Source of the DNA: Geotalea uraniireducens Rf4
GTDB taxonomy: Bacteria; Desulfobacterota; Desulfuromonadia; Geobacterales; Geobacteraceae
Length of the DNA stretch: 32,000 nt
Assembly: GCF_000016745.1 (NCBI RefSeq)
Contig: NC_009483.1
Coordinates: forward strand, 4,530,001-4,562,000
Reading direction: 5' to 3'
Part shown: positions 1 to 32,000 of the stretch, piece after piece
How the letters are laid out: each line of letters begins with the position of its first letter
Numbering within the stretch: position 1 is the stretch's first letter
The notes under the pieces: model-generated
The model's input: only the letters and a program-made list of their open reading frames with translations
Told to the model about the DNA's origin: nothing
The model's database searches: none
Position numbers and translations under genes: made by a program

Positions 1-1
1 A

Positions 2-265
2 TTGCGGGCCTTGAAGAAACTTCGGGGTGCTGCCGAGGAAGTGGAGCCCCGCAGCAAAGGTATGTCGCAGATTGACATGGTGCTTAACATACTTAATGCA
101 GTCGGAAAGCCACTACACATTTCGCAAATCATTGAAGATGTTGAAAAGACTTTTGGAGTAAAGCTGGAGAGGGAGTCTCTCGTCTCTGCTCTTTCAAAAA
201 AGGTGATGAAGGAGGACCGTTTCATTCGTACCGGCAAAAACACCTTTGCCTTGAAAGGCAGGTGA
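2..265 (+). CDS. Small winged-helix (HARE-HTH-like) DNA-binding protein; possibly 5'-truncated by the window edge
   Basis: The ORF is open to the window edge, with an in-window ATG at 61 (MSQIDMVLNILNAVGKPLHISQIIEDVEK...). The C-terminal '...DRFIRTGKNTFALKG' looks like a wing. The stop overlaps the transposase start (GTGA at 262-265). Confidence 0.4.
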   Translation: MRALKKLRGAAEEVEPRSKGMSQIDMVLNILNAVGKPLHISQIIEDVEKTFGVKLERESLVSALSKKVMKEDRFIRTGKNTFALKGR

Positions 266-1647
266 GGAATATGCTGAGCGAACAGATGACATCTCTCTTG
301 CAGGATGCCTGTGCTGGGGCTTTTGTTCAACAGCGAACCCAAATCCGCGCTATGGAGCTTTCTCTTGGAACTTTGTGCGCATTGGGGCGACGGACCCTCT
401 CCCGTTCCATTTGTGCCGTTGGAAGACAGCATCAGGACTGGAGTGCTGATTACAAGGTGTTTTCCCGTAGCCAGTGGGAGGCCGACCAGTTGTTCTCTCC
501 GGTCTTGAAAGAGTATTGTACGCGGTACCCTGCGGATCAGCCTGTTTGTGTGGCGTTTGACGATACCAAGCTGGCCAAGAGCGGGCGAAAGATCAAGTCG
601 GCCTTTTGGCAAAGGGATCCGCTGTCTCCGCCGTTCCATGTCAACTTCCTGTATGGCTTGAGATTTATGCACGCATCCCTGATCTTCCCTCACTACCGGG
701 ATGGCGATTTCTCCGCTCGCGGATATCCTGTCCGCTTCGTGGAATGCCCAGCGATCAAGAAGCCGGGGAAAAAGGCAACTGATGAAGAGAGGGCGCAATA
801 CAAGAAGGCGGTGAAGACTCATAATCTCTCGCAGCAGGGACTTGAAATGATCAAGGGGTTGAGAGTCGATCTTGACCGTCTGGGGGAAACAAAGAGGAGA
901 ATGGTGGTCGCAGTTGATGGCAGTCTCTGTAATCGCACCATCCTCTCCAAACCGCTGGATCGTGTTGAGGTTGTCGGTCGTTGCAGGAAAGATGCGCGGT
1001 TGTGTTTTCCTGCTCCGGCAGGAGGAAGGCGCAAATACAGCGAAGAGCGATTTTCTCCTGAAGGGGTCAGGCAAGATGAGACGATCCCCTGGCAAACCTG
1101 CAGGATTAATTTTGGCGGAGCATGGCGGGATATTCGGTACAAAGAAGTCAATAATGTTCTGTGGCAAAGAGGTGCGAAACTCCGCTCTCTTCGGCTGCTG
1201 GTGGTTGCACCGCAACCGTACAGGACATCGCCAAATGCTAAAAGGAATTATCGTGACCCGGCCTATCTCTTGAGCACTGACATACAAAGTGACTCTCAGA
1301 TGTTGCTGCAAAGTTACTTTGATCGTTGGCAGATAGAGGTCAATCATCGTGAGCAAAAGGATACCATTGGTGTCGGAAACGCTCAGGTCTGGTCTGACAA
1401 GTCTGTCCCACGACAACCGGCATTCGCCGTTGCCAGCTACAGCCTCTTGCTGCTTGCGGGATTGAAAGAATTTGGACCTGGACGTACTCATGACTTTGTT
1501 CCCTTGCCAAAATGGAGAAAAAAAGCAAACAGACCTTCGGCTCTCGACCTGATTACTCTACTCAGAAAGGAGATCAGCGAAGCACCAATTACCGATATTT
1601 TGAAACTTAACATCGCGAAAAATATCATGCCCTACGCATATACTTGA
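262..1647 (+). CDS. IS4-family DDE transposase (IS boundaries not resolved)
   Basis: 461-aa ORF. The C-terminal 'YFDRWQIEVNHREQKD' fits the IS4 Y-(2)-R-(3)-E-(6)-K signature. The N-terminal '...GRRTLSRSICAVG..DWSADYKVFSRSQW' is typical of IS4/IS701-like transposases. Alternative ATG start at 271. Confidence 0.8.
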   Translation: MRNMLSEQMTSLLQDACAGAFVQQRTQIRAMELSLGTLCALGRRTLSRSICAVGRQHQDWSADYKVFSRSQWEADQLFSPVLKEYCTRYPADQPVCVAFDDTKLAKSGRKIKSAFWQRDPLSPPFHVNFLYGLRFMHASLIFPHYRDGDFSARGYPVRFVECPAIKKPGKKATDEERAQYKKAVKTHNLSQQGLEMIKGLRVDLDRLGETKRRMVVAVDGSLCNRTILSKPLDRVEVVGRCRKDARLCFPAPAGGRRKYSEERFSPEGVRQDETIPWQTCRINFGGAWRDIRYKEVNNVLWQRGAKLRSLRLLVVAPQPYRTSPNAKRNYRDPAYLLSTDIQSDSQMLLQSYFDRWQIEVNHREQKDTIGVGNAQVWSDKSVPRQPAFAVASYSLLLLAGLKEFGPGRTHDFVPLPKWRKKANRPSALDLITLLRKEISEAPITDILKLNIAKNIMPYAYT

Positions 1648-1671
1648 AACTATATATGTCCAAACTCCAGT

Positions 1672-1694
1672 TCTCTCTCCCTCTGGGAGAGAGA
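1672..1694. other. Perfect 10-bp stem / 3-nt loop hairpin (tctctctccc-tct-gggagagaga)
   Basis: Read directly from the sequence. It lies between the transposase stop and the ABC ATPase stop. No U-run follows on either strand, so terminator function is uncertain. Confidence 0.3.
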
Positions 1695-1705
1695 TAGAGA
1701 GAGGG

Positions 1706-1751
1706 GTACGTTGAGGAGCCGAAGACGAGCCAACAAAGATAGCGCCTTGAT
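1706..1751. repeat. Partial copy of the 120-nt TIR-bounded element found at 26460-26579
   Basis: The 46-mer gtacgttgaggagccgaagacgagccaacAaagatagcgccttgat matches 26524-26569 at 45/46 positions. The following 'gtggaattgaa' resembles the right inverted repeat 'ttgaaattgga'. Confidence 0.7.
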
Positions 1752-1766
1752 GTGGAATTGAACGTT

Positions 1767-2546
1767 TCAGATGGCATAGCTGAACAGCTTATCCGCATCC
1801 AGGTGAAACTCCGCCAGCACCTCATCCTTTAGTTTCTGAAAATCATACGATGCCCGATCCCGCGGTCTGGGGAGCTGGACCGGAACGATCTTCCTGATCG
1901 TCCCCGGACGGGACGACATGATAACGATCTTGTCGGATAGATAAATCGCCTCCTCCACGTCATGGGTGACCATGATCATGGTGATGGCTTCTGCTTTCCA
2001 GATCCGCTCGATCTCCTTGTGCATGTACATGCGGGTCAGGGCGTCCAGCGCTCCCAGCGGTTCGTCGAGAAGCAGAATCTCCGGCCTGTTCACCAGCGCC
2101 CGTGCAATGGCCGCCCGCTGCGACATCCCCCCGGAAAGCTGGGACGGGTGCGCGTTTTCGAAACCGTTCAGCCCCACCAGGTCGATATGCTCCTGGATGA
2201 TTTTCTTCTTGTCCTTGCCATTCAGCTTTTTCAGTCCGAGACCGATATTTTTTTCCACCGTGAGCCACGGCAGGAGCCGATGGTCCTGGAATACCACCCC
2301 CCGGTTCAGGCTGGGACCGTTGATCTTCTTGCCGTCCACGAGGATTTCGCCGCTGTAGTCGGTTTCCAGGGAAGCCAGCAGGCGCAAAAAGGTGGTTTTT
2401 CCGCAGCCGCTCTGGCCGATGACGCTGACGAACTCTCCCGGCGACACGCTGAGGTTGATATCCTCAAGAACTGGTACCTCCTTCCCTTTGGCAACGAACT
2501 TCTTGTGCAGGTTTGCCACTTTTACTGTCCCTGGTTTCTGATACAT
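1767..2546 (-). CDS. ABC transporter ATP-binding protein, NitT/TauT (nitrate/sulfonate/taurine) family
   Basis: Walker A GQSGCGKTT, signature LSGGMSQR, Walker B ILLLDEP, H-loop VTHD. Start chosen at MYQKPG (ATG 2546), preceded by AGAAGGAGGA. The ORF-track N-terminal extension to 2660 was rejected. Confidence 0.9.
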   Translation of the reverse strand: MYQKPGTVKVANLHKKFVAKGKEVPVLEDINLSVSPGEFVSVIGQSGCGKTTFLRLLASLETDYSGEILVDGKKINGPSLNRGVVFQDHRLLPWLTVEKNIGLGLKKLNGKDKKKIIQEHIDLVGLNGFENAHPSQLSGGMSQRAAIARALVNRPEILLLDEPLGALDALTRMYMHKEIERIWKAEAITMIMVTHDVEEAIYLSDKIVIMSSRPGTIRKIVPVQLPRPRDRASYDFQKLKDEVLAEFHLDADKLFSYAI

Positions 2547-2610
2547 AACGTTCCTCCTTCTCTGCAGTTTCGGTTTAATCTCCGCCTTGCCGTTCCCTTG
2601 GTGGGGGGGG

Positions 2611-3399
2611 TCAGGAATTCCGCCACTGCATGAAACGGTTTTCAAAGGTTTTGGCCACATAGTCCAGGGCGAAACCGATGAAGCCGATAATGATAATTCC
2701 GACCATCACGATATCCATGCGCCAGTTTATGCGCCCTTGCCCGATCATGTTGCCGATCCCCCCTGCCTGGGTAAACATGAACAACTCGGCTGCGACCAGC
2801 TGCCCCCAGCCGATGTTCAGGCTCATCCGCAACCCTGTCACAAGGGAGGGGAGAACCGACGGCAGGAAGATCTTCCTGATCAGTCTGATTCTGCCGAAGC
2901 CGAAGACACGTCCTACTTCCACGTATTCCTTGCGGACACCACGTATGCCGTCGAACGTGCTGAGGACGATGGGAAACGAGCACCCGAGGGCGATGAAGAA
3001 TATCTTCGAAGCCTCGGCAATACCGCAGAAGATGATGATCAGCGGTATCCAGGCAAGCAGCGGGACCTGCCGGATGGCGTTGAACAGGGGCGCCACCAGT
3101 TTCTCCAGGGTTCTGAACATGCCGAACAGCATGCCGAGGAGAAATCCCGCCGTGATGCCGAGGAATGTTCCGGCGAAAAATCTGATAAAACTGACTTTTA
3201 GGTTAAAGGCAAGGACCCCCTCCTTCCAGAGGGAGATAAATGCCGTTACAACCTTCCCCGGCGTAGGAAGAAACATGGGGGGCACCAGTTCCCACCGGGC
3301 CAAACCCCACCATGCGGCCAGGATCAGCAGCGGGAAAATGATGCCACGACTGATTTTCCTCAGATGCTCTTTGTTGTTGAATGAAACTGTGAAACCCAT
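2611..3399 (-). CDS. ABC transporter permease, NitT/TauT family (SsuC/TauC-like)
   Basis: Multi-TM protein with an EAA-type loop '...LSTFDGIRGVRKEYVEVGRVFG'. Start chosen at ATG 3399 (AAGGAA RBS). The ORF is open up to 3480, so the start is uncertain. Confidence 0.8.
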   Translation of the reverse strand: MGFTVSFNNKEHLRKISRGIIFPLLILAAWWGLARWELVPPMFLPTPGKVVTAFISLWKEGVLAFNLKVSFIRFFAGTFLGITAGFLLGMLFGMFRTLEKLVAPLFNAIRQVPLLAWIPLIIIFCGIAEASKIFFIALGCSFPIVLSTFDGIRGVRKEYVEVGRVFGFGRIRLIRKIFLPSVLPSLVTGLRMSLNIGWGQLVAAELFMFTQAGGIGNMIGQGRINWRMDIVMVGIIIIGFIGFALDYVAKTFENRFMQWRNS

Positions 3400-3532
3400 G
3401 GTTCTATTCCTTAGTCCCTTAGAAAAATTATTTGCATGTTTTTTCGAAGAATTTTTCGTGAAGGGACTTATCCCGTTCATCGGGGTTAGGATTGCCCTTC
3501 ATAATTCATAACTCATCCTTCATACTTATCCC

Positions 3533-4309
3533 TTAGCGGTAGCTGCTCCGCCAGCGTAGGAAGTACGCTTCAACCAGCCCCGCCAGGTAGTCCATGATGA
3601 ACCCGAGGATACCGACGGTTATGATGCCGACAAAGACGATGTCGTTCTGGAAAATCTGCCTGCCCCAGTTCATCATGTAGCCGATACCGACTGAGGCAGC
3701 CAGGATCTCCGCACCGACGACCGCCATCCAGGCAAAGCTGAGGCTGATCCGCAGACCTGTGGCAATGGAGGGGAGCGCAGACGGAAGGACAAACTTTCTC
3801 AGCAGCCCCAGCCGCCCGTATTCAAAGACTTTACCTACCTCCAGGTATTCCCGCGGCACACCCCTGATCCCTTCCAGGGTATAGAGCGCCATGATGTAGA
3901 ACGGGGCGACTGCTATGAACAGCACCTTGGATTTCTCCCCGATACCGAACCAGAGGACCAGCATGGGAAACCAGGCATAGAGGGGAACCTGGCGCACCGT
4001 ATGAAACGTAGGGCCGATATACTCTTCAATTCTCTTCGACAAACCAAGTGCTGCCCCGAGAAGAATCCCTGCCAAGCTACCGATGAGAAATCCGGCAAAA
4101 ACCCGGGCAAAACTTGCCAGTAGATGATTTATCAGCTCTCCGCTGGCAATGAGGTCCTTGAATGTCTGGGCCACGATCTGCGGCGGTATCAACAACAGGC
4201 TGGAAAACAGCTCCTTGCGCGTGACGATTTCCCAGGCTATCAGCAGCAGTACCGGGACAATCAGCCCCAGGGCCTTTTTATGTAACTGCAATCCTTCCGG
4301 GAATCTCAT
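3533..4309 (-). CDS. ABC transporter permease, NitT/TauT family (second paralogue)
   Basis: Multi-TM protein with an EAA-type loop '...LYTLEGIRGVPREYLEVGKVFE'. GGGAGGA RBS before ATG 4309. Confidence 0.85.
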   Translation of the reverse strand: MRFPEGLQLHKKALGLIVPVLLLIAWEIVTRKELFSSLLLIPPQIVAQTFKDLIASGELINHLLASFARVFAGFLIGSLAGILLGAALGLSKRIEEYIGPTFHTVRQVPLYAWFPMLVLWFGIGEKSKVLFIAVAPFYIMALYTLEGIRGVPREYLEVGKVFEYGRLGLLRKFVLPSALPSIATGLRISLSFAWMAVVGAEILAASVGIGYMMNWGRQIFQNDIVFVGIITVGILGFIMDYLAGLVEAYFLRWRSSYR

Positions 4310-4382
4310 CTCTAATCCTCCCTTTTGCCCCTGCTAATCTTGGCAAGGCTTTTGTGAAGCTCATTTCAATGTCTTATAAATC

Positions 4383-4462
4383 CCCCCTCTTAAGTTAAGA
4401 GGGGGTTAGGGGGAGTTATGTGGTCGTAACCCCTCCCAGCCTCCCCTTAGTTTAAGGGGAGG
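4383..4462. repeat. Two G/C-capped palindromic hairpins (ccccctcttaa-g-ttaagaggggg and cctcccctta-gtt-taaggggagg) inside the operon
   Basis: Read directly. They lie in the 188-nt gap between the methyltransferase stop (4498) and the permease start (4309). Confidence 0.5.
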
Positions 4463-4497
4463 AGCAATTAGACAAAAGCATTGAATACAGCATTGGC

Positions 4498-5322
4498 CTA
4501 ATGCACGATTGCCAGTCCCTTTTTTTTCTTGGCAATGGCAAAGATGGTGTGGCGGCTCAACTGGATGCCATCCTTGGTCCGGTATTTTTCCAGCTCGACC
4601 TCGATGTCCGATTTCACCTGTTCCCGCAGCCACTCCGGAACATTACTCAGGTAATTGCCGAAAGAACTCGCCTCACTGTGCCTGATGAATTCTTTCGCCG
4701 TCGGGTGGGTTCTTTTGACTGTTTTCACCTGGATGTCGATCACCTTGAGATTAACCTTTACCAACATGTTGATGAGTTCCGTGGTCGTCAGGTGGCGCTT
4801 CTCCGGCAGCTGTACGTGTTTGTTGTACGGCTCTCTCTGCAGCACACGGTTCGTGATGAACTCTATGCCGGAATAAAAATTCAGCTCCTTGGCGCCGGTG
4901 GTGATACCGACTTTCCCTCCCGGCTTGAGGACCCTGACAATTTCCAATAAAGCGGCTTCCTTATCCTGCACCCAGTGAAAAACCGCGTTCAAATAGACGA
5001 CGTCGATGCTGTTATCATTTATGGATTCAAGATTCTCGGCAGTGCCGATCTCATAATACGCATTCTGATGGGCATTCTTTTCGTTGGCGATCTTGATCCT
5101 CTCCTCAAGAGGATCTATGCCGATATATGTCCCGGTAGGCCCTATGATGTCGACCACATGGCGGCCGAGCCTGCCAGTGCCGCAACCTATATCAAGAACT
5201 GTAGCTCCCTGACTGACGTCGAGACTTTCGATCAGGGCAACCCCATTATTGAATTGCGAGTTGCTGAGTTCATCGTAGCTTTTGGCGAGTTCACTGTTAT
5301 CAAGTGTTAGAGTAATCGCCAT
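4498..5322 (-). CDS. Class I SAM-dependent methyltransferase
   Basis: Motif I 'VLDIGCGTGRLG' and post-I 'IGIDPLEE', then 'VVYLNAVFHWV' and 'LKPGGKVGITT'. Start chosen at MAITLTL (ATG 5322, AAGGAAGGA RBS). The ORF-track extension to 5388 runs into a terminator U-run. Confidence 0.8.
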   Translation of the reverse strand: MAITLTLDNSELAKSYDELSNSQFNNGVALIESLDVSQGATVLDIGCGTGRLGRHVVDIIGPTGTYIGIDPLEERIKIANEKNAHQNAYYEIGTAENLESINDNSIDVVYLNAVFHWVQDKEAALLEIVRVLKPGGKVGITTGAKELNFYSGIEFITNRVLQREPYNKHVQLPEKRHLTTTELINMLVKVNLKVIDIQVKTVKRTHPTAKEFIRHSEASSFGNYLSNVPEWLREQVKSDIEVELEKYRTKDGIQLSRHTIFAIAKKKKGLAIVH

Positions 5323-5373
5323 CGTCGCTAATCCTTCCTTGCTGCATCGCCAAGCGGAATTTGCCTGGCGCAT

Positions 5374-5468
5374 AAAAAAAGAGGCCAAGGATTATTAATC
5401 CTTGGCCTCCAGTTTTCTGGTCAGCCTTGTCCGAGCAATACGGATTGGTATTTTATTTAAACCCATTG
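5374..5468 (-). promoter_or_regulatory. Leader copy c1: conserved hairpin GGCUGACCAGAAAACUGGAGGC (5405-5426) overlapping an intrinsic terminator (stem 5381-5409, U7 at 5374-5380)
   Basis: Perfect 10-bp terminator GAGGCCAAGG/CCUUGGCCUC plus U7. The hairpin and the terminator share GGAGGCC. Paralogous to 10325-10423. Confidence 0.6.
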
Positions 5469-5470
5469 GC

Positions 5471-5490
5471 CTATCTAATAAGTAGAATAA
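5471..5490 (-). promoter_or_regulatory. Operator-like motif site A (CTACTTATTAGATAG)
   Basis: One of six related sites fitting CTAY-N7-ATAG. It overlaps the -10 element. Confidence 0.35.
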
Positions 5491-5503
5491 TAGCCAGTTT
5501 CAA
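5475..5503 (-). promoter_or_regulatory. Sigma70-like promoter TTGAAA-N17-TATTAG
   Basis: The hexamers and the 17-nt spacer were read on the minus strand. The -10 hexamer is identical to the one in the promoter-like element at 10430-10458. Confidence 0.4.
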
Positions 5504-5511
5504 TCATGATG

Positions 5512-6636
5512 TCAATGCTTTTTCGCTGTTTGCACCAAGCCGGTCCCTGTTTTTACTACTTTGCCATCCTTGTCGTATCTGGCCCAGAAATTTTCCAGTT
5601 TCAGCTCCTTCAGTGCCGCCTCCTGGTAACTGGTATCCACCCACTTATCAATATCGAAGCTCCTCTTGGCGTAGCCCTTCTTTATGGCGAAATCCAGCAG
5701 GGCTTTCAGCTGGCTCTTATGAAAGTCGTCACTCAGGACCCTCGACAATTCATAGGAAGACTCGGTTCTGTTCTGTTCCTTTATGTTGGCATAGGGGGTC
5801 CCCGCCTGGGACCAGAGCTTGAAAATTTCGGTCCGGTTCTTTTCGTCGGCCACATAACGCGATGCCTTCAGGTAGACCTTGACGAAGCGCTTCACCACGT
5901 CCGGGTACTCCTTGGCGAATTTCTCCGTCACGTAGACGGCGCTCACCGGACCGGAAGACTCTGGAAACGCTTTTTTTGGGGCTATGTACTTGATGTCGGG
6001 ATTCCCCGAATAAAGCACCTTGGCCACGCCGGTATCGCGGATCCGAATGCCAACGGCACCGGCATCAACATCCTTGGTGGCGAGAGCGGCCTCGGTATCA
6101 GTCGCCTGCAGGTTCAGCCGGACCAAGTCGTTTTCCGACAGACCATGCAGCTCCAGTGCCTTGAGGAAGGTATACTCGGTATTAGTACCCCGGATGACCC
6201 CGACTCTCTTTCCTTTCAGCTGCTGCACGGTGGTGATCTTGGAATCGCGCGGTATCATGATCTGGGCGCCTCTACTGGGCCCGCTGCCGAGAATGACTTT
6301 GGTCTTCAGCCCAGCCGCCTTGCCGATGACCGCCGGGAATGAGCCGTTTTCCGAGAAGTCGATGTTGCCGTTGGCAAATGCCTCGTTGCACGCTGGCCCC
6401 TGCCCTTTGAAGAAGTTCCACTCGAACTTGATCCCCTCCTTCTTGAACTCCTCCTCCAGAAGCCCCTTGGCATGGATGATGCCCAGGGTTCCTGAAATGA
6501 ATGGTTTGCCGTAGGCGCCGCCGGAGCTGCCGATCCTGATCACTTTCGGATATTTTTCTGCGGAAAAGGCGACGGTAGGCCCAAACGCCACTACCATCAG
6601 TAAAACGATAAATAAACTGCTCAATAACTTTTTCAT
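5512..6636 (-). CDS. Periplasmic substrate-binding protein, NMT1/SsuA/TauA-like (NitT/TauT ABC family)
   Basis: Signal peptide MKKLLSSLFIVLLMVVAFGPTVAFSA. The body, 'KVIRIGSSGG...LKGKRVGVIRGTNTEYTFLKAL', is typical of NMT1-type binding proteins. GGGAGG RBS. Confidence 0.85.
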   Translation of the reverse strand: MKKLLSSLFIVLLMVVAFGPTVAFSAEKYPKVIRIGSSGGAYGKPFISGTLGIIHAKGLLEEEFKKEGIKFEWNFFKGQGPACNEAFANGNIDFSENGSFPAVIGKAAGLKTKVILGSGPSRGAQIMIPRDSKITTVQQLKGKRVGVIRGTNTEYTFLKALELHGLSENDLVRLNLQATDTEAALATKDVDAGAVGIRIRDTGVAKVLYSGNPDIKYIAPKKAFPESSGPVSAVYVTEKFAKEYPDVVKRFVKVYLKASRYVADEKNRTEIFKLWSQAGTPYANIKEQNRTESSYELSRVLSDDFHKSQLKALLDFAIKKGYAKRSFDIDKWVDTSYQEAALKELKLENFWARYDKDGKVVKTGTGLVQTAKKH

Positions 6637-6666
6637 ACAATGTGCCTCCCTCTTTTATTTGTGTGG

Positions 6667-8166
6667 CTAAAATCCGTACTGGAACTGGGCAAGGAATTCG
6701 TTGTTTTTCTGTGCTTTGGGAATCTGCCCGGACACGATGTTATAGTTAAGCTGCAGCTTGGTCGTTGGGGCAAAGAACCAGTTGAAGCCGATGGTATAGA
6801 TGTCTTTACGGTCATCTTCCGCATCCAGATCGGGATCGAACCGGTCGAACCTCAGGAATGGCTGAATGGTTTGGGGGTACCAGTCACCATAGCGGGTCTG
6901 CTCCTTGTATGACTTCTGAAACTGTTCACCGAAGTTGTAGAACAAGGTGAAGGTAATGCCTTCACTCTTGACACTTCTAAAAGTAGATGGGGTGGTGATC
7001 GTGCCGTTCTTGATCTTCTCCTTGGAGAGCGACGGGTCCTCACCCCGGACATATTCCAGCGTAAATCCGACCGGCGTGTTTACGTAGGACAGGTCGCCCC
7101 CATACCTGTTCTTGTCGCCTTTTTGGGACAACGTGGTGTCTGTCGTATTGGTCGTTACGGAAATCGTGGCCGGCGGAGGTGTTGCGTTCGGCACGTTTAC
7201 CGTTGTGGTCGAGGTACGTGTGGCCGTTGCCGTTTTTACCCCCCAGTAACCGGAAACCCCCAGGGTCAGCCCCCGCAGGAAATCGTTATAGTCAACCGGC
7301 GCATTGAAGGCAACCCTCGCGAAGACGTCCTTGTTGTCGTTGTCGTCAGCCTTGTTCGGTCCGCTCCCGTTTACCACCCCAATAGAGTAGGCTATTGCCG
7401 GTACGCGGTACTTGCTGAAGCCATAGTCGTTATGGGGAAACAGGTCTCCGCTGAGTACAAGCCCGATGTCGCGTTCGTCGAGTGACAGCGCCTTGGTGAA
7501 CTGGGCCCCGTTGATCGTCGGTTTGTATTCCTCCGACGCCGTCGCCTCCAGGCCGAAAATCTTCTTCTGCTGCCCGACATAGACATAGAGGTATGGCTTG
7601 GTGACATCATTGGAGGGAAGGATGGAATAGCTGAGATAGGCGTCCTGGATCCTGAGCGTCAGGTCCGACCCGCCGGCATTGGTGCCGAACACATAATCGA
7701 CGTTTTTCCCGTCCTCGTAATCCTTTCTCAGATTCCCGGAGAATTTGAGGTTTAGCGAGGGAGTGCCGAATCCTTCCTTTACCGCCGGGTCATCCGACAC
7801 GACAAACTTAGTGGTGGCGGAGCCGCCGAATTTGAGCGACCTCGACGTGGTTGCGGTTTTCTGGTCATAATTGGTCTGGAACTGGTCGCGTAGCGTCTCC
7901 AGTTCCGTTCTTAACCCATTGAGGTCTCCCTGAGTTACCGGCTCATCATCGGGATCTTTCTCAGTAGCCGCACTGGCTGTCGACGGATCACTCGTTTCCA
8001 CTCCGGATGCCTGATCACTGCTTTTCAATGCATCATCTTTCTTCTCTTCACTCACTGCCTGTTCATCGGTATTTTCGGGTACGGCGGCGGATTCGGCGCT
8101 CCATGAAGCGGGCGCCAGCAACACAAGGCCAAGCAACAGCAAACTCGCTACTTTCACAACTTTCAT
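6667..8166 (-). CDS. Outer-membrane beta-barrel porin, OprO/OprP-like (anion/phosphate-selective porin family)
   Basis: Start chosen at MKVVKVASLLLLGLVLLAPASWSA (signal peptide, GGGGGAAG RBS). An acidic linker and a coiled coil 'LNGLRTELETLRDQFQ' follow. The body has alternating beta-strand character and a C-terminal '...FLAQFQYGF' with terminal Phe. Confidence 0.65.
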   Translation of the reverse strand: MKVVKVASLLLLGLVLLAPASWSAESAAVPENTDEQAVSEEKKDDALKSSDQASGVETSDPSTASAATEKDPDDEPVTQGDLNGLRTELETLRDQFQTNYDQKTATTSRSLKFGGSATTKFVVSDDPAVKEGFGTPSLNLKFSGNLRKDYEDGKNVDYVFGTNAGGSDLTLRIQDAYLSYSILPSNDVTKPYLYVYVGQQKKIFGLEATASEEYKPTINGAQFTKALSLDERDIGLVLSGDLFPHNDYGFSKYRVPAIAYSIGVVNGSGPNKADDNDNKDVFARVAFNAPVDYNDFLRGLTLGVSGYWGVKTATATRTSTTTVNVPNATPPPATISVTTNTTDTTLSQKGDKNRYGGDLSYVNTPVGFTLEYVRGEDPSLSKEKIKNGTITTPSTFRSVKSEGITFTLFYNFGEQFQKSYKEQTRYGDWYPQTIQPFLRFDRFDPDLDAEDDRKDIYTIGFNWFFAPTTKLQLNYNIVSGQIPKAQKNNEFLAQFQYGF

Positions 8167-8280
8167 CTTACTTCCCCCTTGATACTTTTTTGCTTCCGGT
8201 CGACCGGCAGGCAAGAATTTTCTGTTGTTGATTTTCTTCTGGTTAACCCTGCCGATTTGCACGAATTTCACTTGCCCATG

Positions 8281-8332
8281 GGAAACAAAAAGACCAAGTA
8301 CATTCTTTCAACCTCCGGTTATCCGGTCAGTC
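8281..8332 (-). promoter_or_regulatory. Leader copy c3: third, diverged copy of the conserved hairpin (GACUGACCGGAUAACCGGAGGU, 8311-8332) followed by a weak stem and UCUUUUUGUUU
   Basis: The stem CCAG/CUGG of c1 and c2 is replaced by CCGG/CCGG, a compensatory change. The 11-nt UCUUUUUGUUU is identical to the c2 terminator tail. Confidence 0.5.
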
Positions 8333-8394
8333 ACGCCGATGGTTACCGGTGGCCGGGTCCTGATTTTTTCCTTAACGAAAGCCGACTACCTGAA

Positions 8395-10324
8395 ATCGGG
8401 TAGGAGGCGGGATTGCTCCCGCCGTCCTCCCACACCACCGTGCGTACGGTTCCGTACACGGCGGTTCATGAAGTACGTTGAAGTCGGTGAAGCTGGTCTA
8501 TGAGTGATACCAGCCCCAGTTTGTCGAAGTAGAATTTCGGAACAGCTTTGTTCATATGCGCGGCCCCTGCATTCCACCAGGGGCCGCGGCCGTTTGTGGC
8601 CGACCGCCATGCAGTTGCCTCCGATAATCCCCGCCGCATCAGTTTCTTTGCTCGCGTCTTGGGGCGCTTCCACTGCTTCCAGAGAATGCGACGCAGTTTA
8701 CGTCTCAGCCATCCGTCCAGTTCCTCGAAGATGCCTTTTACTTCCGCGTACCGAAAGTAGTTTAACCAACCCCTAAGTTTCGGGGTTGTCTCTTCAACGG
8801 TGGTTTGGATGTTCTGACCCCTTCCCCGCCTAAAGATCGTCTTGAGGTTGGCCTTGAGCCTGGCAGCCGCTTTCTTGGCCACGGTAAGCCGCGGTTTGCG
8901 GTGCCGGGTCATGCTGTAACTCAGAAACGACCTTTTCCACGGACGGTCAACCGCGCTTTTGCCCTGGTTGACCGTGAGCTTGAGCCGCTCGGACAGGTAG
9001 CCGGTAATTGAGGCCATGACACGCTCGCCGCTTCTCCTCGTTGCAACATAGATATTTGCGTCGTCGGCATAGCGGCAGAACTTATGGCCCCTTCTTTCCA
9101 GTTTCTTGTCCAGTTCGTCGAGGAGGATGTTGGACAGCAGCGGCGAGAGAGGCCCGCCTTGCGGCGTGCCTTCCAACCGGGGTGACGTCACTCCTCCTTC
9201 AAGTATCCCTGCCTTAAGGTAGCTGTCGATAAGGGACAGCACCAGACGGTCTCCAACCTTGCGTTTCACCAGCGACATAAGGGTGTCGTGGTGGACTCGG
9301 TCGAAAAATTTCTCAAGGTCAATGTCAACCACCCACCTAAGGCCGCTCTCTACATACTTCCGAGCTGCCTTGATCGCTTGATGGGCGCTCCGTCCAGGGC
9401 GAAACCCGTGGGAACTTATGGAGAAACCAGGGTCGAACAGCGGGCTCAAAACTTGATGCACCGCCTGCTGAATGAGTCGGTCAAGGACGGTGGGAATTCC
9501 CAGCATCCGTGTGCCGCCTCCCGGTTTGGGAATTTCTACTTTCCGCACCGGTTGCGGGTGATACGTTCCCGTCAGCAGTTCTTCTCTGATGCGCGGCCAT
9601 TCCTCCTGTAGGTAGCCCTTCAGGGCCGTTACCGGCATGTTATCGACGCCGGGCGCTCCCTTGTTGCGCATTACCCGTGAGTATGCCGCCATCATGTTGC
9701 CGCGACTGACGATCTTCTCCATCAGTCCCGTTGCCGCTTCCGGCCAGTGAGCTGCTTTCCTTCCCGTGACGTTTGCCGCACCTCTCCCTTTCTCTCGCGG
9801 TTTCCAACCGCTACCCTCCGGGCTGGCGCCGGGTATCCCAACCCGGCCTTCTGCTGCTCCTGTCGTCATCGAAACTCAAGGCTCCTGTCCGCTTACTTCA
9901 AGTTCGGCCCTTTGTCGGTCGGTTATTCCGACTCGTATGGCCTCTGCTGACTTCTGCCAACCCATCCCGGCACCTCTCGATGCCGGTAGCACAAGGCAGG
10001 TTGACAGACCTCCCAGGGTAATGCGCGTGACCTTCATCCCATATACCCGCCGCATCTACTTCCACATCTTTCTGGATGGTTATCGGGCTTTGAATCTGTT
10101 TGCCTTCTCGCCCAGATGTGGCTGCCTCATATGCGATTCCTGTTCGTCGGGCCAGGACTTTGCCTACAGCTTCCTTCAGATTCCGGGTCGCCCCGGACAC
10201 CCTTGCTGTTCAGCTATCGGTTCCCACCATCAGGGTCCGAAGAGGACTTTCACCTCCAAGTCACCAATCAGGCACCATACCCAATTGGATGGCGCTTACG
10301 CGCCACGCGCCATGCCTGGCGCAC
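8395..10324 (-). mobile_element. Group II intron, bacterial class C-like (about 1.93 kb); 3' end accurate to a few nt
   Basis: The 5' end reads GUGCGCC at 10324. Domain V (8435-8464) is CCGCCGUGUACG-GAAC-CGUACGCACGGUGG with a CGC triad and a 2-nt bulge. Domain VI (8398-8431) has a GCAA loop and a bulged A at 8401. An internal RT/maturase ORF is present. The insertion lies 9 nt after a terminator stem. Confidence 0.85.
8466..9722 (-). CDS. Group II intron-encoded reverse transcriptase/maturase (no endonuclease domain)
   Basis: RT motifs '...GVDNMPV...', 'TPQGGPLSPLLSNILL' and 'FCRYADDANIYV', followed by a maturase X region and an ending '...FYFDKLGLVSL'. Start chosen at MEKIVSRGN (ATG 9722), giving about 418 aa. 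Confidence 0.9.
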   Translation of the reverse strand: MEKIVSRGNMMAAYSRVMRNKGAPGVDNMPVTALKGYLQEEWPRIREELLTGTYHPQPVRKVEIPKPGGGTRMLGIPTVLDRLIQQAVHQVLSPLFDPGFSISSHGFRPGRSAHQAIKAARKYVESGLRWVVDIDLEKFFDRVHHDTLMSLVKRKVGDRLVLSLIDSYLKAGILEGGVTSPRLEGTPQGGPLSPLLSNILLDELDKKLERRGHKFCRYADDANIYVATRRSGERVMASITGYLSERLKLTVNQGKSAVDRPWKRSFLSYSMTRHRKPRLTVAKKAAARLKANLKTIFRRGRGQNIQTTVEETTPKLRGWLNYFRYAEVKGIFEELDGWLRRKLRRILWKQWKRPKTRAKKLMRRGLSEATAWRSATNGRGPWWNAGAAHMNKAVPKFYFDKLGLVSLIDQLHRLQRTS

Positions 10325-10423
10325 AAACAAAAAGAGGCTAAGGAAATTTCCTTAGCCTCCAGTTGTCTGGTCAGCCGCCGTTCGTTAAGAACCGGTTACT
10401 TAAACTTATTTACCTATCGTTTT
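10325..10423 (-). promoter_or_regulatory. Leader copy c2: conserved hairpin GGCUGACCAGACAACUGGAGGC (10355-10376) overlapping an intrinsic terminator (stem 10334-10359, U-run 10325-10333)
   Basis: The terminator GAGGCUAAGG/CCUUAGCCUC differs from c1 by one compensatory pair. The group II intron starts immediately downstream at 10324. Confidence 0.6.
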
Positions 10424-10432
10424 AATAGACTA
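10411..10432 (-). promoter_or_regulatory. Operator-like motif site B (CTATTAAAACGATAG)
   Basis: Fits CTAY-N7-ATAG. Located just downstream of the -10 element. Confidence 0.35.
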
Positions 10433-10458
10433 ATATCAGGTATAAAAAATGCTGTCAA
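10430..10458 (-). promoter_or_regulatory. Sigma70-like promoter TTGACA-N17-TATTAG
   Basis: Consensus -35 hexamer, 17-nt spacer and the same -10 hexamer as at 5475-5480. It lies 36 nt downstream of the nifH-like stop. Confidence 0.5.
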
Positions 10459-10493
10459 CAATTTTTTCATTTGAAACAATATTTCTTGATTGT

Positions 10494-11360
10494 TTAAATT
10501 CCTTCGCCATTCGATATTACTCCAGTTTCCAACTCAACAATCCGGTCACCCCACCCCCTGGCCCAGTTTGTCATTTCCTCACGGGAGAGCGAATGGGGAA
10601 GGCCAACCGCTTCATGCTCGGCGATATGCCTTGCCAGACGTCGGTAGAGGTAGGCGTGGTTCGACAGTGGCGCAGCGTCAATCACGGTACGGCCGTAGAG
10701 CTCGCACTGCATAACCACCAGCGAACGGGGTATGTACCGAACATCCGTCACCCCCGTTTTAGCGGCGAAGTCGGCGATTATCGACTCCATGAATGGAGCG
10801 GCCAGGCCGTTGGCAAGTATGCCGCCGAATGTCAATCGCCCTCCGTCCCCGTGCTTCTGGATGGTCCTGAGGATATTGTTGGCAGCAAAGATCGACATGA
10901 AATCCGATGAGCTCACCACATAAACCCGTTCCGCGATGCCATTGAGGAGCGGCGCGGTAATGCCGCCGCAGACCGCTTCCGCCGATACGTCGTACAGGAC
11001 AAAGTCCGGCCGGTAGCTCTCCAGGAAGGACGGTTCACCCAACCGGGAAATAACGGCTTTGAAACGATGTCCGCTGCAACCCACATGCGGATCAGGCATG
11101 CCCGCCTCGACGCAGAGAACCCCTTTGAATCCGGTGACGGCCACATCTTCCACAGCCAGAGGCCGCTTTGACGAGAGGAGATCAAGGATGGTTTTTACTC
11201 TCACATCGCCCCTGAGGGTTCTTGTCGAATCATGTCTGGCGTCAAACCCGATCTGGACGACCCGGAATCCCAACTCGGCCAGTGCCGCACTGATGTTTGC
11301 GGCCGTGGTCGAGGTCCCGACGCCTCCCTTGCCATACAGGACAATATGCTGCGCAGCCAT
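10494..11360 (-). CDS. NifH/BchL-family Fe-protein-like ATPase, orphan, with a degenerate Walker A
   Basis: Alignable by eye to NifH across most of its length. 'CVEAGMPDPHVGCSGHR' and 'YDVSAEAVCGGI' keep both 4Fe-4S ligand cysteines. The P-loop is GKGGVGTSTT, against GKGGIGKSTT in NifH. No NifD/K/E/N-like partner is present in the window. Confidence 0.8.
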   Translation of the reverse strand: MAAQHIVLYGKGGVGTSTTAANISAALAELGFRVVQIGFDARHDSTRTLRGDVRVKTILDLLSSKRPLAVEDVAVTGFKGVLCVEAGMPDPHVGCSGHRFKAVISRLGEPSFLESYRPDFVLYDVSAEAVCGGITAPLLNGIAERVYVVSSSDFMSIFAANNILRTIQKHGDGGRLTFGGILANGLAAPFMESIIADFAAKTGVTDVRYIPRSLVVMQCELYGRTVIDAAPLSNHAYLYRRLARHIAEHEAVGLPHSLSREEMTNWARGWGDRIVELETGVISNGEGI

Positions 11361-11427
11361 GGATAATCCTCTCTTCCGGGAGCTTATGCCTCATTTTCAG
11401 ACCATGAGGCGCCGACCTCAATGATAT

Positions 11428-11449
11428 AAATCTATCTACTTAATAGACT
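11428..11449 (-). promoter_or_regulatory. Operator-like motif site C (CTATTAAGTAGATAG)
   Basis: Fits CTAY-N7-ATAG. It lies about 70-90 nt upstream of the nifH-like start. Confidence 0.35.
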
Positions 11450-11495
11450 TATAATGTAAAAAATTTTCCCTGCTTTTACCTTCAATTCAGGGATT

Positions 11496-11516
11496 ATCGA
11501 CTAATCTACTTAAGTC
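11496..11516 (-). promoter_or_regulatory. Operator-like motif site D (CTTAAGTAGATTAG), weaker match
   Basis: Shares the TAAGTAGAT core. It overlaps the yezD stop codon. Confidence 0.25.
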
Positions 11517-11673
11517 TGATCTTTTCGTTGCGATCAATCTGAATCACCTTGCCATCCTGGATTACCAAGGTAACGGTCCCGTAACGGATCGCCCCCACGG
11601 ATTCGCGGATCCTCTGCTCCAGCTCCCGGCTCCACGCTTGCGTTGTTACTGTTTCGACACTTCTTATCATCAT
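11506..11673 (-). CDS. yezD: YezD/DUF2292-family small protein (55 aa; below the ORF-track length cut-off)
   Basis: Hand translation gives MMIRSVETVTTQAWSRELEQRIRESVGAIRYGTVTLVIQDGKVIQIDRNEKIRLK. 'YG(S/T)V.L.IQDGKV.QI...EK.R' is the DUF2292 pattern. A GGAGG RBS lies 3 nt upstream. Confidence 0.7.
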   Translation of the reverse strand: MMIRSVETVTTQAWSRELEQRIRESVGAIRYGTVTLVIQDGKVIQIDRNEKIRLK

Positions 11674-11719
11674 CGCCTCCTCTGCCCCGGGTAAACGGAC
11701 ACATTTCCGTTAAGCACTC

Positions 11720-12790
11720 TCATATCTGGTAATCATCGACAAACACGCGGAACTTCCGTGCCCTGACAAAAACGGTTTCACCAACCTTGAGCGCCAGTTT
11801 CTGGTAAACATCCCTGGTCAGTTCCGCATCGAGGCTTTCAAAGGTATCCCCCCGCTCCAGTTCTACCCGCACGATCGGCCCGATCGAGTGGATATGGCGA
11901 ATCACCGCTTCGACAGAGGAACTGTCCGCGTAGCAACGCTCGATCTCCAGGTCGTGGGGGCGCACATAGCCGACTGCCGGCTGGTCCGGCAAAGCCGCAT
12001 GCTCCGGGGCGGACAGTTCCATTTGCCCAAGCTGCACATGACCATCATGGACCCTGCCGTGGAAGAGGTTGACGTTGCCGAGGAAGTTGTAGACAAAGGG
12101 CGTCGCGGGGCGGTCGTAGACCTCCTCCGGTGTTCCCGCCTGCTCGACCCTGCCCTGGTTCATGATCACCACCCGGTCGGCGACCTCAAGGGCCTCCTCC
12201 TGATCATGGGTGACGAAGACGCTCGTGATATGCAGCTCGTCATGGAGCCTGCGCAGCCAGCGGCGCAGCTCCTGGCGGACCCGCGCATCGAGGGCGCCGA
12301 ATGGCTCGTCGAGAAGCAGTACCTTCGGCTCCACCGCCAGGGCCCGGGCCAAGGCAACCCGCTGGCGCTGCCCGCCGGAAAGCTGGGACGGAAAACGATG
12401 GGCCATCCCCTCCAGCTGTACGAGACGGATCAGCTCATGGACCTTGGTGCTGATCTCCGCCTTGCCCGGTCGGGTACTGCGCGGCCGGACCTTGAGACCA
12501 AAGGCGATGTTTTCAAAAACCGTCATATGCTTGAACAGGGCGTAGTGCTGGAAGACGAACCCCACCTTCCGCTCGCGGACGGCCCGACGCGTGGTGTCCT
12601 CCCCGTGGAAGCGGATGCTTCCGCTATCCGGGGTTTCCAGGCCGGCGATGATCCGCAGCAGTGTGGTTTTGCCGCAGCCGGACGGACCAAGAAGGGCGAT
12701 CAGCTCGCCGGTCGGGATATCCACGCTGACATCCTTGAGTGCAGCAAATCCGTTGAAGCTCTTGGTTATGTTCTTTACATCAATACTCAT
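11720..12790 (-). CDS. cysA: Sulfate/thiosulfate ABC transporter ATP-binding protein
   Basis: Walker [25 protein letters not shown] and VTHD, plus a C-terminal regulatory domain. Synteny with cysT, cysW and sbp. Confidence 0.9.
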
Positions 12791-12817
12791 GCGGTTTCCC
12801 CATACTCTTTCAAGATG

Positions 12818-13702
12818 TTACTCATTGCCGGGCACCGGTTGCCGTTCCCGATTGAGCCGCCACTCCACCAAGCTCTTTGCCACCAGGGTAACGATGGCCA
12901 GCATCGCCAGGAGCGACGCGACGGCAAATGCCGCCACGTAGTTATATTCGTTGTAAAGGATCTCCACATGAAGGGGCATGGTATTGGTGGAACCGCGCAC
13001 ATGGCCGGAGACCACCGATACTGCACCGAATTCCCCCATGGCGCGGGCATTACAGAGGATGACGCCGTAAAGAATCCCCCACTTGATGTTCGGCAGGGTC
13101 ACCCTGAAGAAGGTCTGCAACCCGCCGGCGCCCAGAACCAGGGCAGCCTCCTCTTCATCCTTCCCCTGCGCCTCCATGAGGGGGATGAGTTCCCTCGCCA
13201 CGAAGGGAAAGGTAACGAAGATGGTTGCCAGGATGATCCCCGGCACGGCAAAGAGGATCTTGACGTCGTGCGCCTGCAACCACGGCCCGAACCATCCCTG
13301 GAGCCCGAAGAGCAGCACATAAATCAGACCGGATATGACCGGAGAAACGGAGAAAGGGAGATCGATCAGGGTGATGAGAAAACTCTTGCCGGGAAAGTCG
13401 AACTTGGCGATCACCCATGCGGCGATAACGCCGAAAACCAGGTTGAGCGGCACGCAGACCGCCGCCGTCAGCAGGGTGAGCTTGATGGAGGCAATGGCGT
13501 CCGGGTCGCGGAAAGCGGCGAAGTAAGCCGCTGCCCCCTTTTCCAGGGCCTGGCTGAAGACCGCCGCCAACGGCAGCAGAAGGAAGAGACCGAGAAAGAT
13601 GAGCGCAACGGTGATGAGCAGCCAGCGCACTGCTGCCGGTTCCGTCAATTCCGCACCGGGTATCCGGTCCTTTTTAGGTTTCAAGCCGCCAATCGGATTC
13701 AT
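12818..13702 (-). CDS. cysW: Sulfate ABC transporter permease
   Basis: Start chosen at [11 protein letters not shown] (ATG 13702, GGGGGGAG RBS). The ORF-track extension to 14167 overlaps cysT and was rejected. Multi-TM with '...[25 protein letters not shown]'. Confidence 0.85.
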
Positions 13703-13716
13703 TCTCCCCCCTTTCT

Positions 13717-14553
13717 TTATTGTTCCGCAAACCGTCTGCTCCATTTCTGGAGCAGGTTGACGGCAAACAGCAGGATGAACGAGGCCGAGAGCATGACCGA
13801 GGCAATGGCGGTGGCCCCGGCATAATCGTACTGTTCCAGCTTGGTGATGATCAGGAGCGGGGTGATTTCCGAGACCATCGGCATGTTGCCGGCTATGAAG
13901 ATGATCGAGCCGTACTCTCCGACCGCCCTGGCAAAGGAGAGGGCAAATCCGGTCAGGAGTGAGGGGAGCATGACGGGAAACAGGACCCGGTGAAACGTCT
14001 GCCAGCGGTTGGCGCCCAAGCAGGCGGCGGCCTCCTCGATTTCCGTTTCCAGCTCCTCCAGCACTGGCTGGACGGTGCGCACGACAAACGGCAGGCCGAT
14101 GAAGACCATTGCCACGAGAATGCCGAGGGGCGTATAGGCGACCTTGATGCCGTGCGGTTCCAGCCATTTGCCGAGCCAGCCGTTCGGGGCGTAGACCGAT
14201 GCCAGGGTAATGCCGGCAACGGCTGTCGGCAGGGCAAAGGGGAGATCGACCAGGGCATCGATGATCCTTTTGCCGGGAAAGCGGTAACGCACCAGTACCC
14301 AGGCCACCAGCACCCCGAACAGAGCATTGATGGACGCCGCCAGGAGTGCAGCGCCGAAGGTCACCCGGTAGGAGGCGACCACCCGCGGCGCGGTTACGGC
14401 CGCGACAAAATCCCCGAAGGTGAGGGTTGCCGTTTTGAAAACCAGCGCAGACAGAGGAATCAGCACGATCAGACAGAGATAGAAAATCGTGTAGCCGAGT
14501 GTCAAGCCGAATCCGGGCAGGACGTTATGTCGTTTCTTGATGAAAAATTTCAT
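13717..14553 (-). CDS. cysT: Sulfate ABC transporter permease
   Basis: The CysT-like N-terminus reads [34 protein letters not shown]. The EAA loop is '[21 protein letters not shown]'. Confidence 0.88.
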
Positions 14554-14564
14554 CGATATATCCT

Positions 14565-14634
14565 GTAGGGGCGTACCCGAGTGTGCGCCCTTTCCGTTGT
14601 GGATAACAGGGCGGACACATAGGTCCGCCCCTGT
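14565..14634. repeat. Paired REP-like palindromic hairpins (GTAGGGGCGTACCCGAGTGTGCGCCC ... GGGCGGACACATAGGTCCGCCCCTGT)
   Basis: Two 8-bp GC-rich hairpins in inverted orientation between sbp and cysT. The same architecture occurs at 31572-31650. Confidence 0.75.
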
Positions 14635-14644
14635 CTACACCATG

Positions 14645-15658
14645 TCACTTGCTCGGTTTATAGATCTGGTCAAACAACCCGCCATCGGTAAAGTGTTTCT
14701 TCTGGGCCGCTCGCCAACCGCCGAAAAGCTCATCGATGGTGAAGAGCTTCACCTTGGGAAAGTTCTTGGCGTACTTTGCCGCCACCTTCTTGTCGCGGGG
14801 GCGATAGTAGTTCTTGGCCGCAATCTCCTGCCCTTCAGGGGTGTAGAGATACTTGAGGTACTCTTCCGCTACCTTGCGGGTCCCCTTCTTGTCCACCACC
14901 TTGTCCACCACGGCTACCGGCGGTTCTGCGAGGATGCTCAGCGACGGAACAACGATCTCGAACTTGTCTTTACCCAGTTCGTTCACAGCGAGAAATGCCT
15001 CGTTCTCCCAGGCGAGAAGCACGTCGCCGATCCCCCTCTGGACAAAGGTGGTCGTTGAGCCACGGGCGCCGGAATCAAGGACCGGAACGTTCTTGAACAG
15101 CTTGCCGACAAATTCCTTTGCCTTGGCTTCGTTGCCCCCCTTCTGCTTCAGGGCGTAGCCCCAGGCAGCCAGGTAGTTCCAGCGGGCGCCGCCGGAGGTT
15201 TTCGGGTTCGGTGTAATCACCGAGATCCCAGGTTTCACCAGGTCATTCCAGTCCCTGATTTTCTTCGGGTTGCCTTTGCGGACCAGGAAGACAATGGTGG
15301 AGGTGTAAGGGGAACTGTTATTTGGCAGACGCTTCTGCCAATTGGCAGGGATCAGCTTGGCCTTGTCGTGAATTTCATCGATGTCGTAAGCCAGCGCCAG
15401 CGTCACCACATCGGCTTCAAGGCCGTCGATGACTGCACGCGCCTGCTTGCCGGAACCGCCGTGGGACTGCTTGACGGTAATGTTCTCCCCGCTCTTTTTC
15501 TTCCAGTACTGGGCAAAGGCCCCGTTGAAGTCCTGGTAGAGCTCCCGGGTCGGGTCATAGGAAACGTTGAGCAGGCTTACTTCCGCCAGCGCGGCGACGG
15601 GCACGGAAACGGCCAGGGCCGCGAAGACGAGGATTTTGCTTATTTTTTTCAATAACAT
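14645..15658 (-). CDS. sbp: Periplasmic sulfate/thiosulfate-binding protein
   Basis: Signal peptide followed by '[66 protein letters not shown]', a strong Sbp/CysP signature. AAGGAGG RBS. Confidence 0.9.
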
Positions 15659-15693
15659 GATGCTGCCTCCTTGTGTTGTTTTACGCGTCTCGT

Positions 15694-15714
15694 AAATCTA
15701 TCTATTTAGTAGTT
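15694..15714 (-). promoter_or_regulatory. Operator-like motif site E (CTACTAAATAGATAG)
   Basis: Fits CTAY-N7-ATAG. It lies 36-56 nt upstream of the sbp start, inside the presumed promoter. Confidence 0.35.
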
Positions 15715-15730
15715 TAATGAGACAAAAAAA

Positions 15731-16192
15731 TTAGATGTAGTAGTGCAAGACCCCTTTACCCTGCTGCTCCGCCTTCTCGGTACGCTCAAGTACATCTGCA
15801 AGGGTTGTTCCGTCGAGGATCTTGGCCATCGCATCACGGACATCCTTCATCATCAACCGGATGCCGCAGGTTCTTTCATCCACGCATTCATCACATTTTG
15901 CATAGGCGGTTTCGCTCACGCAGGGAACCGGGGCCAACGGTCCCTCAAGAATCCGTATTACGGTGCCCATACTGATATCCTTGGGAGACTTACCCAGGTA
16001 GTAGCCTCCCCCCTTACCTTTCCTGCTCTGGAGTATGCCGTTGTTTTTCAGGGTCAGCAGGATCAGCTCCAGGAATTTTTTCGGGATCCGCTCATCCCGC
16101 GCAAGATCCGCAATCAGGATCGGCCCCTTGTCATAGACCCTGGCGAGATAAATAATCGCCTTTAAGGCGTATTTTGTTTTTTTGGAAATCAT
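15731..16192 (-). CDS. Rrf2-family transcriptional regulator with a Cys-rich (probable Fe-S) segment
   Basis: The N-terminal wHTH reads 'MISKKTKYALKAIIYLA...IADLARDERIPKKFLELILLTLKNNGILQSRKGKGGGYYL'. The cysteines are 'PCVSETAYAKCDECVDERTC'. Confidence 0.85.
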   Translation of the reverse strand: MISKKTKYALKAIIYLARVYDKGPILIADLARDERIPKKFLELILLTLKNNGILQSRKGKGGGYYLGKSPKDISMGTVIRILEGPLAPVPCVSETAYAKCDECVDERTCGIRLMMKDVRDAMAKILDGTTLADVLERTEKAEQQGKGVLHYYI

Positions 16193-16195
16193 TTG

Positions 16196-16212
16196 GATAC
16201 CCTACTAAGTCG
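16196..16212 (-). promoter_or_regulatory. Operator-like motif site F (CTTAGTAGGGTATC), weaker match, in the Rrf2 5' UTR
   Basis: Shares the TTAGTAG core. It lies between the predicted -10 element and the Rrf2 start codon. Confidence 0.25.
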
Positions 16213-16221
16213 ATGGATTGT

Positions 16222-16250
16222 ACTTTATATTTGTTTATTCAAACTGTCAA
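16222..16250 (-). promoter_or_regulatory. Sigma70-like promoter TTGACA-N17-TAAAGT for the Rrf2 gene
   Basis: The hexamers and spacing were read on the minus strand. Confidence 0.45.
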
Positions 16251-16259
16251 GAAAACATT

Positions 16260-16964
16260 TCAGGCAATGTCAATTTTTTCTGCGGTTTTTTCCTTGTCCT
16301 TGAGAAAGACGACAAAAGCACCCGCCCCCCCCATCTGCCGCGGGGCGGGAGAGAACTCGGCGACCATCCCCTTTCCCTTGTCGCGCAGCCAGCCTGCCAC
16401 AGCCGTTTGCAGGACCGGCTCGCCGGGAGAATTATTCCCCTTGCCGGTAATGACCAGCACCCCCTTCTGACCGCGATTGTACGCACCGCCGATAAAGCGC
16501 GCCAGGTTTTCCAGTGCCTCGTCCCTGGTCAAGCCGTGCAGGTCGAGCTGGAAATCGATACGGATCGTCCCCCGCCTCAACTGCCGCAGCCTGTTGGACG
16601 GCAACGGCCGAAGAGGCGAAACATCTTCGGGCAACTCATCCTGGAAGACCACATCCATCTCCAGCTTTTCCAATGCCTGGAGAAAGAGGCGCCGCTCCTC
16701 CTCGTCGATCTTGCGCGCTATGGGTGCTGCCGGCTTCGGCGCCTTGCCGGGAGTTGAAGCTGGGGGATGCAATCTGCGCACATCGGAAAATTCGCGCAGG
16801 AACAACTCCGCGTCATCCAACTCTTTGACTACGGGCTTCGGCTGCGGAACCGCATCAGCCTTGGCGCCGGAGCCCGCCGGCATCGCCTGGACCCCCTTCA
16901 GCGCCTTAAAGGGGGAGTTGACAAAAGGCTTGCTCTTTGGTTGTGTTTTTTTATCCTTTTTCAT
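16260..16964 (-). CDS. Smr (MutS2-related small nuclease) domain protein
   Basis: C-terminal Smr domain 'LDLHGLTRDEALENLARFI...GVLVITGKGNNS...LQTAVAGWL'. Start chosen at MKKDKKTQPK (ATG 16964). Confidence 0.75.
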   Translation of the reverse strand: MKKDKKTQPKSKPFVNSPFKALKGVQAMPAGSGAKADAVPQPKPVVKELDDAELFLREFSDVRRLHPPASTPGKAPKPAAPIARKIDEEERRLFLQALEKLEMDVVFQDELPEDVSPLRPLPSNRLRQLRRGTIRIDFQLDLHGLTRDEALENLARFIGGAYNRGQKGVLVITGKGNNSPGEPVLQTAVAGWLRDKGKGMVAEFSPAPRQMGGAGAFVVFLKDKEKTAEKIDIA

Positions 16965-17058
16965 GGGAACAGTCTTGCCTTGATTTAGTCCAAAAAGAGC
17001 CGAGGTTTGACCCAAACAACGGGCCTGGAACAAAAACCAGGAAACCGGATCCCGGCAA

Positions 17059-17922
17059 CTACTCCTTCGGCACCAGAATGATCTCAATCCTCCGGTTCTT
17101 CGCCTTCCCCTCCGGGGTATCGTTGCCGGCAACCGGTTTAAATTCGCCGTAGGCAATCGCAGCCAGGTTGGTCGGATCGATCCCCTGCTGTTGCAGGTAG
17201 CGGGTGACATTGATCGCGCGGGCAGCCGAAAGCTCCCAGTTGGTCGGGTACTTTTTCGCCAGGGCGCCGACGATCGACACATTGTCGGTATGCCCCTCGA
17301 TGCGGATCGACTTGTCCTTGATGTTTTTCAGGATATCGATCACCTTTTGCAGCACCACGAGTCCATCAGGCTTCACCTCTGCCTTGCCCGAATCGAAGAG
17401 AACGGCATCAACCATGTTCACCGTCAACTTTCCCTTCAGCTCCGAGATGGTTACCTGTCCCTGGGATATCTCGCTCTTCATCTTTTCCAGCAAGTCCTCG
17501 TAAGTCTTGCTCGTTTTCTGCACCTCTTCTTCCTTGGCTTTTTTCAGACTGGCTATATCTTCCTTCAGCTTGGCGTTCTCGTTTTCCAGGTCGGCGATCT
17601 TCTGCCGCAACTCCGAAATATTTTTCGACAGGGTATCGGATTTCGCCTTGAGCACATTGTCCAGCTCCTTGTTGTCGGCAACAAGCTTTTCCTTTTCTTT
17701 GCCCAGTCCGGCAACGTCCTTATTCAGCTTGTCTACAGTTGCCTTCAACCCTTCATTTTCAGCATTGAGGGCCTTGTACTGCTTCTGCAGCGCGACCAGA
17801 CTCTTGTCGAGGGTTTCTGCCTCCTCGACCTTCTTCAGATATTTGCCCTCACCCACCAGACAGCCGGTCAATGAAAAGGAAAGAACCGTCAATACCACCA
17901 GCAACCAGACCTTTTTCAGCAT
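17059..17922 (-). CDS. OmpA/MotB-domain lipoprotein with a long coiled coil
   Basis: Lipobox 'SLTGC', about 150 aa of heptad-rich K/E/L sequence, then an OmpA_C domain 'IRIEGHTDNVSI...NWELSAARAINVTRYL...NRRIEIIL'. AGGAGG RBS. Confidence 0.85.
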   Translation of the reverse strand: MLKKVWLLVVLTVLSFSLTGCLVGEGKYLKKVEEAETLDKSLVALQKQYKALNAENEGLKATVDKLNKDVAGLGKEKEKLVADNKELDNVLKAKSDTLSKNISELRQKIADLENENAKLKEDIASLKKAKEEEVQKTSKTYEDLLEKMKSEISQGQVTISELKGKLTVNMVDAVLFDSGKAEVKPDGLVVLQKVIDILKNIKDKSIRIEGHTDNVSIVGALAKKYPTNWELSAARAINVTRYLQQQGIDPTNLAAIAYGEFKPVAGNDTPEGKAKNRRIEIILVPKE

Positions 17923-18130
17923 AGTCAGCCTCCTTATTTATGGGAGCGGCATCAGTCGCACCCTTTTGCCGGGCAAAACGAGCCCGCATAACCCACCCCA
18001 AGAGTTGCTAATACTACCAACCGGCCAGGGCAAAGTCAACAAACTGCTCAGGAAACCAACCATTAAAGTTTTGCCCTTGAAAGCCGATACTATTGTTATC
18101 ACCGTACAGTCTCTTTGAGTCAGGAGAACA

Positions 18131-20077
18131 ATGGCTAACGACGCGATTATCCCGAATGGCAAATCATTACAGGACAAGGCATTGCTGACGTCCTCCGGCG
18201 TAGCCGTGAAAGATGCTGACTCAGGCAGCGAGATTGCCGCTCTGCTTGCCAAGGAAGGGTTTCTTTCTCCTCAAAATCTTGCCCATGCCAAAAGGGTCAA
18301 ATCCAAGCTATCTTCGCCGAAAACATTGACATCAGTGCTTCAGGAGCTGGGTTTCATCAGCAAAGAGCAACTTCGCGACGCCCTGCTGAAAAACCTGGTC
18401 TCGGTCAGAATCGGAGATCTTCTAGTCGAACTGGGTCATTTGAAACCGGCGGATCTGCAAGCGGCCCTCGGCATCCAGAAAGAATCGAACGGCGCAAAGA
18501 GACTCGGCGAGGTCCTCGTTGACAACCGCTTCATCGACGAATTGACGTTCGCCGAAACCCTCGCCTTTCAGCTCGGCTTCCCATGCCTCGATGTGGACAT
18601 AGCGGCCATCGACCGCTCCATCCTCTCCAGAGTGCCGCTTCAGACGCTCTCCGACCACAATTTCATACCGATAACGGCAAAGGACGGAAAGGTGCTGGTG
18701 GCATTTGCCGACCCACTGGACGCGCAGGACCGGGCGGTCGCGGAAAAGATCTTCGGCAACTCCATGGATTTCGCCATATCGACACGCAAGGGGATCCGCG
18801 AGGCCATCGCCTTCTTCAAACGGAGCGGCACACGGACTGACACCACGGCTGTCGACGAAAATACCATCATGGGGATCGTCAATGCGTTATTCGAGGAGGC
18901 GGTCAAGGAAGCGGTCAGCGATATCCACATCGAGCCGATGAAGGACCGGCTTCGCGTCCGTTTTCGCCGCGACGGCGTCTTACTGCTCCATAAGGATTTT
19001 CCCAAGGAGCTGGCCCCGCCGATCAGCAGTCGGATCAAGATCCTTGCCGAGGCTGATATTGCCGAAAGAAGACGCCATCAGGACGGCAGAATCCTCTACG
19101 AGAGCGACCAGAACGGTTTCACCCTCGACCTGCGCGTTTCGTTCTACGTCACCATCTATGGCGAAAAAATAGTGCTGCGGCTTTTAAATAAAAAGGGCGA
19201 ACTCCTGGACATCAAAGATATCGGCATGCCGCCACGCATGCTGGAACGGTTCCTGGACGATGCGGTTGATACGCCGAGCGGCGTGCTCATCATCACCGGC
19301 CCTACCGGTTCCGGCAAGACCTCGACCCTCTACAGTTGTGTTCACCACATGAACAACCTCAACACATCCATCATCACCGCGGAAGACCCGGTAGAGTACA
19401 TCATAGACGGCATCTCCCAGTGCTCCATCAACACAAAAATAGGCGTCACCTTTGAAGAAACGCTTCGCCACATTGTACGTCAGGACCCGGACATCATCGT
19501 ACTCGGCGAAATCCGTGACACCTTTTCAGCGGAAACGGCCATCCAGGCCGCACTCACCGGCCACAAGGTCCTTACCACCTTCCACACCGAAGACAGTATC
19601 GGAGGACTTCTCCGGCTGATGAACATGAATATAGAAGCGTTTCTCATCTCCTCAACGGTAGTCTGCGTTCTGGCGCAAAGACTGCTCCGGAAAGTCTGTC
19701 CACACTGCGCCGAACCGTACATCCCGACCCCGACCGAACTCCGCCGCCTTGGTTACGGCAATGAAGAACTGAAAGGTAATGAGTTCAAGATCGGGCGGGG
19801 CTGCAACCACTGCCGGTTCAGCGGCTATCGCGGTCGAGTCGGAATTTTTGAAATGTTGGTATTAAACGAAATGGTCAAAGACGCTATTCTCAGTAAAAAA
19901 ACGTCCTACGAAATCAGACGTATCAGCACTGAAACTTCGGGCCTCGTCACACTCATGGAATCGGGTTTGTCAAAGGCGGCAAAGGGATTGGTTTCCCTTC
20001 CTGACGCCATCAGGATGCTGCCCCGATTGGGAAAACCGCGACCGCTGAATGAAATTCGCAGACTGCTGGGAGAATAA
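18131..20077 (+). CDS. GspE/PilB/MshE-family secretion ATPase with an N-terminal MshEN-type (c-di-GMP-binding) domain
   Basis: Walker A GPTGSGKTST, 'DPDIIVLGEIRD' and a tetracysteine CPHC...CNHC. Tandem N-terminal motifs RIGDLLVELGHLKPADLQAALGIQ and RLGEVLVDNRFIDELTFAETLAFQ fit RLGxxLLxxGLLxxxxLxxxLxxQ. Confidence 0.85.
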   Translation: MANDAIIPNGKSLQDKALLTSSGVAVKDADSGSEIAALLAKEGFLSPQNLAHAKRVKSKLSSPKTLTSVLQELGFISKEQLRDALLKNLVSVRIGDLLVELGHLKPADLQAALGIQKESNGAKRLGEVLVDNRFIDELTFAETLAFQLGFPCLDVDIAAIDRSILSRVPLQTLSDHNFIPITAKDGKVLVAFADPLDAQDRAVAEKIFGNSMDFAISTRKGIREAIAFFKRSGTRTDTTAVDENTIMGIVNALFEEAVKEAVSDIHIEPMKDRLRVRFRRDGVLLLHKDFPKELAPPISSRIKILAEADIAERRRHQDGRILYESDQNGFTLDLRVSFYVTIYGEKIVLRLLNKKGELLDIKDIGMPPRMLERFLDDAVDTPSGVLIITGPTGSGKTSTLYSCVHHMNNLNTSIITAEDPVEYIIDGISQCSINTKIGVTFEETLRHIVRQDPDIIVLGEIRDTFSAETAIQAALTGHKVLTTFHTEDSIGGLLRLMNMNIEAFLISSTVVCVLAQRLLRKVCPHCAEPYIPTPTELRRLGYGNEELKGNEFKIGRGCNHCRFSGYRGRVGIFEMLVLNEMVKDAILSKKTSYEIRRISTETSGLVTLMESGLSKAAKGLVSLPDAIRMLPRLGKPRPLNEIRRLLGE

Positions 20078-20080
20078 CAC

Positions 20081-20929
20081 GTGGAAAACAAGTCATTTGT
20101 CGACATAATTAAAGAACAATCAACCGCCGAAGACCTGCAGCTTCCCCTCTTTCACCCTGTCGCTCTGAAACTTCAGCAAGTCCTGAAAAAAAGCGATTTT
20201 ACCATCGAAAGCGTCATAAACCTCATCATGAGAGATCAGGCCCTGGCCAGTCAGATACTTCGAATCGCAAATTCCGCATTTTTCAGCGGCTTGAGCAAAG
20301 TTTCGACGATACATGATGCGGTAATCCGTCTCGGGGCCAAGCAGGTTGCAAACATAGCGATGATGGCAAACCTGGAAGAAAATTACACTTTTGCCATTCC
20401 GGAACTTCGGACATTCTCCCAGGATCTCTGGAAGCACGCCATGGGATGTGCACTGGGGAGCAGATGGCTGGCAGAAAAGACGGGATACAAAAACCTTGCA
20501 CAGGAGGCTTTTTTAGGCGGACTGCTTCATGATATCGGCAAGCTCTTCATCTTGAAAGTGCTGGAAAAAATCCTGGTGACAAAGAAAACCGATCTGAAGT
20601 TTTCCAAGGCGTTAACGCTGGAAATAATGGAGTCAGTACACCGTGAATCAGGGTACTCTCTCATGCAAAAATGGAATCTGCCTGAAACGTACTGTGTAAT
20701 TGTTCGCGACCACAACCAGGAACAATCCGACTCCGGTAATGTATTACTTTCCATTGTGCGCCTCGTCGACAATACCTGCCGGAAAATCGGACTCGGATTG
20801 CACCATGATCCGACCATCGTTCTTGTTGCCACCTTTGAAGCACAAGTTCTAGGCATCAAGGAAATCATGCTTGCCGAACTTGAAATAATGCTTGAAGACA
20901 CCATGGGGATTGCTCCGCCATCGCAGTAA
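20081..20929 (+). CDS. HDOD domain protein
   Basis: '...LGGLLHDIGKLFILKVLE...' and the overall HDOD layout. The GTG start lies 4 nt after the ATPase stop, suggesting coupling. Confidence 0.75.
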   Translation: MENKSFVDIIKEQSTAEDLQLPLFHPVALKLQQVLKKSDFTIESVINLIMRDQALASQILRIANSAFFSGLSKVSTIHDAVIRLGAKQVANIAMMANLEENYTFAIPELRTFSQDLWKHAMGCALGSRWLAEKTGYKNLAQEAFLGGLLHDIGKLFILKVLEKILVTKKTDLKFSKALTLEIMESVHRESGYSLMQKWNLPETYCVIVRDHNQEQSDSGNVLLSIVRLVDNTCRKIGLGLHHDPTIVLVATFEAQVLGIKEIMLAELEIMLEDTMGIAPPSQ

Positions 20930-21041
20930 TTCCAATTTTGGAGCAATAAAAAAGGGGCCAGCCGTTATCCAGCCACCCCCTTTCCCGCCATTCACTCCCG
21001 ATGCACCGACAATGGTCGGCCAATCGACAATCCATCAACAT

Positions 21042-21413
21042 TCAGGAAAGTATCCCGCCCCGGCCAACAAACGTTTCAAAATCTTCCGCCTCGACATGCC
21101 GGCTTCGCCCCTCAGCAGCTTCGTTCTTTTTTTCATTGAGCACCGAATCAACGTCGATTCTCTTAAAACTGAGCCCAATGCCGGCTTCCGTCGTTCTGAC
21201 AACCGTTGCCGGGATCGAAAAAGAGAACTTTTCATCCGCCCCATCAAAGTTTATCGCCACTGATACCGTATCATCAACAGCCAGCGGATGCTCTGTTTTA
21301 ACAAACAGACCTCTCAAGCTCAGATCTGCAACTTCGCCTTTAAACGTTACATCGTTATGGGTAATGAGAGCTTCGGCCCGAAAACCGAACCGGTCGAATT
21401 TCCTCTGTTCCAC
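21042..21413 (-). CDS. PilZ domain protein (c-di-GMP receptor)
   Basis: RxxxR ('QRKFDR') and D/NxSxxG ('DLSLRG') motifs. GTG start with an AAGGAGGG RBS. Confidence 0.8.
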   Translation of the reverse strand: MEQRKFDRFGFRAEALITHNDVTFKGEVADLSLRGLFVKTEHPLAVDDTVSVAINFDGADEKFSFSIPATVVRTTEAGIGLSFKRIDVDSVLNEKKNEAAEGRSRHVEAEDFETFVGRGGILS

Positions 21414-21762
21414 TGGGAAACCCTCCTTTCAATTGCTGTAGCTATTAATATTCAATAGGAATCACTATTAATGAATAATGCGATTTGAACATATCGACTC
21501 TCTGAAAAATGATTTCGAGATTATCACAAGTTTTCCGAAAGCAAAAGAAAGAGTTCATAATCTTTCCCTAAACCGCCTTAATTATCATGGTCAGCCGATT
21601 TAACCTTAACGGTGCTGCCTCACATATATCCGCATTCATGTCATATTTTTGACCAACCACGACAATTTTCAGCAGCATCATCGTTGGTCGTCAAAGAATA
21701 TTCTCAGCGCCACTACGTACAAACCCTCAATGGGACAGGATCTAAAGGGGTCGGTGATACTT

Positions 21763-21778
21763 TGGCAAGCATTTTGCT
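21763..21778 (+). promoter_or_regulatory. Sigma54 (-24/-12) promoter TGGCAAGCATTTTGCT
   Basis: The GG and GC dinucleotides have the exact spacing of the TGGCACG-N4-TTGCW consensus. It lies about 120 nt upstream of the GGDEF gene start. Confidence 0.6.
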
Positions 21779-21899
21779 ATCTTAGATATGCTTTAACAAT
21801 AATTTTGCATGTGCCCTGATGGTACTAACTTGACGATCGTACGGATGACACGTTAAAACTTCCTCAAATATGCTGAAGCTGCACGGAAGGAATCCGCCA

Positions 21900-23042
21900 A
21901 TGAAGAATTTGCCCAAGAAACAAACGCCCCCTGAGAATTTTCAGGAGTTGGGAAACGGGGCCGGGCATAACAGGGAAGCAGAGCTGCAAAAGCAGTTGAA
22001 TGAGGCCCTGTTTATCGGAAAGTTCATGGGAGCCATCAATGCCACTCTCGACCCGAACGATGTTTGCGCCATTGCGGCAAGGGTCTTGTATGAACATGTC
22101 CCTTATCTCAGAATCGTTTTTTCCCTTTCAGAGAAACTTGGCAGCAACACGTTGACCTTTTCACCGGCAGAACCGAAACAATCAGGATTTAATCCCGCAG
22201 CCGCAGATTCTATTTACAATTCCGATGCGGATAGTATCAGGCAAATCCAGTGCGACAATCCGACGTTCTTATGCAACGACAACATCCGCTTCCGCCGCTA
22301 TTCCTTTGAGCTGCCGGAAGAGATGGGAAACATCGAGGTCTTTTTTGACAAACGGGCCATCAGCAGTTTATCCGTCCTCTTTTTAACCGGCGTCGCTGAA
22401 AATTTTGCGCGCACCCTCAAGAATTCCCTGGAATACAGCAAGGTGAAGGAACTTGCCATGCGGGACAGCCTCACCGGCCTGTTCAACCGCCGCGTCTTTG
22501 ACGAGATGCTGGGCCTTGAAGGAGAGCGACAGAAGTTGATGCCCTTGTCCCTGCTCCTGATCGATCTGGACGACTTTAAACAGGTCAACGACACCTTCGG
22601 CCATTCCGCAGGAGATCAGGTGCTGGCCACCTTCGGCAGAATCCTGCGGGAAAGCTGCAGAGGAGCGGACCTTGTGGCGCGCTACGGGGGCGAGGAATTT
22701 GCCGTCGTCCTGCCGACTACACCATCGTCAAAAGCTTTCGAGATCGCCCAACGCCTTCGGATCAGATTTGCCGCCACGGCATTTGCCTTTGAAGGTCGCC
22801 ACTTCAAGCTGACGGCAAGTATCGGCATTGCCTGCACCTTCGACACGTCAAGCGTCCCTGTCAGCGACCTCGTTCAACGGGCAGACAATGCACTGTATCG
22901 AGCCAAAAAGGAAGGCAAGAACAGAATCAGCGTCTATTCAACCGGAAAGGTTGAGCCTGTCGGCCGGAAAACGGAGCGCAAGAAAACCAATGCTCGGCGC
23001 CAGGCTGGCGAGTTGGCCTATGCAGGAGTGCTGACCCTGTAA
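21900..23042 (+). CDS. Diguanylate cyclase (GGDEF) with an uncharacterised N-terminal sensor region
   Basis: 'RYGGEEFAVVLP' active site, I-site RGAD five residues upstream, and 'DLDDFKQVNDTFGH'. Start chosen at ATG 21900 (GGAAGGAA RBS); alternative start at 21870. Confidence 0.88.
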   Translation: MKNLPKKQTPPENFQELGNGAGHNREAELQKQLNEALFIGKFMGAINATLDPNDVCAIAARVLYEHVPYLRIVFSLSEKLGSNTLTFSPAEPKQSGFNPAAADSIYNSDADSIRQIQCDNPTFLCNDNIRFRRYSFELPEEMGNIEVFFDKRAISSLSVLFLTGVAENFARTLKNSLEYSKVKELAMRDSLTGLFNRRVFDEMLGLEGERQKLMPLSLLLIDLDDFKQVNDTFGHSAGDQVLATFGRILRESCRGADLVARYGGEEFAVVLPTTPSSKAFEIAQRLRIRFAATAFAFEGRHFKLTASIGIACTFDTSSVPVSDLVQRADNALYRAKKEGKNRISVYSTGKVEPVGRKTERKKTNARRQAGELAYAGVLTL

Positions 23043-23087
23043 CGCCCGTTTGACCGCAACGGCCACCGCATCCACCTGCCCGCAAGG

Positions 23088-25766
23088 TCAGTGGGCCTCG
23101 CTCCAGTTCCTGCCGAAGTTCATATCCACCCTGAGCGGTACGCGCAGAGTAACAGCGTGCTCCATTTCGTGTTTCACGAGCATCTCCATCGCCAGCTTTT
23201 CCTCTTCCGGCACCTCGAACACCAATTCGTCGTGGACCTGCATGATGAGACGGCTTTTCATCCCCTCCCGCTCCATCCGGTCAACCACGCGCACCATCGC
23301 CTGCTTGATGATATCGGCCGCCGACCCCTGGATCGGATAGTTGACGGCGTTCCGCTGGGCAAAGGCCCGAATGTTGCCGTTTGAACTCTTGATATCCGGG
23401 ATGGGAAGGCGCCGGCCAAGAATAGTGGTAACGTACCCATTATCCTCCGCCTCCCGGACACAGCCGTCAAGAAAGGTCCGGGCGCCTGCGTGACGGGCAA
23501 AGTAGTTGTCGATGAATTCCTTTGCCACCTTCGTCGATACGCCGAGCTCCCTGGCCAGGCTGAAGGCTCCCTGGCCGTAGATTACGCCAAAATTGATGGT
23601 CTTGGCCTGGCGACGCATCTCCTGGGTAACCATCTGGGGGAAGAGGCCGAACACTTCGGCGGCGGTCCGGGTATGGATGTCCTCGTCCCTGGCAAAAGCG
23701 TCACAGAAGACCCGGTCCGCCGACAGGTGGGCCAGAACCCGCAGTTCGATCTGTGAATAGTCGGCGGAAAGGAGGAGGCACCCCTCCGCGGCAATGAAGG
23801 CATGGCGGATGCTGCGACCTTCTTCCGAGCGGATCGGGATGTTCTGCAGATTCGGCTCCGACGAAGAGAGTCGACCTGTATTGGTCACCGCCTGGTTGTA
23901 AGAGGTATGGACCCGCCCCGATGCAGCATCGACGAGCTTGGGCAGGGCATCGGTATAGGTGGACTTCAGCTTGGACAGGCTCCGGTACTGGAGGATCAGC
24001 CGGGCAATCTCGTGCTCCCCGGCCAGCCGTTCCAGTTCGTCTACATTGGTCGACCAGCCGGTTTTGGTCTTGGTCTTTTTGCCGACCTGCAGTTGCAAGC
24101 GCTCAAAAAGGACCTCCCCCAGCTGCTTCGGCGAGTTGACATTGAACTCTCCCCCGGCCAGGGCGAAGATCTCTCGCTCCAAGTCGGCAAGCTGGCCGCC
24201 GAATCCGTCTGAGAGGCGCTGCAAAAGCGGCAGGTCGAGCTTTACCCCGTACAGCTCCATCTCGGCCAGGATCTTGACCAGCGGCATCTCCAGCTCGAAA
24301 AAGAGCCGTTCCATCCCTGACTCGGCAAGCCTCGGCAAGAAGAGCTTGTGCAGGAGATAGGTGGCATCGGCGTCTTCGCAGGAATAGACCGACGCTTTCT
24401 CCACTTCGACCTGGGCGAAGTTCTTCTGTTCCTTCCCCTTGCCGGCCACCTCGGCATAGGAAATCATCCTGTGATCGAGAAATTCCACTGCCAGCGAATC
24501 AAGCCCCTGGCTGGTGCGGGTCGGGTTGAGCAGATAGGAGGCGAGCATGGTGTCGCACCAGATCCCCTGCATATCGATCCCGGCCCGGCGCAACACCTGG
24601 TAATCGTACTTGATGTTCTGACCGATCTTGTGCTTCTCCGGATCGAGCAGTAGCGGCTTGAGTGCTCCGAGTACATCGTCGCGGGAGAGCTGGTGCGGCG
24701 CCCCCGGATAGCGGTGGCCGACCGGGATATAGTACGCCTCATGCTCGCGGAAAGAGAAGGAGATGCCGACGATCTCCGCTTCGAGCGGGTTGAGACTCGT
24801 GGTTTCCAGGTCAACGGCAAAGGCCCGGACGGCGGTCAATTGCCGGACAAGGGCCGTGAAATCGTCGGAGGAGAGAACGGTCCGGTAATCTTCCGCCGAG
24901 AGGGTCGCCTCACTGGTCAACTCCTTCATCAGCGTCGTGAATCCGTATTCCTTGAACAATTCCGCCAGCCGCCGGTTGTCCTGCGGAGACGCGGCAAAGT
25001 CGTCGTAAGACCAGGCCAAAGGGACATGACAATCGATGGTTGCAAGCCTCCGCGAGAGACGAGCCTGCTCAGCAAATTCCTGCAGACGCTCGCCGGTCTT
25101 TCCCTTCACCTCATTGGCCCGCGCCAGGAGCTCATCCAGCGAACCGAAATCGTTTACCAGTTTGATCGCCGTCTTTTCGCCGATACCGGGAACACCGGGA
25201 ATATTGTCGGAAGAGTCGCCGGCCAGGCCGAGGATGTCGATAACCCGCTCAGAACCAACTCCGAACCGCTCAACCACCTCGGCAGGCCCCGAAACCTTGT
25301 CCTTCATGGTATCCAGAAGCGTGACGTTGTCGCTGACGATCTGCATCAGATCCTTGTCGCCGGTCACTACCACCGCGGCCATCCCCTTCTCTTCACAATC
25401 GCGGGCGATGGTGCCGATAATGTCGTCGGCCTCGAAACCGGCCAACTCGAGCGCCGGGATGTTGAAAGCCCGCACCGCCTCCTTGATCGGCTCAATCTGC
25501 TGCCGCAGGTCGTCAGGCATGGCAGCGCGGTTTGCCTTGTAGTCGGCATAGATTTCGTTGCGGAAGGTCTGCCGGCCGGCGTCGAAAATCACGGCGAGAT
25601 GGTCCGGTTTTTTCTCCTTGATCACCTTCAAAAGCATCTGGATGAAGCCATAGAGCGCATTGGTGGGGAACCCTTTCGGCGAAGAAAGATGGCGAATCGC
25701 ATAGTAAGCCCGGTAGATGTATGATGAGCCGTCGATGAGATAGATGGTTGGTTTTTCCGACATCAT
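23088..25766 (-). CDS. polA: DNA polymerase I
   Basis: 892 aa with a 5'-3' exonuclease N-terminus ('IYLIDGSSYIYRAYYA'), a 3'-5' exonuclease domain and polymerase motifs ('LLSADYSQIELRVLAH', 'QVHDELVFEV'). Confidence 0.95.
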   Translation of the reverse strand: MMSEKPTIYLIDGSSYIYRAYYAIRHLSSPKGFPTNALYGFIQMLLKVIKEKKPDHLAVIFDAGRQTFRNEIYADYKANRAAMPDDLRQQIEPIKEAVRAFNIPALELAGFEADDIIGTIARDCEEKGMAAVVVTGDKDLMQIVSDNVTLLDTMKDKVSGPAEVVERFGVGSERVIDILGLAGDSSDNIPGVPGIGEKTAIKLVNDFGSLDELLARANEVKGKTGERLQEFAEQARLSRRLATIDCHVPLAWSYDDFAASPQDNRRLAELFKEYGFTTLMKELTSEATLSAEDYRTVLSSDDFTALVRQLTAVRAFAVDLETTSLNPLEAEIVGISFSFREHEAYYIPVGHRYPGAPHQLSRDDVLGALKPLLLDPEKHKIGQNIKYDYQVLRRAGIDMQGIWCDTMLASYLLNPTRTSQGLDSLAVEFLDHRMISYAEVAGKGKEQKNFAQVEVEKASVYSCEDADATYLLHKLFLPRLAESGMERLFFELEMPLVKILAEMELYGVKLDLPLLQRLSDGFGGQLADLEREIFALAGGEFNVNSPKQLGEVLFERLQLQVGKKTKTKTGWSTNVDELERLAGEHEIARLILQYRSLSKLKSTYTDALPKLVDAASGRVHTSYNQAVTNTGRLSSSEPNLQNIPIRSEEGRSIRHAFIAAEGCLLLSADYSQIELRVLAHLSADRVFCDAFARDEDIHTRTAAEVFGLFPQMVTQEMRRQAKTINFGVIYGQGAFSLARELGVSTKVAKEFIDNYFARHAGARTFLDGCVREAEDNGYVTTILGRRLPIPDIKSSNGNIRAFAQRNAVNYPIQGSAADIIKQAMVRVVDRMEREGMKSRLIMQVHDELVFEVPEEEKLAMEMLVKHEMEHAVTLRVPLRVDMNFGRNWSEAH

Positions 25767-25939
25767 TTCACCTCTTCCCGGGTGAAGATGACAAAGGCCA
25801 TGCTCGGCCGTTTGCTCGACTCGCGCATGGCGAACTGCATGCCGTCAAAACGCCAACCCTTGGCCGTCCACTCGTTTAAAATCTCCTCCAGCGTATCTTC
25901 CGCCACGGAACTCACTTCCACAACCTTATAAACCGGCAT
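25763..25939 (-). CDS. DUF4177-like small protein, translationally coupled to polA
   Basis: MPVYKVVEVSS...LNEWTAKGWRFDGMQF... GAGGTGG RBS. The stop overlaps the polA start (ATGA). Confidence 0.55.
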   Translation of the reverse strand: MPVYKVVEVSSVAEDTLEEILNEWTAKGWRFDGMQFAMRESSKRPSMAFVIFTREEVK

Positions 25940-26165
25940 CCGCCACCTCATGCTTGAATTTCCGGGAATATTAGCCGATAACTCCCCGCTCTTCAAGGGG
26001 AATAATACAGCCATTGCCTCACTTCCGGCTTGCGCCGAACTGCGCGCCAAAATGCTGTTGCATCCGATTGAAAAACTGATATCATGTCAGAAAAAGCGAA
26101 GGGAGGTGCCGACAAGCATCACAGCTGCAACGCAACCAGGAATCATAACAAAAAGGGGAGTCAGT

Positions 26166-26339
26166 ATGACAGAGCGAGAAGTGGAAGAAATCGATCAACT
26201 GGCAAATGAGGCGGAAGTAACCCTTAAATATGACTACGACAAGAAGGATCAGAAGGAAAAGAGGGCGATGACGAAACAGACCCTTTACGACGGCTCAAAA
26301 AAACTGAAACACAGCGTACCTAAAGGAAAAAGGGTATAA
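26166..26339 (+). CDS. Hypothetical small charged protein (57 aa)
   Basis: ATG 26166 is preceded by AAAGGGGAG. The sequence is Lys/Glu-rich and I recognise no family for it. Confidence 0.35.
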   Translation: MTEREVEEIDQLANEAEVTLKYDYDKKDQKEKRAMTKQTLYDGSKKLKHSVPKGKRV

Positions 26340-26380
26340 AGCCTGAAAATTCAGATAATTGAATAGATACCAATCAGAGA

Positions 26381-26413
26381 GGGGGAGAAGGCGTTACATG
26401 CGTCTTCTCCCCC
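26381..26413 (+). terminator. GC-rich hairpin (GGGGGAGAAG...CTTCTCCCCC) downstream of the small ORF
   Basis: 10-bp perfect stem. The downstream U-run is poor (TTGACATT), so termination is uncertain. Confidence 0.35.
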
Positions 26414-26441
26414 TTGACATTGGAAAGATGCTGCTTATTTT
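26413..26441 (+). promoter_or_regulatory. Promoter candidate for hsp20 (sigma32-like CCCCCTTGACA -35; also readable as sigma70 TTGACA-N16-TATTTT)
   Basis: 'TCTCCCCCTTGAC' resembles the extended sigma32 -35 element TCTCnCCCTTGAA. The -10 match (GCTTATTT) is only partial. Confidence 0.3.
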
Positions 26442-26459
26442 TACGTAAAATGATCTAAT

Positions 26460-26579
26460 CCAATTTCAAATCAAGGATGAAATCAAGGCGGCGAGGAGTG
26501 AGGCGACGAAGGCGTACAACTGCGTACGTTGAGGAGCCGAAGACGAGCCAACGAAGATAGCGCCTTGATTTGAAATTGG
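26460..26579. repeat. 120-nt element bounded by perfect 17-bp terminal inverted repeats (ccaatttcaaatcaagg / ccttgatttgaaattgg); MITE-like or a structured 5' UTR
   Basis: The inverted repeats were read directly. The internal 46-mer recurs at 1706-1751. The element ends 3 nt before the hsp20 Shine-Dalgarno AAGGAGG. Confidence 0.7.
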
Positions 26580-26598
26580 AATAAGGAGGAGGCAACCC

Positions 26599-27042
26599 AT
26601 GGCAATCGTCAAGTATAACCCTTTCAAAGACCTGAGAACCATGCAGGAAGAGATGAACCACCTGCTGGACCTGGCCTGGAACAGGGAATCCGGCGAGGAT
26701 TTGAAAGAAGGAATCTGGCAGCCGCCGGTCGATATTTACGAAGATCGGGATTCGGTGGTTATCAAGGCGGAAGTGCCGGATATCGACCAGAAGGATATTG
26801 AAGTAAAAATCGAGAACAACACCCTGACCCTGCGCGGCGAGAGAAAACAGAACCTGGAAGTGAAAAAGGAGAACTACCACCGGGTCGAACGCTATTTCGG
26901 CACCTTTCAGCGCAGCTTCACCCTGCCACATACCATCGACCAGGAGAAGGTCGAGGCAGTCTGCGACAAAGGGGTATTGACCGTTGTCCTGCCGAAGAAA
27001 GAGGAAACCAAGCCGAAGCAGATCAAGGTGGAAGTGAAATAG
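26599..27042 (+). CDS. Small heat-shock protein (Hsp20/alpha-crystallin family)
   Basis: 'PPVDIYEDRDSVVIKAEVPDIDQKDIEVKIENNTLTLRGERK...ERYFGTFQRSFTLP...A..DKGVLTVVLPK'. Confidence 0.92.
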   Translation: MAIVKYNPFKDLRTMQEEMNHLLDLAWNRESGEDLKEGIWQPPVDIYEDRDSVVIKAEVPDIDQKDIEVKIENNTLTLRGERKQNLEVKKENYHRVERYFGTFQRSFTLPHTIDQEKVEAVCDKGVLTVVLPKKEETKPKQIKVEVK

Positions 27043-27114
27043 GCAGGTTAAAGGATAAAGGTCAAAGGTAAAAGGCTCGAGGAAACAAGGATCGGGTCGA
27101 GGTTCTCCTCGAAC

Positions 27115-27942
27115 CTATTGCCTCGATCCTCGTTCCTCTCCAACTTCGTTCATGCTTCCTGTCCGGTATCCCTCCAGATCCAGCGCCACATAGGTAAAAC
27201 CGGCCCCTTTGAAAAACTCCACCACGGAATGGCGCATTTCCGCTTCCAGAAAGCGCGCCATATCCTTTTCCGCCAGCTCGATCCGGGCGGTTTCATTGTG
27301 GAATCTCACCCGGTAGACCGCAAAGCCTTTTTCCTTGAGAAACTCCTCGCACGATTCAACCATCGCCAGCCGCTCAGAAGTTATCTGCACCCCGTAGGGG
27401 AAACGGCTGGCAAGACAGGCATACGGCTGCTTGTCCCAGGTGGGGAGACCGAGTTCTCGGCTCAACCCGCGGATATCGTCCTTGGACAGACCCGCCTCCA
27501 GCAAGGGACTCCGCACCTTCAGCTCCCCCACCGCCCTCCGCCCAGGCCGGTAATCACCCAGGTCATCGGTATTGCTGCCGTCGGCAATGCAGGCGTATCC
27601 CTCCAATGCAGCCTTTTCCACGCAGAGCTGAAACAGCTCTTTCTTGCAGTGATAGCAACGATCCCTCGGATTTTCGGCAAACCCGGGAATTTCGAGCTCG
27701 TTCGATTCCATCACGATCTGCCTGGCGCCGATTTCCCTCGCCAGTGAAACCGCCTGCCGAAACTCCGATTCGGGATAGGTGGGTGAAGTGGCGGTGATGG
27801 CGCAGGCCTTGTCGCCCAGCACGTCATGGGCCACCTTGAGGAGAAAGGTGGAGTCCACCCCGCCGGAGAAGGCGATCAGCACGGAGCCCATCTCCCGCAG
27901 GAGCCCCTTGAGTTTCTCGTATTTCAAGTGCAATTCATCCAT
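27115..27942 (-). CDS. LarE-like PP-loop ATP pyrophosphatase / sulfur transferase (TIGR00268-type)
   Basis: PP-loop 'AFSGGVDST', with 'CYHC' and 'ACLASRFPYG' cysteines. Start chosen at MDELHLKYE (ATG 27942, GAGG RBS). Confidence 0.7.
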   Translation of the reverse strand: MDELHLKYEKLKGLLREMGSVLIAFSGGVDSTFLLKVAHDVLGDKACAITATSPTYPESEFRQAVSLAREIGARQIVMESNELEIPGFAENPRDRCYHCKKELFQLCVEKAALEGYACIADGSNTDDLGDYRPGRRAVGELKVRSPLLEAGLSKDDIRGLSRELGLPTWDKQPYACLASRFPYGVQITSERLAMVESCEEFLKEKGFAVYRVRFHNETARIELAEKDMARFLEAEMRHSVVEFFKGAGFTYVALDLEGYRTGSMNEVGEERGSRQ

Positions 27943-27949
27943 AGCAGAC

Positions 27950-27980
27950 CTCAATAAAGAACGGCCCGTAAGAACGGGCC
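27950..27980 (-). terminator. Intrinsic terminator after cysK (GGCCCGUUCUUACGGGCC + GUUCUUUAUU)
   Basis: 7-bp GC stem followed by a U-rich tail, 43 nt downstream of the cysK stop. Confidence 0.55.
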
Positions 27981-28022
27981 GCCTCTGACAGATGTATAAC
28001 GGCATGGAAAAGCTCCGGCCGT

Positions 28023-28946
28023 TTAGTCGAACACGCCCGTTGAGAGGTAGCGCTCACCCGTATCCGGCAGAATAACCACGACGTTTTTCCCCTTGCCGAG
28101 TTTTTCCGCCATCTGGATTCCGGCGACCAGCGCCGCGCCGGACGATATCCCCACCAAAAGCCCCGCTTCCATGGCCAGCCTTTTGGTGGCGGTGTAGGCA
28201 GCATCATTGGAGACCCGAATGATTTCATCGTAGATCTTCGTGTTCAGCACATCCGGGACGAAGCCGGCCCCGATCCCCTGGATCTTGTGCGGGCCGGGTT
28301 CTCCGCCCGACAAAATGGCTGAATCCGCGGGCTCAACCGCCCCTATGTGCACCGCCGGATTATGTTTTTTCAGAACATCGCCGACCCCGGTGATGGTGCC
28401 GCCGGTGCCGACCCCCGCCACGAAGCCGTCAATGGAAAGCCCATCCATCCCTTTTATGATCTCCGGCCCGGTGGTCCTGCGATGGACCTCGGGGTTTGCC
28501 GGGTTCTTGAACTGCTGCGGAAGGAAGTAGCCATGGGCAGCAGCCAGCTCTTCAGCCTTTTGCACTGCGCCGCGCATCCCCTGGGCGCCCGGCGTCAGGA
28601 CCAATTCCGCACCGTAGGCGGCCAGCAGGCGCCGCCGCTCGATGGTCATGGTGTCCGGCATGGTAAGGATGAGTTTATAGCCTTTAACTGTGCAGACCAT
28701 GGAGAGGCCGATGCCGGTATTGCCGCTCGTAGGTTCGATAACCGTGGCACCGGGCTTCAGGCAGCCGTCCTTCTCCGCAGCCTCGATCATGGACAAACAG
28801 ATACGGTCCTTGATGCTCCCGCCGGGGTTGAAAGCTTCCACCTTGCCCCAGATAGCCGCTGAACCCTTCTTTTCAAACTGGGAGAGCCTCACCAGAGGCG
28901 TGTTCCCTATCTGCGCAATGACGTCTTCACTTCTCGATACCGGCAT
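28023..28946 (-). CDS. cysK: Cysteine synthase A (O-acetylserine sulfhydrylase)
   Basis: 'NPGGSIKDR' (PLP lysine), '[10 protein letters not shown]' and '[11 protein letters not shown]'. 307 aa. AAGGAG RBS. Confidence 0.92.
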
Positions 28947-29042
28947 AATGATCTCCTTAACATGAATGTTGCCGCGGCACGGTAAAAAGTTCCAAATGCA
29001 AGGCGCGCAACGCAGCAGATGGACTTTTTTGGCGAAGCCGCT

Positions 29043-29507
29043 TCATATGAAATACATGAATCGGTGGTCCTGCTCCCGCTTGATCCCCATGGCCTGTCCC
29101 CTCTCGCAGAGGGTTTTCAGGGTTATGGAGGCAAATAATTCGTTCAGTTTTGCGTTCGCCTCCTCCCAGACGGTCTGGGTAACACAACTCCCGTCAAAAG
29201 CGCACTCGCCCTTCTTTTTTTTGCTGCCGGCGCAATCCACCAGCATCGTATCCCCTTCCGTCGCCTGGATTATATCCTTAACGGTTATCTCTTCGGGATT
29301 TTTGGCCAGACAGTATCCTCCCTGGGGACCGCGCTTGCTTTTCAGTATCCCCTTTCTCTTCAGCGACTGGAAGATCTGTTCCAAGTAACGCGGAGAGATT
29401 TCCTGACGCCGGGATATATCCTGAATCTGAGCCGGGAGGTTCCCGGAATTGTACGCAATATCAAAAAGTGCACGCAAACCGTAACGGCTTTTAGTAGAAA
29501 GCCTCAT
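29043..29507 (-). CDS. Rrf2-family transcriptional regulator (second paralogue) with a three-Cys segment
   Basis: 'MRLSTKSRYGLRALFDIA...ISRRQEISPRYLEQIFQSLKRKGILKSKRGPQGGYCL'. The cysteines are 'DCAGSKKKKGECAFDGSC'. The ATG at 29507 is preferred over the GTG at 29516. Confidence 0.85.
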   Translation of the reverse strand: MRLSTKSRYGLRALFDIAYNSGNLPAQIQDISRRQEISPRYLEQIFQSLKRKGILKSKRGPQGGYCLAKNPEEITVKDIIQATEGDTMLVDCAGSKKKKGECAFDGSCVTQTVWEEANAKLNELFASITLKTLCERGQAMGIKREQDHRFMYFI

Positions 29508-29536
29508 AAATTCCACCCCATTATTAAATTAGCAAA

Positions 29537-29565
29537 AATATACAATCCTTTACCTATTCCGTCAA
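29537..29565 (-). promoter_or_regulatory. Sigma70-like promoter TTGACG-N17-TATATT for the Rrf2-cysK unit
   Basis: The hexamers and the 17-nt spacer were read on the minus strand, about 30 nt upstream of the Rrf2 start. Confidence 0.45.
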
Positions 29566-29710
29566 GAACTTTAAAAAACAAGCGACAAAATTCACCACAC
29601 TCAAGCTACAGTTTAATTCCGCGGCTTATTTCTTAGATTTTTCCCATGCGTAAACTTCTGGATGTGAAACTGTTGATTTCTGAACCGGCAAGGAAATCAA
29701 GGGATGGGCA

Positions 29711-29732
29711 GAGGCGCACCTTGGTGCGCCTC
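29711..29732. repeat. Perfect palindrome GAGGCGCACC-TT-GGTGCGCCTC
   Basis: Read directly. It resembles the GGGCGCAC.../...GTGCGCCC arms of the REP-like repeats. Confidence 0.5.
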
Positions 29733-29859
29733 ACAAGCAAGCGTAGATCGAAGCCGCCACGGCGGACGGTCCCAACGGGATTGGACGGCGGTGGCAGCCC
29801 GAAGGGTGAGTCCGCAGGACGAATCAAAAGGACCGTTTTCCGGATGGGAACCGCTTATC

Positions 29860-30270
29860 TCACTTCAGATGACAAGTGAGACAAAGCCTGCTTCCATCGT
29901 TATTAACGGCAGGGTGTAGCGGCAGCGGATTTTTCAGGTCATGGCAGGAAATGCAGGTGATCTTCCCCTCATCAAGCTTTATCTGCGTCATTGTCACCTG
30001 CTCGACCGGCGCGTACGAGCTCTCTTTCCCCTCCGGGGGGTATGGTCTATCGACCGGATGAGAACCGCCGGTGAGGCAATTAATCCCGAGACAGTTGGAA
30101 ACGGATTTTGCCGCCGTCCCATCATGACAGGTGAGGCATTCCATGGCAACGCCCTGAGCATTGACCACATATCCGTGATGATCCACTTGTTCGGCATAGG
30201 GAGACTTCAGCATCACGGCCATCAGGACCACGGCCAGCAACAGACTGAACAGATAGAGTATCTTTCGCAT
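29860..30270 (-). CDS. Tri-haem c-type cytochrome (periplasmic or membrane-anchored)
   Basis: Three CxxCH motifs (CLTCH, CISCH, CLTCH). Signal/anchor sequence MRKILYLFSLLLAVVLMAV. GGAGG RBS at ATG 30270. Confidence 0.8.
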   Translation of the reverse strand: MRKILYLFSLLLAVVLMAVMLKSPYAEQVDHHGYVVNAQGVAMECLTCHDGTAAKSVSNCLGINCLTGGSHPVDRPYPPEGKESSYAPVEQVTMTQIKLDEGKITCISCHDLKNPLPLHPAVNNDGSRLCLTCHLK

Positions 30271-30378
30271 ATCACTACCTCCACAATATGTCGATCCAGA
30301 TACATCGTCCCCCCATAGCATTAGTCAATCTAAGTTTATCACCCCATATCCCATGTGCAATCTCTGGATGCAGCAATG

Positions 30379-30588
30379 TCACCAGTGCCTCTCCGGCGGC
30401 GCTGTCCGCCCCGTCAGTCTGATTTCCCCATCCGTCACCTGAAAGGTGTCCCCATACTGGTTGGTCCATTTGTCCCCTTCTTCAAGAGGATAAGGGACCT
30501 CGCGGCTGCCGAGAAACACCTCGTCTTCACCGATATAGGCAAACCATTCAAGATTGCCGGTCATCCATATTGTATTTTTTATCTCCAT
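30379..30588 (-). CDS. Hypothetical 69-aa protein upstream of the cytochrome
   Basis: A GGAGG RBS lies 7 nt before the ATG. I recognise no family for it. Confidence 0.45.
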   Translation of the reverse strand: MEIKNTIWMTGNLEWFAYIGEDEVFLGSREVPYPLEEGDKWTNQYGDTFQVTDGEIRLTGRTAPPERHW

Positions 30589-30732
30589 TGAAAAACCTCC
30601 GTAGTGTTGTTGATTGATAGTACTACAGTGTGACCGGGTCAGGCAACTCCGCTTTTTACTTGTTGCCGGGTCAAGTTTTTGCTATTACATGGATTCTATT
30701 AGAAAAAACATGGATGAAAAGGGGTCATAGAT

Positions 30733-31569
30733 ATGAAATTCACCAAAATGCATGGCGCAGGCAACGACTATGTTTATGTGAACTGTTTTTCCGAGCGGGT
30801 GGACAACCCGGCGGACGTGGCAATCAAGGTGTCCAACCGCAATTTCGGCATCGGCTCCGACGGACTGATCCTCATCATGCCGTCCGACAAGGCGGATGTG
30901 CGGATGCGCATGTTCAACTCCGACGGCTCCGAATCGGAAATGTGCGGAAACGGCATCCGTTGCGTGGCAAAATATGCGTACGACCATGGCATTGTCGGCA
31001 AAAAAGAGATCTCCGCCGAGACAGGCGCAGGTATCTTGACCCTCCAACTCTTCACCAACGAGGCAAATAAGGTGGAAAAGGTCCGCGTCAATATGGGCAG
31101 GCCCCGCCTCACCCGCAGCGAAATCCCCATGACCGGAGAGGCTGGCGCAAAAGTGATCAATGAGCCGCTCAACATCCTTCACACCACATTCCACATCACC
31201 TGCGCATCCATGGGCAACCCCCACTGCGTGATCTTTGTCGACGACGTGGAGAACTTCCAGGTGGAAAAATACGGCCCTATCATCGAGAACCACGAGATAT
31301 TTCCCCGCCGCACCAACGTGGAATTCGTCCAGATCATCTCCCGCACCGAAGTGCGCCAGCGCACCTGGGAACGGGGCGCCGGCGAGACGCTCGCCTGCGG
31401 TACCGGCGCCAGCGCCGTCTGCGTGGCCGGCGCACTCAACGGACTGACGGAGAAGAAGATCCTCAACCACCTCTCAGGCGGCGACCTGGAGCTGGAATGG
31501 GCCGAAGACGGCTTCCTCTACATGACCGGCCCGGCGGTGGAAGTGTTCAGCGGAGAGATCGAGATTTAA
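30733..31569 (+). CDS. dapF: Diaminopimelate epimerase
   Basis: '[16 protein letters not shown]', '[16 protein letters not shown]' and '[10 protein letters not shown]', which carry both catalytic cysteines. Confidence 0.93.
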
Positions 31570-31571
31570 TC

Positions 31572-31650
31572 GTAGGGGCGCACCCATGTGTGCGCCCTGG
31601 TTTTCAACCATCGGATTCAGAACCGGGCAGACACATGGGTCTGCCCCTAC
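31572..31650. repeat. Paired REP-like palindromic hairpins (GTAGGGGCGCACCCATGTGTGCGCCC ... GGGCAGACACATGGGTCTGCCCCTAC)
   Basis: Same architecture as 14565-14634. It lies between dapF and the HIT gene. Confidence 0.75.
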
Positions 31651-31659
31651 AGGGTCCCC

Positions 31660-32000
31660 ATGCAGAATTGCCCCATGTGCAGCAAGTGGAACGATGAACC
31701 AGATTTGCAGATTGCCGAACTGGAGCACTGCCTGGTCATGCTCAACCGCGACCAGTTCTTTCCCGGCTACACCTTCGTCTTTGCCAAAAACCACGTGACG
31801 GAACTGTTCCACCTGGAGCGGGAGGTGAGAAGCGCCGTCATGGAAGAGGTTTCCGCCGTAGCCGCCGCCCTTTACAAGCTCTTTCAGCCGGCTAAAATTA
31901 ACTACGAGCTCCTCGGCAACATGGTGCCGCACATGCACTGGCACCTGGTGCCACGCTTCGCCACCGACCCGATCTGGCCCCGCCCCATCTGGTCCGAGCC
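31660..32000 (+). CDS. HIT-family (histidine triad) protein, 3'-truncated by the window edge
   Basis: Hand-translated frame: MQNCPMCSKWNDEPDLQIAELEHCLVMLNRDQFFPGYTFVFAKNHV...GNMVPHMHWHLVPRF. It contains an HxHxH triad. The ORF is not in the supplied track because it has no stop in the window. Confidence 0.75.
   Translation, partial: MQNCPMCSKWNDEPDLQIAELEHCLVMLNRDQFFPGYTFVFAKNHVTELFHLEREVRSAVMEEVSAVAAALYKLFQPAKINYELLGNMVPHMHWHLVPRFATDPIWPRPIWSE

Follow-up and report, generated by a model that had tools for sequence, protein, structure and literature searches.

Genomic context of the locus

The window analyzed here, a 32,000-nucleotide stretch of the Geotalea uraniireducens Rf4 genome, has a sulfur context. 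Genes for porin O/P, an NMT1 binding protein, a methyltransferase, and an ABC importer lie downstream of three copies of a short hairpin (c1, c2, and c3) and on the hairpin strand, and they are adjoined by cysA, a cysW-like permease gene, and genes for a sulfate-binding protein and an Rrf2 regulator. The annotated features outside the leaders are as follows:

1767-2660, minus strand, ABC ATPase gene, after the permease genes (Pfam)
3533-4309 and 2611-3480, minus strand, ABC permease genes, after the methyltransferase gene (Pfam)
4498-5322, minus strand, class I SAM-dependent methyltransferase gene, the first gene 3' of c1 (Pfam)
approximately 8395-10324, minus strand, group II intron, directly behind the c2 terminator (Rfam RF02001, RF01998, and RF00029)
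11506-11673, minus strand, yezD (DUF2292, 55 amino acids), the last gene after cysA (Pfam PF10055, 68.4 bits)
15731-16192, minus strand, gene for an Rrf2-family (CymR-like) regulator (Pfam Rrf2)

The yezD product is 100% identical to "YezD family protein [Geotalea uraniireducens]," and the gene, on the same strand as the hairpins, precedes c2 by 1.1 kb and c1 by 6 kb. The Rrf2-family regulator scores 92.8 bits with the NCBIfam CymR model, under that model's cut-off. The group II intron, which carries a reverse transcriptase/maturase ORF (8466-9869) and the sequence GTGCG at 10324-10320, separates c2 from c3 and breaks up the porin operon leader without belonging to the attenuator; the earlier note on this DNA makes no mention of it.

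A hairpin and a terminator that share one strand

The leader elements, all on the minus strand, are these:

5487-5515, minus strand, c1 promoter-like site TTGACA (5515-5510)-N17-TATTAT (5492-5487), matching 11 of 12 consensus positions
5464-5492, minus strand, operator-like box TATTATTCTACTTATTAGATAGGCC over the c1 -10/+1 region, one of a repeat family in the window
5426-5404 (conserved core 5424-5406), minus strand, c1 candidate antiterminator hairpin GGCU-GA-CCAG-AAAA-CUGG-A-GGCC, GGCUGACCAGAAAACUGGAGGCC (sequence, folding, and family model)
5410-5380 with U7 run at 5379-5373, minus strand, c1 intrinsic terminator GGAGGCCAAGGAUU-AAU-AAUCCUUGGCCUCU, 14 pairs
8310-8332, minus strand, c3 hairpin GACUGACCGGAUAACCGGAGGUU (pattern, model, and folding; hairpin -8.4 kcal/mol)
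10430-10458, minus strand, c2 promoter-like site TTGACA (10458-10453)-N17-TATTAG (10435-10430), from alignment with c1
10354-10376, minus strand, c2 candidate antiterminator hairpin GGCUGACCAGACAACUGGAGGCU (pattern, model, and folding; -8.9 kcal/mol)
10325-10360, minus strand, c2 terminator, stem-loop 10360-10333 and U-rich tail 10332-10325 (12 pairs, -19.9 kcal/mol)

The 23-nt c1 hairpin folds in isolation at -10.6 kcal/mol, a value equalled by none of 200 shuffles, and its 3' strand doubles as part of a strong terminator (-23.1 kcal/mol), with GGAGGCC common to the hairpin 3' strand and the terminator 5' arm. When the terminator 3' arm is included, the minimum-energy fold is the terminator; when that arm is left out, it is the hairpin. 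The two are alternative, mutually exclusive structures, as the earlier note had proposed for c1. The note's description of c2 also holds in the sequence: 21 of 22 hairpin positions are identical to c1, and the terminators differ by a paired C>U / G>A change. Its third copy, c3, stands only in part. The inner stem is indeed CCGG/CCGG, an A-U pair replaces G-C in the outer stem, and the hairpin is intact and precedes the porin start (~8166) by about 145 nt, but the terminator behind it has decayed (-1.4 kcal/mol). The hairpin 3' strand thus forms the base of a terminator 5' arm in c1 and c2 and not in c3. The core pattern has three exact matches in the window, where chance would give about one even with two mismatches tolerated.

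The c1 promoter-like site overlaps the stop codon of the NMT1 binding-protein gene and aligns with the c2 site, and we infer from the sequence that 5515-5487 acts as the c1 promoter. The earlier note had chosen TTGAAA-N17-TATTAG instead; the site homologous between c1 and c2 is TTGACA-N17-TATTAT, and that TATTAG lies inside the operator-like box. Sister copies of this box occur at 10407-10435 and 11425-11453, and similar boxes ("CGATAGGAATA") sit after promoters at four related loci (L130, L143, L152, and L135). We take boxes of this kind to resemble the CymR box; they are probably sites for an Rrf2/CymR-like repressor, and the Rrf2-family protein encoded at 15731-16192 is the likely candidate for that role at all three boxes in the window.

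The leader from the putative c1 start to the terminator is about 60 nt long. It contains a 23-codon ORF (AUG GGU ... UAA) whose UAA falls within the terminator loop, and we rejected a leader peptide because the c2 leader lacks any AUG. A small upstream hairpin (UCCG...CGGA), to which the earlier note had given a role, is likewise set aside: c1, c2, c3, and a related locus (L041) each fold locally at this position, with nothing conserved there or in the wider family.

A widespread hairpin-terminator family

The flagged hairpin and terminator are real and belong to a widespread element rather than being a local oddity. The core CUGACYNG-ANAA-CNRGAGG followed by a terminator occurs in Bacillota, Geobacterales, Actinomycetota, Chloroflexota, Spirochaetes, and other phyla. 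A pattern scan of a genome collection, with 16 fixed bases, gave at least 120 loci; a complementary inner pair together with a terminator beginning inside NGGAGG was present in 51 of the 120 matches listed, compared with 76 of 1,500 random positions. The flanking pair, which lies outside the search pattern, can form in 51 of 52 distinct sequences from the matches listed, by four pair types.

We also assembled an independent set of 80 metagenome loci selected by the YezD protein alone and searched it with a covariance model (R1) built from 53 training sequences. R1 detected 61 hairpins at 55 of the 80 loci, every one of them on the yezD strand. In these hairpins 97.9% of cells are paired and five of eight pairs covary (C-G/U-A, A-U/G-C, G-C/A-U, and C-G/U-G/U-A), a score reached by none of 500 shuffles. 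The family consensus from this set is N-CU-[GA]-CYNG-A-rich 4-5-nt loop-CNRG-[A]-GG-N', 21 to 23 nt long, with near-invariant positions U2, G3, A4, A17, and G18, and the internal-loop sequence UGAC/GAGG is almost unchanged across at least eight phyla. Within the window, R1 scores c1 at 42.6 bits (E = 1.4e-11), c2 at 39.2, and c3 at 36.1, values that are partly circular because all three copies are in the training set. The selected RNA structure that the earlier note had argued from three copies is borne out at these other loci, where the hairpin recurs and covaries.

Fusion to a terminator is the rule (51 of 58 distinct R1 matches). At two loci, L034 and L183, the terminator is replaced by a helix that pairs GGAGG to CCUCC (L034) or AACCUC (L183), and the pairing partner lies at or just 3' of the start codon; these helices follow the same logic as the terminator fusion. 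They bear on the null reading, by which c1 and c2 are no more than gene-end terminators, of the binding-protein gene and the NifH-like gene respectively, and the hairpin is neutral or repeat derived. Position fits this account, in that c1 lies about 100 nt 3' of the binding-protein stop codon and c2 follows the NifH-like gene. Helices that sequester a start codon or ribosome-binding region cannot be gene-end terminators, however, and hairpin covariation, conservation across phyla, the constant overlap with a terminator arm, and the tie to same-strand downstream sulfur genes all tell against it, so that we regard this reading as barely credible.

Genes downstream of the family encode NMT1 binding proteins, Cys/Met PLP enzymes, CysK, PAPS reductase, ATP sulfurylase, sulfite reductase, sulfate-binding protein, ABC permeases, and NifB/NifX/NifH-like proteins. 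The element also stands ahead of cysH, sat, and ABC transporters for sulfonate or sulfate, and it occurs at ssuB and inhA in Bacillus cereus-group genomes. Sulfur-assimilation genes follow it in many phyla, in keeping with the earlier note's placement of a cis element ahead of sulfur and ABC-transport genes. In 11 of 12 gut-type loci, a tRNA-Cys(GCA) gene lies immediately 3' of the attenuator.

Several other interpretations of the motif were rejected. The CCAG-N4-CUGG palindrome is not a DNA operator, given the invariant U-G wobble and asymmetric GA/A loop, the strand bias in the YezD-selected set (61/61), and the constant terminator-arm overlap. GGAGG does not behave as a Shine-Dalgarno or anti-Shine-Dalgarno sequence, since its variants AGAGG, AAAGG, and GAAGG are compensated on the opposite strand. 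A SECIS-like or stop-codon signal at the hairpin UGA does not hold in general, since in many copies no ORF extends into the hairpin. A cysteine T-box is contradicted by the lack of an RF00230 match, a leader that is too short (~60 nt), and the lack of any visible UGGN bulge. ANTAR leaders have a tandem pair of hairpins whose hexanucleotide loops bear A1 and G4, and the second hairpin overlaps the terminator, whereas this family has one conserved hairpin with a 4- to 5-nt ANAA-type loop, an unconserved upstream hairpin, and no Rfam match.

Linkage to yezD

The hairpin is linked to yezD in both surveys. Among the matches listed in the pattern scan, yezD lies within 8 kb of the hairpin at 27 of the 51 good loci, always on the same strand, and 19 of those 27 yezD genes are at most 134 nt upstream of the hairpin; of the 69 others, 7 have yezD. 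At many loci the yezD reading frame ends on the UGA of the hairpin's own C-UGA-C. Two pairs of loci (L064/L089 and L073/L086) represent metagenome-assembled genomes that have hairpins both beside yezD and on other contigs. Away from sulfur metabolism, in cobalamin-riboswitch/DUF4430 loci, a divergent DUF2292 paralogue accompanies this hairpin-terminator (L013, L017, and L060 by Pfam and L021 by our own HMM; a cobalamin riboswitch was detected in L017 and L021). The earlier note did not draw the link to YezD/DUF2292, which we consider the best clue to mechanism.

The association is incomplete. About 30% of the 80 YezD-selected metagenome loci have no hairpin inside 2.5 kb of yezD, and at the two plasmid loci examined of three found by tblastn, those of Paenibacillus and Novosphingobium, no hairpin was found within 3.5 kb. 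In Novosphingobium, which is annotated, yezD sits at the operon end after a cysA-like ATPase gene. Because these two yezD genes lack the hairpin and because of the operon-end position, YezD could instead be a co-regulated transporter accessory protein.

Searches with the protein give few further clues. YezD had no sequence match in the PDB, and its AlphaFold2 model (a helix plus beta-hairpin, pLDDT 72) gave nothing significant in a Foldseek search of the PDB (best E = 4.1). Toward Pseudomonas OscA, NCBIfam gave a sub-threshold match of 29.7 bits against a cut-off of 85, and protein searches recovered close relatives only. Conservation is highest in the C-terminal 25 residues, and the tail after the conserved EKxRL motif ranges from 1 to about 19 residues. 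According to PMC2996968, which cites Viti 2009, DUF2292/YezD/OscA is a common small protein known only by its sulfur-starvation and chromate phenotype. A full-text literature search found no description of DUF2292, YezD, or OscA as RNA binders.

The frequent contact between the yezD stop codon and the hairpin could mean that yezD serves as a long leader ORF, with a ribosome at its stop covering the hairpin 5' strand and deciding the fold; in a variant, the YezD peptide might serve as an arrest sequence. The stop codon lies within 12 nt of the hairpin in about half of the yezD-adjacent cases, often as the hairpin's own UGA, and the C-terminal peak in YezD conservation also fits. We nevertheless consider such coupling very improbable: the stand-alone leaders of c1, c2, c3, and Bacillus ssuB have no conserved upstream ORF, the 23-codon ORF of c1 is missing in c2, the distance from stop to hairpin spans -8 to +136 nt, a tail as variable as that after EKxRL is at odds with a fixed arrest point, and ribosome position alone does not account for the conserved hairpin sequence.

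YezD is our best guess for the hairpin's regulator on the strength of this gene linkage. A different factor acting in trans, be it another RNA-binding protein, a small RNA, or a tRNA such as tRNA-Cys, seems improbable, although about half of the hairpin-bearing 8-kb regions among the matches listed lack yezD, RNA binding by YezD is itself hypothetical, and tRNA-Cys(GCA) genes are frequent neighbors at gut-type loci. No other gene is consistently hairpin linked in the surveyed loci, the hairpin has neither a UGC specifier nor a T-box-like UGGN bulge, and Rfam searches give no T-box or ANTAR match. Because the tRNA-Cys gene sits downstream of the terminator, it resembles a regulated gene more than an input to the sensor.

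Relation to known regulatory systems

Rfam does not contain this element under the conditions searched. The whole window gave only group II intron matches with Rfam 15 at gathering thresholds; for 5200-5600, searched up to E = 10, the best match scored 19.3 bits against a threshold of 37; and 18 related loci at gathering thresholds gave no family at the hairpin motif. The curated families thus left without a match include SAM-I to VI, SAH, SAM/SAH, sul1, T-box, the ANTAR target, the PyrR site, and the ykkC classes. The earlier note's statement that no known riboswitch matches therefore survives an Infernal/Rfam check. Its claim of a new RNA needs qualifying: the element is absent from Rfam but was listed in 2010 as the "ssuB-ABC-leader," a computational attenuator candidate from the Bacillus cereus group (Naville & Gautheret 2010, PMC2965389, supplementary file 3). 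The leaders of B. anthracis, B. cereus, and B. thuringiensis (...UUGCUGAUUGGAGAAACCAAAGGCAUUUUAUC...GAUAAAAUGCCUUUGGUUUUUUU) contain the same terminator-fused hairpin, in which U5U6/A15A16 replaces C-G pairs and the loop has 5 nt; the ssuB leader of B. licheniformis, GCGCUGAUCGGUCAACCGAAGGCUC, contains the same hairpin too. The 2010 listing is a cluster of just a few Bacillus sequences that carries no annotation, with the small hairpin unmodeled and with no survey, YezD link, or Rfam entry. The literature search found no other named motif, and the element is thus not wholly new, the 2010 entry being an earlier, uncharacterized trace and the sole one found.

The ssu leader, which belongs to a sulfonate ABC operon, resembles the element here in combining a promoter-level repressor (putative in our case) with termination in the leader. 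Van der Ploeg et al. reportedly described in 2001 that the B. subtilis ssuBACD leader is controlled at the level of termination, and to our knowledge the factor acting on that leader has never been identified.

Among protein-controlled attenuators, we take the order yezD-terminator-structural genes to copy that of hutP-terminator-hutHUIG, in which a small regulator gene is followed by a terminator and then by structural genes. According to PMC2425495, HutP binds RNA just 3' of its own gene and permits read-through, an activity that is hypothetical for YezD. HutP acts as a hexamer on NAG repeats and destabilizes the terminator, whereas here a single structured hairpin competes with it, and no sequence or fold similarity between HutP and YezD was detected. 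The RAT hairpins of BglG/SacY/LicT are also comparable, being short (~25 to 30 nt), with conserved internal loops, overlapping the terminator 5' arm, and defaulting to termination; the RNA-binding domain that stabilizes them is small and dimeric, with about 55 amino acids, and we propose to liken YezD to it. They differ in that no PRD/CAT protein is involved here and the RAT sequence is unlike ours.

Among RNA-only systems, the HMP-PP (thiS motif), guanidine-II (mini-ykkC), and preQ1-I riboswitches likewise join a very small conserved hairpin to an expression platform and can occur in tandem copies, but cmscan found no match to these or other Rfam families, and so close a tie to a protein gene is uncharacteristic of riboswitches. 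The sul1 RNA motif, which precedes sulfate transporter and sulfur-related genes, is another orphan cis-regulatory candidate (Weinberg et al. 2017, PMC5737381); it is a distinct alphaproteobacterial structure that is in Rfam and is unmatched here.

These comparisons raise the possibility that the hairpin is itself a very small riboswitch, in which a sulfur-status molecule or ion stabilizes the antiterminator and yezD is merely a frequent first gene. Candidate ligands would be O-acetylserine, N-acetylserine, O-acetylhomoserine, sulfide, sulfite, and thiosulfate. Cross-phylum conservation of the kind seen in the UGAC/GAGG internal loop characterizes riboswitches more often than leaders that bind proteins, and it counts against a YezD-based model. 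The same hairpin serves two expression platforms (a terminator or a start-codon/ribosome-binding-region helix), as one sensor might; several or tandem copies per locus (c2 with c3, L050, and L143) are reminiscent of the tandem small hairpins of guanidine-II; and plain 5' leaders without a nearby yezD are common (c1, c2, L041, L058, and the Bacillus ssuB leader). We still consider this reading unlikely, though it is the chief rival to the YezD model. A lone 21- to 23-nt hairpin with a 2x1 internal loop would undercut in size every validated natural aptamer known to us, and a riboswitch leaves unexplained both the frequent abutment or overlap of the hairpin with the yezD stop codon and the DUF2292 gene and divergent paralogue that accompany the hairpin into cobalamin-riboswitch operons. 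That last observation also poses a problem for YezD as regulator, namely cross talk, if sulfur-type and B12-type YezD share one hairpin.

Proposed mechanism

Our preferred reading, to which we assign a probability of roughly 0.55, is that c1 is one copy of a widespread sulfur-starvation attenuator that is off by default and whose hairpin is locked by a trans-acting factor, most likely YezD. The two alternative folds, the conservation and covariation across the family, the sulfur genes around it, and the linkage to yezD are observed; the direction of control, the binding of YezD to the hairpin, and the signal are what we infer. Transcription would begin at a promoter bearing a CymR-like operator, and the small 21- to 23-nt hairpin N-CU-[GA]-CYNG-ANAA-CNRG-[A]-GG-N' would form first in the leader, its 3' strand being the bottom of the 5' arm of a far more stable intrinsic terminator. 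By default the terminator would win, and transcription would end before the methyltransferase/ABC-importer genes at c1 and ahead of the porin and binding-protein genes at c2. Under sulfur limitation, the factor would bind and lock the small hairpin, probably contacting the invariant UGAC...GAGG internal-loop region; the terminator base would then be unable to close, and RNA polymerase would read through. The likeliest factor is YezD (DUF2292, OscA-like; 11506-11673), which may act on its RNA targets as HutP or BglG/SacY do.

A broader proposal, whose odds we judge slightly worse than even, is that DUF2292 (YezD/OscA) may be a new and very widespread family of small RNA-binding antiterminators, each recognizing a terminator-overlapping hairpin of 21 to 23 nt; protein and hairpin would make up a portable module that gates sulfur-starvation regulons in many bacterial phyla and some B12-uptake operons.

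Implications for sulfur regulation

Sulfur assimilation is explained mainly by CymR, S-box, and T-box control in Firmicutes and by CysB in Proteobacteria. The element described here would add a second RNA-level layer of sulfur regulation, uncatalogued and common to Bacillota, Geobacterales, Actinomycetota, Chloroflexota, Spirochaetes, and others, and it supplies a concrete hypothesis for the function of DUF2292/YezD/OscA, as well as one for the reported sulfur dependence of termination in the Bacillus ssu leader. If the DUF2292 reading is true, it would account both for the unidentified termination factor of the Bacillus ssu leader and for OscA function. If instead the RNA alone senses a ligand, it would be the smallest known natural riboswitch aptamer and would respond to the first sulfur-status signal beyond SAM/SAH. 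As a compact switch of about 60 nt, the element may also be of use in engineering. The covariance model would improve the annotation of sulfur regulons in metagenomes, and the element would mark as sulfur-starvation genes the NifB/NifX/NifH-like clusters, the odd tRNA-Cys genes, and the InhA protease of the B. cereus group.

Structure of the three hairpin copies

Copy c1, which lies ahead of the methyltransferase and ABC genes, is one of three copies of the hairpin (c1 to c3) set among the genes listed below.

Features of the window, in window positions
15731-16192, minus, Rrf2/CymR-like regulator
14645-15658, minus, sulfate-binding protein
13717-14553, minus, overlapping ORF
12818-14167, minus, cysW-like ABC permease
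11720-12790, minus, cysA
11506-11673, minus, DUF2292/YezD gene, 55 aa (Pfam DUF2292)
10494-11360, minus, NifH-like gene
10458-10325, minus, copy c2
about 10324-8395, minus, group II intron
8332-8310, minus, copy c3
about 8166-6667, minus, porin O/P (start MKVVKVASLLL... at about 8166)
5512-6636, minus, NMT1-type binding protein
5515-5373, minus, copy c1
4498-5322, minus, SAM-dependent methyltransferase
3533-4309 and 2611-3480, minus, two ABC permeases
1767-2660, minus, ABC ATPase

The window YezD matches 'YezD family protein [Geotalea uraniireducens]' at 100% identity. On the plus strand, the ABC operon is flanked by an ORF (262-1647) whose DDE_5 transposase-like Pfam match is weak and below threshold.

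In c1, the sensor hairpin is weak, the terminator is strong, and the two structures are mutually exclusive. The isolated hairpin (GGCUGACCAGAAAACUGGAGGCC) folds as ((((..((((....)))).)))) at -10.6 kcal/mol, and the terminator (GGAGGCCAAGGAUU-AAU-AAUCCUUGGCCUCU followed by U7) has 14 pairs at -23.1 kcal/mol. The c1 sequence agrees with the earlier note, and the exclusion that it proposed is borne out by the GGAGGCC common to both structures and by the predicted folds: a 115-nt transcript forms the terminator, and an 83-nt transcript without the terminator 3' arm forms the hairpin. Copy c2 is indeed the same module, with the c1 layout and a paired C>U/G>A change that preserves terminator pairing. 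Copy c3 is diverged, as described: its hairpin is kept, with paired changes in the inner (A-U>G-C) and outer (G-C>A-U) stems, and the sequence 3' of the hairpin no longer forms a terminator (-1.4 kcal/mol). At c3 (8302-8334, minus), an AUG 8 nt after GGAGG opens an 11-codon ORF (MYLVFLFPMGK), and the porin start lies about 145 nt beyond this AUG.

Copies c2 and c3 are parted by a group II intron (8395-10324, minus; Rfam D1-D4 and domain V/VI matches; RT/maturase ORF at 8466-9869); without the intron, the two copies would be separated by about 114 nt in the leader of the porin operon. The 5' end of the intron, GTGCG (10324-10320), adjoins the c2 U-run, 9 nt past the stem of the terminator; class C introns prefer just such a position behind a terminator. 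Right after its own U-run (5361-5371), c1 carries TGCGCCAGGCA, identical to nt 2 to 12 of the c2 intron (10313-10323, minus), and a downstream TGGCG is also common to both. The shared TGCGCCAGGCA may have been left by an intron insertion or deletion that took place earlier at c1, or may belong to the c1/c2 duplication.

Putative promoters and operator-like boxes

Alignment of c1 with c2 replaced the c1 promoter first proposed, TTGAAA-N17-TATTAG, with the putative promoter TTGACA-N17-TATTAT (5515-5487; 11 of 12 consensus positions), whose c2 counterpart is TTGACA-N17-TATTAG. The TATTAG originally assigned to c1 sits instead within an operator-like box that recurs over the -10/+1 region of three promoters of the cluster (5464-5492, 10407-10435, and 11425-11453, minus), with the form TCTAT-N7-ATAGA / ...AACGATAGG(A/T)AATA. 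Very similar boxes lie 3' of TTGACA-N17-TATAAT promoters in four unrelated hairpin-bearing metagenome loci (L130, L135, L143, L152). The box is probably the site for the Rrf2/CymR-like regulator encoded at 15731-16192, and the sulfur cluster is probably under two-level control by a repressor and an attenuator.

A broad family ahead of sulfur genes

A genome scan with the pattern CTGACCNGANAACNGGAGG, using one genome per species, matched at least 120 loci. Among the matches listed, 51 of 120 loci had a complementary inner variable pair together with a hairpin and U-run starting inside NGGAGG; of 1500 positions drawn at random from these loci, 76 passed the same test. Among the carriers are Clostridia, Lachnospiraceae, Sporomusaceae, the Bacillus cereus group, Kurthia, Siminovitchia, heliobacteria, Geobacter, Desulfuromonadaceae, Methylobacter, Methylomirabilia, Dehalococcoidales, Actinomycetes, Armatimonadota, and Treponema. 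Next to the core, and outside the search pattern, lies a further base pair that is formed in all but one of 52 distinct sequences (51): G-C in 31, A-U in 12, G-U in 6, and U-G in 2. In a few taxa, helices sequestering the start-codon/ribosome-binding region take the place of the terminator behind the hairpin.

The genes next downstream in these loci mostly belong to sulfur assimilation: NMT1 binding proteins, Cys/Met PLP enzymes, CysK, PAPS reductase, ATP sulfurylase, sulfite reductase subunits, sulfate-binding protein, ABC permeases, a MetQ-like lipoprotein, and an Rrf2 regulator, along with NifB-, NifX-, and NifH-like proteins. The selected RNA structure ahead of sulfur genes proposed in the earlier note is conserved, and covaries, far beyond the window.

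Several loci have features of their own. A stand-alone NifH-like ATPase gene lies 3' of yezD in the window (10494-11360) and, by eye, in three Geobacter-type loci (L125, L126, L128); elsewhere (L043, L073), NifH-like with NifB-like and NifX-like genes are a recurrent attenuator target, and the set may be a nitrogenase-like sulfur-scavenging system. In Bacillus mobilis and B. fungorum (L033, L092; B. cereus group), the hairpin-terminator precedes immune inhibitor A (InhA, peptidase M6), which suggests that this protease belongs to a sulfur or amino-acid scavenging response in the group. In a Clostridium sp. MAG (L050) and in L004, two hairpins follow each other in tandem at a spacing of only about 25 nt (CTGACCAGAAAACTGGAGG-cagggg-GCTGACTAGATAAACTAGAGGC) without an evident terminator; they may act cooperatively or as decoys.

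Precedents

Searches of the window and of 18 related loci against Rfam 15 gave no family at the motif, in line with the earlier failure to match known riboswitches, and sul1 is a distinct motif. The B. subtilis ssu operon was reportedly found by van der Ploeg et al. (2001) to be controlled both at initiation and by termination in the leader, and to our knowledge the factor for the latter was not identified there. The one real precedent for the hairpin is a 2010 prediction, the 'ssuB-ABC-leader' cluster of B. anthracis, B. cereus, and B. thuringiensis (...UUGCUGAUUGGAGAAACCAAAGGCAUUUUAUC...GAUAAAAUGCCUUUGGUUUUUUU; Naville & Gautheret 2010 supplement, PMC2965389), in which the c1-type hairpin has a loop of 5 nt, carries U-A at two pairs as compensated changes, and is fused to a terminator; its authors only proposed a role in sulfonate metabolism. 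The same hairpin is present in the B. licheniformis ssuB leader in that supplement. The terminator/antiterminator switch is of a known kind, and the sensor module is new save for this passing prediction.

Linkage to YezD and proposed mechanism

In many Firmicute loci, an ORF ending ...IQIDKNEKIRLK stops a few bases ahead of the hairpin; it encodes the small protein that the window has at 11506-11673. An HMM built from ORFs upstream of Firmicute hairpins and applied to 8-kb windows found yezD in 27 of the 51 good loci, always on the hairpin strand and at most 134 nt upstream in 19 of the 27, and in only 7 of the 69 other loci of the scan; at least one of these seven (L034) is a genuine variant without the U-run, in which GGAGG pairs with CCUCC beside the start codon.

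In the reverse test, with 80 metagenome loci picked by YezD protein alone, a strict structural descriptor found the hairpin in 45, no more than 140 nt from the yezD stop. The covariance model of the hairpin (R1), trained solely on sequences from the genome scan plus c1, c2, and c3, found 61 hairpins in 55 of the 80, all on the yezD strand, with two or three in several loci. In this independent set, 97.9% of cells were paired and five of eight pairs covaried, three as C-G 36/U-A 16, A-U 31/G-C 22, and G-C 29/A-U 23, and one with three types (C-G 40/U-G 12/U-A 3). The covariation score was reached by none of 500 shuffles, and all slid registers collapsed; A4, C5, G16, A17, and G18 were invariant, and a terminator was fused to the hairpin in 51 of 58 distinct matches.

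A divergent DUF2292 paralogue (...EGKPIRIEEIKKSIKL), above the Pfam cut-off in L013, L017, and L060 and matched by a custom HMM in L021, is followed in all four loci by the same hairpin-terminator and then by DUF4430, Ig-like, or prenyltransferase-like genes; in two of them (L017, L021), a cobalamin riboswitch was detected ahead of the paralogue. Gene and hairpin therefore move together even outside sulfur metabolism, and the pair is reused in B12-related operons. In L017, DUF2292-like ORFs lie on either side of the hairpin.

Among gut-type loci, 11 of 12 (L144, L146, L157, L161, L163, L165, L175, L182, L193, L196, L197) have tRNA-Cys(GCA) directly after yezD, about 60 to 90 nt past its stop, with the hairpin-terminator in between in 10 (L157 is without it); NifB-like radical-SAM genes come next in 8, and NifX-like and NifH-like genes are assigned by ORF size alone. 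Where U73 is usual, just past the acceptor stem, the tRNA seems to have G, and it may not be an ordinary tRNA-Cys.

Termination would be the default state, and read-through would follow when a factor locks the hairpin as sulfur becomes limiting, adding attenuation to promoter-level repression via the CymR-like boxes at c1, c2, and the third promoter (11425-11453). That this factor is YezD we hold at roughly even odds (about 0.45 to 0.55), favored by the two-way genomic linkage and shared strand, by the transfer of the paralogue with the hairpin into B12-type (cobalamin-riboswitch/DUF4430) loci, and by a gene order like that of the HutP system. Against it, the YezD model (helix 6-28 plus beta-hairpin, pLDDT 72) has no significant PDB match, and about 30% of yezD loci have no hairpin nearby, as in Paenibacillus and in Novosphingobium, where yezD ends an ABC transporter operon after a cysA-like ATPase gene. 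The main rival, a very small riboswitch, would fit the phylum-spanning sequence conservation and the stand-alone copies in 5' leaders but leaves the co-travelling protein gene unaccounted for, and we consider it rather unlikely. Ribosome occupancy with yezD as leader ORF draws on the overlap of the yezD stop with the hairpin (it is the UGA of C-UGA-C in a dozen loci); copies without an ORF and variable spacing make it improbable. A full-text literature search on DUF2292, YezD, and OscA found only YezD as an annotation label and a statement on OscA, which passages on the oscA-sbp unit describe as a small protein of unknown function, the unit being induced by sulfur starvation and chromate (PMC2996968).

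The core interpretation of the earlier note is supported and the finding is real: the c1 sensor is a new conserved hairpin whose likely partner is a small DUF2292 protein of unassigned role, and c1 belongs to a family of sulfur-regulon attenuators that is phylogenetically broad and uncurated.

Follow-up and report, generated by a model that had tools for sequence, protein, structure and literature searches.

Control of sulfate and sulfonate assimilation at the RNA level is poorly known apart from the S-box and T-box leaders of Firmicutes, and we know of no described RNA-acting sensor of sulfur limitation. Unexplained leader termination in sulfur operons appears in older reports, and the motif family described here may account for it. 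The HMP-PP/thiS, preQ1-I and guanidine-II elements are very small, share nucleotides with a terminator stem and sometimes occur in tandem. The family to which our element, c2, belongs has these same features, but its sequence, structure and gene set differ and it gives no Rfam match. The hairpins of the PyrR (pyr attenuators, RF00515), HutP, GlcT and BglG systems are also alike: a small hairpin with conserved loop or bulge bases adjoins an intrinsic terminator, several copies may occur per locus, and the taxonomic spread is wide. There is an analogy of gene order as well, since a candidate regulator gene lies just upstream of the terminators, as hutP, pyrR, glcT and bglG do. However, c2 has no sequence or Rfam match to these systems, and YezD, the candidate binder, is unrelated to their proteins. 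PyrR binding promotes termination, whereas the c2-type hairpin overlaps its terminator, so binding should prevent termination. The S-box/SAM-I, cysteine T-box and sul1 leaders resemble c2 in controlling sulfur, cysteine and methionine genes, but a search of c2 and 20 other family loci against Rfam 15 gave no match to any of them, and size and structure are unrelated. The sul1 motif, an orphan linked to sulfate transporters (PMC5737381), was considered as the identity of the c2 motif and rejected as a different motif.

We analyzed a 32,000-nt window of the Geotalea uraniireducens Rf4 genome (NC_009483.1, positions 4,530,001 to 4,562,000); all coordinates below are those of the window. The c2 element (10458-10325, minus strand) lies behind a nifH-like ORF (11360..10494, minus strand; Pfam Fer4_NifH, 3.6e-65), and its TTGACA begins 36 nt downstream of the TAA stop codon (10496-10494). 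In transcription order it consists of TTGACA-N17-(TG)nTATTAG, an Rrf2-type operator candidate, a small hairpin, the GCUGACCAGACAACUGGAGGC hairpin, and a terminator with its U-tract. Every part named in the initial annotation (promoter-like element, hairpin, conserved core, terminator and 36-nt gap) was confirmed base for base. The further idea that the whole leader module is conserved as a unit did not hold; the conserved unit is the 27-nt hairpin that overlaps the terminator.

The TTGACA (10453..10458, minus strand) and the extended -10 element TGaTATTAG (10430..10438, minus strand; hexamer TATTAG at 10435-10430, TG at -15/-14) were read directly, with TATTAG 17 nt past TTGACA. Together they form a predicted sigma-70-type promoter whose activity we infer. 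The c4 copy has the same TTGACA-N17 geometry and scores 11/12 with a promoter scanner; the c2 promoter is missing from the output of that scanner because its rule demands T at position 6 of the -10 hexamer, where c2 has G. A near-identical intron-free allele on a metagenome contig (L130) has the identical TTGACA and an unchanged -10 hexamer. The element carries two SNPs there, both inside the 17-nt spacer. Through one of these the extended -10 loses its TG extension, which reads GG at L130.

The operator candidate of the Rrf2/CymR type, CTATTAAAACGATAG (10414..10428, minus strand), is a pattern match that spans the predicted start site (~10423). The pattern CTAYN6GATAG has four matches in the window against 0.11 expected, an enrichment that is partly circular because the pattern was built from these very four sites. 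All four (5485-5471, 10428-10414, 11446-11432 and 15712-15698) are on the minus strand at sulfur-gene promoters, each 1 nt past a -10-like hexamer, and sites resembling the c2 operator also occur at four other loci (L027, L041, L074 and L126). The upstream regions of sbp and the nifH-like gene have only the operator/promoter part in common with c2-type modules. The window encodes an Rrf2-family (CymR-like) regulator (15731..16192, minus strand; Pfam Rrf2, 1.7e-36), with CymR as its best NCBIfam equivalog match (1.9e-26, under the CymR family cutoff), and this regulator is presumed to bind the four candidate sites. The operator candidate over the predicted start and the link to yezD described below are additions to the initial annotation.

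The upstream hairpin of the c2 leader, P0 (CCGGUUC-UUAAC-GAACGG; 10378..10395, minus strand), was predicted with RNAfold. Geobacter-type copies have hairpins of differing sequence at this position, so that shape is kept and sequence is not. The conservation of shape is found mainly among Geobacter relatives, and copies with a promoter ~10 nt ahead of the core have no P0. The conserved 27-nt hairpin follows (10352..10378, minus strand; covariance model R1, 38.5 bits, E = 6e-11). It consists of a lower stem P1, the pairs C1:G19 and U2.G18, an internal loop of GA against A, an upper stem P2 (CCAG:CUGG) and the loop ACAA, and is the minimum-free-energy fold of the isolated 27-mer (-9.7 kcal/mol). 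An earlier model with a 4x3 internal loop was replaced by this one, because the variants U1:A19 and C2:G18 and the minimum-free-energy folds support the change. A K-turn or box C/D-like reading of CUGA/AGG was rejected by eye, as the tandem G.A geometry does not fit. The string GGCTGACCAGACAACTGGAGGC (10376-10355, minus strand) has a second match with one mismatch at 5426-5405, with none expected by chance.

The intrinsic terminator GGAGGCTAAGG-AAAT-..CCTTAGCCTCT (10333..10360, minus strand; terminator scan and fold) has 12 pairs (6 of them G-C), a loop of 4 and a stem of about -20 kcal/mol, followed by TTTTGTTT to 10325. Its U-tract UUUUGUUU (10325..10332, minus strand; direct reading and terminator scan) has the intron insertion point at its 3' end. 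The 5' base of the terminator consists of G16-A17-G18-G19 and the 3' strand of P1 of the 27-nt hairpin. By fold energies the sensor hairpin and terminator pairings are mutually exclusive in both c2 and c4, and in c2 the terminator state is ~14 kcal/mol more stable than the state in which the 27-nt hairpin is enforced. The stretch from the nifH-like stop codon to the c2 hairpin contains no other terminator, and the hairpin should therefore also end nifH-like transcripts. The proposal that c2 acts as terminator and attenuator at once is reasonable on the same ground.

The c2-type hairpin is a conserved structured leader element with covariation, located upstream of a coherent set of sulfur genes. 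The family was collected by an exact-pattern scan with one genome per species and includes at least 120 loci. Among the matches listed, the core is almost identical in at least nine phyla, judged by record titles. Conservation of the stem sequence is overstated because the family was gathered with an exact pattern; the P1 pair that flanks the 19-mer lies outside the pattern and is unconstrained. Among 108 distinct sequences, 104 can form this flanking pair (GC 66, AU 23, GU 12, UG 2, CG 1). Over the same 108 sequences 86% of cells are paired and 7 pairs have double changes, including P2 pairs with 49, 4 and 2. The covariation score was reached by none of 500 shuffles, and slid controls collapse.

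A hairpin and T-run directly follow the motif in 76 of the 120 matches listed, with 10 more right after yezD. Of 73 cases among the matches listed, 70 have a terminator stem whose 5' end is within the motif, most often at A17. Each genome has its own terminator-stem sequence; what stays the same from phylum to phylum is the sequence of the overlapping hairpin. About 10 of the matches listed have no terminator and lie 25-50 nt before sbp. Sulfur-assimilation families dominate the first downstream ORFs among the matches listed: CysK/PALP (7), NMT1/SsuA (4), Cys_Met_Meta_PP (3), NifH-like (3), and ATP sulfurylase, PAPS reductase, sulfite reductase, MsrA and porin (2 each). Rfam 15 has no family for the motif, whether the window, c2 alone or 20 other loci were searched, at gathering and at permissive thresholds. 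The best match on c2, DUF3800-I, stems from the terminator and scores 25 bits where the threshold is 44, and a 14-kb region gave no match at E <= 5. We found no description of the motif in the openly searchable literature.

The motif is linked to yezD/oscA (DUF2292). In 36 of the 120 loci listed this gene directly precedes it on the same strand, with the yezD stop codon -4 to 134 nt before the motif, and in 6 others yezD follows the motif within one operon. In 21 of these 36 loci the gap is at most 30 nt, which leaves no room for a promoter between yezD and the motif, and in 4 of them yezD ends at the UGA that lies within the motif. One locus (L020) has the order Rrf2 (divergent), yezD, motif-terminator, ssuABC. 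The window also encodes a member of the family (11506..11673, minus strand; Pfam DUF2292, 3.9e-19; NCBIfam OscA-related), and c2, c3 and c4 are not adjacent to it. Leader-peptide attenuation through yezD translation was considered and dropped, because YezD has no Cys/Met-rich stretch and the distance from stop to motif varies (-4 to 134 nt).

By the covariance model R1 the window has exactly three copies of the hairpin core, scoring 41.8 bits (c4), 38.5 bits (c2) and 34.4 bits (c3). The next match scores 10 bits, and R1 found no "c1" copy in the window. The c3 hairpin, CUGACCGGAUAACCGGAGG (8308..8334, minus strand), lies on the far side of the intron from c2 and has orthologues at L126, L128, L130 and L131. 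Its putative expression platform, ACUUGGUC and UUUUUGUUU (8283..8299, minus strand), folds as a weak terminator with a 3' arm able to pair with the 5' half of the c3 hairpin, and the string CUUGGUCUU is conserved at L126 and L128. The alternative folds of c3 are nearly equal in energy (-15.0 and -14.4 kcal/mol), which means that c3 lacks a strong terminator; the tandem attenuators c2 and c3 may therefore be one strong copy and one leaky or degenerate copy. A third, degenerate hairpin, CCUGCCGG-UCGA-CCGGAAGC (8192..8211, minus strand), was read directly just upstream of the porin ribosome-binding site; it has counterparts at L126, L128, L129 and L131 and no R1 score.

The c3 copy and the genes that the initial annotation placed beyond the intron are borne out by R1, Pfam and NCBIfam. 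The first gene controlled would be a porin of the Porin_O_P family (6667..8166, minus strand, ATG at 8166; Pfam), 100% identical to a 499-aa porin of Geotalea uraniireducens. It is followed by an SsuA-family periplasmic binding protein (5512..6636, minus strand; Pfam NMT1; NCBIfam SsuA_fam, 1.6e-45). The c4 module (5373..5515, minus strand) comes next, upstream of methyltransferase and ssuC/ssuB-like genes; it has a predicted promoter (TTGACA-N17-TATTAT), an operator candidate (5485-5471), a hairpin (5428-5402) and a terminator (5410-5380) with U7.

Intron-free loci show how c2 relates to the porin, a comparison that the initial annotation had proposed. At L130, 60 nt separate the c2 U-tract from the c3 hairpin, with c2 directly in the porin leader, and tandem copies precede the porin at five intron-free loci (L126/L127, L128, L129 and L131). 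At L128 the c2-type copy in the porin leader follows a different upstream gene, lacks a recognizable promoter and probably receives its transcription from the yezD gene ahead of it. These loci support the view that c2 is a regulatory leader of the porin operon and not just an operon terminator, and they show c2 and c3 to be an ancestral tandem pair ahead of the porin-SsuA operon. The initial annotation had also raised a separate porin promoter downstream of 8395. The promoter scan gave no promoter-like site from the intron 3' end to c3, and c3 itself has no promoter; the idea that c3 and the porin are served by an outward promoter near the end of the intron was rejected on this ground.

Class IIC introns are situated downstream of terminator motifs (PMC1702495, PMC4748821). 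The intron behind c2 (1,930 nt; 8395..10324, minus strand) was recognized from Rfam, relatives of its encoded protein (IEP) and an empty site, which confirms that an intron starting at 10324 separates c2 from c3 and the porin. Its 5' GUGCG begins at 10324, the base directly after the U-tract of the 12-pair c2 terminator. Rfam matches cover 10197 to 8395 (RF02001, 144 bits; RF01998, 62 bits; RF00029, 46 bits), and the RT-maturase ORF (9869..8466, minus strand; Pfam RVT_1 and GIIM) has no endonuclease domain. Compared with PDB entries, the IEP is closest to the GsI-IIC RT (1.5e-138), followed by the E. rectale IIC IEP (7UIM, 9e-106), LtrA/IIA (8e-44) and a IIB protein (1e-32). From its sequence the intron belongs to class C (IIC), and its exact empty site marks it as a presumably mobile element. 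Like the class C introns B.h.I1, O.i.I1 and GsI-IIC (PMC1702495), it has a 5' GUGCG, domains D1-D6, a position after a hairpin and T-run, and an RT-maturase without endonuclease domain, and it is multi-copy in its genome, as repeat-collapse contigs indicate. Its target here is proposed to be a conditional 5'-leader terminator and not a plain end-of-operon terminator, and the intron sits between two copies of the proposed attenuator in an untranslated operon leader.

Both intron ends (10324 and 8395) are fixed exactly by a collapsed-repeat contig (10328..8395) and by the empty-site allele L130. The flanks of L130 are 98-99% identical to the window (1063/1076 and 1074/1095), and its empty site reads CTTTTTGTTT|TTCAGGTAG, that is, CTTTTTGTTT|TTCAGG, or as RNA ...CUUUUUGUUU|UUCAGG. 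Because this near-identical allele has the exact empty site, the insertion is recent and strain-specific and not a matter of regulatory design. The intron is a passenger, a retroelement whose homing placed it in the DNA right behind the c2 terminator, in the manner of class C introns. Its only regulatory effects would be that it receives external transcription on read-through alone and that it makes the leader 1.9 kb longer until spliced. The claim that the intron is part of the regulatory arrangement is not sustained, given class C homing after terminators and its absence from L130. Nor do read-through transcripts have to be spliced for the porin to be encoded, because the intron is confined to the 5' leader, where it disrupts no ORF.

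We propose that c2 comes first in a tandem of two conditional terminators (attenuators) gating a porin-SsuA sulfur-scavenging operon of Geotalea uraniireducens, and we give this reading a probability of about three in four. Transcription would start ~7 nt past the TG-extended -10, within the 15-bp Rrf2/CymR-like operator, which would be the first layer of control. The nascent leader would fold the 27-nt hairpin first, with its lower stem (P1, C1:G19 and U2.G18), GA/A loop, CCAG:CUGG stem and ACAA loop. The A17-G18-G19-C-U stretch, made up of the internal-loop A and the 3' strand of the lower stem, doubles as the bottom of the much stronger terminator stem. By default the 3' arm of the terminator would displace the lower stem and polymerase would stop in the U-tract (10332-10325), and the same event would end nifH-like transcripts. 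Under sulfur limitation a factor would hold the lower stem and internal loop closed; the terminator base could not form, and read-through would reach c3 and the porin. The element would be an ON switch, off by default. This direction is inferred from the direct overlap of hairpin and terminator, which is its sole basis, and the signal, the effector, termination and the activity of promoter and operator are likewise predictions. For the effector, a YezD/OscA-family protein is slightly favored over a small metabolite such as O-acetylserine.

If YezD/OscA is the factor, it would bind the hairpin under sulfur starvation, stabilize it and prevent the terminator. We regard this as a plausible but tentative assignment, somewhat short of an even chance. 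It draws on the position of yezD immediately upstream of so many copies, often with short gaps or overlapping stops, and on the L020 gene order. The simple hairpin with near-invariant loop, internal-loop and stem bases looks like those recognized by proteins, and a bound protein explains the terminator-less copies before sbp more easily. The nearest NCBIfam family of YezD is "sulfur starvation response protein OscA", though at 29.7 bits it is well below the curated cutoff of 85. On the other side, the AlphaFold2 model (a helix and a beta-hairpin) has a pLDDT of 68, Foldseek found nothing in the PDB below E = 2.5, a PDB sequence search found no relative, and many copies, c2, c3 and c4 among them, are away from yezD. 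The other candidate is a new small riboswitch, in which the GA/A loop and lower stem bind a sulfur-status metabolite and so block the terminator. This is possible but rather doubtful. The nearly identical core in at least nine phyla, the place in 5' leaders of a coherent pathway, the direct terminator overlap in nearly all cases listed, and tandem copies, as with several riboswitch classes, speak for it, as do Actinomycetes copies with promoters just ~10 nt upstream, where the hairpin alone is therefore available. However, at 27 nt and with a 2x1 internal loop the hairpin is about as small as a selective natural aptamer can be, the stems look more conserved than in typical riboswitches (though the collection is biased), and strong linkage to a yezD gene upstream would not be expected of a riboswitch. 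O-acetylserine or N-acetylserine as inducer would fit an ON switch.

Two further readings are both improbable. The hairpin and U-tract could be a constitutive terminator of nifH-like/cys transcripts, with c2, c3 and c4 as a repeated terminator cassette. It is the sole terminator after the nifH-like stop and class C introns target ordinary terminators, but the conserved, covarying part is the overlapping hairpin and not the terminator stem, and c2 has its own predicted promoter and operator candidate. The associated sulfur genes are downstream, intron-free loci put c2 directly in the porin leader, and at L128 it follows a different upstream gene; we consider this reading very unlikely. Slightly less likely still is a stand-alone small-RNA gene, in which promoter, operator and terminator bound a ~100-nt trans-acting RNA and read-through is incidental. 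Terminated riboswitch leaders are known to accumulate. Among the matches listed, sulfur genes nearly always come 20-140 nt after the motif on its own strand, many copies lie within operons with no promoter of their own, and c3 has none, all of which argues against a separate RNA gene.

Beyond the locus, we lean slightly toward the view that the CUGA...AGG hairpin with its overlapping terminator is an undescribed class of regulatory RNA for sulfur acquisition in at least nine phyla, either a YezD/OscA antiterminator target or a riboswitch of the smallest type, and that c2 is the first case of a class C intron behind a switchable terminator. The family offers a 27-nt element with a terminator, a clear gene set and a specific candidate partner, YezD/OscA. 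If this view is correct, YezD/OscA (DUF2292) would gain its first molecular function, as an antiterminator; on the riboswitch alternative the element would be among the smallest natural riboswitches, sensing a sulfur-status metabolite. The filled and empty near-identical alleles illustrate cleanly, in nature, how a class C intron homes to a terminator, and they suggest that class C introns can enter a regulated leader and not just the end of an operon. In Geotalea uraniireducens, transcription of the retroelement would then be gated by a nutrient signal of its host.

The leader c2 carries one of three copies (c2, c3 and c4) of a 27-nt hairpin motif on the minus strand of the window, and it begins 36 nt past the stop codon (TAA, 10496-10494) of a nifH-like ORF (11360..10494, minus strand; Pfam Fer4_NifH, 3.6e-65). 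The minus-strand sequence contains every part that the initial annotation listed for c2: a -35 TTGACA (10458-10453), a -10 TATTAG (10435-10430) after a 17-nt spacer and preceded by TGa (extended -10), an upstream hairpin that folds as CCGGUUC-UUAAC-GAACGG (10395-10378), a conserved string (10376-10355), and a terminator of 12 pairs (10360-10333) followed by TTTTGTTT up to 10325. The window has one more near-copy of the conserved string (5426-5405), where none is expected by chance. What had been called a leader module is conserved in its 27-nt core but not in the sequence of its upstream hairpin, which is missing in loci with a promoter about 10 nt before the core. The minus-strand gene order is an Rrf2 regulator, sbp-cysTWA, yezD (DUF2292), nifH-like, c2, and a group II intron, followed by c3, a porin, an SsuA-type binding protein, c4, a methyltransferase, two ABC permeases, and an ABC ATPase. 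The porin shares 100% identity with that of Geotalea (Geobacter) uraniireducens, which identifies the organism. Judged from its sequence, c2 is a genuine regulatory leader with a probable promoter, a candidate operator and a predicted conditional terminator.

The candidate operator of c2 (10428-10414, minus strand) matches the 15-bp pattern CTAYN6GATAG; c4 also has one. The pattern occurs 4 times in the window versus 0.11 expected, a statistic that is partly circular because the pattern came from these sites, and each site lies 1 nt past a -10-like hexamer of a sulfur-gene promoter. Related operator-like sites are present in other Geobacter loci, and an Rrf2/CymR-like gene heads the sulfur cluster. 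This Rrf2/CymR-type operator would provide a second layer of control at initiation. The nifH-like gene of the window has its own predicted promoter bearing the operator.

Comparison with loci from other genomes and metagenomes (L-numbers) places c2 in front of the porin. In intron-free loci c2 abuts the porin leader, the arrangement the initial annotation had proposed to look for. In L130, a near-identical metagenome allele, 60 nt separate the c2 U-tract from the c3 hairpin, and five further intron-free loci have two tandem motif copies ahead of the porin: L126/L127 and L128 (porins 75-77% identical to that of the window), L129 (68%), and L131. L126, L128 and L129 carry a third copy as well, the counterpart of c4, placed between the genes for the binding protein and the methyltransferase. 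In a more distant Geobacter (L027, porin 52%) there is one copy, which has a promoter and an operator. A sequence scan found no promoter-like site between the 3′ end of the intron and c3. Because of the tandem copies in intron-free loci and the lack of such a site, we assign c2 as the first porin-leader element, which bears out the earlier view of c2 as a regulatory leader for the porin operon. The nifH-like stop has no other terminator after it, so nifH-like transcripts, too, should stop at the c2 hairpin, and the suggestion that both readings could hold at once agrees with this. The tandem pair that serves the porin-SsuA operon is ancestral, with c2 as its first member, and c2 is predicted to double as the nifH-like terminator. 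A third, degenerate motif-like hairpin, CCUGCCGG-UCGA-CCGGAAGC (8211-8192, minus strand), is found some 25 nt 5′ of the porin ribosome-binding site (porin ATG at 8166) and has counterparts in L126, L128, L129 and L131; it lacks a terminator and gets no score from the covariance model.

The group II intron starts at 10324 on the minus strand (Rfam RF02001, 144 bits; also RF01998 and RF00029) and encodes an RT-maturase (9869..8466, minus strand; ORF and domain search). This protein is nearest to the GsI-IIC RT (E = 1.5e-138, full length) and similar to a Eubacterium rectale IIC protein (9e-106), it is distant from IIA (8e-44) and IIB (1e-32) proteins, and a Pfam domain search found no endonuclease domain; the intron is therefore class C. 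Class C introns are sited downstream of intrinsic terminator motifs (PMC1702495, PMC4748821), and the position directly after the c2 terminator is exactly this placement, textbook class C behavior. In short-read assemblies of this organism, contigs break 20 nt inside the intron, which also appears as a contig of its own (window 10328..8395); this points to several genomic copies and sets the 3′ end of the intron at 8395. A metagenome scan with the c2 terminator as query recovered the 222-kb contig L130, which matches the flanks (1063/1076 upstream, 1074/1095 downstream), lacks the intron, and has the empty junction ...CCUCUUUUUGUUU|UUCAGGUAGUCGG.... Given this near-identical empty site, the insertion is precise, recent and strain-specific, and it was the c2 terminator that attracted this class C element. 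The intron does separate c2 from c3 and the porin, as first described, but no reading frame depends on its splicing, since it sits in an untranslated leader.

Other repeats were also seen. The string TGCGCCAGGCAAATTCCGCTTGGCG (5372-5348, minus strand), directly 3′ of the c4 U-tract, aligns with intron nt 2-25; the first 11 nt are identical, and they follow the terminator at the position that they have at c2. The orthologous loci L126, L128 and L129 lack this string, which may be what is left of an earlier intron insertion behind the c4 terminator. A 55-nt repeat (1706-1760 and 26524-26578, 95% identical) adjoins a DDE transposase ORF (262-1647) and is probably an insertion-sequence end; Geobacter sp. 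OR-1 (L069) has a similar string immediately 5′ of the motif. The palindromic repeat GTAGGGGCGYACCC..GTGTGCGCCCT (27 nt; 14565-14591 and 31572-31598) resembles a REP-type element, and one of its copies falls between sbp and cysT.

The hairpin family was collected with the exact pattern CTGACCRGANAACYGGAGG, one genome per species, giving at least 120 matches. Among those listed, 76 have a hairpin and T-run immediately 3′ of the motif, and 10 more lie between yezD and sbp without a terminator; the remainder look like chance occurrences inside genes (we estimate about 70 chance matches in the whole collection from pattern information and database size). By record titles, the real matches listed belong to Bacillota, Geobacter relatives, Actinomycetota, Chloroflexota, Spirochaetota, Methylomirabilota, Verrucomicrobiota, Armatimonadota, Planctomycetota, and Pseudomonadota. 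The 27-nt hairpin is built, from its base upward, of the flanking P1 stem, the pairs C1:G19 and U2.G18, an internal loop (G3 A4 versus A17), a stem P2 (C5:G16, C6:G15, R7:Y14, G8:C13), and an apical loop A-N-A-A (five bases in some). The pair flanking the 19-mer, free of constraint by the search pattern, forms in 104 of 108 distinct sequences (GC 66, AU 23, GU 12, UG 2, CG 1). P2 shows double changes (49, 4 and 2), none of 500 shuffles reached the observed pairing score, and the signal was lost when partners were slid. Fuzzy matching, with no match in reversed-sequence controls, and a covariance model added P2 variants (UCAG/CUGA, CUAG/CUAG, CUGG/CCAG) and lower-stem variants (U1:A19, C2:G18). 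In the window the model finds exactly three copies (c4 41.8 bits, c2 38.5, c3 34.4), the next match having only 10 bits. No Rfam 15 family matched the motif in the window, in c2 alone at E <= 10, or in 20 other loci, and the sul1 motif (Weinberg et al. 2017, PMC5737381) is a different RNA. Openly accessible full-text papers gave no description of it, so "undescribed" is provisional.

In 70 of 73 cases the terminator stem has its start within the motif, most commonly at A17, so the lower stem and internal-loop A double as the terminator base and only one of the two folds can form at a time. Isolated 27-mers fold as the hairpin (c2 -9.7, c3 -9.2, c4 -12.1 kcal/mol); in full leaders the terminator state is ahead by about 14 kcal/mol (c2) and 8 kcal/mol (c4), and by folding energy the c3 terminator is only weak. 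On the simplest reading, termination would be the default state, and under sulfur limitation a factor would keep the hairpin closed and allow read-through. The terminator-less members (L004, L023, L039, L072, L083, L088, L096, L110, L121, L012) lie between yezD and sbp, 25-50 nt ahead of the start codon, and in L004 the GGAGG of the motif is itself placed as a Shine-Dalgarno sequence; their regulatory logic may differ from that of the terminator type.

We slightly favor the small protein YezD/OscA as the effector. In 36 of the 120 loci listed, the distance from the end of yezD to the motif is -4 to 134 nt, and 21 of these gaps are too short for a promoter. The UGA of the motif's CUGA is the yezD stop codon in L013, L036, L010 and L012, where a terminating ribosome would occupy the 5′ half of the hairpin. 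NCBIfam relates YezD to the "sulfur starvation response protein OscA". By analogy, the order of yezD and motif recalls hutP, pyrR, glcT and bglG, whose gene order is comparable. RNA binding by YezD is something we purely infer, because its predicted fold (helix plus beta-hairpin, pLDDT 68) has no significant structural match. The other candidate effector is a metabolite, with the hairpin acting as a direct riboswitch; the very wide taxonomic distribution and the copies with the hairpin alone between promoter and terminator support it, but it does not predict the linkage to yezD.

A NifH-like ATPase gene is among the commonest downstream of the motif in the matches listed (L010, L012, L028, L041, L048, L069, L074, L076, L109, L115), and no NifD/K partners of the orphan NifH-like gene (10494-11360) occur in the window. 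In the Bacillus cereus group (L022, L060, L079, L087) the hairpin and terminator lie upstream of InhA-type M6 metalloprotease genes, which suggests a role for this protease in the sulfur-limitation response of that group.

The main value of the finding is the hairpin family behind c2. Its first downstream genes encode cysteine synthase, O-acetylhomoserine sulfhydrylase-type enzymes, ATP sulfurylase, PAPS reductase, sulfite reductase, SsuA-type binding proteins, porins, MsrA, and NifH-like proteins, all wanted under sulfur limitation.

Follow-up and report, generated by a model that had tools for sequence, protein, structure and literature searches.

Organization of the locus

The window analysed here is a stretch of 32,000 nucleotides from Geotalea uraniireducens Rf4, which contains an operon with the gene order Rrf2-sbp-cysT-cysW-cysA-yezD, followed by a gene for a 288-aa MarH-like Fe-protein paralog with a threonine in its P-loop (10494..11360; called the T-type gene below) and then by a porin/SsuA-type importer locus. 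The order sbp-cysT-cysW-cysA-yezD before this gene and an organosulfur-type importer locus after it had been given correctly in a preliminary description of the locus, and the proposed tie to a sulfur regulon is borne out as well.

The first gene of the operon encodes a CymR-like regulator of the Rrf2 family with a Cys-rich C-terminal motif (15731..16192), and it is conserved as first operon gene in loci L001, L003, L087, L098 and L114. A sigma-70-like promoter sequence is located 5' of it (16222..16250), which is a consensus match only (10/12). The sulfate/thiosulfate ABC importer (11720..15658) consists of sbp (14645-15658), cysT (13717-14553), cysW (about 12818-13711) and cysA (11720-12790), and CysA contains the Pfam domains CysA_C_terminal and TOBE_3. 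The yezD gene (11506..11673) encodes a short form (54-55 aa) of the DUF2292 family (Pfam 3.9e-19), with a weak match to OscA and no significant match in a search against PDB. The spacer between yezD and the T-type gene (11361..11505) includes a weak hairpin with a T-run, and also an AT-rich box, TTAAGTAGAT, a repeat of which is found upstream of sbp (15698-15709). Judged from the sequence, an internal promoter or operator may be present here, with 11432-11513 as its putative position. An intrinsic-terminator-like hairpin with a 12-bp stem and a T-run (10333..10360), 134 nt past the stop of the T-type gene, marks the predicted end of the operon, and the operon is bracketed by promoter-like and terminator-like sites. 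All of these features lie on the reverse strand.

Between this terminator and the porin gene there is a group II intron (about 8396-10324), which the preliminary description had missed.

Using Pfam on all large ORFs and tblastn with MarD/K-like queries, no Oxidored_nitro (NifD/K-type) protein was found in the window, in agreement with the earlier claim that such a partner is missing here.

Family assignment of the T-type protein

The T-type ORF is intact, and a good ribosome-binding site (GGAAGAGAGG) is located 5' of its ATG. The protein matches Pfam Fer4_NifH (PF00142) at residues 5-265 (3.6e-65, 220.6 bits; gathering cut-off 25). The NCBIfam models for nifH, CfbC and BchL cover its full length, yet all of them score far under their cut-offs, with 252.9 bits vs 394.35 for the equivalog model of NifH proper (TIGR01287), 238 vs 402 bits for CfbC (NF033200) and 161 vs 345 bits for BchL (TIGR01281); the cut-off of BchX (TIGR02016) is failed too (111 vs 331 bits). 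The best PDB match is MarH (9fmg_D; 1.4e-79), with 270 bits compared with 184 for NifH. The TM-score against 9fmg is 0.81-0.85 by Foldseek, and the AlphaFold model of the T-type protein is of moderate quality only (pLDDT 71.8). The T-type protein is a member of the NifH family, and the characterised protein nearest to it is MarH, which serves as reductase in the methylthio-alkane reductase system; the connection with that enzyme drawn in the preliminary description fits, as MarH is the closest solved relative. Neither a description of the protein in the literature searched nor a matching curated family was found, and the view that this is not a described system stands within these sources.

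The protein belongs to a Thr-type subfamily of 33 database clusters with 55-96% identity, while each of the 86 Lys-type clusters found in the 120 best matches has the lysine in its P-loop. Phylogenetic placement, one of the checks proposed earlier, gave a monophyletic Thr subfamily (200/200 and 190/200 bootstraps) that groups with the MarH branch (198/200) in neighbour-joining trees from a biased sample without reference IsrH, NfaH or group VI sequences. The subfamily also groups with more degenerate relatives, some of which are without the cluster cysteines or an intact P-loop, though this grouping could be inflated by long-branch effects. Even such relatives keep yezD, cysK or Rrf2 neighbours. 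The dN/dS values in the Thr-type subfamily (0.09-0.22) indicate purifying selection, and the ORF is intact in all lineages. In summary, the T-type protein represents a conserved side line of the MarH branch that departs from the canonical members of the nitrogenase Fe-protein family.

Retained and substituted residues

The sequence features listed in the preliminary description are all present, namely the intact 288-aa NifH-type ORF, both cysteines, GKGGVGTSTT, DARHDST and DVSAE. Residue numbers such as K15, L127, D129, A157, R100 and R140 follow Azotobacter NifH in the text below.

In the P-loop GKGGVGTSTT (11304..11333), Thr16 replaces the cis Walker-A lysine (K15) and its codon is ACC (11313-11315). 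The two-lysine deviant Walker A (GKGGIGKS) is absent and the motif reads GKGGVGTS. The trans lysine K11 (Azotobacter K10) is retained, and this position is K or R in the subfamily. Comparison with relatives confirms the changed catalytic lysine: K15T is found in 34/34 members of the subfamily, and the Lys-type relatives all have Lys here. A sequencing error at Thr16 was rejected because ACC is two base changes from Lys and the Thr is shared by all of these members. The residue at the A157 position is Ser156 (10893..10895), which is likewise Ser in 34/34 members and Ala in all Lys-type relatives.

According to the alignment of the subfamily, D40 and D44 of switch I (DARHDST; 11223..11243) are kept, C38 is replaced by Phe, and K41 is Arg or variable. 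Switch II (DVSAEAVC; 10968..10991) keeps D124, with L127 changed to Ser and D129 to Glu, so that the motif is DVSAE here and DVSGE in the subfamily consensus, compared with the canonical DxxGD; L127S and D129E are each found in 33/34 members. The first predicted [4Fe-4S] ligand is Cys95 (11076..11078; invariant in alignment A1), and the second is Cys131 of switch II (VCGGI). They align to Cys97 and Cys132 of Azotobacter NifH, and both are invariant in 25 aligned members. After Cys95 the protein has SGHR (GCSGHR) instead of AGRG, by which the docking residue R100 is lost. This residue is His or variable in the subfamily and R140L occurs in 33/34 members, while both positions are 100% Arg in Lys-type relatives. 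Residues following Cys97 vary within the subfamily, E221 is often changed besides K41, and the cluster loop and interface are remodelled (G90L, G94D/E, G96A, A98T, F135I).

In Azotobacter NifH, each of the changes K15Q, D129E and A157S is enough to abolish the hydrolysis of MgATP or the switch that MgATP induces, and R100 and R140 are residues by which NifH docks on the MoFe protein. Glu at position 129 is also present in PDB 1xdb in the alignment from the PDB search.

The subfamily has 71 invariant alignment columns, which include both Cys, G10, G12, G13, G15, T16, T18, D124, N184 and P211-R212, and from sequence and fold comparison most nucleotide-pocket residues and the Fe-protein fold are retained. 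The C-terminal tail (WARGWGDRIVELETGVISNGEGI-COOH; 10497..10565) is common to the whole MarH branch and missing in the non-MarH representatives of the NifH family sampled, and its residues W266, W270, G280 and I288 are invariant even among the degenerate relatives.

Gene context across lineages

A survey of neighbourhoods of the Thr variant, as proposed in the preliminary description, found yezD next to the T-type gene in 18 of 20 lineages (at most 170 bp upstream in 17 of 20, and immediately downstream in one); L099 is too short to give gene context. The T-type gene is usually the last gene of an Rrf2-sbp-cysTWA-yezD operon, and it is terminal in the sbp-cysTWA-yezD arrangement in at least 12 lineages. 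The preliminary description had tied the gene to the sulfate-uptake operon, but the conserved neighbour is yezD and not the transporter as such: the pair stays together where cysA is displaced, in L105 (with a 7.5-kb block between), L096, L102 and L103. The cysA gene was rejected as defining neighbour for this reason.

Canonical MarH-like loci are organised differently. A D-like gene is directly downstream in 107 of 112 Lys-type loci, while none was found in this position at any Thr-type locus examined, and yezD is directly upstream of only 2 of 119 Lys-type genes. Three relatives, however, have canonical MarH-like genes and D-type genes on the contig that carries the T-type gene. In two of them there is a complete marHDK-like cluster that includes a Lys-type MarH of its own, at a distance of 25 and about 85 kb from the T-type gene. 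In L096, the third, both a Lys-type gene and a D-type gene are found within 10 kb, the locus ending inside the D-type gene. The term "orphan" is thus right locally for the window and was rejected as a genome-wide reading for these three relatives. Of the two findings that the preliminary description had named as jointly refuting its claim, only one is borne out: D/K-type genes do exist elsewhere in relatives, but the Thr P-loop is not found in canonical members.

Possible function

To our knowledge, the prevailing view of nitrogenase-type Fe proteins is that their obligate function is ATP-driven electron donation to D/K partners. The context and the residue losses of the T-type gene suggest that its protein contributes to bacterial sulfur supply in a non-catalytic and so far undescribed way. 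Our preferred explanation, with a probability of about 50%, is that the protein is a hydrolysis-dead, probably Fe-S-bridged dimer of the MarH branch, which acts jointly with YezD, in a non-catalytic way, as sensor, switch or scaffold in the response to sulfur starvation. It would be made under sulfur limitation and form a [4Fe-4S]-bridged dimer, which may still bind nucleotide but has probably lost ATP hydrolysis and the conformational cycle, and canonical docking on a MarDK/NifDK-type partner would be impossible. Nucleotide binding is itself uncertain because K41 and often E221 are changed as well. YezD would be the working partner, as suggested by gene adjacency, and the state of the dimer or its cluster would report the sufficiency of sulfide, cysteine or Fe-S. 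By analogy, the pair might be likened to the Thr-P-loop protein BcsQ, with its ATP-locked dimers and the small protein BcsR.

A more speculative version, which we consider possible but doubtful, is that YezD and the MarH-derived pseudo-Fe protein make up an unrecognised two-protein module for sulfur status, in which a reductase scaffold was turned into a sensor. The nucleotide-locked, [4Fe-4S]-bridged dimer would assemble only with an adequate supply of sulfide, cysteine or Fe-S, and together with YezD, possibly through the ...GxGI-COOH tail that they share, it would send a signal to MarDK or to the Rrf2/CymR-CysK regulon. The relatives without cluster or P-loop would be later, purely structural versions.

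The invariance of both cysteines in the subfamily would also fit a real redox role, and two alternatives make use of it. NifH has a hydrolysis-independent "second job" in the assembly of the P-cluster and FeMo-cofactor, and NifH variants without ATP hydrolysis (e.g. A157S) still support FeMo-cofactor synthesis. The T-type protein could correspondingly be a factor dedicated to maturing MarDK or another nitrogenase-like D/K protein, or to inserting its cluster. The presence of MarH-like and D-type genes on the contigs of three relatives agrees with this, as does L096, where genes for a radical-SAM protein, a NifX-like protein and a NifH-like protein of the Lys type are found 2-4 kb away from the T-type gene. 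However, the docking face has lost R100 and R140 and is variable past Cys97, most lineages have yezD as the neighbour instead of marB/D/K, usually with cysA or cysK close by, and degenerate relatives without the cysteines share this context, which makes such a factor unlikely.

An ATP-driven reductase role is less likely than a non-catalytic one, and the electron donor to an unlinked partner considered in the preliminary description loses ground, as the docking arginines are gone and D129E and A157S, which are disabling in Azotobacter NifH, are fixed or nearly so. The T-type protein might still be an alternative reductase subunit, either as an ATP-free homodimeric donor or in a heterodimer with MarH that has one live ATP site and would, when sulfur is scarce, transfer each electron for half the ATP. 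Its cluster ligands and trans lysine (K or R in the subfamily) are retained, Lys-type MarH is found in the same genomes (5.5 kb from the T-type gene in L003), and ATP sites of the SIMIBI class are composite, so that a Thr subunit could complete the site of its partner. We regard this as improbable, because the docking arginines are lost, the remodelled loop and interface residues listed above argue against pairing with MarH, the T-type gene is never in a marHDK operon, and the cysteines are lost in some members of the wider clade.

There is also little probability, in our opinion, that the protein belongs to the CysPTWA sulfate importer as an accessory or regulatory subunit, acting for example on the C-terminal regulatory domain of CysA. 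Its terminal place in the operon and the CysA_C_terminal and TOBE_3 domains of CysA would suit this, but the yezD/T pair is separate from cysA in four loci and such a gene is missing from the sulfate importers of most bacteria. Finally, a decaying pseudogene or chance degenerate marH copy, which the missing catalytic residues and the existence of more degenerate relatives might suggest and which had been named beforehand as a possible outcome, is rejected on the dN/dS values, the 71 invariant columns, the intact ORFs, the conserved synteny and the identical substitutions fixed in 33-34 of 34 members.

If the preferred explanation is true, this is a natural case of an Fe-protein scaffold reused for a non-catalytic role, in a lineage that fixed three classic "dead" substitutions, dropped the docking arginines and gained a new conserved neighbour. 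It would provide a candidate partner for the widespread, uncharacterised YezD/OscA sulfur-starvation proteins (DUF2292), and anaerobic sulfur acquisition in Geobacter-type bacteria and in those of wetlands or groundwater would have a further, unstudied component beside the recently discovered Mar and Isr systems. Moreover, NCBI and JGI records name T-type genes "nitrogenase iron protein NifH", and counts of diazotrophs based on nifH are thereby inflated.

Comparison with known systems

In the literature searched, we found no Thr-P-loop paralog of NifH or MarH, no link of DUF2292 to an Fe-protein-like partner and nothing usable on the function of DUF2292/YezD. The NCBIfam OscA model, which the YezD of the window matches weakly, is named "sulfur starvation response protein", and this YezD is a short form without the ...GHI[DN]GSGI tail of the 60-aa form.

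The term "pseudo-nifH" stands for nifH homologues without nifDK and is defined by gene content only in Mise et al. 2021 (PMC8597730); P-loop variants, sulfur context and yezD are not mentioned in that paper. The T-type gene is similar in being annotated as nitrogenase NifH while lying outside any nitrogenase.

BcsQ, a SIMIBI-class ATPase of enterobacterial cellulose secretion, also has Thr for the cis Walker-A Lys; the purified protein is a stable sandwich dimer with bound ATP and very weak ATPase activity, and its working partner is the small protein BcsR (PMC7840130). Thr15 of BcsQ and Thr16 of the T-type protein are the same replacement, but this is a functional analogy only, as BcsQ has no Fe-S cluster and a different biology, and the T-type protein fails the BcsQ family model (TIGR03371; 18.9 bits vs 157.85).

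Compared with NifH of A. vinelandii (36% identity), the T-type protein shares the PF00142 fold, the Cys97/Cys132 ligands, the trans lysine K10 and S16, and also keeps D39, D43, D125, N185 and P212-R213. It differs from NifH in having natural counterparts of three mutations that inactivate the latter, and in the lack of a D/K partner gene in its vicinity.

The closest system is MarH of R. rubrum (PDB 9FMG; nitrogenase-like group IV-C), with 44-45% identity. In MarH, Walker A/B and switch I/II are intact for ATP hydrolysis (PMC13474568), which drives MarDK (PMC12552129, PMC13474568). Both proteins have the Fe-protein fold, the two cluster cysteines and the C-terminal tail, and both genes stand in a neighbourhood of sulfur-limitation genes. 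Unlike MarH, the T-type protein has lost R100 and R140 and carries K15T, L127S, D129E and A157S, which are fixed or almost fixed in its subfamily, and its gene lies outside the marBHDK operon and is paired with yezD.

The T gene and its position among Fe proteins

The T gene (10494-11360, -) is an intact ORF of 288 aa, whose ATG is preceded by a good ribosome-binding site. Pfam Fer4_NifH matches residues 5-265 of the product (3.6e-65), and the NCBIfam models for NifH, CfbC, BchL and BchX align with it along their length, but the score is far below every curated cut-off (NifH 253 vs 394; CfbC 238 vs 402; BchL 161 vs 345; BchX 111 vs 331). All motifs named in the preliminary description are present: the P-loop GKGGVGTSTT, in which the Thr16 codon (ACC) is two changes from Lys, switch I (DARHDST), the first cluster cysteine in GCSGHR, and switch II with the second cysteine (DVSAEAVCGG). 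Aligned with A. vinelandii NifH, Thr16 corresponds to Lys15, Glu128 to Asp129, and Cys95 and Cys131 to Cys97 and Cys132. Fold and cysteines place the T protein in the Fe-protein superfamily, and the catalytic, docking and operon features that define NifH and MarH are missing from it.

The best PDB match (1.4e-79, 270 bits) is 9fmg, the structure of MarH, the Fe protein of methylthio-alkane reductase (MAR) (PMC13474568), and the best true NifH reaches 184 bits. 9fmg is also the closest structure to the AlphaFold2 model (pLDDT 71.8, pTM 0.77), with a TM-score of 0.81-0.85. A search of 5.8 billion proteins found 33 clusters with the P-loop G[KR]GG[VIM]GT[ST]T, whose proteins measure 287-292 aa and share 55-96% identity with the query; next in the ranking come canonical GKGGIGKSTT proteins, with about 52% identity. 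The database label of these Thr-type proteins is 'nitrogenase iron protein NifH'. Placing the protein in an Fe-protein phylogeny, as the preliminary description had proposed, resolves a distinct Thr subfamily on the MarH branch, monophyletic in 200/200 bootstraps of a neighbour-joining tree whose hits are biased toward the query. Its mean identity is 70% internally, 50% to MarH-like proteins with the P-loop lysine (Lys-type), 44% to R. rubrum MarH and 36% to Azotobacter NifH; MarH is the nearest characterised relative.

Among 1.84 billion representatives, a profile search identified further full-length relatives at 35-45% identity with degraded P-loops (GRPGVGTST, GKSGVGTTS, GRRGIGTSS, GKGGVGSST and others) and a common C-terminal tail, W..WG[DE]....E.G.....G..I-COOH. 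The cluster cysteines are gone in many of these degenerate relatives, whereas they are strictly retained in the Thr subfamily. In neighbour-joining, where long-branch effects are possible, both groups form one clade (200/200), which is sister to the MarHDK-linked Lys-type proteins (178/200) and lies within the MarH branch (198/200).

Substituted and retained residues

Columns conserved in at least 90% of Lys-type relatives were compared with the Thr subfamily (Azotobacter numbering). K15 is replaced by Thr and A157 by Ser in all 34 members, and four further changes occur in 33 of 34: L127 to Ser, D129 to Glu, R140 to Leu and C38 to Phe. R100 is His or variable, with Arg in only 4 of 34, and K41 is not fixed. 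The NifH mutants K15Q, D129E and A157S bind nucleotide, but show neither MgATP hydrolysis nor the MgATP-induced switch, and R100 and R140 of NifH are salt-bridge residues for docking on the MoFe protein. PDB 1xdb, aligned with the T protein, has Glu at position 129. The cluster loop is remodelled (G90L, G94D/E, G96A, A98T), and the positions right after Cys97 differ among members, a variation unlike that predicted for a conserved docking face. Since the trans-acting lysine (K or R), Ser16, Asp39, Asp125, Asn185 and Pro212-Arg213 are retained, some nucleotide binding is plausible; Asp43 is also kept in most members.

Gene neighbourhood in the window

Upstream of the T gene, on the same strand, lie genes for an Rrf2 regulator, sbp, cysT, cysW, cysA and a 55-aa DUF2292/YezD protein (yezD, 11506-11673, -); downstream are a porin, an SsuA-type binding protein and a methyltransferase, together with two permeases and an ABC ATPase, so the order first read from the sequence, sbp-cysT-cysW-cysA-yezD before and an organosulfur-type importer after, is borne out. 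A promoter-like site precedes the Rrf2 gene and a strong terminator hairpin (10333-10360) lies 3' of the T gene, indicating that the T gene ends the unit. The mechanical ORF of cysW (12818-14167, -) measures 449 aa from an upstream in-frame ATG overlapping cysT; because relatives annotate 294 aa, the true start is near 13702-13711.

The 145-bp spacer between yezD and the T gene, with its repeated AT-rich box, could give the T gene its own control. The box, TTAAGTAGAT[AT]G, occurs there at 11432-11443 and 11502-11513 (-), with a related copy at 15698-15709 (-) between the Rrf2 gene and sbp; the window holds 6 matches against 1.75 expected. It is conserved in L087 and L105, both close relatives, and to some extent in L001, and may serve the Rrf2 regulator as an operator. 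A second Rrf2 regulator, next to a cysK-type PLP enzyme (PALP), is found 17 kb from the operon (28023-29516, -), and such Rrf2-cysK pairs also flank Fe-protein-like genes in L003, L100 and L103.

About 10 bp past the terminator hairpin a group II intron is inserted (8396-10324, -; Rfam matches to D1-D4 and domain V/VI), which carries an RT/maturase ORF of 467 aa (8466-9869). It is absent at this site in L087 and L105; bacterial class C introns typically insert just after a terminator. A 461-aa ORF at 262-1647 (+), where L105 has other genes, matches the DDE_5 transposase weakly and is a further sign of mobile-element activity at this locus.

Pairing with yezD in relatives

In 184 fetched loci, a NifD-like gene lies directly 3' of 107 of the 112 non-identical Lys-type genes with room downstream, and yezD directly 5' of only 2 of 119. 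Directly 3' of the Thr-type genes in these loci no D-like gene occurs; the closest is 8.6 kb off, in L096. In 17 of about 20 distinct lineages yezD is found no more than 170 bp upstream of the T-type gene; it is immediately 3' in one (L096) and 4.9 kb upstream in one (L092), and is absent in one divergent lineage (L152). The variant in L152 (1418-2284) reads GKGGGGTST and keeps Arg100; no yezD occurs within 1.4 kb upstream, and a neighbouring gene is NUDIX-like.

A survey of cysA-yezD neighbourhoods, also proposed earlier, found cysA-yezD-T in at least 12 of these lineages, usually after Rrf2-sbp-cysTW. In L105 (contig Ga0209639_1000033; 94-97% identity with the window), cysA is split from yezD-T by a block of 7.5 kb (2192-9697; counterpart site in the window 11665-11720). 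In L096 the pair adjoins a B12-radical SAM gene, and radical-SAM, NifX-like, Lys-type NifH-like, cysK and Oxidored_nitro genes come next, within 10 kb. As the pair stays joined without an adjoining cysA in both, the conserved unit is yezD/T, not cysA. The L105 block encodes MetK, a 423-aa protein that matches no Pfam family, a PNPOx-like protein, an SsuA-type ABC importer (binding protein, permease and ATPase) and a B12-radical SAM enzyme. In L003 the same block is found 3' of the T-type gene, and it behaves like a mobile module for organosulfur compounds. Genes for a protein of about 417 aa (no Pfam match) and one of about 155-178 aa (weak PNPOx_N match) recur paired in sulfur-acquisition loci (L092 3091-4852 and 10165-11961; L016 3199-4945; L003 12345-14082; L105 3677-5442).

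yezD also stands immediately 5' of Lys-type marH in a few canonical, Clostridia-type marHDK loci (L058, L059, L063), so its pairing with Fe-protein genes may predate the Thr subfamily. Three degenerate relatives (X) lie on long contigs, in the orders Rrf2-cysK-X (L100), yezD-X-chemoreceptor followed by an SsuA-type importer (L102), and cysK-yezD-X-aldehyde dehydrogenase-DUF2325-rhodaneses (L103). In these few contexts the yezD/cysteine-regulon association seems to outlive the loss of ATP-site and cluster residues, which points to a protein-protein rather than catalytic role for the clade.

A 60-aa YezD/OscA form (111 clusters; e.g. L103 8747, L007 5329) ends invariantly in GHI[DN]GSGI-COOH. 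The T-type tail (window 10497-10529) ends in TG[IV]IxxG[GE]GI-COOH, and MarH-like proteins likewise end in Ile; the YezD beside T-type genes is a short form without the GHI[DN]GSGI tail. The GxGI-COOH ending common to long YezD and T-type proteins could be a docking motif or a chance resemblance.

Possible function

From the observed family, substitutions, selection and synteny, we infer that the T protein would form a [4Fe-4S]-bridged dimer unable to run the ATPase cycle or to dock canonically on a D/K protein, that its gene would be co-expressed with the sulfate importer under the Rrf2 (CymR-like) regulator, and that it would work with YezD as a putative partner. Because of these properties and the precedent of BcsQ, we favour, at a probability of about 0.5, a role in the sulfur-starvation response as a sensor, switch or scaffold that does not cycle.

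Pfam searches of all large ORFs and tblastn with MarD/K-like queries found no NifD/K-type protein in the 32-kb window, as the preliminary description had stated. Its term "orphan" holds locally, but not in relatives with a marHDK-like cluster on the same contig. For example, the Geobacteraceae MAG contig WSYB01000018 carries a T-type gene (68% identical) about 25 kb from a full MarH-D-K-like cluster, ahead of which a porin, an SsuA-type importer and an aldo-keto reductase are encoded; on a groundwater contig the distance is about 85 kb. In the relatives checked, MarDK thus has a normal MarH, and the Thr-type protein is present as an additional paralog. That it serves as a maturation factor of MarDK is a rather unlikely reading. 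An alternative or heterodimeric reductase subunit, for which L003 offers a Lys-type copy 5.5 kb upstream of its T-type gene, is improbable, and we rate no higher an accessory of the sulfate importer, from whose cysA the yezD/T pair can be parted. Decay of the gene into a pseudogene, an outcome that the preliminary description set against its own claim, is hardly credible, because dN/dS is 0.09-0.22 among seven T-type lineages and 71 columns are invariant across 25 aligned members, including both Cys, the P-loop glycines, Thr16, Thr18, Asp124, Asn184 and Pro211-Arg212.

Comparison with known systems

MarH, IsrH, NfaH and group VI NflH have intact Walker and switch motifs (recent MAR papers, 2026 review), whereas these are altered in the T-type protein. 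Neither those papers nor the review mention a T-type-like paralog, and no model in NCBIfam release 20 covers it, in line with the earlier view that this is not a described system; the 'pseudo-nifH' paper handles such genes merely as annotation noise. Literature searches found nothing on DUF2292 or YezD function. BcsQ, of the same ATPase class, has Thr for the cis Walker-A lysine, is isolated as a sandwich dimer with ATP bound, hydrolyses ATP only weakly, and has a small partner protein, BcsR (PMC7840130). The T protein resembles BcsQ in the Thr replacing the cis Walker-A lysine and in having a candidate small-protein partner, YezD.
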